A stretch of 63,567 bases of DNA, counting the filler, from Reclinomonas americana ATCC 50394 (taxonomy: Eukaryota), in NCBI GenBank assembly GCA_048213135.1. It is 7 parts of 4 records of this genome, joined end to end, with 100 filler letters (N's around TTAATTAATTAA, not from the genome) between each part and the next. Parts side by side here need not be neighbours in the genome. Positions count along the whole stretch, not along the records: positions 41,981 to 54,388 come from PS015769.1; 6 more parts are not named here. The stretch is one strand, 5' to 3'. The position numbers were made by a program, and so were the translations under genes. Below are positions 1 to 63,567 of this stretch, piece by piece; within the stretch, counting starts at the first letter, position 1, and each line of letters begins with the position of its first letter. The notes under the pieces were generated by a model that was not told the DNA's origin, did not search any database, and was given only the letters and a program-made list of their open reading frames with translations.

Positions 1-2709
1 CGCCGAATTGGATTCGGGTTTCGCCGACGCAACCATTTGCACAGTTGGAGGATACACGGGCAAGCGTGCCGTGGACGACGGTGAGATGACCACAGACGGT
101 GCTGTGGTGGCGCTCAGCATCGGCCGATCAGTCACATTATCATCGTCACTAACACCATCATCATCATCCACTATCATGTCTGCCTCCTCCTCCACAACCT
201 CGAGTACATCGTCGGGTGCCTGCGGCACTGCAATCAAGTGTCCATTCCTGCCATCCACCGGCTCAATCACTCCCTCCAGCTCTTCGTCCACATCGCTCAT
301 GCGTGCGTCGTCGTCGTCGTCGTCAGCAACAACTCTGAGACCAGCGTCAACACCACCACCACCACCGCCACCAACCACCGCTTCCGGTATCACTTCGTCG
401 TGCAGCTCACTATCCACAACCGGCGTCAAATGTCCCTTCTGCTCATCACCATCCACTGCAAGCTCACTCTCCTCGACCATGTCTTCACCAGCACCCACGT
501 CCTCCTCAATATCGTCACCCAGTGGGTCTCGCGCAAATCGCATGATACCCAGCACGTCCTCAGCACTCGCTGTCCCGGCCACATGGAGCGCAGCAAAACA
601 CATCATCACACGACGGTCAATCACGTCCATCGATTCCAGCAGAAAGCGCAACGCATCCAGCGGATCATGAGAGTGCACAATGCGTTCCAGCTCGCGAACC
701 ACCACATCTGCATTCTCCCCTGCCTCCAACCGACGTGTCAATCCACTACGCAGCAACACTCTGCACGTGAGCTCCACGAGACTGACAAAGGTAATAAATG
801 AGAGAGAGAGAGAGTGAGAAAGAGAGACCTGAGTACGCTGACCAAGGTCAATGGATCGCGGATTTGTAGTGAGCACACTTTGAGGACGGTCTCCTGCGGC
901 AACTCGCCATGACAGCGCTCAGCGAACGCGCGGCAATCCTGTGGTGTGAGCTCGCCGATGCGAAAGTGGAAAACAGGTCGATCGTGCAGACGGCGACTGA
1001 GCTCCTTGAAGATACCGCGTTGCGATGTCACCAACACAATGGGACCAAAGCCGGTGTCCGCAGTATCTGCCTCGTCGGCGGCAACAGCGGGATCGGCTGC
1101 ATCCCTGGAGCCGGCAGTGAATGTGGTGAGGAAAAATGCAGCAACAACAACAACAACGACAACGACAATCGTCCACACACCCTCCATTTTCACCACCCTC
1201 GACATCGTCACCGCCAGCCCCTCCACTGCTGCTGCTGCGTCGGCGTTTTGAAGGCGCAGCGGCACTGGTGGGTCGTGAGGGCGCTGGAGACGGAGCTGTG
1301 CACAGGCGATGAGGCTGTGGTGGACGGAGAGCAACAGGAGCACGCTGTGAACCATCGTCCTTGCGTCGCCGTCGATGCATCATCTGCATACTCTTCTCCT
1401 CGGCTCTGCGCACGGCGAGAGCCAGTTTGTCGACACCGTCGTCGCGCGCGTACGGCACCACGCGCAGCACCTGCACACAGTCGTGACTGTCAACAGAAAC
1501 ACGACACGATCGGAGAATAAACGCGCTACCTGCTGCGCCGAGAAGGCGTTGTCGAGCAGTACCAGGCGCCGCAGTGGGGCCTCGTCAGCGTACAGTACGC
1601 GTTGAAATGCATTCAGTACGGCCGTCTCATCCTCGCCCTCCAACTGGTGGGCACGCATCGGGTTGATTTGTTCCAGCAGCTGCACGGCGGCGTCCATCGA
1701 GGGGAGACTCTCGCGCACAGTGGCGTCGCCACGCATGTCGATTTGCACTGCAGTGCCTCGCGTGCCCCATCGCTCGGTCTCTGGCACATCCTCCGCCTCG
1801 CCGTTCTCGTGGAACCACTGACACAACTGGAGAGCCAGGGTGGTCTTGCCAGAGCCAGGCGCTCCCTCGATCACCACCACGCAGCCCGCTCGCGCACCGC
1901 GCTCACCACCTGTGTGACGAATCAGCACAAAGCAGACGCACACCAGCGCACAGCGTGCAGCCGAGAACGCAACTCACGAGTCCCGCCTGCACTCGCTGCA
2001 GGCACCGCTCCAACTCGGTTCGATGCGAAGGGAACAGCCACGGCGGCGGCATGGCCACACGATACACGGGTGGCGGCTCTTCGGGAACGTGATCTTCCAG
2101 CTCCAGCGGCGGTGGCGGTCGCCCATCGTCAACACCACCCTCACCAGGACCACTGCCAGCCTGCGCTCCCTCGGCACCATCTATGAAATCGGCGACGGCC
2201 GCCGACAGCACAGAGCGCACAGGCATGAAGGAACGCAGAGCGGCATCCTCTTGAAATCGCACGCGATAGCTCTTGTGTCGGTGCGTGGCGGGATTCTTGA
2301 GCGCGGGGCGTGGACCGCTGCTGCTGCTGCGTGCGGCACCGCCACTGCCATCGGCCTGCTTCTTCTTGGCCGACTCGGCGGCGGCCACGGCGGCGCGCGC
2401 GCGTCTCGCGGGTGACGATGATGCGGCGACCGAGGGAGGCGTGGCACCACGTCGACTGGCAGGCGGCGATGGCGAAGCACCGGAGCGTGACGACGCAGAC
2501 GACGAGGCCACCGACTCGGTGCGTCGTCCACGAGCGGGTGCTGCTGCTGCTGCTGCCGCTGCTCCGGCTGATGCTTTGCTGCTGCTGTTGCTGGGGCTGT
2601 GTTGGGGTGCGCGGCTTGAGGAGGCCGGCGATGAGCTTGATGAGGCAGTGCGCCGGCCACTGCCAGAAGCAGCAGCGGCAGCGGCTGTCGGTCGCTGCTT
2701 GGGCGGCAT
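1..2709 (-). CDS. STAND (NB-ARC-like) P-loop NTPase, multi-exon, 3' end runs off the window
   Basis: Probable start MPPKQRP (ATG 2709); low-complexity N-terminus; pre-P-loop PPPWLFPSHRTELERCL; Walker A VVVIEGAPGSGKTTLALQL; Walker B RLVLLDNA; sensor-like IVLVTSQR; acidic tail open to position 1. Confidence 0.75.
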
Positions 2710-2866
2710 TCGGTCGTAAACTGAAGGGACCAACTTGTCCGACGTCGTCGAGAAGTCCGTCGCAAGCTTGTTGCTGTGTGCTCTACTGCCCGCGAAACCA
2801 CACAACGTTGTCGAGGATCTACATATCATCGCATTGTGCTGTACACTTCTTGTTTTCACATCATTC

Positions 2867-5800
2867 TCACAACTCCTGCGACCGCTGCTGGTGTGCAGCT
2901 GGTCGCTGCGGCGGCTTGACGTGGGCATGACCGCTTCGCGGCGGTCGGCCACCCTTTGGCGGGCTCTGTCGCCGCGCACCTGAGCTGCTCGCATCGCGAA
3001 CTGAGCGCGCCGCGGCGGTCTTGCCAGCAGAGGCGTCGTCGGCGCTGCGCGTGGAGCGCAGAATGCCGGAGCGAGCAGACGGCGGCAGCTGGAACACGTC
3101 GTCCGGAATGGCGGTGCACGCATCGCTGGCGCAGCTCGGCAAGTTGTCCTTGATGATCTGTGTCAGCGTGCGGGACTGCGCAAAGCTGAGTTCATCGGCC
3201 GTGTACGCTCCCGGCGCTGTGATGAATAATATCCGTGGTCAGCACGACATTGAAAAAGTGAACGCTGCAGTTGATATGGCATGTACACACCGAGGTAGAA
3301 GTAGCGATCGGCATCGCGCGACTCCTCGAACTGGTTCCACAGCATCCAGTGCTGCGTCCAGCCGAATGGGCTGTTGTCGGCTTCGCCCTCCGACATGAGA
3401 CCTGCATGTTGATCGCGATCAGCAAGAGAACCAAACAGTGGGAACGAGTGTGCTCATTTGCAACGCACCCATCCAGAGGTCGACCAGCTGCACGTTGTCG
3501 TACGTCTTGCCATCTGCGTAATCAGACGACGCGCGTAAGCGTTGGAAGACACACAAACACTTGCGTCGCAGTGGACGCAACTCTCCGGGTAGAACCGGGT
3601 GCCGTAAGTAGCACGCAGATTGGCGGCGTACGGCGCGCCGCAAGTGGCGGTGGACACGTTGCATTGTCCCGGGTTGCCGGGGTAGCAGTCGGTGTCGACC
3701 GCGCAGGTGCAATGGCCGCGGTCGGCGCCGTCGGGCCACACGCAGTTGCCGGTGCCGCAGTCGTCGTTGCCCCAGCAATCACGCGGGCCCTCTTGCGTAA
3801 TCTGCTCGAACGTCAGCAGGTCGCGCGGGTAGTCGTTGGCCTCCCACCAGCTCGGCAGGCCGTGCTCACGCGCACGCTGAATGTTGAAGGCCGCCAGATC
3901 TGCGAGGCGACGCATGTTAGCAGGTGCCTCCTTTCCCAGCACGGCGGCACGGTGCAACTCACCAAACACGATTCCGCGATCGCACATCTGGAAGTTGCGC
4001 AAGCTGTTCACCACGAACGTGTCGCTGCACGAAACAAACGAGACATATGAGCAGTCTGCAGGATTCACATTCAAGTGTGAAAAGATAAACGAACCGGTCC
4101 TGAGCAGACGACGTGGCGGCGCCGGCGAGAACCGGACCCACGCCAATGGTGGACACTGGCGAACTGTGAAACGGCAAGGAGCGGGATGAGCGCATGATGC
4201 AGTACTGGTGAACAGTCTCTTCGCAAAACACGCAACGAGGCCGCTGGCTGCAGAATGGTTGACGCAGTCGAAACGCTGGTGTTGGCAACAGTCGGATATC
4301 CAGGCAGGTTGTTGGCCAGCTTCGCGGTGTCCGACACCAACGAGTGCAGGCGGAAGGCAGCGTGTGCCCACTCGTTGCGGACGCGAGGATTCATCGAGGT
4401 GACACCGGCGTAGTCGTCGACAAATGACGGCATGGCCTCGCCAGCGTCCGGCACGTAGTCGAGCCAGAAGACTGTGTACACATATCAAAGCGAGGTGAGC
4501 ACGCAACACCGGAGCAGCTTGCTGAACTGTGAAAAACGCAACTCTTGCGCAGGAAGTCGACAAACACAATCTTCTGGTACTCGCCAATCAGCAAGTGACG
4601 GGCCTCCTGGAAGAGCGCCTCGTCGTCGGAGAGGTTGAGAGTGGTGCGAAGCTTGAGCAGAGCACTGCCGCAGTTGGCCGGCGCCGTTGTGGCAACATTC
4701 AGGCAGTCGGCAATGCGGTTGTGCTCGCGCAAGAACAGCGTGTGCAACGCCAGCAGGTTGAGGTTGTCGCTCACACGAACGTCACCCGCCACAAAGTAGT
4801 TCGGGCTGTTGTCCACCGGCTGGTTCGGCAGCCCCATGGTGTTCAGTGGCAGCAGAGGTCCGTCGGGACCGTTGGAGGTGAGCATGCGACCGCCACTCAG
4901 GGTGCGGAGCGCCTTGGAGCGATACACATCACTGCCGTAGACCATGGAGGCTGTTGGGTGGCAAGGTAAGCACCATCGCATAGCGTTGCAAGAAACGGAT
5001 AGCAAGCGTGCGCACCATCGATAAAGTGAGTGACCTGGTTGCTCTGGTCTGGCATGTCGTCCTGCGATGCAGACGTACGAAAATGAGCACCACAATGACA
5101 CACAAATGGATGCAAACAACACGAATTACGCAACAGTGGGCTTGTCGAGAACCTCGGTGAATCGGTTGCGTTGCATCGGGATCGACGTCGAGGCGCCATT
5201 GCACGAGATCGGGTCGCCGGCAGCAATCGGAATGTCTGCACTCTGCGGCAGTGGCACAAACAAGTTCTTGAGAGTACGCGTCTCCTTGCGCGCCAGATCC
5301 ATGTCGTGTGCCACCAGCTGTGCGCGCCAACATTGTCAGTTTCGCAATCGAAGCCAAATGTGCAGGTCCAGTACACACCTGACCAAAGGCCCAGAACATG
5401 TTGGTGAGGCCGTAGCGCGACGGCATGTCGACGCTCTGCGAGCAGCCCACGTTGGACACGGTGCGGGCCGACGGGCGAGCTGCACAGAAACGCGTTTGGT
5501 AACGCGCGAAATACGGAGCACAGGAAATCAGCAGCGGCACAAAGAAAAACTCACCAGGCATCTGATCGGCCAAGCCGCACGCCGGCAACGGCGGCTCAAT
5601 GGCGTTCAGTGGGGCCGAGGTGCGATTGGTAAAGTCACAGAAGCAGCGGTTGCCCTGTGGTGTGGCCAGGGAGCTGCCGGGGAGCGCCGGGTTGCCGGGC
5701 GGAGCAATCATGGCACCCGTCGTGGCATCACAGCCAAAGTACTGCGCGGCATATCGTCAGTGCCAAATTGTAAGTTAACAACGAAAAAAAGGGAAGAAAA

Positions 5801-8800
5801 GGTACCTTGACTGGATTGAAGAAGTGGTAGTACCCCTGCAAGGCAAACAATCATGAGTGCAACGGAGAGATACCATTGCGACAGCAGTGGTCGTACGCAC
5901 TCCGCACGCGGTGCCGACTTGCTCATTCGTCACGTTGCAGGAGCCGTCCAGAGTACGGTACCGAGAGGCCAGTGCGGCGGTGCACGATGGCGGCGGCCAG
6001 GTAAATGCCGGGCACACCAGCCCAGTCTCGAGATCATCCGACGGATCGCTCAGCTTGCTAATGGCGCCAGAGGTAGCCTTGAGCTGTGCGGTCATCCAGT
6101 ACTGCGCGAACAATTTGCATGGTGAGAGTGCAGACGAGAAGGAAAGACACACGCGACGTGACACTCAAGTCTCACCGTCTTGTTCGGCGCCAGACCCGTG
6201 ACCGTGGCAGCAGCACTGAGGGAACTGGCCGGCCACGCCACCGGACCAGCCGCCGGTGCCGACGTGTTCGACGACTTGGTGTCCGGGTCGTAGAAGAACA
6301 AAGAGACCGTTGTGCCGGCGGGCGGCTGCGAGTCGGCCTTCACAGTGACAATCAGTGTGCGAGCAATGCCGGTGCCGGCGGCAGGCGGAGCTGCCGAGTC
6401 GACTTGCAGTCGTGCCGCGAGGAACGTGTACGTCAGCGGTGTGAATGCCGACTGCACGCCGTCCACCCAGTCGTTGTCGTTGATGCGAGCCAACAGACGG
6501 ACCTTGAACTGGTATCCAGTGGCCGGCGATAGGTTCCTGCACAATCACAGCAGCAGCAGAGTGAGCACGAGATATGAGCATTGCATCACAATGTGCAGTT
6601 ACTCACCAGATCGTGCAGTCCTTGGAGACGCCGGTAGGCAACCACGTGCACCACGAGACATCGTTGAGGTTGGCGGCGTTGGCGGGATCCGGCATCGCGA
6701 ACACAAAGTATGCCTACGCAAAAGAGAAGCGGTGAGCTCAAAACCCGCATCAAAGCAACCACTCGTAGCGACACACCTCGGGGTAATTGTGCGTCGGGCC
6801 CTGCACATTGGCATGCAGGTGGTCCGAGTTGTCGGCGTACACATTGGCCACGGGCACGCCGGCCAAGTTGGTGTAGCGTCCGGTGTAGGTCTGCCATGTG
6901 AATCCGCTGACCGCTGTGGGCGTCACAATGCGCGCCTTAAAACTGTACTTGGTCACCGGCTGCAGGCCAGTGATTGTGGTGGTCACGGTGGTGGCACCCG
7001 CCGGCCATGTCGATGGAGACACGGTGGCCGGTCCCACCATGGCCTTGGCGACATCGTCCCAGAAGTAGGCCTGTGTGAGAGAGCACGGTGAGAAGCTAAA
7101 CGAGACGAAGGGCAATGGCGAGAGAAAGGATGCAAACCTCAATCGACATGTTGGCCTGCGAGAGCGCGCGGTCGGCAGTCAGCATCAACAGCATCGAGTT
7201 GGACGAGAGATCGTCGGTATCGGCGCTCAGGTTGACATCGATCAGCGTGTAAGCGGTGGCTGTGGGTGCAGACCAGGCACCCGTGGAGGATCCAGAGGTG
7301 AAGCGAGCGACAAAGTTGTAGCCAGTGGCCGGCGTCAGACCCCACACGGTGCACGAGGTGGATGAACCGTCGGCTGGACGGGTCGTCGTGCACACCGAGG
7401 TAATCGCCGAGGTGGCAGAATCCACTCGACCGACCTCTGCGTATGCGGAGAGGACGATCAGTGTGCATGCGCATCGGAAGGTGTGCGTAATCTGAGCCAG
7501 TCTGACAACGGTACTCACCAAACTTGGGATTGGTCAGCGAGGCGCTGGGAGCGGGACCGCTCAACAGCACCGTGAGACCAGTGGTGGACTTGGGCGCGCT
7601 AACTGCCACAGTGGGTGTGCCATTGACTTGCGTACTGACGCTGGCCGACGCCGACGAGACGAGCGACGAGCCGCCGCCCGTCACCACCAGCTGCACCTGG
7701 AAGCGGTACGCGGTGGCCGGAGTCAGGTTCACCACCGTGACGCTGGCCGCGGCACTGCCGGCTGCCCACACAAACGGCGACGGCGACGTGGTGTACGTCG
7801 GTGAGGTGGCGCCGTTGGGGAACACCAGCAGCGTCGCATTGGCCGGCACCGTGCCCGTCACCGTCACCGGCAGCACCTGGACGCACGAGGTGAGCCACAC
7901 AAAGCACGACAACAGCGAGCACAGCAACAGCAATAACCAACCAAACTCGACGTGGGCGACGACGCCGACTGTGTCACGGTGCCAATGGTCAGCGTGTTGC
8001 TCAGTGCCGTAAAGAAAGAGGCGGACGCCGCAGAACGCGCGCCGCTTCGGTTGGTGCTAGTCGAAGTGCCGAGAGTGCACCGGGCCACAGCCGTGTACGC
8101 CGTTCCGGCCGTCAGGCCGGTCAGAGTGCACGCGGTGGCCGAGCCATCGGTCGGCCACGTGCAGGTGCTGCTGCTGTAGTCGACGCCAGTGGCAGGATTG
8201 GTGAACTGGAAGCGCGGGCTGTCGGTGGAGGCAAACGTGTGTGCCGGGCCCGTCACCGTCACGCGCAGCGACGTGGTCGACGGCACCGCCGCCAATACCG
8301 GCGCCGCCGGTACCTGCGACAGCCATGTATACGCCGTCTTGGCCGTCGAGGCATTGGAGGAGCAGCACTTGGTGGTCGTGGGGCACTGCCGTATGCGCGT
8401 GTGAGGAGACGAGGGAAGGAGGGGGAGAGGAGAGAGAGATGTACCGTGCTGAGTCGCGCCTTGGCAGTGATCGAGTACAATGTGTTGGCTGTGAGGCCTG
8501 AGAGTGTGGCCGTCTGTGTCAATGAGGAGGCGACCCATGGCACCGACGCCGAGGCAGTGGCCTCGCCATTCTTGAAAATGTCAATGAACCCGGCGGGGGT
8601 CGGCGATGAGGTGCTGCGCCACGACAGTGACAGTGAGAGACGGGGAGGGACGGGGAAGGCCTCGCACACGTGTGTCGCAACTATGCGACACCAACAGTCA
8701 TGGCCGAGGCCGACGTGGGTGTGAGGGTGAGTGTGATCGAGGCACTCCATGTGGTGCATCTGCGCATGTGCAATGCAAGTTCGTTTAGAGCAGAGGATCA

Positions 8801-8913
8801 GAAGGAACTCTCTGCTCACGCGCGCGCAACGTTTGAGCGCGTGCGGGAGCCGACAGCAGTGCCACTGCGGCGATAAAAACCACGCAGGCGACAAGGAGGT
8901 GGTGTGTGCGCAT
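2867..8913 (-). CDS. Secreted animal-type heme peroxidase (peroxidase-cyclooxygenase superfamily) with about 7 N-terminal FN3-like repeats, multi-exon
   Basis: Signal peptide MRTHHLLVACVVFIAAVALLSAPARA; repeated (G/N)LxPxTxY FN3 motifs at about 6190-8500. Peroxidase motifs: RYRTLDGSCN, FGQ|LVAHD, NQVTHFID|ASMVYGSD, AGDVRVSDN..LHTLFLREHNRIA, LFQEARH, AAFRLHS, DLAAFNIQRAREHGLP, DLWMG|GL, QFEESRDADRYFY, RTLTQIIKDN. Stop at 2867. Confidence 0.9.
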
Positions 8914-9019
8914 CTGGGAGCGAGAAAAAAGTTTTATTGCCGACTCGCGCCGGTTGCATGTCGGGTGGCCCTTCAATTTGAAGGTGGATCCAATGCATCT
9001 CACCCAACTCCCTTTTTGT

Positions 9020-10320
9020 TCACATCGGCACTCGTCCTCCGGTGCTCACACAGGAGGTGAAAGGGGGGAGAGAGAGCGCGCGGCGGGAGACAAAGAGGGA
9101 GGCGCAAGTATCCGGAATTTCTCGGAATATCGCAGTGTGATTTTGTTCGCGATCAAGTACATACCGACCAACCGGTGGACTGGCGGTGGTGTGGAGGAGG
9201 GAGGTAAAGTGGAAGCCGTAGTGCTTGCATGTCCGGCACGGGTGCGTGTGGGTCAACCGCCGTGTGTGCGCAGCATGTTTTTGTGTGCGTTGCGTGTTCG
9301 GAGTTCGGATCTGCAAACCTGCATGATCATGCCTCGTTTCGGATTGGTGGCAGAGTCCAGTGCATGTCGCATGCGAGGCTTGCCCCTCCACTGCCACTGG
9401 GTGCGGTGCGCTGCGGTCACTGGCACATCCTCCGCGTCGCCTTTCTCGCGCAAGCACGGACACAACTGGAGCCAGCGATCTTGCGAGAGTCGGATGCTCC
9501 CTCGATCACCACCACGCAGCTGGTACAGTCCAAGCACTGCAGTCGAGCTGACCTCTTTCACCAAACCTTGGATACCGGAAGAGCAAAATCCATCCACATG
9601 CATTGCCACTGGTTGCAAGTTTCTTTACGTACAAAGAAGGGCAGCAATTGCAAGCACCCACCCCAAGCTGCGATCGCGCCACAGCATGCTATTACATGCA
9701 CGCCGCCATGACAATCTGGTTCTCCTCATCGAGAGCGAGCGTCAATCGCGACTCCATATAATCGTTGCTCATCCAGCTCTGATGCGCATACGCATTCTCC
9801 GTGCGAATCACACGCAGTCGGTTCGCCGGCAGTCGGCTCATGGAGCGCGTAGCACCCTCGGACACCGCATCAATCAGGTCGCTCCTGTGCACGCGGAGAG
9901 TGAATACCCGTTTCTGTCTGTCAGGAATCCACATGAGCGTAACTTGAGCACGAGGTCATCGCGGTGGCGGTACGACTCCAGCTGCTGGCGTGACATGTTG
10001 GTGTCGTCGACAAGTTGGCGGTAAGGGAGCGCGCTCAACTACACAAAATAGCACATCAGTCAAGTGCGTGTGTGTGAGTGAGTGAGTGAGTGTGTGACAC
10101 GCAACAAAGTCCTGGTGGCAGTACGCTGGGCCTGAGTGTGGCTCACGCTCCACCATGCTCTGCGCGGGGAGACGAGGGAGAGAGATGAGAGAGATGAGCG
10201 TGCCCTCTTTCTCTCTCACACACGCTCAACTTTGAGATCCACCACACCGCTGTCGGCTGTGCACATGGCGGCAAGGCAGCAGAGAGCGAAGAGTGCAGAG
10301 AGGGCGATGAAGGCGCGCAT
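9020..10320 (-). CDS. Hypothetical secreted protein, multi-exon
   Basis: Signal peptide MRAFIALSALFALCCLAAMCTA; exons join in frame at GT-AG sites (e.g. DLVLK|SDLIDAVSEG); no family recognised; 3' end uncertain. Confidence 0.55.
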
Positions 10321-10667
10321 TTTGTGATTAAGAATCGAGGGTCAGATATCGCGAGCAATTGTCATGCGCCGAAGTTGGAGCGAGAGCGAGTGCTGTGGTG
10401 GGAAACAGCAGTGGCGCTGTTGTTTAGAGGATCGGTATGAGTAGTGTGGCCACGCGTGCAACGACAAGCGAGAAGACTTGATGGCGGCAAAATGTGTGCG
10501 TGTCCTGTTTGGTTTTCTGTCTCCGCGCGCATGCAGCTGTAGCTCTCTCGTCTGGTGTAGCGTACGGCATCCACACACACACCACTCGTCACCTGCCCGA
10601 GTTGTCTCTCTCACTTTCATCACCATGTCCCGCGACGTTCATAGTTTTCTCTCTTTCTCAACACGCA

Positions 10668-13542
10668 ATGGAAGTCGAAGACGGGCGCAGCGAGGGTTCC
10701 TCTTCCAGCGGACGCGCCGCCTCAGGTGCATCCGGCTCCGGCGCCAACTTGGTGTTTGGTCGCGAGGTCCGCACACACAAGTGGACGCACACACACTTCA
10801 CTCTCTCACATATACATGCATGCATGCATGCTTGCAGGTGGCTTCAGGCACCGCTGGCAATCTGCGAGAGACATACGGGCGTTTGAACAATGCCGGAAGT
10901 GTGTTTGGTGTGGTGTCGGTGCCAGAGACGCAGAATTCGGGTGCGTGCACACATGACCTGCACATGCCCACACGCGCTCTCTCTCTCACCCTGTTGCTTA
11001 CTCTGTGTGTGTGCCCGTGTGCCTCTGTCTATGTCTCTGTGTGTGTCTCTGTGTAGACGTGTTCTCGGAGAGTTCCGAGTGGGCGCATTGCTTTGTGGGA
11101 CGATGCGAGACGCGCACTGAGGACTTGGAGAGCGATGCAGAGCTCACGCGACATGCGGCGCAGGATCGGCTGCTGGCCGAGCTGGCGTGGATCACTCACT
11201 TGTCCATCAATGCGGCCTTGTTGCCGGCGCCCACTGCTGCGGTGAGCCACACTGACTGACTGACACCTCCTTCTTCTCCTCCATGCGCTCACTCTCTGAC
11301 TTGCAGTCGGGCGACTATGCTCATGTCGTGTCTCGTGCTCTGCATTCGTCGTATTACCTGTCGCTGTGGCTGCGAGTGCCGCTGACGGCACCCAATGTTG
11401 CGGTGTTGTTGTTGTTGTTGTTGTGGCGCTTCTCCCTTTCTCGGTCTCACTCGCGGTGACTGGCAGGGTGAGGACACTTGGCGATGGTGGAACAAGTTCC
11501 GCTCTCTGTGCGAGCATCACCAGCAGCTGGGCGTGGGTGCGTGTGTGTCTTGCTGCAATGTTTTCCTGACGTGTTCTGCTGGCTCATGTTGTACGCAGCG
11601 CTGCAACTCACCGACGATCTGCCGTCTGACGAGAGCATTGGGCGGTGGCTGGGCGAGCCCGTTCGTGCTCTGTTCATTCCTACCACGGTGTTCCTGACGA
11701 ACCGCAACGGGTACCCGGTGCTCAGCCAACGACACCGCGCCGTCGTCGCGCGCTTCTTCCGCGTTGAGTGTTATGTCCCGTTGAAGCGAGCCAAATTGTG
11801 CTCGTCGACTTATTCGTGCACGCGCTGCAGTACAATGTGCAATACGTGCTCACTGGTGCGTCCGGCCACCCCGAGGGCGACTCGGCGTACCTGTCGTACA
11901 TCAAGTTCCTGCGTTCCAAAGCAGCCGAGGACAGCGACAAGGACCGATTCGAGTCGCCGTACTACGATTACCTGCAAGCACCGCTGCAGCCGCTGATGGA
12001 CAACCTCGAGAACTCCACATACGAGACGTTTGAGCGCGACCCCGTCAAGTACCGGCAGTACGAGGAGGTTAGCTTGCATCTCTCTCTCACACGTGTACTC
12101 TCGCTCTCTCCCTTCCCCCTCTCCGCATTCCCCTCTCTCTTCCTTCCTCCTCGTCCCCTCCCTTCCTCCCTTCCTCCCTTCCCTCCCTTCCCCTCCCTTC
12201 CCCTCCCTTCCCCTCCCTTCCCCTCCCTTCCCCTCCCTTCCCCTCCCTTCCCCTCCCTTCCCCTCCCTTCCCCTCCCTTCCCCTCCCTTCCCCTCCCTTC
12301 TCCTCCCTTCCCCCTCCCTTTCCCTCCCTTTCTCTTCCTTCCCCTGTGTTCCCTTTTTCCTGGTGACTGACTGCCTCCCTCTGCTTCTTGCTTGCTTCCA
12401 GGCCGTGTACCAGGCGCTGTGCGACCGACCCACCGATCGCAGCTACGTGGTGATGGTGCTGGGTGCCGGTCGTGGCCCGCTGGTACGGTGCTCGTTGCGC
12501 GCAGCTGAGCGCTCCGGTCGCAACATTCGAGTGTGGGCCGTCGAGAAGAACCCTAACGCCGTCATCACACTACACAATCTGAAGCGACGTGAGCACTGGA
12601 GCGACGACCTCGTGCAGGTGGTGTCGGCCGACATGCGTCAATGGGAGGCGCCGGAGAAGGCCGACATTATTGTGTCGGAGCTGCTGGGCTCGTTTGGCGA
12701 CAATGAGCTGTCACCCGAGTGCCTGGACGGCGCGCAGCGCTTCCTGGCCGACGATGGCATCTCCATCCCGTGTGACTACATTTCGTATCTGGCACCGCTG
12801 CAGTCGGCCAAGTTGTACAACGAGGTGAGTGACTGCTGCTGCTGTTGTTGATGGTGAGGGAAAGGGGTGTATTTGTTGCTGATGCGAATCACTTGGTTCG
12901 GCAGGTCAAGTCGTTTGGTGATCTGAAGCATTTTGAGACGCCGTATGTGGTGAAGCAGCACGCGGTCGCCCTGCTCGGCACCCCGCAGCAATGTTTTGTG
13001 TTTGTGCATCCGAACCCACATTTGGCTGGCGGCGACAAGTCGCTCGACCTGGGCATCGATCCGGCCACGTATCCGGCCGGCAACGCCCGCTCCATCACCC
13101 TCAAGTTCACGGCGCGCGAGAACGGAATCGTTCACGGCCTCGCCGGCTACTTCCAATCTAGACTGTACAAGAATGTGTTTATCAGTTGCGCGCTGCGACC
13201 ACCCTACTCCTGGCATCATTGATCGCACGACTCTTACGTTGGGCATGTGTGTACCAGGCATTCGTCCGGAGACGTTTTCCGAGGGCATGTTCAGCTGGTT
13301 CGAGTACTTGTTCCCGCTGCGGGTGTGTGTATGACGAGGCGATGTGGTGCGTGCATGCTCTTATGTTGACGTTTCTCTGCTGCGCACAGATCCCCGTGCA
13401 AGTCGAGGCCGGACAGGAGATTGTCGTGCACATGTGGCGCAATGTGACGGCACAAAAAGTGTGGTACGAGTGGACCGTGTCGGAGCCGTCGGCAGTACCC
13501 ATCCACAATCCCAATGCGCGCTCCTACTTTATCGGACTCTGA
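10668..13542 (+). CDS. PRMT5: Protein arginine N-methyltransferase 5
   Basis: [109 protein letters not shown]-terminal [13 protein letters not shown]. Confidence 0.97.
12105..12360 (+). repeat. Polypyrimidine minisatellite (CCCTCCCTTC)n inside a PRMT5 intron
   Basis: About 12 perfect 10-bp units at 12181-12300 with degenerate CT flanks. Confidence 0.95.
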
Positions 13543-13667
13543 GCTGGAGAGAATAGGGGGATGTTAGAGATCACATAAACAGAGAAGCCCAAGTGGGGGG
13601 AAGAAGTAATACATCGTCATCGACGTCGACCGTGTGTCCCACCACCATCACTTTTTCGTCGTTGTAA

Positions 13668-16600
13668 ATGGACGACAGCGTGCTCCTCGCACTGCAGGAG
13701 CTCTCGTCGCCGGTGCTGGCGGGTGCACGACGTGCCGAACTCACCGAGTACCTGCAATCGGTGTCGCGCACACCAGGTGCCGCACGCGCCGCACTCGTCT
13801 TGCTCGACCAGCTAAGCGCAGATCAACATCACCTCGCACACAGTGGTGACGACGATGAATCGCGCTCAGTGGCGGCCATTGTTGCCTCCATGTCCATGCA
13901 AGAACGCATGCAGGTTCTCTCTTTCACACTGTGTGTGCGCGTCGACATCGAGTTGTCCTCACTCGACCTCGACCAGGCGCAATGGTTCTGCTGCACGGCG
14001 ATCGAGGAGGCGGTGTTGGCGCTGGGTGTCACCGACATGGATGAGATGTGTGCATTGCGCGATGAGGTCGCCACTCGCGCACTGGCCGCGTTCTCTTGTG
14101 ATCCGGGACCTGGCGGTGGCTTTGTCGGTCGCAAGCTGTGTCGCGTGTGGGCGCTGAGTAGCCGCTCCGTCGCGCTCATGCGCATGACCACTGTATCGCC
14201 AGTGTCGCCGCTGTCGCCGGCTAGTGGGAGCAGTATGTCGCGAGGCGGAGGTGGTGGGTTGGGATCGGTCGCCAACGCTGCTGCGGAGCTGGTCGAGTCG
14301 GTGGTGTGGGCCATGAAGGACGATGGATCGCCGGCTGCGTTGGCGTGCTGTCTGTGCGTGTTGCGGTCGTTGTCGGACGAGTGGATCGCGGCAGCGGAGA
14401 CCACGTGCACCACTCTGCAACGAAACGTGCTGCGCGCGCAGCTGCTCGACCAAGTGCCGCGCATTTTTGGTGTGTTCTCTCTCTCTCTCTCTCTGCTTCA
14501 TCGCGTGGTGGTGGTGTTCATGTGTTTTGTGTGTGTAGACATCTTTCGACACGTGCTCTCCATGGCTGCGAGTGACGCTGCCGACGCGACGTGGATCGAC
14601 CGAGCCGGCGATACGCTCGGTTTGCTGTCGCTTCTTTCTCTCGCTGCACTCCCTCTTCGTTGGGTGCTCATCGCACGCGCACAGAGTCGCTCATTGCCTA
14701 CGTATCGTGGGTGCCGCTGAACGACACGGTCGATCTGTCGTTGCTCATGGCTCTCGATCGCTTCCTGCTGGTGAGAGTGCACAAGCCCCTCTCGTGAGTT
14801 GCTAGTGAAACTGATCTATATATTTGGCCACAGTGCCAAGACGCACGCGCCTGCGAGACGTGCATCGAGTGCATGACGGAGTTGCTCAGCAAGCACTTTG
14901 TGCCGCCCACGTTTGCCGATTTCGTGCAGCGCATGTTTGCCGTGCTGCTCGACGCCATGCAGAGAATCGTCGTGCCGCCAGTCGGTGGGCGAAGCCGGCG
15001 ACGATTTGGTGGCCGCAAGCTGCGCGGCGACGGTGACGAGGAGTTTGAGGACGACGACGATGGTGATGAGGGGGAAGAGGATGAGGACGACGATGACGAT
15101 GGCGATGGTGGAGATCTTGCAAATCGACAATTGCCTGTCCACGGAGTGTTGCGTGCCTTGGCGTGGTTCGAGGAGAGACAACTCGCACATGCTGGGGGGC
15201 TCATTCCTGCATGGCACCACAGGTGTGGTGAGCGGTTTCCATTCCTGCTGCGCATGTTCGTGGAACGACACTGGCACCGGCTGCACAATTGTCGCGACAC
15301 GGACGCGGCTACGTTTCTCGACGCACTGTTGCAATGCACGTGCGTTCACATGCAGTCGCACTTGGCCAGCAACATGGAGGTCATCAGCGAGTACGTGCAA
15401 GTGTGGGTGGCTGTTGCAGAACAGGTGCAACGGTTACGCTCCACAGACTCGGTAGTTGCTCGAGCAGCCAGCGAGTCGCCGCAGCTGGCCGCCGCAGTTG
15501 ACGAGACTCTTCAACGTGCATTCCAGCAGGTGTGGATTTGCTGCCTTGTTTTCTTACTGCCGACTGCGTGTTCACACGAGGCGTTCTGTCCGTATGTCGC
15601 AGCTGATTGCCAGCGTGCTACCGAGCGTGAATCGTGCCGTGCTGCGCCTCGACGAAACTTTTGTGGACGAGTCTGATGGTCTCACGGATCGTTCGCGGTA
15701 CCGTGAGCGAGTCGGCGAGGCCGTTGCCGAGCTGGCAGCGATTGCGTCGACAGAGGTGTGTGTGTGCATCGCGCGTGTATGATACTGTGATGCCTCTGTT
15801 TTTTAAGTGTGAGTGTGACCAGGTGCTGGAGATGGCGTGCGGTCAGTTTGCCACCATTCTCGACCGAGTATCGTCACTGCCAGAGTTCTCCAATGTTGTG
15901 TGTGCTCGTCAGAGTTGCTCATTGACCGCACACACTTTCACTGACCTATGTATGGTCGCGTAGGCCACGCATGCCCTCATGCTGGAAGACGCCGTGGCGG
16001 TGCTGCAGCTGCAATCGCACTTGTGTGCCGTGTTCTCGAGGTGACACACGTGCACAAAGCGTACGCGCAAATCGGTTGATTGAATAACCACAGCTTGTCT
16101 GTGTGCGCAGCGACGCTCTGTTCGAGACGACCGCCGGCTATGTGGCCAACATGCTCCACACGAGTCTCATTCTGTGTGCCCGAGCCGTGGAGGACCCGAC
16201 GGCCGTGTGGTCGTCAGTTCACTTGGCCAACGTGTGCCAGCAGGTTTCCATTGTCGACTCGCCAGTGTTGCTTTTCTCGCAGTCCACTTACATGTATTGT
16301 CATGCAGGGACTCATCATGGCCTGGCAATATGCCGAATGGGCTCGTCGGTGGTCCTCTGGTCTCGCCGCAGACAGCGGTTACGTGCATCCTTGCACCCAC
16401 ACAACTTCTGAACGAATTCTCACCGATTGGCGTAGACTCGCAACAATCCATTGGCGCGCTAGCCAACATGGTGCTCAACGTGGCCGCCTCGCTCGCTCTG
16501 TGTGTGCTGCCGGCAAACCCGGAGCGTGGAGATGATGGACCTGGTGTGTGTCTGTGTCTGTGTGTGCATGTGATGTGTTCAGACCGACACTGAATCGATA

Positions 16601-18669
16601 CTGCCTCCACAGTAATGGACGACACGCACCCTCTGATATCTCGGATTCTGGATCGAGCTGTCGCCGTCTGTTGTCCGTCGGCTTCCTAGAATTTGATTCT
16701 TCTTTCCCCTGACACCCATGCACGATGCAGGCGGCGGAGGCCCTGTGCAAGGGTGGCGGTGTGCTGGAGCAATGCACGGTGCACACTGACGGATACCGAC
16801 GCTTGCTGTCCATGGTTCAAGCGGAGAACATGTGTGGCGTGTCAATGACAACTGCCACCACTGGCCGCTACCGACGTCTCTTCACTGCCATTGTGCATCC
16901 GCTGTTCTCCTCCAAGTCAGCGGTACGTCGTTGTTTCGTGGTGTGGTGATTGCGTATGATGCCGCCTCAAATGGGGATTGTTGGCTCGTAGGAGCATCAC
17001 GACATGTTTCGCTCGCTGGCCTCGCAGGTCCTCACCGTCGTCACCGACTGGTGTCGGTTTTCGGCATTTGTCGAAAGTGGTGCGTGTGTTGTTGCTCTTC
17101 TGCTCTCTGTTCGAGGAAGCAAACTCGTGGGGCTGTGCAGGCGATCCTGGGCAGGTGGAGACGGCGGCGTTTGTCAACATCATGGCGTGTGTCGAATCGG
17201 TGTGTGCCAGTGTGCAGAGCGCCAGTGCTAGCGGTCGACAGTTGGTGTTTGAGGCCTTGGTGGCGCCACTGGTTGATGCGTTGAGGTTACTGCACGTGCT
17301 GCGGGCGGTCTCCGCGTCGCTCGGTGCGTGCGCCTGTCGATCGATACTCCGCCTGCTGGACCCTTGCTCACCCTTCACTGTGGCAGAGCGCGCCGAGAAC
17401 GGAGTGGATGTGGTGGGCGAGCTCGTCAAGTTCCTCGTGGTGGTGGCACAGTACTTTTCACGACAAGTAGGCGCGCCGTTTGTGGAGGAGTGTGTACGGT
17501 GCGTTCGCACGCATGTGAAGCACATGCATTTCTCTCGATTGTGCGTCTCACTCGGCGCAGGTTGTTGCTGAGCATGGTCAGCGAGATTGGTGTGAAAGAC
17601 GACGCAATGGCGTGTGCCGTGCGAGACAAGCTCATGCAACAGTTGCGAGACGCCTTTTCTGCGCTCGCTCTCTCCCTACCACCACTGTGCACTCATCTCT
17701 CCGTCGTAGCGTGCTGCGGCTGCTGATTTTCGTGGTCGACGAACCCACCAGCTTGTTCCGCTCGCTGTACGATGACATTTTGGTGGTGGTGCTGACCGCG
17801 CTGTATCCGATGATTTCGGCGGTCAGTCCCCTTTTCTTGCTCTGCCTCGGGTGGTTGCAAGCATTCCTCACTCGACTGCGTGTGTGTGCAGGGAGTGTGG
17901 TCGGATAATGTGCAGGGTGTGTACACTCTAATCGTGTCGTTTCTGCAAAACCGCTGGTCGTACTTTTTTGAGACCTCCCTGGCCGCGCACGCTGTCGGTC
18001 TGTGGCACTTCCCACTCCATATGTAGGGTTTATGCTCTGCGACACTCACGCAACGCAAACAGATCACGGGAGTGTGGTGGAGCAGCACTTGCGCAGTCCG
18101 GCGGTGGCCGAGCAGTTGTCGACAGCCATCCAGACGCTGCTGACGGTGGTCGATCCCGCGTGTAACGATGTGGATTTGTTTCGGTGAGGCATCTTTGGTT
18201 TTGCTTTGCTACGCGGAAGTGAGCTAACTGTGTGTGCAGGCTGGTGGTGGAGGGTCTTGCCACGCTCGGTCGCGTGCACAAGCTGTTTGTGCGCGAGTTT
18301 TTCGTGTCGAGCGTGTTGCGGTTGCAGACACTGTACGCCCTGTTGCGCGTGCTGGTGTTCCGCGTTGGATCGGCAGTGGCTGGCCTCTTCCGCGACGAGG
18401 TGCTGGCGCTGGTGTACCAGATCGCCTCACAGGACTGGGAGGCATTCTATCCGGGCCTGTTGACGGAGCTGCTGGGCGCGCTGCAGCGCGACTCCAACGG
18501 CTACCTGCTCGACGCCGACTGCCAGCACTTGATGTCGTGCCTCATGCCGACGAACCGTGAACCACCGCACGACATGCCGACGTTCACTCAGGGTCTGGCC
18601 ATGCTCGTCGACGATGCGCATGTGATGCTCAGCAGCAGAAGTGCCGCCGCAATCGACTCCGCCAGCTAG
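13668..18669 (+). CDS. XPO6: Exportin-6-like karyopherin (actin/profilin exporter family), multi-exon
   Basis: Segments resembling XPO6 as recalled: YVSWVPL, CIECMTELLSKHFVPPTFADFVQRMF, LLRMFVERHWHRL, HKLF..LLRVLV..LFRDEVLALVYQIASQDWEAFY, DMPTFTQGLAMLVDDAH; helical HEAT-like throughout. Confidence 0.8.
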
Positions 18670-18816
18670 ATGGTGGTGCCCATAATAGTCATAATGCATA
18701 CACTGATAGAAGGGGAAGGATGGACGAAGGCGAAGGGAAGTCAGTCCTGCCGACGTTGTTTCTTCGTCCATTGTTTCTCCGCACGAGAATGTCAAACCTC
18801 ACACCACTGCGTGTGG

Positions 18817-19377
18817 CACAGCGCAAGGCGTACTTGGAGGTGAGGCACTGTGACTGAATGGGAGAGAGAGGAGAGGTGGAGAGGGAGAGCGAGAGAAACG
18901 CGTCATTGTTTTGTTCAGGAAGTGAGAGCCGCCACGTCCACTCACGATCATCATCGTCATCGTCATCATCACAGTCGCTGTTGGAAAAGGCATCGCCGGC
19001 ATCTCGCTTGGCGCACGGGTGAGTGACGGAGAGTGAGAAGGCGTGCACTCTCCACGTACTCTATCTCTCTCACGCGCACACCACATTCATAGGAAGCCGC
19101 TGCAGACACCCACACCGCCTCCGGGTGCGTCGAGCTCCGGTCGCCGCCGTCGCTCACCACCAGCGTCCTCACCGTCGGCGATGAAGGCAAACAAAGGTGT
19201 GTGTGTGTGAGAGAGAGAGAGGGAGTGTGTGTTGGGCGTTGACTGATTTCGTGCTGCGGGGATTACAGCGGCACAGACCGATGATCGTGATGCTGGAGGT
19301 GCGTGCACTTTGGAAAACGAGAGAGAAGAGAGAGAGAGAGAGAGAAACAGTGAGTGAGTGAGAGCTCACCTCGGCAT
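18817..19377 (-). CDS. Possible small spliced hypothetical gene
   Basis: ATGCCGAG|GTGAG at 19377 and exon-like blocks (TLVVSDGGDRSSTHPEAVWV; SDCDDDDDDDDREWTWRL) between intron-like microsatellite tracts; splicing not fully resolved. Confidence 0.3.
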
Positions 19378-19442
19378 TGTCGCTTTGCAGCTACGGGATC
19401 GGGCAGTAGCAGTGCTCGTGGTGCAAACGCAGGCCTCAGTCA

Positions 19443-22366
19443 ATGTGCGTCCATGGTATACGTTGTTATCATCAGCGTCGTCGTCGTCAGACTGAGGAGA
19501 ATGTGTATTCGTGTGCAGCGCTGCCGGTCATGTCGGCGGGCTCGAGTGACATGGATGATCGTGGAACGCCGAAATCGGCCACACGCAGCAGCACTGGCAC
19601 AGGTGGTGACAACACCGTCTGGAATCGGAGCATGTATGGCACCACGTACACTCGCAACTTTGCGCCTCCAAAGCGTATGGGTGCGTGTCTTCGTTGATTT
19701 TATTCCGAGCGACGCACACACACTCACCGCGCTGCGCACACAGACAAGCCTGCCAGTCGGTATCCGTTCATGTCGGTGGCCGGCAAAGACCCGAAGGACC
19801 TCGACTCGAGTCCTTTTCTCCTCGACATGAGCATGCGTCCGGGTTGCGTTCCTTCCCTCTCATTGCGCGCACCGCCCTCGCACACGCGCTGACGAGCTCG
19901 GTGTGATCCTGCACGCACAGGCACACCGCAGGTCCCTGAGCTGCCACCGCTTCGTGGACCGCTGCTCAATGCGCGCTTCGCCAAGCGTGGTCACATTGCA
20001 CCGCCCACCTACGACTCGTCGTGGTCGCCGACTTCGGAAAGCAGATCGGCTCGAGTGCGACCAGCCGCTCCGCCGACGCAGCCACCGCGACCAGGCTCGC
20101 AGACTGCTCGTGACCCGTCACCCGTTACCCGACTCACCAAGTCGCTGCGCGAGGCCGGTGTCATGGTCGTCAGGTGAGGAGTCGATCACACAAAATGCTG
20201 GTGATCGTGAACCTCACCATTGGTGCATGGACACAGACGAGACTGGTCGCCAGTGTTCAAACAACTGTAACGTTTTTCCACCTCCACTTCCCTGCGGGCA
20301 CTTTGCCTCGCAAAAAAATCATCCTGCTGTGTACAACAAATGAACTCAGCCTGCTCAGCAGCCAAATATCGAAAGAATTGCGCGCCAAAGTAACGGACAC
20401 TCGCGATTCTTCATCATTGTGTGAGCAAAAGTGTGTGCAGCCATGTTGGCCGACCCAACGCAGGTACGTGTGAGGTCTCACAGGAGCGCTTGCGACCACA
20501 CAGACACTGAGTCGCGTTGCAGGACAACGCACCGCCACTACTCGTCGAACATCGATCGTCACCTCCAGCAGGTGTGCAACACATACACACATACACACAA
20601 CACGACTGTGATAGTATGGTGTGCTCACACATGAATCAACTCGCTCTGCGAATGTGATAGTGCTGGACGACTCGTGTGAGCCACCTGAGGAGCACGATGG
20701 AGAGTTGCTGTTGATCAAGTCCTCCGCGATTAGCGACGGCGACGATGAGGGCAAGAGACCGCTGGCACCGCCATCACTGCCACCCTCATCGTCGCCACAA
20801 CAGCCACTTTCTCCCGTGCCAGTGGTTGTCGTGGTCGGCGAGAAGAGCGCGGCAATCGCAGCTGACGACGATGGTGAGGTGGGGGCGCGCGTAGTGTTGG
20901 CACCCATGCCTGCGGCCCACATTGCGCCGACCGCGGCCATGTCGCTGCCGTCGGCAGTGGATCAGCGTGCCGTGTGCCATTTGCCCAGGCCCGCCACATG
21001 GTGCTTCCCAGCCACTACCGAGTGCGTGCGGCAGATTGGCCAGTCTTTGCGTGACTCTGGCGAGCTGGCAGGTACGACGCACCATTGGTGTCACGTGCGC
21101 CCGCTCACGTGTCTTCTCTGTTTTCCCTCACTCTGAGAAACAAAAAACACATGTGTAGGCACAGCGGGGGCACTGCTGGTGCTGGAGGGCCATCCAGGAA
21201 GCGGCAAGACCAACACTGTGTGCGAACTGGTGATGCACCTACAGAGGGTAGAAGGACTTTGTGGGCCTACACTGTACGTGGACATGGGCGGTGATCGACC
21301 GGATTCCGATCGGCCTTCAGTGCGTCCGTGGTGATCGATCAGTCGCCAAGAGAAGCACTTCACTTACAAAACCGTGCGACACAGGAGTTCGCCGTCATGT
21401 CCACTCTACTGCTGCAGGCCGACTGGCGTACTGCTGTTGCAGTGGAGTCGACTCGTGCAGGGCGTCCGTGCACTGCGGCGGCGATCAAGAAGGAACTGTA
21501 TGCGGTCTTGGGCGCCTCCACTGCACCAGGTCGCTGCATTGTGGTGCTGGAGAATGCGGTTGATGTGGATGCACTGATTGGCATGCTACCGGATGCGGAG
21601 GAGTCTGGCGACACGGTGACTTCAGCCACCTTCCGCCCGCTTGTGATTGTCACCAGTCGACGGAGAATCACCAGTGACCTGGAGGTCAAGTATCGTGCAC
21701 TGCCGCTGTTCATGTGGCGCATGTCGGAGCTGTCGGTGTGGGACTGCACGGCCTACTGCAAGCACATTTCGTCGGTGTTGCACAACGACACCAGCGACTC
21801 GATGCCATCACGCCTGCTTCCACTGATGTCCATCTCGAGCATGCGCAGACCATTTCGTCTGGCAGCATCGATCAAGTTGCGTCTGCACTACCGATCTCCT
21901 TCTTCATCACTGTCGCTGAAAGTGGGATGCGATCGTAAAACACAGGGCGGCACATTCATGGCTGCAGACACACACCACCCTCACTCGCGCCCAAATTCGC
22001 GGCTTCAGCAACGACAGCAGTACGGAATTCGTGGCGACCGTCGTGCACTCGCTGTCAGCAGTCGAGCGCCGCCTCCTGCTGGTGCTGGCCGCTTGCGATG
22101 CGTGGCCGTCCATCTCCTATCGCGTCCTCAAGTACCTGGCCGCCGACGTGGCAGATCCACTTGCGCTGACCGATTGCTCCAGGCAAGTGCATGTCGTTCA
22201 CCACTTGTGTGTCGCGCGTTGAAGCTCACTGCGATGCTGCAGTTCGGCTGCGCCACATCCACTTTCGGGACCACTGTGCGACGACACCGTAGCGCAGCTC
22301 GTGGCCAGTCGTCTTGTCTCGCATTTTATGTGTGAGCACGACGCCGATGGCAGTGAGGCAACGCGG
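19443..22366 (+). CDS. Second STAND (NB-ARC-like) NTPase, multi-exon, truncated at a gap
   Basis: LPRPATWCFP; Walker A LLVLEGHPGSGKTNTV; Walker B RCIVVLENA; LVIVTSRRR; HSLSAVERRLLLVLA; winged-helix-like DDTVAQLVASRLVSHF..EATR cut by Ns. Start and N-terminal exons uncertain. Confidence 0.72.
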
Positions 22367-22386
22367 NNNNNNNNNNNNNNNNNNNN

Positions 22387-23183
22387 GACCGCAACTCCAC
22401 GCACTTGCGTGCCAACGGCTCGGCGTCTGTGTAGCGACCCAAGCCGAGCAGTGCCGTGGCCAGGTAGTGACGCGTCTCCATGGTGCGCAGTGCGCTCTCG
22501 CCAAGCGCTCGCTCCTCGGTCTGCAGGCATTGCCGCAGCTGGCGCTCCCACTCGGCGTACTTGCCCTGCGGCTTGTACGTGTCGGCCAGCGCGTGCCGCA
22601 TGTTCAGCAGTCGCCACTGAATGGGCGACAGGTGCGACGGCGACGACAGCGAAGCGTCTGCGGCCAGTGACGACGGTGACGAGGCTCGGGAAGGGGGTGA
22701 CGGCCCAAGCAGCTCCTCACTCTCGTCCACCATGTCGTCCGGAATGAGCAGACCGCTGATGGTGCCGGGGGGTGGTGTGGCCATGGCTCGCCGCGTGCTC
22801 GGCGTGACACCCCTTGCGCGCGGTGACGAGTCACCACCATCACTGCGTTCCACCGATGTGCTCCCGCCCGACAGCTCGAGAATTTGCAGCGCACGCCGAT
22901 AGTTGGTCTCGGCTTCCGAAAACAGGCCGAGAGCGCTGCATTCGCCCGCCAGCAGCTCCAGTGCTGTGGCGGTTGCCGGATGGCGCGGACCTCGCAATAA
23001 CTCTTGCACCTGCACGCTGAGCTGTAGCACACGGGCGGCCTCCAAGTGATCACCACAAAGGCGCGCCAGCTCGCCCCATCTCCTGAGCAGCCGCCACGGC
23101 GCATTCGGCACAGTCACCATGTCGCTGATCGACATTAGGGTGATGCGAGAGCCCTGCACCGAGCAATACATTAGGAACGAGTG
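22387..23183 (-). CDS. Kinesin-light-chain-type TPR repeat fragment (no start or stop)
   Basis: LRGPRHPATATALELLAG..LGLFSEAETNYRRALQILE; ERALGESALRTMETRHYLATALLGLGRYTDAEPLARKCVELR; flanked by gaps. Confidence 0.85.
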
Positions 23184-23283
23184 NNNNNNNNNNNNNNNNN
23201 NNNNNNNNNNNNNNNNNNNNNNNNNNNTTAATTAATTAANNNNNNNNNNNNNNNNNNNNNNNNNNNNNNNNNNNNNNNNNNNN
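23184..23283. other. Artificial contig linker N44-TTAATTAATTAA-N44 (six-frame stop); cores also at 31878, 41925, 54433, 59855 and 62168
   Basis: Identical 100-nt spacer occurs six times. Confidence 0.97.
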
Positions 23284-23489
23284 CACCCTCCAACGCGTCG
23301 CACAACGAGAGGTTTGCTGCAATCATTTCTTCCCCCCCTTACCTCTTTTCGCCAGTCTCTCACCATGCCGCATGTGTGCGTGCTCACAGAGGAGTGGGGG
23401 CGGCAGTGGAGAAGACGGAAACAGTGGAAGCGGCGGTGGCGGCAACTGCACGCTCTTGTAATGAAGACTGAGACACAGAAAACCCTTCC

Positions 23490-24294
23490 TCACGAGCGCT
23501 TCGGCTGCAACGTGCGCAGCGCCACCACCGACAGGCCGAGACCAACGATGCAAATGGCGGTGAATGCCAGCAGACCCTCCCACACGGTGCCGTCGGAGAG
23601 CGTCTCTGCCACGCGCGCACCGTACTCGCGACACACATCGCGTGCATGCAGTTGCTCCGTGCTCTGCAAGTACAGAAGCCCCAGTGGCGTGGCCCACTGC
23701 GCGCCCACGTACCCGTCAGCACGTGAAGAGGGAGAGGGAGAGGAAGGAGAGGGAGGAGAGGGAGAGAGAGGAGAAGGAGGGGCGGAGGACGGAGAGAAAG
23801 AGGTGGCGAGAGAGAGAGAGAATGCAGATGCAAATGACAAAAATGTGATCGAGAGAGAGAGAGAGAATGCAGATGCAAATGCAAAAATGTGATCGCCTCT
23901 CTCTTTCCCCCTTCGCTCTCTCCCTCTCCCTCTCTTCCCTTCTCTTCTCTCCTCGCTCACACGCAACGTTGCCAGCGCGCTCGACAAACGCCCAAATGTG
24001 CTCTCCAGCCAGCGGGCGAATCGCGGCCGTGGCAAACGCCCACGCGACGCACCACGCCGTGACAACCGAGCACGGGTAGAAGAGCGTGCCAAAGCCGACG
24101 ACGATATCGAGAAGGCCAATGAGTGGCATGAGAACGCGACCCTGCGCGGTGGTGAAGCCACCCGCGTGTAGATACGTGATCCACTTGCTCAACTCAATGC
24201 CGCGGAAGGCCAGCCATCCGTGGCCCACAAACGTGCCGCACACGCCGATGCGGAGGAGAAGATCGAGAGGCAGCGAGGCCACAGATTGCAACAT
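23490..24294 (-). CDS. Bacterial-type DoxX-like multi-pass membrane protein, one intron (about 23697-23967)
   Basis: LLRIGVCGTFVGHG..W..Y..LMPLIGLLDIVVG..P....AWCVAWAFATAAIRPLAGEHIWAFVERAGN|WATPLGLL, plus an extra C-terminal TM helix. Confidence 0.7.
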
Positions 24295-24693
24295 AGGGGA
24301 AAGTTTTTCCGACGAATTGTTCGAAACGCGAAAAATCAGTGTTTTTTATCTCCCCCGTCTCTCCGCGGAGTGCCGTGCACACACTGTGCCGGTGTCGTGG
24401 TCGTGTGTGGCCGATCTGATGCAACCGCTTGCTTTGCAGCTGCAATATCGAAACTCCTGATATCTTGACGGCGATGCAAGCGTGGCCGTACGCGTGTCCA
24501 TCACACTCGCCGCATGACCACCTCTCTATAACTGCGTGACATGGCGCATATCGCTTGCGCGCATCTGCGAGAACATTTGACGATTGTTCGTTCGACATTG
24601 TCGGAGCCCGTGTCGGAGCGCACTCCGAGTGTCTGACTGTCTAGAATCTTCGCAGCTTACTCGCGATATTTTGTTGTCCCGTGAGAGCGCAAG

Positions 24694-27600
24694 ATGGCTG
24701 TTGTGCTTCCTGCTGCCGCTGTTGCTGATGCAAGTGCCTGCGAGGTGATCACCGCTGATCCATGGCGCAAGAACCTGCGTGGTGGAGACGCCGACAAGGA
24801 GCTGGTGCAAGAGGAGCGGCCACAGTTGCGCGTGACATTGCACGTTTGGTGGTCAGCGACTCGCTCTCTGACTCTCTCTCTCTCTTTGCGACGCAACAGA
24901 TGGTGGTGGACGGGGTTGAGCCCGAACTGCGCGGAGGTGGCTGCCATGCAGGCGCAGCTGCACTCGTCGCCGCATGCGTCGCCACCAAAGCGTTTTGTAA
25001 TTGAACACGACGCCGATGATGATGATGTGTTGCCGGCGAGTGGCGACGAGTCCGTGCTGCAGCAGTTGCCGCCGCAGCCGGTGCTGACGTGCTCCAAGGC
25101 CACACTGCGCGCATACTTTGATGCCACGTGGCTGGCCACGGAGGTCAGTTGCTGTCTGCGTGTTGTGTGCGACTTTTTTTTTTGTGCGCCGCAGAACTTC
25201 TCAATCAATTTTCTCATAGATGCTCTTTTCGGGTCTCAATGGCGAGGAGGCGTTTTATCGCCCGCCCAGCCATGGCTTGCGGTGAGTGCCGTCAGTCATC
25301 CTCTCTGTGTGTGATTCTTTCGGGAGTCTTTTTAGATGCAGTAACCTCCGTCAAGCTCCGACATAATCTAATTTGTGGGTTATTCTCTTCTCTAGACACC
25401 CGCTGGTCTTTTACCTCGGTCACGTGGCGTGTTTCTATGTCAACAAGCTGCGCTTGTCGCGCGCCATTGATATGCCGATCAATCAGGAGTTTGAGCTGCT
25501 GTTCGAGGTCGGCGTCGATGAGATGCAGTGGGATGATTTGAGCAAGAACGAGAGCAGCTGGCCGACGATTCGTGAGGTGTGTTTGTGCCTCCGTCGCTTG
25601 TGTGTTTTTTCTTTGGACGCGCTGACTTCTCCCGCGCCTGCAGCTGGTCGACTACCGCCGCGAGGTCTACAAGATGGTGGTGGACGTGATTGAGAAGAAC
25701 CCGCAAGTCTGCAATGGCGACCAGCCGCATCCGCACGAGCGCTCCATCACCTGGGCGCTGTTCATGGCCATTGAGCACGAGCACATTCACTTTGAGACGT
25801 CGTCGGTGCTCATTCGCCAGGTGTGTGTGTGTGTGTGTGGAAACGTGCGCTGTTTGTGTGACCAGCCGCCCGCTCATGAAAAACTTCTATATCTGCAGCT
25901 TCCGCTGGCACTGGTGCACCCGCCGGCGCAGTTCCCGCGCCCGTTCCCGCTCAAGGTCGACGCCCCGATTGTCGACCCGCGCGAGGGTGTGGACTACCCG
26001 GCCAACCCGCTGATCACTGGCACGGCCGAGGCCGTCGATGTGACGATTGGCAAGCCGCTCAATTTTGCCACGTACGGCTGGGACTGCGAGTACGGCACAC
26101 GCACGTCGCGAGTGGCGCCATTCTCTGCCACCACCTTCAAGATCACCAACGGCGAGTACTATCAGTTTGTGGTCGCCGGCGGCTACCACATGCGCCAGTA
26201 CTGGTCGGAGAAGGGCTGGGGTTGGCGCTCGTTCCGCAACACGCGGCATCCCGAGTTCTGGGTACTGGAGGGACCCAACGACCTGCACCACTACCGCCTG
26301 CGGCACACGTGGGAGGAGGTGCCGATGCAGTGGGACCTGCCAGTGATTGTCAACTACCACGAGGCCAAGGCGTACGCGGCATGGCGCAGCGAACTGGACG
26401 GCAAGGTTTGCACCACAGAGATGGAGGTGGCCCACTGGCATCATTTCTTTGGTTACCCACTGCCCCTCCCGCACACAGTCATACCGCCTGCTCACCGAGT
26501 ACGAGCACAAGGTGCTGGCCGGCAATCGTCTGCCGGAGGCGCGAGTGGAGGATGAGGTAGTGCTGCGCTACGACGGCGAGGATATCGCCGAGCACACCGG
26601 CTACAACCTGCAGTTGGCGTACGGATCGGAGTCATCGGTGACGGCCGGCAAGCCGTCGCCAGCTGGCTTCTACGATGTGTACGGCAACGTGTGGGAGTGG
26701 ACGGAGACCGTGATGGAGCAACTGGAGAGCTACAAGCCAAATCCGCTGTACTTTGACTTTAGCCAGCCATGCTGCGATGGCATGCATCACATGATCATCG
26801 GAGGCTCCTTTGTGTCCGGCGGCAACCTCGCCAGCATGTACGCGCGCTACCACTTCCGCCCGCACTTCCACCAGCACTCGGGCTTCCGCTTGGTGTTGCC
26901 GCTGGTGCGTTTTTCTTTCAAGATATTGCCCTTGCGCGTTCCCAGCCGCTCACTTTTCCTCTTTCCGTGCAGGAGGAGGCCAAGATCGACGATGTCGATT
27001 TCTACGAGCAGACGCAGACCCTCAACGACTACCTGCAGTTCCACTACGCCTCGTTCGAGTACCTGTATCCGTACTCGTCGGTGGTGCCGGGCATGGAGCA
27101 GGTGTTTGACTTTGCTCGCCGGTGTGGTGAGAAGGTGACGGAGTGGGTGGACAAGTTGGGCATCCCGGCACACCGCGCACTCGACCTCGGCTGCGCTGTC
27201 GGTTTGTTTTTGTGTGTGGTGCATTTTCTTCTTGATGTGGTGCATAGAGTCTCATTTGTATGTACCTGCAGGGCGCTCATCGTTCGAGATGGCTCGCCGC
27301 TTCGATCAGGTCGTGGGCATTGACTTTAGCAAGAACTTTATCGACGCCTGCAAGGCCCTGCGTGCTGGTGCGTGAGAGGGAGGAGGAGCGGAAAGTGTTT
27401 TTTCCGCGAGACCACTCACTTTTTTCTCTACTCAGGTGGCGCGTTGCAATTCAAGGCACTGGTCGAGGGCAGCCTGTTTGACACGCTGACGGCGCAAGTC
27501 GACTCGGCGATTGATCGCTCCCGCACCGATTTCGAGACTGGCGACGCATGTGCACTGCGCGCCGACCTCGGTGACTTTGATGCGGTGCTGATGGCCAATC

Positions 27601-28042
27601 TCATTTGCCGGTGAGTGGAGGGAGGATCAAAAGCATAACCTGCATGCATTGACAAGCGTACTCACCTTGCGTTGGTATCTGCGTGCAGCCTGCCGAATCC
27701 AATGGACTGCTTGGATCGCGCTCCTGGGCTGGTCAGACCAGGTGGTCTGCTGGTGCTGACGACACCATTCTCGTGGCTCGAGCAGTTCACACCCGTCGAC
27801 AAGTGGCTCGGCGCGCGCGAGATTGACGGGCAGCGTGTGGCCTCGGTCGACGCACTGAAGGCCGTGCTCGCCCCGAACTTTGAGTTGCTGGAGGAGCGAC
27901 CGGTGAGTGCGGCGACAATGTGAGTATTCGATGACAGGCACATGCTGACAACACGTATCCACAGTTCCCGATGCTCATTCGCGACCACGTCCGCAAGTTC
28001 CAATTCACCTTCCCTCTCCTGACAGTGTGGCGCCGACGCTAA
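24694..28042 (+). CDS. ovoA: 5-histidylcysteine sulfoxide synthase / methyltransferase (ovothiol synthase), multi-exon
   Basis: DinB-like domain [21 protein letters not shown], Fe-binding [19 protein letters not shown]-like domain [56 protein letters not shown] domain [40 protein letters not shown]. Confidence 0.96.
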
Positions 28043-28292
28043 TATAGCGTTCGTGAACTCGCCTGCTGTGTAATTTGTTTGTGTTTTTGTTGAGTATTTC
28101 AAACAAGTGCGTAAGCTTTTTTCCCCCACAAGTTGTGTGTTTTCTTTTCCTGCGATGTTTCCATGCGTACGATCCAACGATCCTAAAGTAAAATCAATGT
28201 TGTTAGTCAAGAGTTCTTGACCCAAGTGATCATGATATTTGATGATGAATTTTCATGTTAACGGCCTCACTTGTGTGCAGACTGAGAAAAGC

Positions 28293-30259
28293 ATGAGCTC
28301 GAAGGAGCTGTCGACGAACCCGGCCGACGTGACGGTGGAGCGACCGAGTGAGGTGACTGAGCTGCACTTTGCGGGCCGCAACCTGACCGAGCTCGACGCC
28401 AACCTGCGCCACTTTGTCAATCTGGAAACACTGTGGATCAACGACAATCGACTGACGTCGCTGGATGGGCTCGTGGAGGCACCGCCCCCGCGCAGTGCGT
28501 CTGCGGTGGAGAAGAAGAAGCCACTGGGGTGCGTGTGTGTGTATGCCTCTCTCTCTGTCGCGTCTCCTCCTCCTCCACTCATGCAATGATGACAGTTGTT
28601 TCCGGCTAAAGGAACTGCTGGCGCACAACAATGCACTGGCGCGACTGGATGCGCTGGAGGCTGTGGGCTTCCTGGAGGTGCTTTCGTTGTACAACAATCG
28701 CCTGCGCGATCTGGACGAGACGCTCGGCTGGATCGGGCATCTGAAGCACTTGCGCAAGCTTGGTGCGTCGGTCTTTTTGTGAGTGCGACGGCGAGAGGCT
28801 CGATCGAGAGTGTGTGACTGTCTGCCTGTGCAGATCTGTTTGGGAACCCGGCGGCCGAGGAGAACAACTATCGTTTGCGCGTGATTTACACGTTTCCGGC
28901 CCTCGACGTGCTCGATCGGCATGGTACTGCTGCTGCTTCCTGACATACTGCTGCCGCCGCTGTGAAACGAGGACTCACTCTCTCACTCACCTGTGCAGTC
29001 GTGCACGACGAGGAGCGCTTGGAGGCGAGGAAGCTGTTTGAAAAGGTGTCTTGCGCGAGCGAGCGAGAGCAAGTGTTGTCTGTGCACACAGGAAACTGAA
29101 ATCCGAAAACGCTGCGTGCATGCAGGGTGGAGAGCTGGAGTTTGCATTCATGCAGCGAGTGACGGACGATCTGAGACCACAAAGGGTCCGCGGTGGTGCG
29201 ATGAGTGTGCTGGAGTGCGAGTTGCAGGCCAAGGCGGAGCGGATTGAAAAGGAACGCGTCGATGCCGAGGCGCGGGTTTTGCAGGAGGCACGAGATGCCA
29301 TTGCCAAGGTGCGAGGCGGGGGGTGTAGTGGAATGCGTTGCGAAGTGGCACTTGCTAACAGTTCGGAACAGGAGATGGAAAAGTACGAGCACGTCATGGC
29401 TCCAAAGGCCACGCCGGTGCCGCTGAGCAACGCCGAGTTGGCGAAACAGGCCGAGTGGAACGAGCACTTTACCGCCGACGACATGAAGGCGCTGACAGGT
29501 ACGGCGCACCTGTGTGTGTCTCCCTCCTCTTTTATCACGTCCACCGACACACACGCACATGCAGACGCCTATGCGAGTGCCGGTGGTGCAGGGGTGTCGC
29601 TGAATACGGCGGTTCGGATGTTGGAAAATTGGCACATTTGTTGCGCTTATTCTCTCTTCGCTGTATCCCAACCCTCTCCTCCGAAATACCTGCTCACGTG
29701 CCTTTTCCTCCAATGCGCACAGACGACGTCCCAGAGGTCGAGTGCGCACGTGTGTTGTCGGATTCGGGTGCACCCTCGGCCGACAATGTCACCATGGCGC
29801 AGCTGCTGGCCGGTGTGTTGGCATCGTCGTGGATTCTGCGCAGGCTGGGTGAGCGATATCAGCGACTCAGTCGGGAACTGCTTGCCTCCGGCAACAGCGA
29901 CTCCTGTTGCGTCTTTTCGCAGCGTCTGCGACTGCCTCTCGGAGTTTCATGCGCCAATAGCAACTCATTGCAATTGTGCTGAATAGCGCTGAAACACGGA
30001 CAGCGTGCTGTCAAGCTGAGCATGCGAGCATCGCGCATCGAAAAGCAGGAGAACGAGGCCGCCGAGCGACGGCAGCGCGAACTGGCCAACGAGCACGTCA
30101 AAACGTTGCGTACAAGCCGCATTTGGCGAATACACCCGCTTTCGCTCACTCTCTCAATCTCTCCACCCCATACATACATACAGCGGCGATGTAGTACTCC
30201 GACACATCTATCACGCGCAGCACGACGAGCGCGCCGCCACCGAAGCCGATGTTGCGTAA
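28293..30259 (+). CDS. LRRC72-like leucine-rich repeat protein with LRRcap and coiled-coil tail
   Basis: FVNLETLWINDNRLTSLDG, LEVLSLYNNRLRDL, LDLFGNPAAEENNYRLRVIYTFPALDVLDRH..EER. Confidence 0.8.
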
Positions 30260-30679
30260 ACACCCAAGAGAAAAAGAGGAATATCGTACACCACACCGCG
30301 CGTTCGAACTAATCTGTTTTCCGTATGATCATGCAGCTGTTTGCCGCTCGCCAGTCGGCCTCGTCTACCATCCAGCTCGATGCGCAGCACTACAAGGATC
30401 GACTAGCACGCGAGGCGCGCGCCACTCTAACGCGCGCCAAGCGAGTAATCAAGTGAAAAACAAACAACATAGCGTGCAAACGCAAACCAAGATTCTTTCC
30501 TTGTGTTTTCAGTGAATCTCCAAGTGGCGCGCGCGCTTGAGCGAGAGCAAAAGACACGACGAGTAACACAGAGAGCAGTGTGTGTGCGCACGTGCTTATC
30601 CACACGACATTGTGTGCGATCATCCCGCCACCGCGCACTCTCCTCTCCGTGGTCAAATCGGGAGAGGAAGAACAACAGG

Positions 30680-31833
30680 ATGGAGACACACGCTGTGTTG
30701 CGTGGCCACCACGGACAGCGAGTGAGCTGTGTGGCCTTCTCCTCGCCCTCCACAGACCCCTCTGCTCCACTGTGGCTACTGGTGAGCTCCCAATGCCGCA
30801 GAGAAGCAAAAAAAACAGACACCAACTGACGTTTGTATGTCTGTGCGTGCGCGCGCAGGCCTCCTCCGCGCATGACAGAAGCATCTGTGTGTGGCAGCAC
30901 GTGGAGAAGGCAGCAGCAGCAGCAGCTGGGGAGGAGCACCAGGTGGACCACTGGCAGTGGACACTGGCGCATCGGATTGGAGACGCGCACCGCGATTGGG
31001 GAGCTCTCACTCTGTGCTTCTCTGTTGACGGCTCCACGCTGTTCAGTGGAGGCGGACTCACCGATCATGATGTTAAGTCGTGGTCTCTGCGAGGGGCGGG
31101 CGCCGAGGTGCAGAACGCGTTGTGTACGGCCACGGTATGTGTGGTGGGAAGCAATCAAAAAAAGAAAAACGATGCGATTTTTGAGAAGCTGAGTCTCTCT
31201 CTTCGCTTCGTGCAGGGTCACACGGGCGCCATCAGCGGTCTCTGTGTGAGTCCCAATGGGGAGTTACTGGCTTCGGCTGGCTACGACGCAACTGTGCGAC
31301 TGTGGAACGTGGCCGACGCCAGCAACATCACAAGCGACACTGTATTTCCGACACACGGAGCGGAAACGTATTACGAGGTTTGCCGCACGCACTCTCTCTT
31401 CTTGTGCGTACGCTTGGGGCGCTTACTGGGAGCACAGGATGTGGCTTTTTCGCCGTGCGGCACCACGCTGACTTCGGTCTCCGACGATGGCTTTATTCGC
31501 ATCTACAATGTTCCCGATCGACAACTCGTGCGTCGCGTCGGCGGACACACGGGCGAGGTGCGTGGACGCGCGCGCTTGAAGTCGTTGCGAGAGAAGTGCT
31601 CACAAGGAAAGGAGTTCGCGCAGGTGTGGGCCATCACGTACGCTCCCAGTGGGTGGATGGTGACATGCGGCGAAGATTCGAGTCTCTTTCTGTGGCACGA
31701 GGACAATGGCTTGGCCGAACCGACTCGTATTGTGCCGTCGCCGCACGAGGAGACGTGCACCGACCTGTCGCACTCGGACGACGGCAATCGCCTTGTGTGT
31801 TCCTCGTGGGACGGCAGTGTCAGCGTGTGGCAT
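30680..31833 (+). CDS. WD40 repeat protein, truncated at a linker
   Basis: LRGHHGQRVSCVAFS; GHTGAISGLCVSPNGELLASAGYDATVRLWN; GHTGEVWAITY; SSWDGSVSVWH. Confidence 0.9.
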
Positions 31834-31990
31834 NNNNNNNNNNNNNNNNNNNNNNNNNNNNNNNNNNNNNNNNNNNNTTAATTAATTAANNNNNNNNNNN
31901 NNNNNNNNNNNNNNNNNNNNNNNNNNNNNNNNNCGAGATTATACCGCCATCAATTCTCTGTGCCATCTGTCTACCTGCTGCCTGTCGAGC

Positions 31991-32865
31991 TCAATCAGCA
32001 TCGCTATCACTATCAGCCCCACCAGTAGCAGCAGTCGGCAAATCCCGCTCATTGACGGCATCGGCCAGCGCGGTACCCAAGGCGTCCACGCCCTCCGCCT
32101 CCAACTTGGCCTCTGCAACAATAACGCGTCAGTCGACAGCTCCACGAGGGCGACGCGCGCGCGCTCACATGCTCACGACTCAACTGACGAGGTCAATGAC
32201 AGCCTGCTGCGTGCGTCGCTCCAGCTTGGCCAGCTTCTTGGCCACCAGTCGCTTCAGATCGGCATTGGCTTGCGTGGGAGCCACGCTCAACACGCTCTCC
32301 TGTTGTTGCGTTGAGACACAGACAGACAGGCAGACAACCCACAGAACACACCTCCTTCTTTTCGGCCTCCAATCGCTGCTTCACTTGCAACATCGTCGGC
32401 GCAATGTGCGGCTCCAGCGATGGCACCTCCATCTTGGCCAACTTGGCCTTCTTCAGCTCCTCATGACGCGGATTGTAGTTGCGGAAGCGCAATGTCGGTG
32501 CCTCTCCTCCCTCACTGCACACAGTGTAAGAGACGAGCGACGGGAGAGAGAGAGAGAGAGAAGGCGCGCGTGCGCAACTCGTCAGCCGCCTCATCAGCAT
32601 CGTCCACTTGCATGTGACCCCGCTGCGCCTCTCCTGCCTCCCCATCTGCCTGCTCCTCTTCATCATCATCTTGCACAACAGAGGCCGGCACTCCACCAGC
32701 AGCCGCACCCAACACAGTGCCCAAGAACAAGTCTGCAGGATCAGTCTCTGCACTGCGCTTGCCCAGTGCTGCTGCAGTTGCTGGCGCCGTTGCTGTCTGC
32801 TCAGCCTGCTCGCGCATTGCTCGCAGACGCGCACGTCGTTGCGCAGGTGTCTCTGTTGCCGCCAT
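31991..32865 (-). CDS. CCDC12: Spliceosomal protein Cwf18/CCDC12
   Basis: QRRARLRAMR, LRFRNYNP, VAPTQANADLKRLVAKKLAKLERRTQQAVIDL. Confidence 0.88.
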
Positions 32866-33122
32866 TCGTGTGTGTGAGTGAGAGTGTGGACAGATTGGCG
32901 CTGAGTCACGGGAAGTCGTTGGCACTTTGTCCCACTCGCCGATCCGGTTGCACGCGTGCTGTAGCATATCGGAGAACACACTACAGAGAGTGGAGAGAGC
33001 AGCAGACGCGTTGAACACACATACACGCGCGCCACACTCAGCGAGCTTGTCTTGTTTTTTATTGTGTCCGTTTGTTGTCTTGTTGAGTGTTTGAGTGATA
33101 GACGAATCGTCAACCGTATTGA

Positions 33123-35804
33123 ATGGGTCGACGATGGGGAGCAGGAGCAGCAGCAGGAGGAACAGCAGCACCCAGGCGAGACACTGATGATGGTGATGAC
33201 TCTGTGTCCGAAGACGACGACGACGACGACGAGGATGGCGATGATGAGTACCGACAGCCGAGACCACCACCGCCATTAGCGGTGAGGCGAGGCCTTGGTG
33301 GTGTGCAGAGCGGAGGGCTGTTGCGAGTGGAGCAGGACGACGACGATGGAGGCATGATCATGCTCACACCGCCGGGACGGGCGGCGGGGCGCATGCAGGC
33401 GGCTCGCGCACTCGGTGGTGGCGGTGGCGATGATGATGATGATGATGCCAGTGGGCGACGAAGGCGCTCGAGGAGTAATAGCTTGACGAGAGGGCACAGC
33501 AGCAGTGGATCGGATGCCGAGGGTGGGCGCGGTCGCGGTCCGTCAGCGACCGCAGCAGCCGGAGGAGCGGCAGCTGCGGCCACAGGTGGTGGTNNNNNNN
33601 NNNNNNNNNNNNNNNNNNNNNNNNNNNNNNNNNNNNNNNNNNNNNNNNNNNNNNNNNNNNNNNNNNNNNNNNNNNNNNNNNNNNNNNNNNNNNNNNNNNN
33701 NNNNNNNNNNNNNNNNNNNNNNNNNNNNNNNNNNNNNNNNNNNNNNNNNNNNNNNNNNNNNNNNNNNNNNNNNNNNNNNNNNNNNNNNNNNNNNNNNNNN
33801 NNNNNNNNNNNNNNNNNNNNNNNNNNNNNNNNNNNNNNNNNNNNNNNNNNNNNNNNNNNNNNNNNNNNNNNNNNNNNNNNNNNNNNNNNNNNNNNNNNNN
33901 NNNNNNNNNNNNNNNNNNNNNNNNNNNNNNNNNNNNNNNNNNNNNNNNNNNNNNNNNNNNNNNNNNNNNNNNNNNNNNNNNNNNNNNNNNNNNNNNNNNN
34001 NNNNNNNNNNNNNNNNNNNNNNNNNNNNNNNNNNNNNNNNNNNNNNNNNNNNNNNNNNNNNNNNNNNNNNNNNNNNNNNNNNNNNNNNNNNNNNNNNNNN
34101 NNNNNNNNNNNNNNNNNNNNNNNNNNNNNNNNNNNNNNNNNNNNNNNNNNNNNNNNNNNNNNNNNNNNNNNNNNNNNNNNNNNNNNNNNNNNNNNNNNNN
34201 NNNNNNNNNNNNNNNNNNNNNNNNNNNNNNNNNNNNNNNNNNNNNNNNNNNNNNNNNNNNNNNNNNNNNNNNNNNNNNNNNNNNNNNNNNNNNNNNNNNN
34301 NNNNNNNNNNNNNNNNNNNNNNNNNNNNNNNNNNNNNNNNNNNNNNNNNNNNNNNNNNNNNNNNNNNNNNCAACACAAAGCAATGGGTGAGGTTTGCGCG
34401 AGGTGTGTGTGGCGATGATTCTTAACTTGGTGGTGATGCAGGGCTTCCGCCGCTTTGACGAAAAGGACATTCCGTTCCCCTCGTATCACACCAACCCAAA
34501 CATCAAGTGCGTACCGCGCTCCTTGCGTCTGTTGTCCGTGTGTCGCGACTCAACTGTGTTGCCTCAGAAAATCCCGATTTCCGTCTCGGTGGCTGGAGGT
34601 CGAGGGTTCCAAGATCGAACAGCCTCTTTCGTTGCGCACTGTAGGGGTTTGTACGTTCCCTTCCGCTCTTACTCATCACTCCACACCCGCCAGTGCACCG
34701 CGTATGCGTCGTGGGCCACGAAGGGAACGACTGCTCGAGCAACTAAGACAGCGCAGTCGCTCTCGATGGGCACGCTTCAAGACGTGGTTCCGTAACGTGT
34801 TCTCACGGTGCTTTGGCAAGGACGAAAAGTTCGAAGCCGAAGCCAAGGAGGAGTTGCTGTCGGAAGTGCAGGTGAGCGCCTTCTCGTCGCGGTGTCGTTT
34901 GCTGCCGTCTCTCACATTTCGCGTTGCAGAGGTACAATTTGTCGTACCAAGATCTTGGCGATGGGTTCCAGAACTCGCAGCTGCTAAGAGTACTGCGAGA
35001 GACAGAGCGCGCCACGGACCTGAACCTGTCACACAACCGCATTTACCAGAGCATGGCCGGCGTCCGGTTACCGCACCTGCAGATCCTCAACCTGTCGCAC
35101 AACGAGTTGACCACGTTCAAGTACCTGCCGATGGCCCCAAAGCTGCGTGTGCTCTACATGTCGGACAACCACTGCAAGACCTTGGAGGGCCTGGAGAAGT
35201 TCCCGACACTGGAGGAATTGTGGCTGGAGGGCAATCCCGTATGTTGGGACGACGACTTTCTCGACAGGTTTGTGTCGCTGCGGGAGTGGAGCCACACAAG
35301 GGGGAGGAGCGGATTGTCTTACAGTGCCCCGTTGCACACGCGCACAGACTACGAGCCATACTGCCAGCACTGCGGCTGGTCAATGGCGAGCTGGTGGTGG
35401 AGCTGGACGACATTGCCAAGATCTCGGGCATGTCGCCGGCGCACGGTGGTGCGCAGTACGAGAACCACTTCTGGGAAGAAGAGGAGGAGTACGAGGAAGA
35501 AGACGAGGAGGAGGACGGCGAGGACGATGTGATGGAATTCGACGACGAGGGTGAGGGCGTCGGCGGCAGCGGTGGCGTCACGCACGGACACGCCACTCGC
35601 GGTCGCAACGGCTTTTTGCACGGCAACGGTTTCGCTTCGGGCCATCGGAGACACGGCGGCGGCGGTAGTAGCGATGGCGACGACGACGACGACGATGGTG
35701 GTGGTGGCGATAGCGGCGAGTATGAAGAGCGGCTGTCGAGTGCCGACACTCGGATACGTGACTCGCGAATCCATTCGCGAGCTGCTGGTGCTGCTGCCCC
35801 CTAG
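33123..35804 (+). CDS. LRR protein with acidic tail (ANP32-related/SDS22-like), spans a gap
   Basis: YNLSYQDLGD, LNLSHNRI, LQILNLSHNELTTF, LEELWLEGNPV, LRAILPALRLVNG, poly-E/D tail; linkage of the N-terminal exon across 33594-34370 is assumed. Confidence 0.7.
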
Positions 35805-35938
35805 TTTAGTGATGGTACCCTTTTATTTATTCAGTACTCCTGTTTTGCGTAATATACACCAAAGCGCGTCGACGACAAGACAGAGAGACAGGGCGACGGA
35901 AGTCCGGTCCTGCATTGCAGTATTATCGCTTTTCTCCA

Positions 35939-38498
35939 ATGCCAAAGATCGAGACGACGCTGAACAGTGGAACGGGCAAGCACGAGCTTGTGCCCATTCC
36001 CGAGCAGCTGGTGAGTGAGAGACAGTCACCATCGCTCTTCACTCGCTCTCACTGTTACACTCACACACCACGCATCAGTCATTCGACCAAGGCTTCTTCT
36101 TTGCAGTGCGAGCGATCCAGATCCTGCGCGAGAAGAACAAGGGCGTGGTGTTTTGCGGCATTGCAGGCGCCAGTGGCAGTGGCAAGACGAGTCTCGCCAA
36201 GAAGATTGCGCAACTCATTCCCAAGTCACTGTGCGCACACACACTCTCTCTGTCTCTTTGCCACTCCCTCTCTCTCTCGTTCTCATGCTATGCGTGCAGA
36301 GTGATCTCACTGGATAACTACTTGGACTCGTCGCGCAAGGTGGTGGAGGAGAACTTTGATGATCCGCGTCTGATGGACTTTGATTTGTTGTGTAGCAATC
36401 TCGAAGACATCAAGAACGGCCGCGAGACCGACCTGCCTCTCTATGACTTCCGCAAGAGCGGTCGCTATGCGTACTTGAAGGCCCGACCACCTGTGTCACA
36501 GGTGTGTGCCTCGCAGCAAGTGTGCACTCATACGTGTTGTTGTTGCTGATGCATGCACGGTGAGGCAGGTGGTGATTGTCGAGGGCACGTATGTGCTGCG
36601 AGAGCAGATCCGACCGTACTTGGACCTGGCTGTGGCCGTCACTGGTGGCGTGCACTTTGATCTCATCAAGCGTGTGGTGCGCGACACGCAGCGCACGGGT
36701 CAGAATCCGGGCGAGTCACTGCACCAAATCACCTCCACCGTGCATCCCATGTACTTGGTGAGTGGGCGCGAGGCCGCAGCTGTGGTGGCATGTGTGTGTG
36801 TCTGACTGAGTTGGTGTGGTAGGCGTTTATCGAGCCCGACCTCAAGTACGCGCACATTACCATTCTCAACAACTTCAATCCGCTGAGTGGCCTCATGTCG
36901 CCGACGTTTTCGATCAAGAGCGACGTGCAAGTGCCTCCCGACAAGATTCGCAGTGTGCTGGCGTCGGTGGTGGGCGTCGAGCCCGAGTGCAAGACGGAAA
37001 AGTACTACGGTGCGCAGCTGCTGATGTTTTTCCTATGTGAATGCATGCTCGCTTGGTGCCTGACCGACGGACGACGTGCAGACATTTACTTGCATCCACC
37101 TGGCGAGAAGCCCGACAGCTGCATACATTGGATCCGCATGCGCAACGAGCGCGGTCGCTACGTGATCACCCTCTCGGAGTCGCTGAAGGAGGGCGATATG
37201 ATGATTTCGCCAACAATCGAGTTTGCCACCNNNNNNNNNNNNNNNNNNNNNNNNNNNNNNNNNNNNNNNNNNNNNNNNNNNNNNNNNNNNNNNNNNNNNN
37301 NNNNNNNNNNNNNNNNNNNNNNNNNNNNNNNNNNNNNNNNNNNNNNNNNNNNNNNNNNNNNNNNNNNNNNNNNNNNNNNNNNNNNNNNNNNNNNNNNNNN
37401 NNNNNNNNNNNNNNNNNNNNNNNNNNNNNNNNNNNNNNNNNNNNNNNNNNNNNNNNNNNNNNNNNNNNNNNNNNNNNNNNNNNNNNNNNNNNNNNNNNNN
37501 NNNNNNNNNNNNNNNNNNNNNNNNNNNNNNNNNNNNNNNNNNNNNNNNNNNNNNNNNNNNNNNNNNNNNNNNNNNNNNNNNNNNNNNNNNNNNNNNNNNN
37601 NNNNNNNNNNNNNNNNNNNNNNNNNNNNNNNNNNNNNNNNNNNNNNNNNNNNNNNNNNNNNNNNNNNNNNNNNNNNNNNNNNNNNNNNNNNNNNNNNNNN
37701 NNNNNNNNNNNNNNNNNNNNNNNNNNNNNNNNNNNNNNNNNNNNNNNNNNNNNNNNNNNNNNNNNNNNNNNNNNNNNNNNNNNNNNNNNNNNNNNNNNNN
37801 NNNNNNNNNNNNNNNNNNNNNNNNNNNNNNNNNNNNNNNNNNNNNNNNNNNNNNNNNNNNNNNNNNNNNNNNNNNNNNNNNNNNNNNNNNNNNNNNNNNN
37901 NNNNNNNNNNNNNNNNNNNNNNNNNNNNNNNNNNNNNNNNNNNNNNNNNNNNNNNNNNNNNNNNNNNNNNNNNNNNNNNNNNNNNNNNNNNNNNNNNNNN
38001 NNNNNNNNNNNNNNNNNNNNNNNNNNNNNNNNNNNNNNNNNNNNGAGATGCAGACGCTGGGCGGGCTCATGGTGCGTCCCCCGACACGCGTTACAGACAC
38101 GCGCACAATCTTACTCTGTTTATTCGATAGGCCCTCGGCTACCAAATCGGTGCCGTGCTGAACCGCACGTCCACCATTTATGCCTTCCACGACCACAGCA
38201 GCAAGGTGACGGTCGACGAGATTCAACAACTCAATCAATCGTACACGCAAGTCAAGGGCACGAATCGAGAGGTTTGTCGGAGGGTGGCAGGAGACGAATA
38301 GCTTCGCGGCCTCTTGACAGTTCTTCTCTGTTGCAGCGCGTCATGGAGATTGTGCGCGGTCTGGGCCTGGAGCACTCGAGTTTTGCGCTCTCCTACATTG
38401 AGCTGTACGTTCAGAAGCTACGACAAGCGCAGGAACAATCGGCCGCTGGCGAAGGCCCCTCACAACCACCTCCCCTGTCACTTCGTGCCAAGCTCTAA
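35939..38498 (+). CDS. Uridine-kinase-like plus CYTH domain protein (plant TTM1/2 and Dictyostelium UdkC-like), spans a gap
   Basis: SFDQGFFFAVRAIQIL, GIAGASGSGKT, ISLDNY, NFDDPRL, VTGGVHFDLIKRV.RD, AFIEPDLKYAHI..NNFNP, DIYLHPP..WIRMRN, LGYQIGAVL, YTQVKG, SYIE. Confidence 0.9.
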
Positions 38499-38635
38499 AC
38501 TGCGCGGCACAGTTTTTTCTTCGTTGCCTCCTTCCTCTCTGTGTGTATGCATGTCGTAAGTGAATCGGCTGTTAGAAAGAAGCGATTGCCCTCGCACACG
38601 TTATTCACTGGCTGCGCTGTGGCCACAGCGCCCCC

Positions 38636-39435
38636 TCACTTGACCACAAACTGCGGTTGACCGGCCATGAGTTGCCGCAGGAGCTGCGAGTGCTCCCGAT
38701 GAAACTCCACGTGATCGCGCTCAAAATTCTCGTCGTGCCGCGAGTCCCTGTCGACATTGTAGACCACGGTCTGCGGCTCCAGTCGCTGCGACGGCAGCAG
38801 CTTCACGGTGAGGCCCACCATGCATCCGTGGCCCAGCACGCAGCCGGCCGGAACGTGTGATCGCATGCGCAGCACGCAGTTGTCTCCAATCGTTGCACTC
38901 TCCGCCACTGAAATAAAAACAAGAGAGTCAGTCGTGCCGCACAAAGGGAGAGGGGAGATGGGCACGCCTGCTCACCAGCATCGACCTCCAGCACGCAGTT
39001 GGCACCGATGCGCATGGTAAAGTCGTCGCTGCTGCCAATCTCGCCTCTGCACCTCAACGCACGAGTGAGTCAGAGAGAACACAGTGCGCAACAGAGAGGC
39101 AGTGGACAACACAACTCTCGCCTCCGCGGGTTGCGCACACGCACGCGCTCCTCCACAACGCAGTCGGGGCCGATGACGATCGGCATCTCTGTGTGCGCGA
39201 GGTGTTGAGGAGAGCGTGTGCAACGATGTGCGTGTGGAGGCGGCACAGACACACCTCCTTCAATCACAGCTGTGGGGTGGATCACAGCACCAGCACGCAC
39301 AGTCACGCGACCAGTCAGACGCGCGTCGGCCGACACCACTGCACCAGGCTCGATCTGTATTTCACTGCGAGAGGGGGTTGAGAGAGTCGCGGGTGTTTCC
39401 CTGCACCACACACACAATGCACACGCCCACCTCAT
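38636..39435 (-). CDS. DCTN6: Dynactin subunit 6 (p27), left-handed beta-helix
   Basis: IEPGAVVSADARLTGRVTVRAGAVIHPTAVI, PIVIGPDCVVEE, MRIGANCVLEV, IGDNCV, RLEPQTVVY, terminal helix. Confidence 0.85.
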
Positions 39436-39503
39436 CGAACTTGAACAACAACAGAACAACGAAGAAGAAGAAGGTGAAGGACAACGAAGTACATTTGATT
39501 GAG

Positions 39504-40815
39504 TCAGCGTCGAGGAGCAGGTCGTGGGCTCGAGCCTGACTTGGGCTTTGGCCGTGCCACCGCCGGACCGCGCTCCTCGAGCACCACCGGCATCTGGTGC
39601 TCATCGAGACCGTTGACTCGGCGGTACAGGAGGCCGTACAGTCGCAACTGATCCTGCTCGGTGGTGACCCACTCGAGGCGATCGGCGGGGATGCGGTGGT
39701 CGGCCGCCATGATTCGTGCCGTTTCCGCCGCCGGCAGTGTGCTTGCGGTCTCGCGGAACCCCGGTCTGATGCGTGCCATGTACACGACTTGGGTCAGCGG
39801 ACCGGCGGTCTCGTCGAGCGTCGGAAGCCGGAACACGCGCGAATGGGTCGGGTGCGCGGCGTAGTGGATCGAGGGCGTGAGGTGAATGCGATTGCGTGCT
39901 GGGTCGGGAGGCGGTCGGCGGCCTCGTGCGCGCACGTCCACCACCGAATTCTGTGCCCACGCGCCCATTCAGCAACCGCAGCAAGTGGGGGAAACACAAT
40001 AAACGCGCAACTGGCACCAGCAGGCCGTCTTGGATCATGTAACGCAGGCGCAGCTCATCCTCGTCCCCGTGCACCTCGGAGCCGTGGAACGCCACATACC
40101 CGTCGCCCCAGTCGCGCTCAAAGTTCTCCACGCGCAAGCCGAGTCGCTCAAAGCCTGCACCGCACCAGTGAGACAGGAGGCGTGGTGAGATGGCAACGGA
40201 TGACCACACGAACCAAATGGCAGATAATACGGCTTGGGGTTGTCGCGCGGGCCGCGGTGGTAACCCGCATCGCGGTCCACAGCGCGGGAGTACGAGCGGT
40301 TCCACTGAATGTCGAAACGAGACTCGTCAACCTGCAGAAGACGTGAATGGAACTCGACAAACAGGAGGAGAAATCGTATGCGGATGCCGACGCAACAATC
40401 AAGTAGCCCGCATCCACCGCTCTGTCGAAGGTGGCCAGTGTGTTGAGTGCTGCGCAGAGAGAGAAAGAGAGAAGGTGAGTGAGAGCAGAACGCATGAATC
40501 GGTGTGTGTGTGTGGGAGACCTTGCAGACGCCGTGTGTGGTCCTCCATCACATCCGTCTCCACACGCTGCACTTCATGTTGCACGCCGCGGTGGTGGTCA
40601 TCTACGACACAGTAAGTGAGCAGCAGCAACAGAGAGAGTGTGTGTGTGAGAGAGAGAGGAAAGGAGCGCGCACCCTCAGCAGCCATCGTGACAGCCTGCT
40701 TATACGACTGCAGCAGCGACTGGATTCGAGAAAAGTGCAGCAGCAGGTTAAACATAGAAGAGTCGCTATCGGTGCCCGGTGCAGGAGCCACAGCGGCGAC
40801 GGCGGCGGCTGCCAT
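39504..40815 (-). CDS. NEURL4-type (PARP-like) ADP-ribosyltransferase domain protein, multi-exon
   Basis: PYYLPFG|W..FERLGLRV, YVAFHGS, IQDGLLVP, IHLTPSIHYAAHP, QVVYMARIRPG, DHRIPADRLEWVT, LYGLLYR. Confidence 0.75.
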
Positions 40816-40926
40816 GTTGTGCTTTTTTCGATTCTGACACTTGCCGGAAACTGCCGGGAATACAGAACAACTTGTCATGTCGTCGTCTGTCGTCTCTTTT
40901 CCACGCGACTTTGTGTGCTTTGCGCG

Positions 40927-41880
40927 ATGGGAGTGGGTTCCTCGTCTGACGCCTCGCACGTCCCCGCTTCCGGCTCCTCCGCGGCTGCGGCCGCCGTTGC
41001 GGGCGCAGACGAGAGTCGCGTGGACCCGCGACGGTTGCTGGAGGGCGCCACCAATGCGCGTGTGTTGCACCTCAATGTGGACGGTGTGCGGCAACTGGAG
41101 CAGGAGGTGGCCGAGGAGGAACGCATTCAGGACTCTTTACAGTTGCGTTTGTGCGTGTGTCAGTGCATTCTCCGTCTTGCTCAATGGTGCACACAGAACC
41201 GCATCGAATGAGGCCGCCGCGCTGCGTCAACAAATCGCGCGAGATGGCACACAGAGCAACTCGGTGGCGGCGGCGGTGGTTGGCGAGATGGATCGGGCGC
41301 TGCAGGAGTTCAGCGCCTTTGTGCAGACCGATCAGCAGCGGGCACTGCTGCTGCAGCTCATGGAGCGCTTTATTGCGGATCAGTGCGGTCGTGATGCCGC
41401 CGGTCAGGCGCTCTTTGCCAAGCTGCGGTGAGTGTGTGGCGCCGTGCGTGACTCCCTGTGCGTGCATGTGCTGAGAGAGAGCGGCGGTGGGGGCAGAGAT
41501 GCGTTGAATGGAACCCCGTCGGCTAGCTTTGTCAGTGGAGGTGGTGGCGGTGGTGGTGGTGGTGGTGTTGCGCCTCCGCGACACATTTCAGAGTCGCTGG
41601 CTGAGCTGTTGACGGCGCGCGGACAGCTGCCTGGGCCGCAGCAGAGTGCTATTGTGGAGCGTTTCCGAGATGTGGAGACGCCGCCGGCCGGTTATTTCCC
41701 GGCGGCCGCGCCGGCTGCCCTGCCGTCTCCGCACACGTGCCCGCTGCTTCATCAGGTGCGCATGCACTCTTTTTTCCTTCCCTCTTCTCGGTGGCGTGGA
41801 TGGCTGACACGTGCGAGTGATGACACACAGCCTCCGCGTGAGCCCGTGTTCGGCACCGACGGGCAAGTGTACGAGTACGG
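40927..41880 (+). CDS. Hypothetical protein with the start of a U-box-like motif, truncated at a linker
   Basis: Begins MGVGSS (MGxxxS myristoylation pattern); ends HTCPLLHQ|PPREPVFGTDGQVYEY. Confidence 0.6.
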
Positions 41881-42013
41881 NNNNNNNNNNNNNNNNNNNN
41901 NNNNNNNNNNNNNNNNNNNNNNNNTTAATTAATTAANNNNNNNNNNNNNNNNNNNNNNNNNNNNNNNNNNNNNNNNNNNNAGAAAAAACTTACTATTTTG
42001 CATCACCGGGCAG

Positions 42014-42958
42014 GAATGTGCGACGGTGCTGATGGAGCAGCGCCCGGTGTGCCCCATTTGCCAGGCGGTGGTCAACCGGTTCGACGAGGACAGTGAGCGG
42101 TTCGGCCTGCACTTTGGGTACGAGGAGGCGGCGCGCAGACTGCCGCCGGAGGAGCTGATGCGTATCAAGCGAGACGAGCACTCGTGGGAGCTGCAGGTGG
42201 CGGACGGACCGCGCGAGGACGTGGCGGCCATGTCGACCCGCAGCCTGGCGCTCGTCATGCTGCAGGGTGTGGAGGAGCGGCATCGCACGACACGCGAAAT
42301 GTACGGCGACAGCCACTCGCAGACACTGAACGCGCTGGTGGCGCTGGCCGACGCGCACCGCCGAGCCAAGCAGTACGACGTGGCGGCCGCCATGTACGAG
42401 CGGTGCCTGGAATCCAGGCGTCGTTCAGCGTCGGCCGCCGCCGACACGGACGAGATTGTGTCGATCCTGTTTGCGCTGGCCGACGTGCGCCGATCGCAGA
42501 ACCAGCTGCCGGAAGCCGCTCGTCTCTACCGCGAGTGCCTGCAGCTGCGCCGCGAGATTGAGCGCCGTGCTCTGGAGGCGGAGACGGCGGACGGCGACCA
42601 CACCGTGTCGCTGCTCAAGGCCGACAAGTTGCGCGCCATGCAGGCGCTGGCCGACACGCTGCGGCTCATCGACGACCGCGACGCGCTGGAGGAGGCCGCC
42701 CTGCTGAACGCCGACTGCGTGGCGGAGCGAGTGGAGTTGCTCGGCGAACGGCACAACGACACGCTGGCGTCGCTGCGCGAACTCGGCATCACCTACTGCC
42801 GGCTCGGGCGGTTCGAGGAGAGCATCGAGACGCACCGCCGGCACTTTGACTTGTGCCGCGAGGTCTACGGCGCCGGCCATCGCGAGACGCAAAAGGCACT
42901 GTCGCTGCTGTCGGCGGCGGTGGCCTACCGCGATGCAGGCGGCAGAGAGAGGCAGTGA
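42014..42958 (+). CDS. 3' part of a RING-finger plus KLC-type TPR protein
   Basis: ECATVLMEQRPVCPICQAVV (RING C-terminal half); YGDSHSQTLNALVALA, LGERHNDTLASLRELG, YGAGHRETQKAL repeats. Confidence 0.8.
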   Translation, partial: ECATVLMEQRPVCPICQAVVNRFDEDSERFGLHFGYEEAARRLPPEELMRIKRDEHSWELQVADGPREDVAAMSTRSLALVMLQGVEERHRTTREMYGDSHSQTLNALVALADAHRRAKQYDVAAAMYERCLESRRRSASAAADTDEIVSILFALADVRRSQNQLPEAARLYRECLQLRREIERRALEAETADGDHTVSLLKADKLRAMQALADTLRLIDDRDALEEAALLNADCVAERVELLGERHNDTLASLRELGITYCRLGRFEESIETHRRHFDLCREVYGAGHRETQKALSLLSAAVAYRDAGGRERQ

Positions 42959-43423
42959 GAAAATGGTGAATGAATATCAATGATACAGTATATCGGTGTC
43001 GAGAATACATGCTCCGCAGCGATGCAAAGAGCGACGAAGTGAGTGTGTATGCTGATTCACGCTCACGAGGCACTCGCCCCCTTGCAGCTGCAGCAACAGC
43101 GAAAGAGTGGCCACGATGATTACGTGTGTTCGAAATTAGACAAGGTGCGTTCTCTTCACGGCCACACAGCCGCTGCCGCCACCGACTCGCCACAGCAGTG
43201 GTAGAGCAAGTGTGCGCACAAACCAGAGACACGGGGGAGAAGAAAAAGAAGGATCTGACAATCAATGGCTTTTCAGACGCACAACTTCTCGCACTCTCGC
43301 ACCTCCCCTCACCCCTCTCTCTCTCTTTCCCTCGCCTGCTCACGTTATACCACCACGTGTGTCACTTTTTATTCACCGCACATTGACGGCACTCTCAGCA
43401 CACACACACTCATTTGTTTCTCC

Positions 43424-44005
43424 TCACGAGGTCACATACAGCGACCCGCCACCCTTGATGAGGTAGCGCACATTCTGGTCCTCGATGACGATGCAGCCCT
43501 CGCTGGGGTTGGCGCCGCAGCTGCCGCCATGAATCAAGAAGCCGGAGCGGCCACAGGCGTTGCCCGAGATCTGCGAGAGCGGGTAGCAGTACGCCATGCC
43601 CTTGAAGGTGGTCATCGAGCCGATGCGGTAGGTGCCGCGTGGCAGCGGGCCCACGCCCACATCGCACTGGCACGAGGGGTTGTTGCGGCAGCGGCCCGAC
43701 TGTCCACTGCAGCCGTACACGTTGATCTGGCCCTTGTTGTCGAAGCGCGGGCCGGTGAAGTGGCCCGACGACTGGCTGTAGAAGTAGGCGTAGTCGGTCA
43801 GCGTCTGCTCGTCCACTGGCGGGAACAGCTCCTCCAGGGTCTTGTTGAAGAGCGCCATGGCGTTAGCCTCGGTCCACTCAAACTGGCCCACGGGCGAGAA
43901 GTCGTCGCCGGCCGCGAAGGAGTTGGCGCTGAGGTCGTAGGCCGTGGCCAGCACGGTGGTCAGCGCGAGTGCGGCGATAAAGGTGAGCAGGAGACGAGCG
44001 CGCAT
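43424..44005 (-). CDS. Secreted Tlde1/DUF2778 (L,D-transpeptidase-like peptidoglycan effector) homologue, intronless
   Basis: 193 aa; signal peptide MRARLLLTFIAALALTTVLATA; YFYSQSSGHF, GCSG, NNP, GPLPRGTYRIG, GRSGFLIHGG, SEGCIV. Confidence 0.85.
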   Translation of the reverse strand: MRARLLLTFIAALALTTVLATAYDLSANSFAAGDDFSPVGQFEWTEANAMALFNKTLEELFPPVDEQTLTDYAYFYSQSSGHFTGPRFDNKGQINVYGCSGQSGRCRNNPSCQCDVGVGPLPRGTYRIGSMTTFKGMAYCYPLSQISGNACGRSGFLIHGGSCGANPSEGCIVIEDQNVRYLIKGGGSLYVTS

Positions 44006-45060
44006 GGGAGAAGGGGAATAGGGAACGAGAGGTGTCCGGCAGGACTTCCGTCAGTTGGGCTGTTGCTGCGGAGGGATGGCCTCGAGCACGCTGGCACTGA
44101 TTGTGACCACTCTTGAAGGGATCCGTGACTTGTGGAGTCAACGCGATGTCAGACGTCGACTTCGACAAGCATTTACGGTGAGAAACTGATAACAAAACAC
44201 TTCATTCACCACATTCCAATAATGCGATAAACGCCCACAAATCCCTAAATGAACCGCTGCAGCCGAGAAGAAATACAACAAGAAACAGTAGTCCACTCAC
44301 ACAGTTAGGTGTAGGATGAGAACAACGATGCGCCTTCATGGGTGGTCGATGCAAAGCGTTGCACAATGCTCATGGAAACTCGAGCTCGCGAACGAGACAC
44401 GTACGCGTGCACGCTGCGCTGCGGTGGCGCGCTGCGCACGATCGCAGTTTGCCTCCACTCATCCAGCAAAGTGGCCTCGTCCATGTCAGAAAAAGTACCC
44501 TCCCACTGCAGGGATGAGAAGCGCTGCGATGACCAAGTCCAGCCACATTTACACAATCTCCCTTTTTCTCGTTATCGACCATGTCTCGACGGCCGCCACC
44601 TGCGAAAGAATAATTCACACCTCGCGCACGCCCTTTGATTTTTCCTTTTCACCATCTCGTTGCAACCAGATATCGTTTAAAGAATATGCGGAAAGAATGA
44701 TTCTTTTTTCTTCGTACAAACACTTTTTCGGAAGAAATCAGCGTGCGCTTTGTCCTCTATCTTACGCTTACGTCGCTCGCCGATCCCCAGCGCCCACCCC
44801 AGGTCTGCCACTGATCGCTCATCTTGTACAACCCTCCAGTGGGACGTGACTAGTTGCCGAACGGAACGAGATTAATAAACACCAGCTCGCCGTTTTGATT
44901 GCACCTGTCCGGATTCACGATGATTCCCAAAACGGAAGAGAAAGAAAGAGAAAAACAGTGTGTGTGAGAGAGAAGGCAACTCCAATCAATCAATCTCGAC
45001 CACCACACCATGGGCTGCACTCCCAGCCTCCACATTCGCCAAGTGGGAGGCGTGACCACC

Positions 45061-46359
45061 ATGGCCAGAAAACGAGTGATAGTGGCGGCGGTGACAGTGA
45101 ACGTGGCGGCGACACCACAACACATGACGCCAGTGGCCGACAGTGGTGCGCTGCATCGCGACGAGCTGCTGCAGCAGAGTGCGCAGTGGGACGACGAGCC
45201 AGCACCACCGATGGTGCGTGTGTGTGTGAGAGAGAGAGAGAGGAGGGAGAGAAAACTGGGTTGATAATCACTGCTCGGTTTCACTCATCTGATGTGCAGA
45301 GCACGCACACACGGGCGCGAAGCATGGCCTACACCACTCGCACCATGGACGACACAGCTGGCAGTGAGTGGACAGTGGGCTGCACCACCGAGTTGGTAAC
45401 AATGGAAACCAGTCGCACGGATCACGAGCGACGAAACCGACGACGCAGTTCAGCGTTTCCCGGGCGGCAGTTCAGCACAGGCGGCGGCGGAGACGGTGAT
45501 GGCGACGATGATGATGATGACGACGGCGGCAACGAGCAGGTCGATGATGGCGACAACGATGGGGCGTTGTTTATGTGCGACGGCACTGGCCAGTCGGTTT
45601 TTGACGTGGACGCGTGCAATAGGAAACAATCGGTCTGCACGCCGAACGGCAGCGAAAGAAAGGCCACGGCGGTTTCTATTAAGACGAGTAGTGCGGCACG
45701 TATCGCTGTTGGTGGTGGCGGCGACGACACAGCAGGCGGTGATAATGTTGCGTACTCGTGATCAAAAACTGCGCAGCTTGTCCGGCATCCCTGCTCACCT
45801 CCATTGGCATGTATAGGTGCGACCCACTGCAATGTCGGCGGTGCCGGTTATGCGGGCTCGCCGCGGACGGCAGCCGGTGAAGCTGGGCAGCAATGCACTG
45901 GGTGTTGGAGGACAGGCGGCGAGTGAGAGTGGCGGTGTGCATCGGTCCTCCTCGCCCGCGCCGGTGGCAGGCAGCAACCGCAGCGGCACGCCGGTGAAGA
46001 GCCTGATGCAAGCAGTCGGAAGCGACTCCAGCCGGAGAGAATCCATCTGCTCCATGTTGCGTGCCGTCATCATCGACACGTGCATCCGCACGCTTATCGT
46101 ACGCTTACCGTTTGTGCAAACACATTGCAGCTTTTCGGCAAACAAGACCTGGCTGAGTGAGGACCTGCTGGTGAGCAGTGGTCTCAAGCAAACCGGATCG
46201 ACACTGGCGTGCGATGACCACCGACCGCAAGCACCGGTGGACGCGGGAGCCGAACTGGTGCGACTCGAAACCCGAATCAATCAATGGATCGACACGCACG
46301 TCCTTGGCCCCGACGCGTACATGCACGACTACGATGCGCATGGTATCGCGGCCAGGTGA
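45061..46359 (+). CDS. Hypothetical low-complexity protein, multi-exon
   Basis: Exon-like blocks joined by GT-AG introns, ending at TGA 46359; no family recognised. Confidence 0.45.
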
Positions 46360-46420
46360 CAGCAGCGGGGAGAGAAAAGAGAAGAGAATGTAATGTACAC
46401 ACGAATGTTATTTTGCCAAC

Positions 46421-49023
46421 TTACACATCATACACTTGTATGTGTGGCACGTCGCGAATGCCAAAATCGCGATACGCGCGCTTGGCAAAGAGCTCCCACG
46501 CCTGTGTGAGAGTCTCCTTGATCGTCTCTATGGGGTACGTGTTGCTGGAGTCGGCGGCTGCCACAAAATACGGGTTTCCGTTTAGTCTGGCCAAACTGCA
46601 TCGCCGCAAAGTGAAAAAAAGGGATGAGAAGACGGAAGTGCGTTTGTCGAGAGAGGACCGCCCAACGCAACTGCATGTAGTTGGTGTAGTGTGGTCGTTC
46701 GCCGGAGAAGAGCTCGATCACCACCGACGCCGGATGCAAGTTCACAATGTTGACGAGGTTCGCACCATGCTCACCAATCAGTACGCCCGCCGAGCAGTAA
46801 AAGAAGCGCGTCTGCTGACCCACGCTCCAACTATCGCGATTCGCATTGAGCTACGGCAGCAACAACAAGAAGGCGCACAATGGTCTCGCAACTTTTGCAA
46901 GTCCACCAGGCTGAGGGGAATCTTGCGGAACTTGGCAAACTCCATCACCGCGTCCACCACCTCCTGCTGATTCACGCCGGTGCGCTTGTGCCGAACGGCC
47001 CACACCAAGTGCGGCGGCTTTTCTTCCCTGCAATAATAATTCGTCAGCTCCACGTACTGCGTGTGCGTCACCACCACTGCACGCAACTCCTTGCCCTTGC
47101 ACATGCGCTGCGTGAGCTCGCTGGGCGACAGCAGCGGTTCGTCGTGTCGCAGGCCGGCCTCGGAACGCAGCAGAGCGTTGCGCGCTGCGGCAAATGCCCA
47201 CGGAGTCGGCTCGCCGTGATACACATGATTCATGTGTTGGTGGCCGGCGCTGTGGAACGGTACATACAAGCGCTCCGTCACCTCCAGGTCCTCGTCACCG
47301 GCACCACCACGCTCCTCCGCTGTGTGTGCAGGCAGGTGAGTGAGAAGACATTACTCTTTCTCTCTCTCCATCCACCAGCACGCAACAAATGTTCCAGTTC
47401 TTGAACGCAAACTCGCGATACCGTCGCTGCACGCCACGGTACTCGACGTGTGGCTTCTCCAGCAACACGGGCAACGCAGCCACCCACTTCGGCAGCTGCT
47501 CCAACAGACTGTGCCAGTAGTTGTAGTAGTACTTGACGTGGAGCGTGACCAGCTCGGCGAACTGTGGGTGATCGGGATCGGGCGACCGGTCGGTGGGCGG
47601 CGCACCCAGGCGATCGCACAGCAAGTTCTCCGCCTCGTGTACTGCACGCGCGAGCAAAGAACTGAGTGCACGTGGACACACAACACAACACAGGATGCGG
47701 TGAGTGAGAGTCGACGAAACATCTCTCCCATTGGTACATGGGCGCCGAGAGAATCAGAGTGCCGGGCATGGTGTGATCGTGAGGCAGAATGATGATCTCG
47801 CCCTCCTTCAGCAGGTACACGTCGGAGTTGATGTCGCGCGGACTGATTTCCGCCAGACCCTGCGGCACAAACGCATGCGGTGAGAATGTGTGTGTGTGTG
47901 TGAGTGAGTGAGAAGGAGTGGAGAGTTCCGCACGTGGTACGCCCAGTCTCCCGAGTACTCCCACGAGGCGTCGCGAGGAAACTCGACAGCAGACTCGCAC
48001 AACTCGCGCGTAAAGTAATTGGGTCGCGCCGTCCACCCCAGGCCCATGGCCACAAAGTCCAAGTGCCTCCAATTCTGCGCACAGGTGAGAAACAAAAGAA
48101 GCTGCACGTGCAAAAAAAGAATGACAGACGAGCGCAACACTTGACTGCCATCGCGACAACACGTCGGCATTGGACTGGAGACGCGGACACGTGTCGCGCG
48201 GATGCACTGTGCGTGGTGCGCCAAACACAAGTTTTCGGTTCTTGCCGGTCGGATCGCTGTACATGTGCGCCGCCGACTGGCTTGCACACTCGGAGAATGC
48301 ATATCGCACCTTGGCCAGCTATGCAAAGGGAAGCACACACAAGTCAGCAAATAAAAACACCCCTCACGCGCTCTCACAGCATCGCCTTGACACACAACAC
48401 ACACCGGGCACGCCACAATGTCATAGTACACAATGTACTCTTTGCGAAACGAGCCTGCTCGCTGGCACTTGAGCACCTCGTGATTGTGTCGCAGCGACAC
48501 TTGCTCCATCACCAACTGCTCCAGTTGCCACTGCATGCGCAACAACAACGACGACGTCCATCAACATCGCACGACTCGACTTGTTCCTCAACATATGCAT
48601 GCTTCAAACCGTTCGTGCAAGTCGCCGCGACTCCTCCCGCGCGCTGCCGCCCAGCATCTCCCCGAGACACTTTTCCACATCGGTTCCACTCTGAAACACG
48701 GTGGCATCACTCGCAGCTGGCGTCGATGTCACCGCGGGTGGTCGCGGTGGTAGTGGAGGCACCGAGGAGAACACCTTTGCGCCCTCCAACGCACGCGACT
48801 CCCACGACTTCCACACTGCAGTCTGTGTGTACACCTCTAGTCGGTTCCCGCGATGCACACCACCACCGATCCACTGTTGTGTGGCGGCAGAGGATGATGA
48901 CGAGGAGGGCGGCAATCGCATGTAAAACATGACCAGCAGCACAGTGACTACGGCCACGGCGGCGATTGCGATGCCGTAGAAGAAGAGTGGGGAGCGTGGT
49001 CCACCACGCCCCAGCGCCAACAT
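46421..49023 (-). CDS. Type II membrane glycosyltransferase family 61 (DUF563)
   Basis: N-terminal TM segment LFFYGIAIAAVAVVTVLLVMFY; YNYWHSLLEQLP; GVLIGEHGANLVNIVNLHPASVVIEL. Confidence 0.8.
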
Positions 49024-49090
49024 GACAGGAGGAGAGTGACGGATGCAGAGGAGAGGGACACGCACACGTGGTGGGACATCACTTCTCGCG

Positions 49091-51820
49091 ATGTGGTGGA
49101 CCGCAGCAGTGCCGCGCATTGGTGAGTGTATGCCTGTGCGCGACTCACATCTCTCTCTCTCACACACACACACGCACAGCGCGTCGGCTGTTCTCCTCTG
49201 CACCATCGGCAACCGAACTGAAGAAGCCCAAGCTGGTTATTCTTGGTTGCGTTGTCTCTCTCTCTCTCGTGCGCACAACGCTCTCTGGTGACTCACACGT
49301 CGCTGTGCAGGCACGGGTTGGGGTGGCTTCCGAGTGCTCAAGGTCGGTGCTGCATGCGCGTGCTGCGCGAGGAGGCTTGCATTTTTGTTCACTGCTGCAT
49401 GTGTGTGACAGGGCATTGACATGGACAAGTTCCGTGTGACTGTGGTGAGTCGCGTGTGCTGTACGACGCACGCGGAGAGCAGCAACTGAATGGATGCCAT
49501 GTAGATCTCGCCACGTAACTTTTTCCTGTTCACACCACTGCTGCCGTCGACTGTGACTGGTCTGTGTGTCTGTGTGAGTGTTTGCAAGCTGCAAGCTGCC
49601 CCCACTGATCATTGTTGTTGCATGGGTGCATAGGTGTTGTCGAGTTCCGGTGCGTTGCGGCGGCTACTGCTGCTGTGCTGTTGTGTGGACAACTCACTTA
49701 CTTGTATTTGTGTTTGTTTATGGTTGTGCAGATCGATCACGGAACCCGTGCGCTCGGCGCGACGCCAGCCGTTCAACTTTATCGGTATGCCTACCTACCA
49801 GTCACACTTCGCTGTCAGTGCTGCTTCTCACGTCGCGATGCATGCATCAGAGGCATTCGCCACCGATATCGACGTGGTGAAGCAGACTGTGCGATGCCAG
49901 TTGGATCGACCGCGAGAGCCCGGCGAGCACGGCTCGCAACCGTTTGACGTGCGATACGACCAGGTGCGGCGCATACACAGTCGTAGCTTTGAGCAAGCTT
50001 CCGCTCACAGTCGGTGACGCAGCTGGTCATCTCTGTCGGTGCCAAGAACTCCACGCTCAACGTCCCCGGTGTCAAGGAGTATGCGTGTCATCTGAAGGTG
50101 TCGCTGCGCATGCCCCTCGCCCTTCTTGTGTTGTGAAAGTGCTTACCGATGTGTTGTACAGGAAGTGCACGAGGGTTCGCGTTGTGCTTCAACCTGCGGA
50201 TATCTTCGACAACAACTCACTGTCGCGTCTGCACAGCCCGCGCACTGCGGTACAAGATTTTGGACTTGTTTGAGCACGCCGCCGATCCCAATTTGACACA
50301 ACAGCAGCGCAAGGAGTTGCGGATGCCTCTTGCATTCTTTACTCCTCCTGCCATGTCTCACACTCTCGGTCATGCAGTCTGCTCCATTTCGTCATTGTTG
50401 GTGGTGGAGTTGCGCTCGCACTGTCTGCTGCGTAAGCGCCATTCCTGTTTCCTCGCTCACCATACCGTGTGTCAGCCAACGGGCGTGGAGACTGCGGCCG
50501 AGGTCGCTGACATGGTCAGCGAGGATCTTCGTCGCCTGTATCCCGATATTTGGCAAGACTGTGTCATCTCGTTGTTCGAGGTGCGCCGTCTTTCCTTTTT
50601 TCGTGTGTCGTCGTTTGCCAAGGGTTCGTCGCACAGGGTCGTGCACTGCTGAGTGCATTCGACCAAGATACGCAAAGTTGCGTGTCTCGTGCTGCTCGCT
50701 TGTGATGTGTGGCCAGTGCTGACCAGACCGTCGATTGCAGCCTATGTGGAGAGGTCGTTGAAGCGCTCCAACGTCGACGTGCGCATTGGTGTGCGTGTCA
50801 AGGAGGTGCGCGAGAAGGAAGTGATTCTTGGCGACGGCACCGTGGAGAAATGTGGCATCATTCTGTGGTCCACCGGTGAGTGTTGTTTGTGGGTGCCCGC
50901 CTCCTCGTTGTCACTCTCGATCAGACCAATCGCACAGGCATTGCACCTCGCGATTCCGTGCGCGGTACGCGATTGCACCATTGTGCCTGTCGTTCTTTTT
51001 TGTGTGTTTATTCTCTCTGCAGGGTTCAAGAACATCCCGAAGAACGAGCGAGGCATGATTGTCACGAACGAGTTCTTGCAGGTGACAACCATGGGCTCCG
51101 AGTGATTGCGGCGCGGTCTCACTGCGTGCATCGCAGGTGGTTGATGCGGACGGCACGACGGGGATCAACGCCGAGGCGCGCGAGGCGCTGAATACGCGAC
51201 GCAACGTCTACGCCATCGGAGATTGTGCCACGATTGTCGGACGACCGCTGGCTGCCACTGCGCAGGTGGCACAGCAGGAGGGCAAGGTTCGCCACCATTG
51301 CTGTGCCCGTGTTCTCCCCAGCTGTGTGTGTGTCGATGACATGTGTGCTGTGTCAAAAAAAGTACGTGGCCAAGATCTTGAACCGCGGCGACAAGCAGCC
51401 ACCGTTCTCGTTCATCAATCGCGGCATGCTGGCCTATGTGGTGCGAACGCGGTTGCTTCTTTGTTGCGTATGCGTGTGCGTGTCTGTAACTCTTCACATG
51501 CAGGGCGGCTACCGTGCGATCGCCGACATCCCCAGTGCCTCTGTCAAGTCCAGTGGCTTCATGTCGTTCCTCTTCTGGCGCTCCGCCTACCTTACCATGC
51601 TTGTGTCGCTGCGCAACAAGGTGGGCGCCGCCACAGACACGTTGATGGGTGGATGACTCTGCACTGACTGTTTCCGCCGACAGATCCTTGTACCCATTGA
51701 CTGGACCAAGACTCTGCTCTTTGGGTGCGTGAGCACAAACACAGAAAGCTTCGATCAAAGCTTCCGTCCGTTCCCGTCCCTCACATCTCACATGATAGAC
51801 GGAATACGTCGAAATTCTGA
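49091..51820 (+). CDS. Type II (alternative) NADH dehydrogenase, mitochondrial NDE/NDA-like, many short exons
   Basis: Targeting-like MWWTAAVPRI|ARRLFSS; KPKLVILG|TGWGG, ISPRNFFLFTPLLPS, FVIVGGG|PTGVETAAE, VYAIGDC, ATAQVAQQEGK, FWRSAYL, RNK|ILVPIDW..FG|RNTSKF*. Confidence 0.95.
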
Positions 51821-51864
51821 CAACGGAGGAAGAAGGAGGCACCCATCCACATTGACTATTAAAT

Positions 51865-54388
51865 TCATTGTTGCCAGGTGGAGCGGTGCGCAAAGAACGT
51901 GGTACCGAATTGTCTCGGGGTAGAGCTTGATTCACCCGAAGCGTCGGTTTTCACCGATCCTGTTCGTGCACGTGCCGACTGCACACGACTGCCTGCATTG
52001 GAGCTCCCCCTTGGTCTCCCGGCGTTGATGGCCAGAATCTGCTCGGCAGGCGATGGTGGCGACCGCGGAGCCTGGAATGCTATACCGCGCGATACATCAA
52101 TAGGCCCCACAGCAGCCGCTCCTCCTCCTCCTCCTCCTCCTCCACTGCCTCCACCTCCTGCTGTTGCTTTCCCGGCGCCTTGTCTGGACGACAACTGACC
52201 CGAAAAGCCACTTGCCGCAGCCGTCTGCAGATCAAAGTGGAATTGCGGTGCCGTGTCTTCCACAGCAGAGGCGGTGCTGGCCACAGAGCTGCACTCCAGA
52301 CGTCAGTATGTGATTCGTCGTCGATGCACGACACGCAGTTGTTGGGACTCACCCCGTTTCGTGTCGGTCGGTCGCCGTGTCCGCTGGCGGCGGCGGTGCT
52401 TGGCCCGTCGTGTTCCAGAACGTAATCACTCGGTTCAGCTCGGCGTCAAGTTGGAGCTGCCACCGATAACACATGTGAGCGGAAGCCGCCACAGGAGACA
52501 CCACATGGAATGCACTCAACAATTTCCTCGCGCAGCTTTTGCGCTTCACGGCTATCACTCGGCACGCGGCGCAGCTTCTCGTGGCGCTCCTCCAACTGCT
52601 CCACCAGCAGCTTCACGCCCGGATCGATTAGTACAAGACTCTTGCGGTTGATGACCCCCGACATTTTCTGGTCACTGTATCATCATTCAACGTCAGTCGC
52701 CACCCAAGAAGCTGCGGGCGTCCAGTGGCATTCGCAACTAGGTGTCAGTGGCGGGCGTCAAGTCGCGGACCTGTGCTTTCAGTCGATCGACTTGCATGCG
52801 AAGCGAGTGCAGCTCGCTCTGCAAATCAAAGTACTCCTTGCTGTGCGTCACAAGAGGAGGTTGAGCGACGACAACCAACAGGACCACCGAGAGCAAAGGC
52901 ACGTACCGAGGTAGCGCCACGACCTGGGAGTCGAACTGCTCCTGCGGATTACCCTGCCCCAGCGCCACCAGTTGCGATCGCAGTGCTTCCTTCTCGGCCC
53001 ACGTTCGATCGATTTCAGACTCGGCTATCACGGCGAAAGGTGAGAACCAGGCGCACGCAGGTGAGGGAGTGACGCAGATCACGCACCCTTGATCAGCAGC
53101 ATTCGCAGCTGATTTTCCCTGTATGCCGCACTCCGACCAAACTGCACCCAACCCAGTCATCACGGTGAGCGCAAATAGGGAATAAAACAAGACGTACACG
53201 CACGCAGTCCACCTCTTTCATGCTTGTCGCGGCACCCTCGACAAATCTGGTAAAGCACATTCGATATACACTGGCCACATCGTTCTGCTGCTTTGGTCCA
53301 TTGGCCTGCAATCATTACATACACGGTGAGTACCCGTGATTCTCACCATCTCCCGTCTTGCAGTCAGACACTGACTCACCAACATGTAAGTGATGGCCGT
53401 CGTCGCAGAGCGTTTCCACAACTCGGCGACCTCGTCTGCCACGGCGACCCCGTTGGGGCCAGCAGGCATCCGTGGCGACGAACCGGAGCCGCCAGCAGAC
53501 GACTGCCGTTTCTCCTTCTTGCCCCCCTGCCGCTGTCGCTGCATGCTGGCCATCACCGAGGCTGCCGCCACGGCCACTGCCGTGTCTTTGAACGCTGGCA
53601 GAGTGGCACGCAGCGCAGTGGGTGTCACCAAGCTTCCGTTGCCATGCTCAGCGCCGCCGTTCTCGCCACCGTCGTCGCCCTCGTCCTCGCTGTCGGCCGC
53701 GAAGCCTTGCGCAGGTGCATTGCCCGAAAATTGTCGGCATCGACGGACGCTGTCGGCCAGAGGGAACTCGAGTAGACTCGCCACACCCTGTGTCAGTGCC
53801 TCGCGTTTCTCCTTGGTCAGCTGCTGCGACGCCGAGGAAGGCCGATTATTGGCTTTGCCGGCTGCGAAGAAATGTCGGTTAGACAGGCACAAACACAGGA
53901 GAGATCAACATGCGACTACAACGCACATGGGTCGGCGCTGTACGGGCGCATGTTGGTACGAGGTGTGTCGCGCTCGGCCGCATGTCTCTCATCATGTGGT
54001 CCTCCCGGCACGCTGCATCCGTCGCCAGTGAGCACTCACGAAAATCGTGCGACGAAGGAAGAGGACGAAACAGGTGGACAGTGGACGATGTAAGCCGTGG
54101 GCCAGGAGAGGGTATGGTGTTGTGCGGAACCACGCCCACCGGCGCAGACGACATGGCGAAAGACTGCAACATTGGTCGCCTGCCACCAGAAGGCGATGCC
54201 GTGAGTTGTGGCGGTGGAGCCATGCGGGAATCCATCATGCCCTCGTCGTCGGAGAGTGGTGCAGGTGAGCCGTCGTCGTCAAAGAACGGCGAGCCACGCA
54301 TCATGTCGAGCGATTGCATCGGCATACCCTCAACTGCACCAGACGAATGAACAAAAATATAAGCAAGCCGTCGCATCTGTTGCGTGCA
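51865..54388 (-). CDS. Hypothetical coiled-coil/low-complexity protein, 3' part
   Basis: Spliceable exons including EYFDLQSELHSLRMQVDRLKAQV and VKLLVEQLEERHEKLRR. Confidence 0.55.
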
Positions 54389-54488
54389 NNNNNNNNNNNN
54401 NNNNNNNNNNNNNNNNNNNNNNNNNNNNNNNNTTAATTAATTAANNNNNNNNNNNNNNNNNNNNNNNNNNNNNNNNNNNNNNNNNNNN

Positions 54489-56226
54489 ATCGGCGTCCAT
54501 TTCGTCGGGTGGAACGCTGCGGGAGGTCTCCCGTCGCAACGCATTGTCCACTCGCTCAAGAAGTCGCCGATGCGCCTCCGACCCAACACCCTTAGTGACT
54601 GACGGCGGCCGCGGCGCTGACTCTGTCAATCGCACAGGCTCCGCAGCCACAGGTGTCGGGGGCTCGGACGGCTCCGTAGGCGGTGGTGGTGACGAGGACT
54701 CGTGATGCTGTTGTTGGTCGTCGTAACGGATCTGCAGACACTCGATGTGAGACGCGAAACAGAGGCAACGGGGGTGGAGTACATAATCTGATCCATACCA
54801 ATGTAAAGTTGGCGCTGGTGCCAAACGACGTCGGCAACTCCAGTGCCTGATTGAACTCGCCCAGCAAATCCAGAGTGACGGCAGAACTGCTTCCGGTCGA
54901 CTGCCGCATGCGCCCACTACTGGTAGGCCGCGATCGCGGTGCTGACCGTGCACCACCCGCTGCACGGCCGCTGTCATTCTGCGGCAAGTACGCAGCGGGT
55001 GCCATGAGTCGGCTCGTGGCATCACGCCGCGGCATTGCATTGTGTGTCCGCACACTCACGCTGCGCACCATCACGGACGAATGAGAACCACAGAACACAT
55101 TGTCATTCTCTTGCTCTCCTCCTTACCCGTGCACGGCAGAGTCGTTGCGCATGCGAGCGCTCCACGGCCGCGATTGTGGACCGGCACCGACAAAGGCCGG
55201 ATCGGGAGGTGGCGCACCGGACGTGCGAGCGCTCTTCGGACGCTGCAGACCACCTTTGGGGAAGCCGGGTGGGCCAGCCATCTCCTTCTGCTCAGCAGCA
55301 TTGGTCACCATCGCAGTCAGCGATCCTACTCCTCTGACAAAAGGACACTTTGAAGCTACACAACTTGCAAGTGTGCTCGAAAACTGCGTGGCGCCGACGT
55401 CGGTGGTCGATTCTGCGACGCAGACGTCGGCGACAGTGCGAAATCGTCGAGAGGCAGTGCCGGCACGTTGGCTGGGCGAGGCGGACCACCTGTGACACGG
55501 TGTGAGGGGAAGCGAGAGATGAGGACAGAACGGAAGGAACAGGGGGGAAGGAGGAGAGGGAAGGAACAGGGGGAAGGAGGAGGAGGGGGAAGGAACGAGG
55601 GGGAAGGGGAAGGAGTTAGGGGGAAGGAACGAGGGGGAAGAAGGAAGNNNNNNNNNNNNNNNNNNNNGAACTGACTGTGTGCGTGTGGCCAATTGGGCAT
55701 CAGGCAGGAGACGAGACCTCGCTCGCGCCCATCGGTGGCCAGCAGACTCCAGTAGTACATGTACGTCTCCTGCGGCATGTACGAGCGCACAATCGCAGCG
55801 TACGACGGATCCTCGAGAATCTGTCGCATGACTCGAATGCTGCAGAGGACGATCAGATCTCTCTCTCTCGACAAGGCGAGAAAAAGAAAGCATGACACAC
55901 CGGCCAGTGGACGCTGCTCGTTTGAGCGTGTGCAACAGGAACGCCACGTCGACATAGCCATGAAAGTTGGCGTACAGACGCTGCGCCAGCATCTCGGGGG
56001 CCATGGATGACGACGCACCCTCATCTGCCGCACCATACGCCACCTTTGCCGTCTCCAGCAACTGCTCAGACGCTTGCTGCTGAGTGCGTGTCGGCTGAGT
56101 GGAGACCACCGACGGCTGCTTGCGTTGTTGCGTCGTCTTCAACGAGCTTGGATCAGCAGCTGAAGCATTGGTGGGTGGTGCGACGGGAGCCAGAGTCGGC
56201 AGTGGGCTTGCTGCTGGTCCGCTCAC
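54489..56226 (-). CDS. Hypothetical protein, 5' part (possibly the same gene as 51865-54388)
   Basis: Exon blocks LAQRLYANFHGYVDVAFLLH and YMPQETYMYYWSLL; open into the linker on the same strand; start uncertain. Confidence 0.45.
55500..55647 (+). repeat. Polypurine (GA-rich) tract beside a 20-N gap
   Basis: Almost pure A/G run in an intron. Confidence 0.85.
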
Positions 56227-56492
56227 TGGGAACTCCAGATCGAGGCCCTGAGGTGTGCGTTAGTGTGTGTGTGCGCGCGCGTTGATGATAAATCAGACGA
56301 CGCAACGGGCGCTGGTCGCAGCTCTGACTGCGACGATTGCTGGTAGATGCCAGAGTTCACCACGACACGTGACTGCATCTGTGTGGTCTCGCCTCTCTTC
56401 GTGTCGCAGGAACTGTGCGCCCACGCCTCCTCTCGTTCTTTGTTATGTTATTGGTGCATAGGACAAACGGCCAACGTTCGATTACATACATT

Positions 56493-58163
56493 TTATCCCT
56501 CGTCTTCTTCCTCCTCTTCCTCCTTTTTCTGTTTCCTCTTGGTCTTCTTGGCCTTCTTCTTCTGCTTCTTCTCCTTCTTCGTTGCCTCGTTGGTGGTGGT
56601 GTGCAGATCCAGAGTGCCATCCTCATCCTCCTCTTCCTCATCCTCTTCATCCTCCTCGTCAGTCGACGTCGCCTTCTTCTTGCTCTTCATGGGCTCGTCA
56701 GCGGTCGCTCCGTTCCGCTTGCTCTTTTCCTTCTTTTTCTTCTTCTTGCTCTCGCTCGCAGTTGCGGACGTGGTGGTGGTTGTGGTGGTGGCGGCAGCGC
56801 TCGTCGGTCTCCTATCGACAACGTCCACTTGCATGCTGCCGGCGGCGGCGGCGGCAGCGAAGCCACGACCGACCTTCTTTGGTCTTAGTGCGTCCACCAC
56901 CACCGCGCTCTCAATACCCTGCGCGGCGCCACTCGTGAGCAGATGCAATGGGTGAGAAGCGAGAGCAGGCAGGCAAACGCACCGCAAAAATGTCCATGCC
57001 CTGCTCGATGCACTCGATGAGCAGCGGGATGCGTCGCTCACTAAAGTCGTCGGCTTGGCGGAAGGCGTCCAACTCGTCGCCAAAGCACTTGGTGAACTCG
57101 TCCAGGTACCACTCGGAGAACGACGGCAGCGCACCAGCATCGTCGCCAGACGAGGCTCGCGACGCATCGGCCAGCATGGCCGGCACACGACGCCCCAGCA
57201 CCTGCATGTCCCGATCGATGCGCTTCCACACCGCCGCACTGGCGTAGCGCTGCAGCAGCGGCAACGTGGTGTTCAATCGCAAATCCTGTCGCGCACGAGG
57301 CCAGTCAGCAACGAGACAGAGAGAGGGAGGGAGAGAGGGAGGGAGGGAGAAGAGTGCTTGCTCTCAATGCTTCTCCTGTGACTCCTCTCTCTTCCTTGCT
57401 ATGCATGATCACCTCTTCGCGAATGTCCATGCGCTCCAGATCCACCGCCAGCGCCGCAAACGAGGGCGCCTCCTTGACCGGCACGTGATTGAGATTGTGT
57501 AGGATGCAGTGCACGCGCTTCACCAGCGCCAGAATGCGCAGCGACACGTCGGCCAGCTGGTGAACGTCACCCGCCGACGCACCTGCCGACACAGGATCAG
57601 TGGAGGGTAAAGAGGGAGGGTGAAGAGAGGTGTGCACGCACCACCCAGCGGCAACCTGTGCATTGCCGATGCGCTGTCAGTGTCGGCAGTCCACACGCCT
57701 GGACTGACGCTGGAGGCCAGTTGCGCTGACCACTCGACCAGTCGCTGCGCTTCGCTCTGCTTGGCGTTGACTGGGTGCTCCTCTTCTTCCTCCTCGTCAT
57801 CATCGTCATCGTCATCTGCATGCATGCATGCATTGTCAGTGACTGATCAATCAGGGATCAATCACATCATCCATCCATCACACACACCGTCCATCGTCAC
57901 ATCGACTGGCATCGCATCGTCCTCCTCCTCCTCATCTTCCTCTTCCTCATCGTCATCGTCGTCAGCGTGAACGGGGCGGCTCTTCTTCACTTTCCGCTCT
58001 TGTCGTGAGCCATCTGCACATGCACATGCCCAACACGCCCACAATGAGACAACCGGCATTCGCAGGCGACTGAACGCGCGTGCGGATGCGTACCATCGCT
58101 GCTGCTGCTGCTACTGCTGCTGCTGCTGCTGCTGTCACTGTCGCTGCTGTCGCTGTCGCTCAT
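56493..58163 (-). CDS. Rsa3 (ribosome assembly protein 3) domain nucleolar-type protein
   Basis: FSEWYLDEFTKCFGDELDAFRQADDFSERRIPLLIECIEQGMDIF; S/D-rich N-terminus; K/E-rich tail. Confidence 0.72.
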
Positions 58164-58532
58164 GGTGGTGCTTGTGGACAAATGACGACGAACGCGCGAG
58201 TTTCCGGTTTTCGAAACGTGAAGCAGTCCACGAGACTGCCGATGACCGTCGTCATACACAGCTGCAGTGAGGACGCACGCGGCTTTGCTGCAAATCTGCT
58301 TGGTTGCAATCGATCGCAGCGCGCGATATTCGAATTATCGCAGACGATTCCACTCAAGCCCTTGCACGTGAACGCTGCGCCCTTCGACGCCGATAGCGCA
58401 CACTGCCTCGCTTCACGCACACATCACGTCCTCCGCCGGCACACCGGCACAGGACGGCGAGTATGTGGCGGCCAAAAACTCCCATCGAATATTCTCGTTG
58501 CCTTTTTTGAGTTCACCGCTGAGCGAAGAAGA

Positions 58533-59810
58533 ATGAACGAGCCGACTCACAACCCGGCCGCCACCACGCTGATGATGATGATGATGTCATCGGCGACAAG
58601 CACAACCACACGGACATGCGACATGCCGCCACCTGCGTCTTCGACGCGACTGCGACAGGTGAGTGTGCTTTTTGGTCGCAAAAAACATTCGCGAAATTTC
58701 TGCCTGTTTTTTGTCTGTCTGTGCGGCGCGTCTCTCGCTCGCTCGCCCTCTCTTTGTAGGTGCGTGCGTGTGCGTTTGTTCGAGTGTAGTCGTGCACACA
58801 GTTGGAGAGGGGAGAGAGAGGCTCTGAGAAAGTGAGTGCGCGAATCATTCCCTCGTGCGCACTGTTACAGCGCCAGGTGATGCATCACGCACACACACTG
58901 ATTCACTTTTCACACTCAGCTTCGCTGACACAGATACACACACATTCGCATTGAGCAGTAGATCCACTCATCACACTGCGCGCGTGTGTGCGTGCGTGTG
59001 TGCGTGTCAGAGCGACACTTTCGTCCACTTCTCACACCATACACACACACAGTCGCCAGCCTCGCGCGCCACCCCATCAGCAGCCGTCAACATGCCGATG
59101 GAAGGAACCACCTTTGCCGAGTACGAGGCACTCGTGCGAATACTCACCTCACAAGCAGCAGCGGCCAGCAGCAGCAGTGGTGCAGCAGCCGCAGCAGCCG
59201 CAGCCGCAGTAGCGGCCGCCACCTCCGCATCACCAGCAGGCTCCAGTTGTTCAGCGTCGCCTCTCATGCACCGACCACCCACCACACATCACGCCATGTC
59301 GTCTCCATCATCATCGTCATCGTCGTCTTCTTCATCGTCGTCGTCGTCAGCTGCGGCCGCGTTGGCAGCCGCGGCAGCAGCAGTGGGCACGTCCGCGCCC
59401 CCGTCGCCTGCCTCCTCCGTCGTCTCTGACATTGACGATGAGACTCGCCTGCAGAGGGTACGTCTTGTGTGTGTGCGGTGGTGGCATCATCGGTCATTCG
59501 GCGAAAAGCATAAGTGTCCTGATTTGACAACTGATGCACAGGTTATCGGGTGGTGCGCATGCGCTTGATTGTTTTTCATATTTTCTGGCGCGCGGCGTTG
59601 CTCATGTGTGTGTGTTGGTATGGCGACAGGGCTCCCAAGTTCATTCTGAAGGAGGTTCGATTGCATGACGGAACACCGATTGTGACGCCGGTTCGGATCG
59701 TGGACGGAAGATTTCTCGTGCCGCCGCTGCCACCAGTTGCGTCTCGTGTGTCTGCTTCCGACTGCTGTGTCTGCGTCTGCTGCTGCTGCTGCTGACCCAT
59801 GTACACGGTA
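58533..59810 (+). CDS. Hypothetical Ala/Ser-rich protein, probably truncated
   Basis: Exons MNEPTH..LRQ|, TFAEYEALVRIL..RLQR|, APKFILKEVRL; start could instead be 59092. Confidence 0.4.
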
Positions 59811-59910
59811 NNNNNNNNNNNNNNNNNNNNNNNNNNNNNNNNNNNNNNNNNNNNTTAATTAATTAANNNNNNNNNNNNNNNNNNNNNNNNNNNNNNNNNN
59901 NNNNNNNNNN

Positions 59911-60234
59911 ATGATTGGCCAGACCGAGTTCAGGAAAGTGCTGGAGAAGGATCTGCACTTGAGTATGGAGAAGGAGGAGGTGAGAGGCGACACATTGATC
60001 GATTGGTCATGTTCGTCGTTCCCTGGGTGGCTCATCTGCGTTGCCACACACAGACCGAGGCCCTGGTGCGCAAGTTCTTCCCGCACCCGACCACCCGTCT
60101 CACGTTCAATAGCTTCCTCAAGGTCATCGAGGGCATGGAGACGTGGGGCGTCAAGTTGCGCACACATTGATTGTCAGTTTCTGTCTGTCATGCAGCGAAC
60201 TCACTGTGTACGATTGCCGACCAGGTACAACTAA
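59911..60234 (+). CDS. 3' end of an EF-hand-like protein
   Basis: IGQTEFRKVLEKDLHLSMEKEE|TEALVRKF..RLTFNSFLKVI. Confidence 0.55.
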   Translation: MIGQTEFRKVLEKDLHLSMEKEEVRGDTLIDWSCSSFPGWLICVATHRPRPWCASSSRTRPPVSRSIASSRSSRAWRRGASSCAHIDCQFLSVMQRTHCVRLPTRYN

Positions 60235-60333
60235 GCATATACACACACAGAAAACCCCCCAAGTCTTGTTATACCTGCGCCGTCAGTAGGAGCAGCCGCA
60301 ATCGCCGCCAGCGAGAGCGTGTTTCCATCTTCA

Positions 60334-62123
60334 ATGAATGTAAAATTGCAGCCGTTTCCATTGTTTGTTTGTTGCGCCATGCGAGAGCCACTGTCGTGGG
60401 AGGCCTTGCGCGGTGTCTTTGCCACCGACAGCGACTGTGATCAGAGCCAGAGTGAGGTGGGGGGTTGGAGGGAAAGGCACACATGCAGCAGCATACTATA
60501 CCTCTCACTGCTGACAACGACAGGTCGCACTGGGTGTGTTTGAGGGACGGGTTGCCGTGCTCAAGACAGTCAGCCGGCGACGCGCGAAGCGTCTCGCCGG
60601 TGGTGATGCAGCAACAATGCTGCTGCACACACTGCAGCAGTGCGATGCATTTCGGTGTGTGTGTGTGTGAGAGATAGAGAGAGGAGAAGTGCGAGACAAG
60701 GAAGGAGAGAGCTCATCCGCCTCTCCCGCAGTGCGGATTCTCATCTGCTGCTACCAGAGGCCATTGTGTGTGATCCGCACTCCGATGCCGTCGGTGTGGT
60801 AATGTTCCGATCGCACAGCGTGGCATCATCGTGCGATTCTGTGCGCGATGTGGTCGACTTGTCGCTGGTCGATGCGTGTCGTGTGGCTGTTGGTGTTGCT
60901 CGTGCGCTCTGCGTGCTGCACGAGTCGGGCATTGTGCATGGCCGCGTGCATCCGTGGAATGTGTTTGTCGATCGTGCCAGCAGCGAGGGTGGCATCTCGG
61001 CGCGCTTGGCGTTTGGTGACTCGCCGTGGACGGGCAGCGCGGCGAGGTGTGTTTTCTGCGCTCGTACACACACACACACATACCATCATTGCCTGCCGTA
61101 TGTGTGTGCGCTCACACGGGAAGGTGCAAGGGCCGTGTGCGACGCGCGAACGGCCGTCTTCATGGCGCCTGATCCGCGGGCGAGCGGTGCATCCGACGTG
61201 TGGGCCCTCGGCATGCTGCTGCTTGCCCTGTGCACAGGCGTGATTCCTGAGTGTGCAGGTGGTGCGTCAGGCGATGTTGTCGCAACGGTGCAGGCGTTGC
61301 GGAGTGGAGCGCGGCCGGCTCTGCCGTCCACGCTTCCCGCCTCGCTTCGTTCGCTAATCGAGGCGTGTTGGGACGATGATCCTCACAGGAGACCGTCGCC
61401 AGGTAATGTGAGGTGCCACCATCGTCATCATCGTGTTGGCTACTGGCTGACTGTCATTTTGCTGTCAGCTGCCGCATGCCAGGCTCTGCAGTCCATTGTC
61501 GACGAGCTTGACCGACCCCAGCTGACTCCGCCACCTCCGCCGCCTCCTCTGCCTCTGCTTTCGACGGCAGTGCCGTCGGCGACAGACGCAAGTGCTAGTG
61601 TGTCACCGCGCTCCGAGTCGTGTGGCGAGGTGCTGCGGGCGATTGATGCGGCCGTGGAGGACGCCGACGTGGATAGCGCGCTGGAGTTGTGCTCGCAGCT
61701 GATCGAGGAACATGAGATTGACACGGCGTCGCCCGGTGTGCAGGTGCGTTTTTCACGTGCTCACCGATTGTGCTTATTGAGTTTCTACTTACTCCTGTCG
61801 TCGCGGGCGACTGCAGCAATGCCTGGTGCAGGCCCATTGCACGCGTGCACAATTGCTGTGTTTCCAAGGACAGCCGGCCGAGGGATTGTTGGACGCCGAG
61901 GTGGCCATTCGCGTGGCTCCGCAGCATGCGCAGGCGTACACGGCACGTGCCAATTGTCGCGAGGCTCTGGGCCTGGTGGCAGAAGTTGCATTCCTCTGCG
62001 TGTGCGTGTGCATGCGTCTCTTCAGTGTTTGTTTCTCACGGCTTGCAGGCCGCCGACGATGCTCGGCATGCCGTCACCCTCAATCCGCGCAGTGCCGATG
62101 CCCACTACGATCTGGGCTCGCTT
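60334..62123 (+). CDS. TKL-like pseudokinase plus C-terminal TPRs, truncated at a linker
   Basis: GVFEGRVAVLK, LHESGIVHGRVHPWNV, ARLAFGD, FMAPD, SDVWALGMLL, LIEACWDDDPHRRPS; TPRs AIRVAPQHAQAYTARA and AVTLNPRSADAHYDLG. Confidence 0.8.
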
Positions 62124-62223
62124 NNNNNNNNNNNNNNNNNNNNNNNNNNNNNNNNNNNNNNNNNNNNTTAATTAATTAANNNNNNNNNNNNNNNNNNNNN
62201 NNNNNNNNNNNNNNNNNNNNNNN

Positions 62224-63567
62224 ACCGGTGACTGTGGTGTTGCCGTTAAACTCGACGGCGCCACCTGACACAGTGAGACCCAAATTGAGTGTACTGAGAC
62301 CGGCCACCGTCAGTGTACCACCAAGAGTCGTAGCACCAGTGCCCACGGTAAACGTGCTGGCGCCGTTGACTGTCGTGTTGTTGCGCAGCACAGTGGTGCC
62401 GGTGACGTCGAGAGTGGAGAGGAGGGTGGTGCCTGATGTCACCTGCAGCGTGCCTCCGAGGCTGCTGGAGCCCGTGGCCACCGTGAACGTGGTGCCTGTG
62501 ACAGAGACTGTTCCAGCCAGTGTGGTCGCACCTGTCACACCGAGCGTGGACGAGAGAGTTGTGGCGCCGGTGACACCGAGAGTGCCACCAAGTGTGGTCG
62601 CACCAGTGGCCACCGACAGAGTGCTGGTGCCAGTCACAGCCACGTTGCCGGCAAACGTCGCGCCAGCGCTACCCGTCATGAGACCGGTGAACTGCGACGT
62701 CGAACCGACGCTCAGTGTACCACCGAGAACTGTGGGGCCCGTGCCGACCGTCAACGTGTTGGTGCCTGAGACGGAGACCGAGTTGTTGAACGTGGAGGTG
62801 CCATTGGCGATAACGGCGCCAACAAAAGTGGAGACACCAGTTACGCTCACTGGACCACCCAACGTCGTCGTACCCGTGGTCACCGTCAGCGGGTTGTTCG
62901 CGGAGAGCGACAGAGCCGCGTTCAGCGTCGTGGCACCTCCAACAGTAAGCGTGCTTGCCAGCGACGTTGCACCTGACACACTCAGTGTACCACCGAGCGA
63001 CGAGGCACCACTGACCACTGTGAACGTCTGACCCGCGGCGACACTGACGGAATTGTTGAATGTGGCGATGCCGGTCACACCGAGCGTGCCACCAAGAGTG
63101 GTCGCCCCGTTGCCGACCGTCAGCGTATTCGCTGCAGTGATGGACACGCTGCCTGCAAAAGTGCTGGAGCTGTTGGCCGAGAAAGCTCCTGCCAACTGCG
63201 TCGTGCCGGCCACACTGAGACCGCCACCGAGAGATGTCAGGCCGGTGCCGACCAGCGTAAAGGTGTTTGGACTGGTAATGACCAAGTCACCGTTCACAGT
63301 GAGCGCTCCAGTCATGGACATGCCGCCGTTTAGCGTGGTCAGTCCCGTGACAGTGAGCGTGCCGCCGAGTGCGGTGGCCGAAGAGCCCACCGTCAACGGC
63401 GAAGTGGCTCCGGTAAGCGTCACACCGCCCGACGGCACAGTGACACCAGCGGAGGCGGTTGCCAGACCTGTAAAAGTGGTGGTTCCCGCCACGGACAGAT
63501 TGCCGCCAAGCGACGTGAGTCCGGTGCCGGTGGTGGAGAGAGGGCCGGTGATCGCCACCGACGAGCT
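62224..63567 (-). CDS. Thr/Gly-rich tandem beta-repeat protein, internal fragment
   Basis: Open frame over 1.3 kb with no intron; recurring LTVGTGATTLGGTLxVxGxTT unit. Confidence 0.85.

Follow-up and report, generated by a model that had tools for sequence, protein, structure and literature searches.

A Tlde1-domain gene in the genome of Reclinomonas americana with close relatives in protists and giant viruses

[quoted passage not shown] It lacks a leader, is delivered by T6SS injection, and has Tldi1 as its immunity partner. A 2020 preprint gave the range of Tlde1 as the α-, β-, and γ-proteobacteria and never uses the word "virus," and the papers found on the corresponding Pfam domain, PF10908 (DUF2778), deal with the T6SS and with phage lysins. 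In the literature searched, by title or abstract for DUF2778, we found no description of Tlde1/DUF2778/PF10908 proteins in eukaryotes or giant viruses. The virus–protist family of putative antibacterial Tlde1-like enzymes considered here is apparently undescribed. Automatic database annotation of viral proteins as "Tlde1 domain-containing" exists.

The window, i.e., the whole 63,567-nt stretch of Reclinomonas americana ATCC 50394 DNA that was analyzed, consists of seven contigs separated by N44-TTAATTAATTAA-N44 linkers, which were located by a pattern scan and in three cases read directly. Because the window is composite, a statement that two genes share a contig with the Tlde1-like open reading frame (ORF) is valid only for positions 41981–54388, a contig of 12.4 kb. 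Its borders and the genes flanking the ORF are as follows:

41881..41980, no strand: linker N44-TTAATTAATTAA-N44, left border of the contig with the Tlde1-like ORF
41981..42958, plus strand: TPR_12/TPR_10 repeat gene, convergent neighbor truncated by the contig start (Pfam; GC3 0.88)
50385..51725, plus strand: type II NADH dehydrogenase (NDH-2) gene, coding sequence in nine segments across three frames (pieces of Pfam Pyr_redox_2 and NDH2_C; gaps)
54389..54488, no strand: linker N44-TTAATTAATTAA-N44, right border of the contig with the Tlde1-like ORF

The preliminary description had placed the ORF on the same contig as two intron-rich genes, for NDH-2 and for a GT61 protein. The NDH-2 gene is indeed there, its nine segments separated by eight intron-like gaps of 59–147 nt, several of which begin with GT and finish with AG; GT61 gave no match in any Pfam scan. 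Since a multi-intron NDH-2 gene shares the contig with the ORF, the eukaryotic setting stands. A PRMT5 gene on another contig of the window is found in five pieces, and the split pattern of both genes is cellular, not viral. One PRMT5 exon has 55–73% identity to plant, animal, oomycete, and chytrid sequences alike and thus points to no one lineage. The ORF is encoded in the eukaryote's own genome, joined to NDH-2 as assembled and host-like in GC3.

Pfam scans took ORFs of at least 50 aa in 44100–54388, at least 100 aa from 38046 onward, and at least 125 aa upstream of that. They recognized no genes in the ~6 kb from the ORF to NDH-2, and on the 12.4-kb contig they detected no viral hallmark family and neither a DUF2195-type nor any other immunity family, in agreement with the earlier observation that an adjacent immunity gene is absent. 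Neither such an immunity family nor T6SS, VgrG, PAAR, or Rhs context was detected on the contig by these scans or in the 72 ORFs scanned at six viral loci. The stop of the TPR_12/TPR_10 gene lies 465 nt from the stop of the Tlde1-like ORF. This neighbor was considered as a close paralog of a TPR gene on another contig and rejected (E 0.002), so it adds no linkage evidence.

The 193-aa Tlde1-like ORF is a real gene, with the following features:

43424..44005, minus strand: Tlde1-like ORF, whole, single exon, 193 codons plus stop (stop codon 43424–43426; Pfam PF10908; 220 homologs at E ≤ 0.001)
43940..44005, minus strand: hydrophobic leader, putative ER signal peptide (MRARLLLTFIAALALTTVLATA), residues 1–22 (hydropathy; putative cleavage site)
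43790..43939, minus strand: acidic spacer or pro-region, residues 23–72 (low model confidence)
43838..43846, minus strand: N54-K-T56, sole N-x-S/T sequon, in the spacer (sequence; putative glycosylation site)
43427..43789, minus strand: catalytic Tlde1-like domain, L,D-transpeptidase fold, residues 73–193 (Foldseek and VIA-align on the model)
43529..43531, minus strand: His159 codon, catalytic His equivalent (conserved column; H121 of Tlde1a by motif)
43493..43495, minus strand: Cys171 codon, nucleophile equivalent in S-E-G-C (conserved column; C131 of Tlde1a by motif)

The ORF starts at the first ATG within a 208-codon stop-to-stop frame and is single-copy within the window. Residues 54–193 align with the homologs without an internal gap, which makes a single exon plausible and accords with the intronless 193-aa ORF originally called. 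Other parts of that account were likewise borne out: the leader, a putative signal peptide, is hydrophobic (mean Kyte–Doolittle 2.37 over residues 6–20); the acidic spacer of about 50 aa contains nine D/E against one K/R in residues 25–72; and the His and Cys said to be intact are His159 and Cys171, 12 residues apart within GFLIHGG...SEGC. The protein has eight Cys in all, and the spacer motif FN(K/S/Q)T..ELF is common to its closest clade of relatives.

A DUF2778/Tlde1 match had been suggested from motifs, and the hidden Markov model search agrees: Pfam Tlde1_dom (PF10908) covers residues 100–178 with E 1.1e-11 and 45.7 bits (cut-off 30.1). The Pfam YkuD family (PF03734) remains below its cut-off (E 0.0043; 18.1 vs. 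23.4 bits), and kinship of the protein to that family is at the fold level only; no NCBIfam family matched. A profile search of the PDB by sequence returned only a chance-level match, 3g7m_A (E 0.18), and did not retrieve Tlde1a; because this search was uninformative, fold comparison was used. The structure model is of moderate confidence, with a mean pLDDT of 67 and loops 105–119 and 151–155 below 50. The top Foldseek matches of the model were all L,D-transpeptidase-fold chains, and VIA-align gave Z scores of 11.0 for LdtMt2 (8a1l_A), 10.8 for YkuD (1y7m_A), and 8.7 for Tlde1a (7uo8_A), with model residues 68–193 scoring Z 10–11 against L,D-transpeptidase domains. A Z of at least 8 was reached by 73 of 551 aligned chains, and the solved relatives listed at that level all belong to the peptidoglycan L,D-transpeptidases or L,D-carboxypeptidases. 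The protein is a Tlde1/DUF2778-domain protein with an intact His/Cys pair and, as modeled, an L,D-transpeptidase fold, in keeping with the relation to L,D-transpeptidases proposed at the outset.

Virus and protist relatives are 51–76% identical to the window protein (giant-virus genes 51–67%), and bacterial and phage homologs 31–45% over the domain. A search of the genome contigs of 185,579 species genomes found no close bacterial relative: with the single protein it returned no relative, and with the alignment distant bacterial ones only. Giant-virus copies account for 486 of 542 metagenome stretches. In IMG/VR, 32 of 36 loci have 51–67% identity and lie on contigs of 24–36% GC, and the phage loci L046–L049 show 36–41% identity. 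Neighbors at the viral loci include the minor capsid protein P11, DUF5760/5767, PCNA, and TFIIS, and there is viral synteny, with P11 near 15 of the 32 loci and a FEN-like gene near 8. The top three Atlas clusters (57, 82, and 109 members) all belong to Nucleocytoviricota. The best structural matches in BFVD are phage Tlde1-domain proteins (E 2e-6 to 2e-5; 25–32% identity), and no named giant virus was found by that search. Close relatives are also present in protist transcriptomes.

In the phylogenetic tree, a branch with 100/100 support separates the virus–protist family from the bacterial and phage proteins, and the phage Tlde1-domain proteins cluster with the bacterial ones. The window protein falls in a 16-row clade (support 99/90) that includes a EukProt transcript and lacks giant-virus contigs. 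A phylogeny with bacterial and other eukaryotic homologs had been recommended as a check, and it placed a eukaryotic homolog in the clade of the window protein; the nearest kin of this group are giant-virus and protist proteins, not bacterial ones. Monophyly of the viral-type rows has support of 77/86, and an approximately unbiased (AU) test did not reject a grouping of the window protein with them (lnL 27.2 lower, p 0.141), the group having been named post hoc from the tree. Discrete characters concur with the placement in the window clade: G81, G148, G185, G187, and no one-residue insertion before C99. Since bacteria and phages are distant and lie across the 100/100 branch, and the close kin are viral or protist, the placement suggests that the gene was most likely acquired jointly with, or by way of, giant viruses, and that its acquisition is older than the present genome.

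The active site is conserved on both sides of the deep branch. The His159 column contains His in 16/16 window-clade, 80/82 viral-type, and 39/39 bacterial or phage rows, the Cys171 column contains Cys in 16/16, 79/82, and 39/39, and GPxP, R153, S168, G170, and R180 are likewise conserved across the three groups. The His...(S/T)-x-G-Cys motif of the Tlde1 family, with spacing shorter than in YkuD, is present in the window protein. Other traits are characteristic of the virus–protist side: a leader was detected in 13 of 16 window-clade and 66 of 82 viral-type rows and in none of the 39 bacterial or phage rows, an N-x-S/T sequon no more than 45 aa upstream of the domain in 11/16, 79/82, and 1/39, and five extra Cys columns (99, 106, 112, 140, and 163) are family specific. 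On these grounds we define in the present analysis a Cys-rich, putatively secreted Tlde1-like virus–protist family; the window protein has at least 50% identity to it, the leader, the upstream sequon, and the five extra Cys. In one window-clade relative, P0149, a lysozyme-like SLT_3 domain (E 2.8e-23) is fused to the Tlde1-like domain. A screen for longer fused forms gave one protein, P0297 (the L075 protein), in whose N-terminal 300 aa no Pfam family was detected. For the same 300 aa, Atlas gives RlpA-like DPBB/Barwin at 0.79, a weak lead, and a single-sequence AlphaFold model has a pLDDT of 44. The window-clade relatives P0010 and P0297 come from contigs of 26 kb and 12.5 kb.

On balance we lean toward the view that the ORF represents a chromosomal gene, functional and made up of a single exon, that belongs to a secreted, Cys-rich Tlde1-like family common to protists and giant viruses (Nucleocytoviricota) and distant from the Tlde1 proteins of bacterial T6SSs and phages. 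By analogy with its solved relatives, the product is probably a functional secreted L,D-peptidase acting on bacterial peptidoglycan. The leader (residues 1–22) would direct entry into the ER, where the acidic spacer, a possible pro- or sorting region, may be glycosylated at its conserved N-x-T sequon, and disulfides among the seven non-catalytic Cys would stabilize the predicted L,D-transpeptidase-type domain of residues 73–193. If the chemistry follows that of Tlde1a, Cys171, activated by His159, would attack an L,D peptide bond in peptidoglycan stem peptides, and the resulting trimming of tetrapeptides or swapping of the terminal D-amino acid would weaken bacterial walls. The targets may be bacteria, either extracellular or taken up into the food vacuole, and the giant-virus copies would do likewise from infected cells.

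Composition and selection bear on the alternative to a domesticated host gene, namely a possibly silent endogenous viral element left behind by a recent giant-virus insertion. The family has its closest named context in viruses, the AU test leaves the viral grouping unrejected, and the 6 kb toward NDH-2 lack recognizable genes, all of which would suit such a remnant. However, the GC3 of the ORF is host-like at 0.91 (0.64–0.88 in 14 Pfam-supported host segments) against 0.09–0.43 in 78 of 80 metagenome homolog genes, none of 659 ORFs flanking 32 viral loci matches the window outside the ORF, the contig contains none of the viral hallmark families, and the 99/90 clade, with which the discrete characters concur, is free of viral contigs. 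Moreover, a 658-letter contig of sequencing run X1 spans positions 43430–43969 at ~93% identity, and 23 of the 32 listed substitutions in this copy are at third codon positions (P 9.5e-6), a bias that points to purifying selection; nine residue changes occur among the 28 touched codons. A near-identical piece of 156 nt is present in run X2; the shares of the two runs were small (0.05 and 0.04), and no RNA run was among those listed. A viral remnant is thus improbable, and we give very little weight to bacterial contaminant DNA, a chimeric contig, or derivation of the whole contig from a high-GC giant virus. The ORF is intronless, the assembly is fragmented, and the linkage of ORF and NDH-2 comes from the assembly, as an artifact of this sort would have it, but no close bacterial relative was found among the species genomes searched, the convergent TPR gene 465 nt away has a like GC3 (0.88 vs. 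0.91), the gapped NDH-2 gene and the PRMT5 gene in pieces on another contig follow a cellular pattern, and leader and sequon are eukaryote-type features.

The preliminary description had favored a lone, direct domestication of a bacterial T6SS effector, i.e., a lineage-specific transfer of Tlde1 to the present eukaryote. Homology with bacterial Tlde1 proteins extends over the domain, and there is a precedent in the domesticated amidase effectors of ticks. This origin is nevertheless already disfavored, and we regard it as quite unlikely: the best bacterial matches reach 31–45% over the domain against 51–76% for virus and protist proteins, the 100/100 branch sets bacteria and phages apart, and the leader, sequon, and extra Cys common to the viral and protist proteins are absent from the 39 bacterial and phage rows, save for a sequon in one. 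A less remote alternative concerns function. The protein could have the same fold and family and another job, acting on a non-peptidoglycan substrate (for example, peptides from the host surface, non-bacterial prey, or the virion that are cross-linked or contain D-amino acids) or as a binding protein, and its presence in giant viruses would then mirror that role. Hundreds of giant-virus copies in the metagenome stretches and Atlas clusters fit bacterial killing poorly, and the five extra Cys and divergent loop 105–119 of the virus–protist family, the Glu rather than the His of Tlde1a before G-C, and the YkuD score below cut-off are compatible with a changed role. We nonetheless consider another job unlikely, if a serious contender, since the listed solved relatives all act on peptidoglycan, the catalytic and groove residues common to bacterial Tlde1 proteins are invariant, and one relative carries the lysozyme-like SLT_3 domain.

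The family constitutes a distinct non-bacterial branch of the Tlde1 fold, under the preferred reading adapted to the eukaryotic secretory pathway, and is found in at least one eukaryotic chromosome, in protist transcriptomes, and in many giant-virus lineages with conserved viral synteny. It would be a second case, beside the structurally unrelated Dae amidases, of eukaryotes retaining a bacterial wall-attacking fold, and it raises the question of what use a peptidoglycan-type enzyme is to a virus of eukaryotes. More tentatively, and with some doubt, we propose that a secreted enzyme that edits peptidoglycan and derives from the bacterial Tlde1 toxin fold is widespread in giant viruses of protists and has passed between them and their hosts. 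Infected cells, and protists that like the present one retained the gene, may use it as an antibacterial or prey-digesting weapon. If so, viruses of eukaryotes would be parties to the conflict of eukaryotes with bacteria, and giant viruses would be the path along which eukaryotes came to domesticate a bacterial toxin fold.

Among described systems, Tlde1a has in common with the window protein the PF10908 domain, the L,D-transpeptidase-derived fold (rmsd 3.2 over 103 aligned residues at 20% identity with the model, at the Z of 8.7 given above), His...S-x-G-Cys, short His–Cys spacing, and, six positions ahead of the His, a conserved Arg. What sets the window protein apart from Tlde1a is its leader, its acidic spacer, its N-x-T sequon, the five extra Cys columns, and Glu in place of His before G-C, and Pfam scans detected no immunity gene on its contig; with S-E-G-C here and H129 before G-C131 in Tlde1a, details of the chemistry may not be the same. 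The best structural matches, YkuD-type enzymes (LdtMt2, Bacillus subtilis YkuD, Csd6, Pgp2, and Bd1075; Z 9.5–11.0 over ~100 aligned residues), also have the His/Cys pair; the window protein differs from them in its shorter His–Cys spacing and in having neither LysM nor another peptidoglycan-binding domain. Phage Tlde1-domain proteins contain the same Pfam domain without leader or sequon.

Closest of all are the uncharacterized "Tlde1 domain-containing proteins" of metagenomic Nucleocytoviricota, which are of the same length class and have the leader, the sequon, the Cys pattern, and 51–67% identity. They differ in an additional residue ahead of C99, in most cases Cys, and in H81, N148, S185, and A187, positions at which Gly is found in the window clade, and their genes are AT-rich and lie among viral genes, whereas the window gene has a host-like composition and cellular neighbors. 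The Dae amidases of ticks and other eukaryotes embody the same concept, a bacterial wall-degrading toxin fold retained with a secretion signal. Dae has an amidase fold, and the window protein a predicted L,D-transpeptidase fold. Dae genes derive directly from bacterial Tae genes; in contrast, the immediate kin of the window gene are giant-virus and protist genes, and its nearest non-eukaryotic relatives are not bacterial toxins.

The Tlde1-like gene is single-copy within the window, and its position and length agree with the preliminary description:

43424–44005, minus strand, Tlde1-like ORF of 193 codons, whose start is the first ATG within a stop-to-stop frame of 208 codons

The ORF belongs to the Tlde1 domain family. 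Its proposed DUF2778/Tlde1 membership was borne out by a Pfam profile search, in which PF10908 (Tlde1_dom) matched with an E-value of 1.1e-11 and 45.7 bits (curated cut-off 30.1); the YkuD match fell under its cut-off (18.1 versus 23.4 bits), and an NCBIfam scan of the product detected no family. A word-indexed search identified 220 homologues with E ≤ 0.001; the top 120 are 47–76% identical and all contain PF10908. When HMMER was run exhaustively over 1.84 billion representatives, 779 passed E ≤ 0.001, of which 80 passed 1e-10 and 10 passed 1e-30. Similarity of this extent is far beyond chance. The signal peptide described earlier stands as a hydrophobic N-terminal segment (residues 6–20 average a hydropathy of 2.37), with cleavage a prediction. 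The other described features are present: an acidic spacer at residues 25–72 (9 acidic versus 1 basic residue) and, within GFLIHGG...SEGC, intact His159 and Cys171, the equivalents of the catalytic His and the nucleophile. The product also contains one N-x-T sequon (N54) and eight cysteines.

Searching the PDB with a sequence profile returned nothing meaningful. The AlphaFold model, for which 24 sequences were used, was of moderate quality (mean pLDDT 67, with the spacer and loops 105–119 and 151–155 poor), and its top Foldseek matches in the PDB all had the L,D-transpeptidase fold: Bd1075, LdtMt2, and YkuD, with E-values from 3.5e-4. Using VIA-align, 73 of 551 chains matched the model at Z ≥ 8, and residues 68–193 superposed with Z 10–11 on the catalytic domains of L,D-transpeptidases, including 8a1l_A (Z 11.0, rmsd 3.0 over 100 residues) and YkuD 1y7m_A (Z 10.8). 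The Salmonella Typhimurium type VI effector Tlde1a (7uo8_A) aligned at Z 8.7 (rmsd 3.2, 103 residues, 20% identity).

The window contains six pairs of 44 N flanking the 12 letters TTAATTAATTAA, three of the six read directly. These linkers were taken as joints between separate contigs, and the window as seven contigs strung together:

1–23183, piece
23184–23283, linker (44 N, TTAATTAATTAA, 44 N)
23284–31833, piece
31834–31933, linker, likewise
31934–41880, piece
41881–41980, linker, likewise
41981–54388, piece carrying the ORF
54389–54488, linker, likewise
54489–59810, piece
59811–59910, linker, likewise
59911–62123, piece
62124–62223, linker, likewise
62224–63567, piece
50385–51725, NDH-2, nine coding segments read in three frames, 59–147 nt apart, several gaps starting with GT and ending with AG

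The piece at 31934–41880 has inner gaps of 777 N (33594–34370) and 814 N (37231–38044), and the apparent low-GC dip there is caused by these N runs. Because the window is composite, the earlier statement that the ORF shares a contig with intron-rich genes is valid only for 41981–54388, which is 12,408 bases long and free of N. That statement holds for NDH-2, which Pfam detects in pieces in three frames, but not for GT61, for which no match was found in any Pfam scan of window ORFs. A TPR-repeat gene is convergent with the ORF, its stop 465 nt away. GC3 is 0.91 for the ORF, 0.88 for this neighbour, and 0.64–0.88 for 14 Pfam-supported host segments. Judged from the assembly, the ORF contig is eukaryotic, and Pfam scans found no immunity-type family on it, in keeping with the reported lack of an adjacent immunity gene.

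On the other window contigs, Pfam detected PRMT5 in five pieces, haem peroxidase, FGE-sulfatase in two pieces, fn3, WD40, LRR, STAND-NTPase/TPR, and Rsa3. The PRMT5 gene (11472–13539, plus strand; five pieces across frames) and an animal-type haem peroxidase gene (3457–5125, minus strand; at least three pieces) are intron-rich. A PRMT5 exon is about equally close (55–73% identity) to plants, animals, oomycetes, and chytrids, and since no relative exceeds 73% identity, the organism appears poorly sampled. STAND/NACHT-type NTPase pieces and TPR_10/TPR_12 repeat genes occur at 1383–1973 (minus), 22386–23183 (minus), 41981–42955 (plus), and 36019–36546 (plus), on several contigs, which suggests an NLR-like gene family in the host.

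A 658-letter contig from sequencing run X1, whose kind is guessed and which is not on record as RNA, covers 43430–43969 at approximately 93% identity (38 other letters, 6 gap letters) and diverges past both ends; run X2 gave a 156-letter piece with 3 differences. The 32 X1 substitutions listed fall at third (23), first (6), and second (3) codon positions (P = 9.5e-6 for at least 23 of 32 at third positions under equal thirds), touching 28 codons and altering 9 residues, including 4 within the domain. The three small insertions, in the spacer, total 6 letters, and the frame is therefore intact. Such a pattern marks a coding gene that purifying selection has preserved in two related copies or genomes. 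The insertions lie at window 43906–43915 and the leader start of the X1 copy differs, so the spacer and leader evolve faster than the domain.

The preliminary description envisaged a domesticated bacterial effector; the distribution of relatives does not bear out direct domestication from bacteria. Across 185,579 prokaryote species, each represented by one genome, a single-protein search detected no relative, and an alignment search of the same genomes detected 13 loci, mostly from Pseudomonadota, at only 31–45% identity. IMG/VR yielded 36 loci: 32 at 51–67% identity (GC 24–36%), 11 of those with 'GVMAG' in the name, and four phage-like in appearance at 36–41%. In the ESM Atlas, the nearest three clusters, with 57, 82, and 109 members, carry the annotation 'Tlde1 domain-containing protein', Viruses 100%, most commonly Nucleocytoviricota. 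Of 542 pattern matches in JGI metagenomes, 486 code for a relative, with GC ≤ 41% in 78 of the best 80 loci. Within the top 120 proteins, three are from eukaryote data sets: an MMETSP transcript, a EukProt transcript, and a Dinobryon divergens gene model.

Six of the 32 close IMG/VR loci supplied 72 ORFs, in which Pfam detected giant-virus genes (minor capsid protein P11, DUF5760, DUF5767, PCNA, TFIIS, metacaspase, photolyase, FEN-like exonuclease, kinases, and glycosyltransferases) but no immunity family. FEN-like and kinase genes each flank 8 of the 32 loci, and a P11-like gene flanks 15, with the Tlde1-like gene within a few kb (L015, L016, L017, L019–L023, L025, L026, L031, L037, L042, L043, and L045). 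A WLM-like metalloprotease gene lies just downstream of the Tlde1-like gene in 14 of 32; given these P11-like and WLM-like neighbours, that viral lineage keeps a stable neighbourhood. At giant-virus locus L014, the Tlde1-like gene directly follows a gene (1183–4365, plus strand) for a BspA-type leucine-rich-repeat protein of 1061 aa that contains Listeria-Bacteroides repeats. The viral-type copy at locus L107 (901–1422, plus strand; 173 aa, GC3 0.59, contig GC 48%) adjoins long CTT/AAG-type repeats encoding poly-Leu or poly-Ser, and could lie inside a eukaryotic genome, not a virus.

A quick tree of 139 rows was obtained from 205 sequences reduced at 88% identity, with near-copies dropped, and a careful tree from 65 of these rows picked by the analyst (16 window-clade, 34 viral-type, 15 bacterial/phage). 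In this phylogeny with bacterial and eukaryotic homologues, which had been proposed as a check, the close family is split from bacteria and phages with full support (quick tree 100; careful tree 100/100). With its close kin in giant viruses and protists, direct bacterial domestication was rejected as a class for the ORF; a T6SS effector-immunity system was likewise rejected, Pfam having found no immunity family on the eukaryotic contig. The careful tree places the window protein in a clade of 16 rows (SH-aLRT 90, ultrafast bootstrap 99) that includes EukProt transcript P0061 and no giant-virus contigs; opposite it stand the 34 viral-type rows (77/86). Moving the window protein to the viral-type rows, a group named after the tree was seen, lowered lnL by 27.2, and the AU test left this alternative unrejected (p = 0.141). 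Residues G81, G148, G185, and G187 of the window protein are common to 13–14 of the 15 other clade rows, versus H (81/82), N (79/82), S (81/82), and A (71/82) in viral-type rows, and a one-residue insertion before C99 in 81 of 82 viral-type rows is absent from the window protein. These discrete characters agree with window-clade placement.

The catalytic His column is conserved in 16/16 window-clade, 80/82 viral-type, and 39/39 bacterial/phage rows, and the Cys column in 16/16, 79/82, and 39/39; GPxP, R153, S168, G170, and R180 are also conserved across all three groups. Cysteines at columns 99, 106, 112, 140, and 163 are specific to the virus-protist family. A hydrophobic leader occurs in 13/16, 66/82, and 0/39 rows, respectively, and an N-x-S/T sequon shortly before the domain in 11/16, 79/82, and 1/39; both are traits of proteins produced through the eukaryotic secretory pathway. 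From these characters we infer leader cleavage, glycosylation, and disulfides in the virus-protist family. The ORF belongs to a distinct, secretory-pathway-adapted Tlde1 branch common to giant viruses and protists.

Two window-clade relatives are multidomain. In P0149 (metagenome, 315 aa), whose N-terminus resembles a poor gene model, a lysozyme-like SLT_3 domain (E 2.8e-23) is fused to the Tlde1-like domain, the only direct hint besides homology that the window clade acts on peptidoglycan. The other is encoded at locus L075 and, as the same protein (P0297), on a 12.5-kb contig:

122–1474, plus strand, leader-bearing L075 protein of 451 aa, on a 1.7-kb contig of 59% GC

Its 300-aa cysteine-rich N-terminal part, which precedes the window-clade domain, matched no Pfam family; an Atlas match to RlpA-like DPBB/Barwin at 0.79 is a weak lead. 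By way of its leader, the window protein would reach the food vacuole or the cell exterior. The analysis establishes its domain, fold, residues, eukaryotic setting, family relations, and selection pattern; secretion, glycosylation, substrate, and biological role in hosts and viruses are predicted.

No description of giant-virus or eukaryotic Tlde1-like proteins was found in the literature searched; the 2020 Tlde1 preprint describes the DUF2778 superfamily as spread over α-, β-, and γ-proteobacteria, and 'virus' is absent from its main text. Tlde1a has H121, H129, C131, and two conserved disulfides, and acts as an L,D-carboxypeptidase and a D-amino-acid-exchanging transpeptidase (PMC9638812). 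The Dae amidases of ticks are the conceptual precedent for the ORF.
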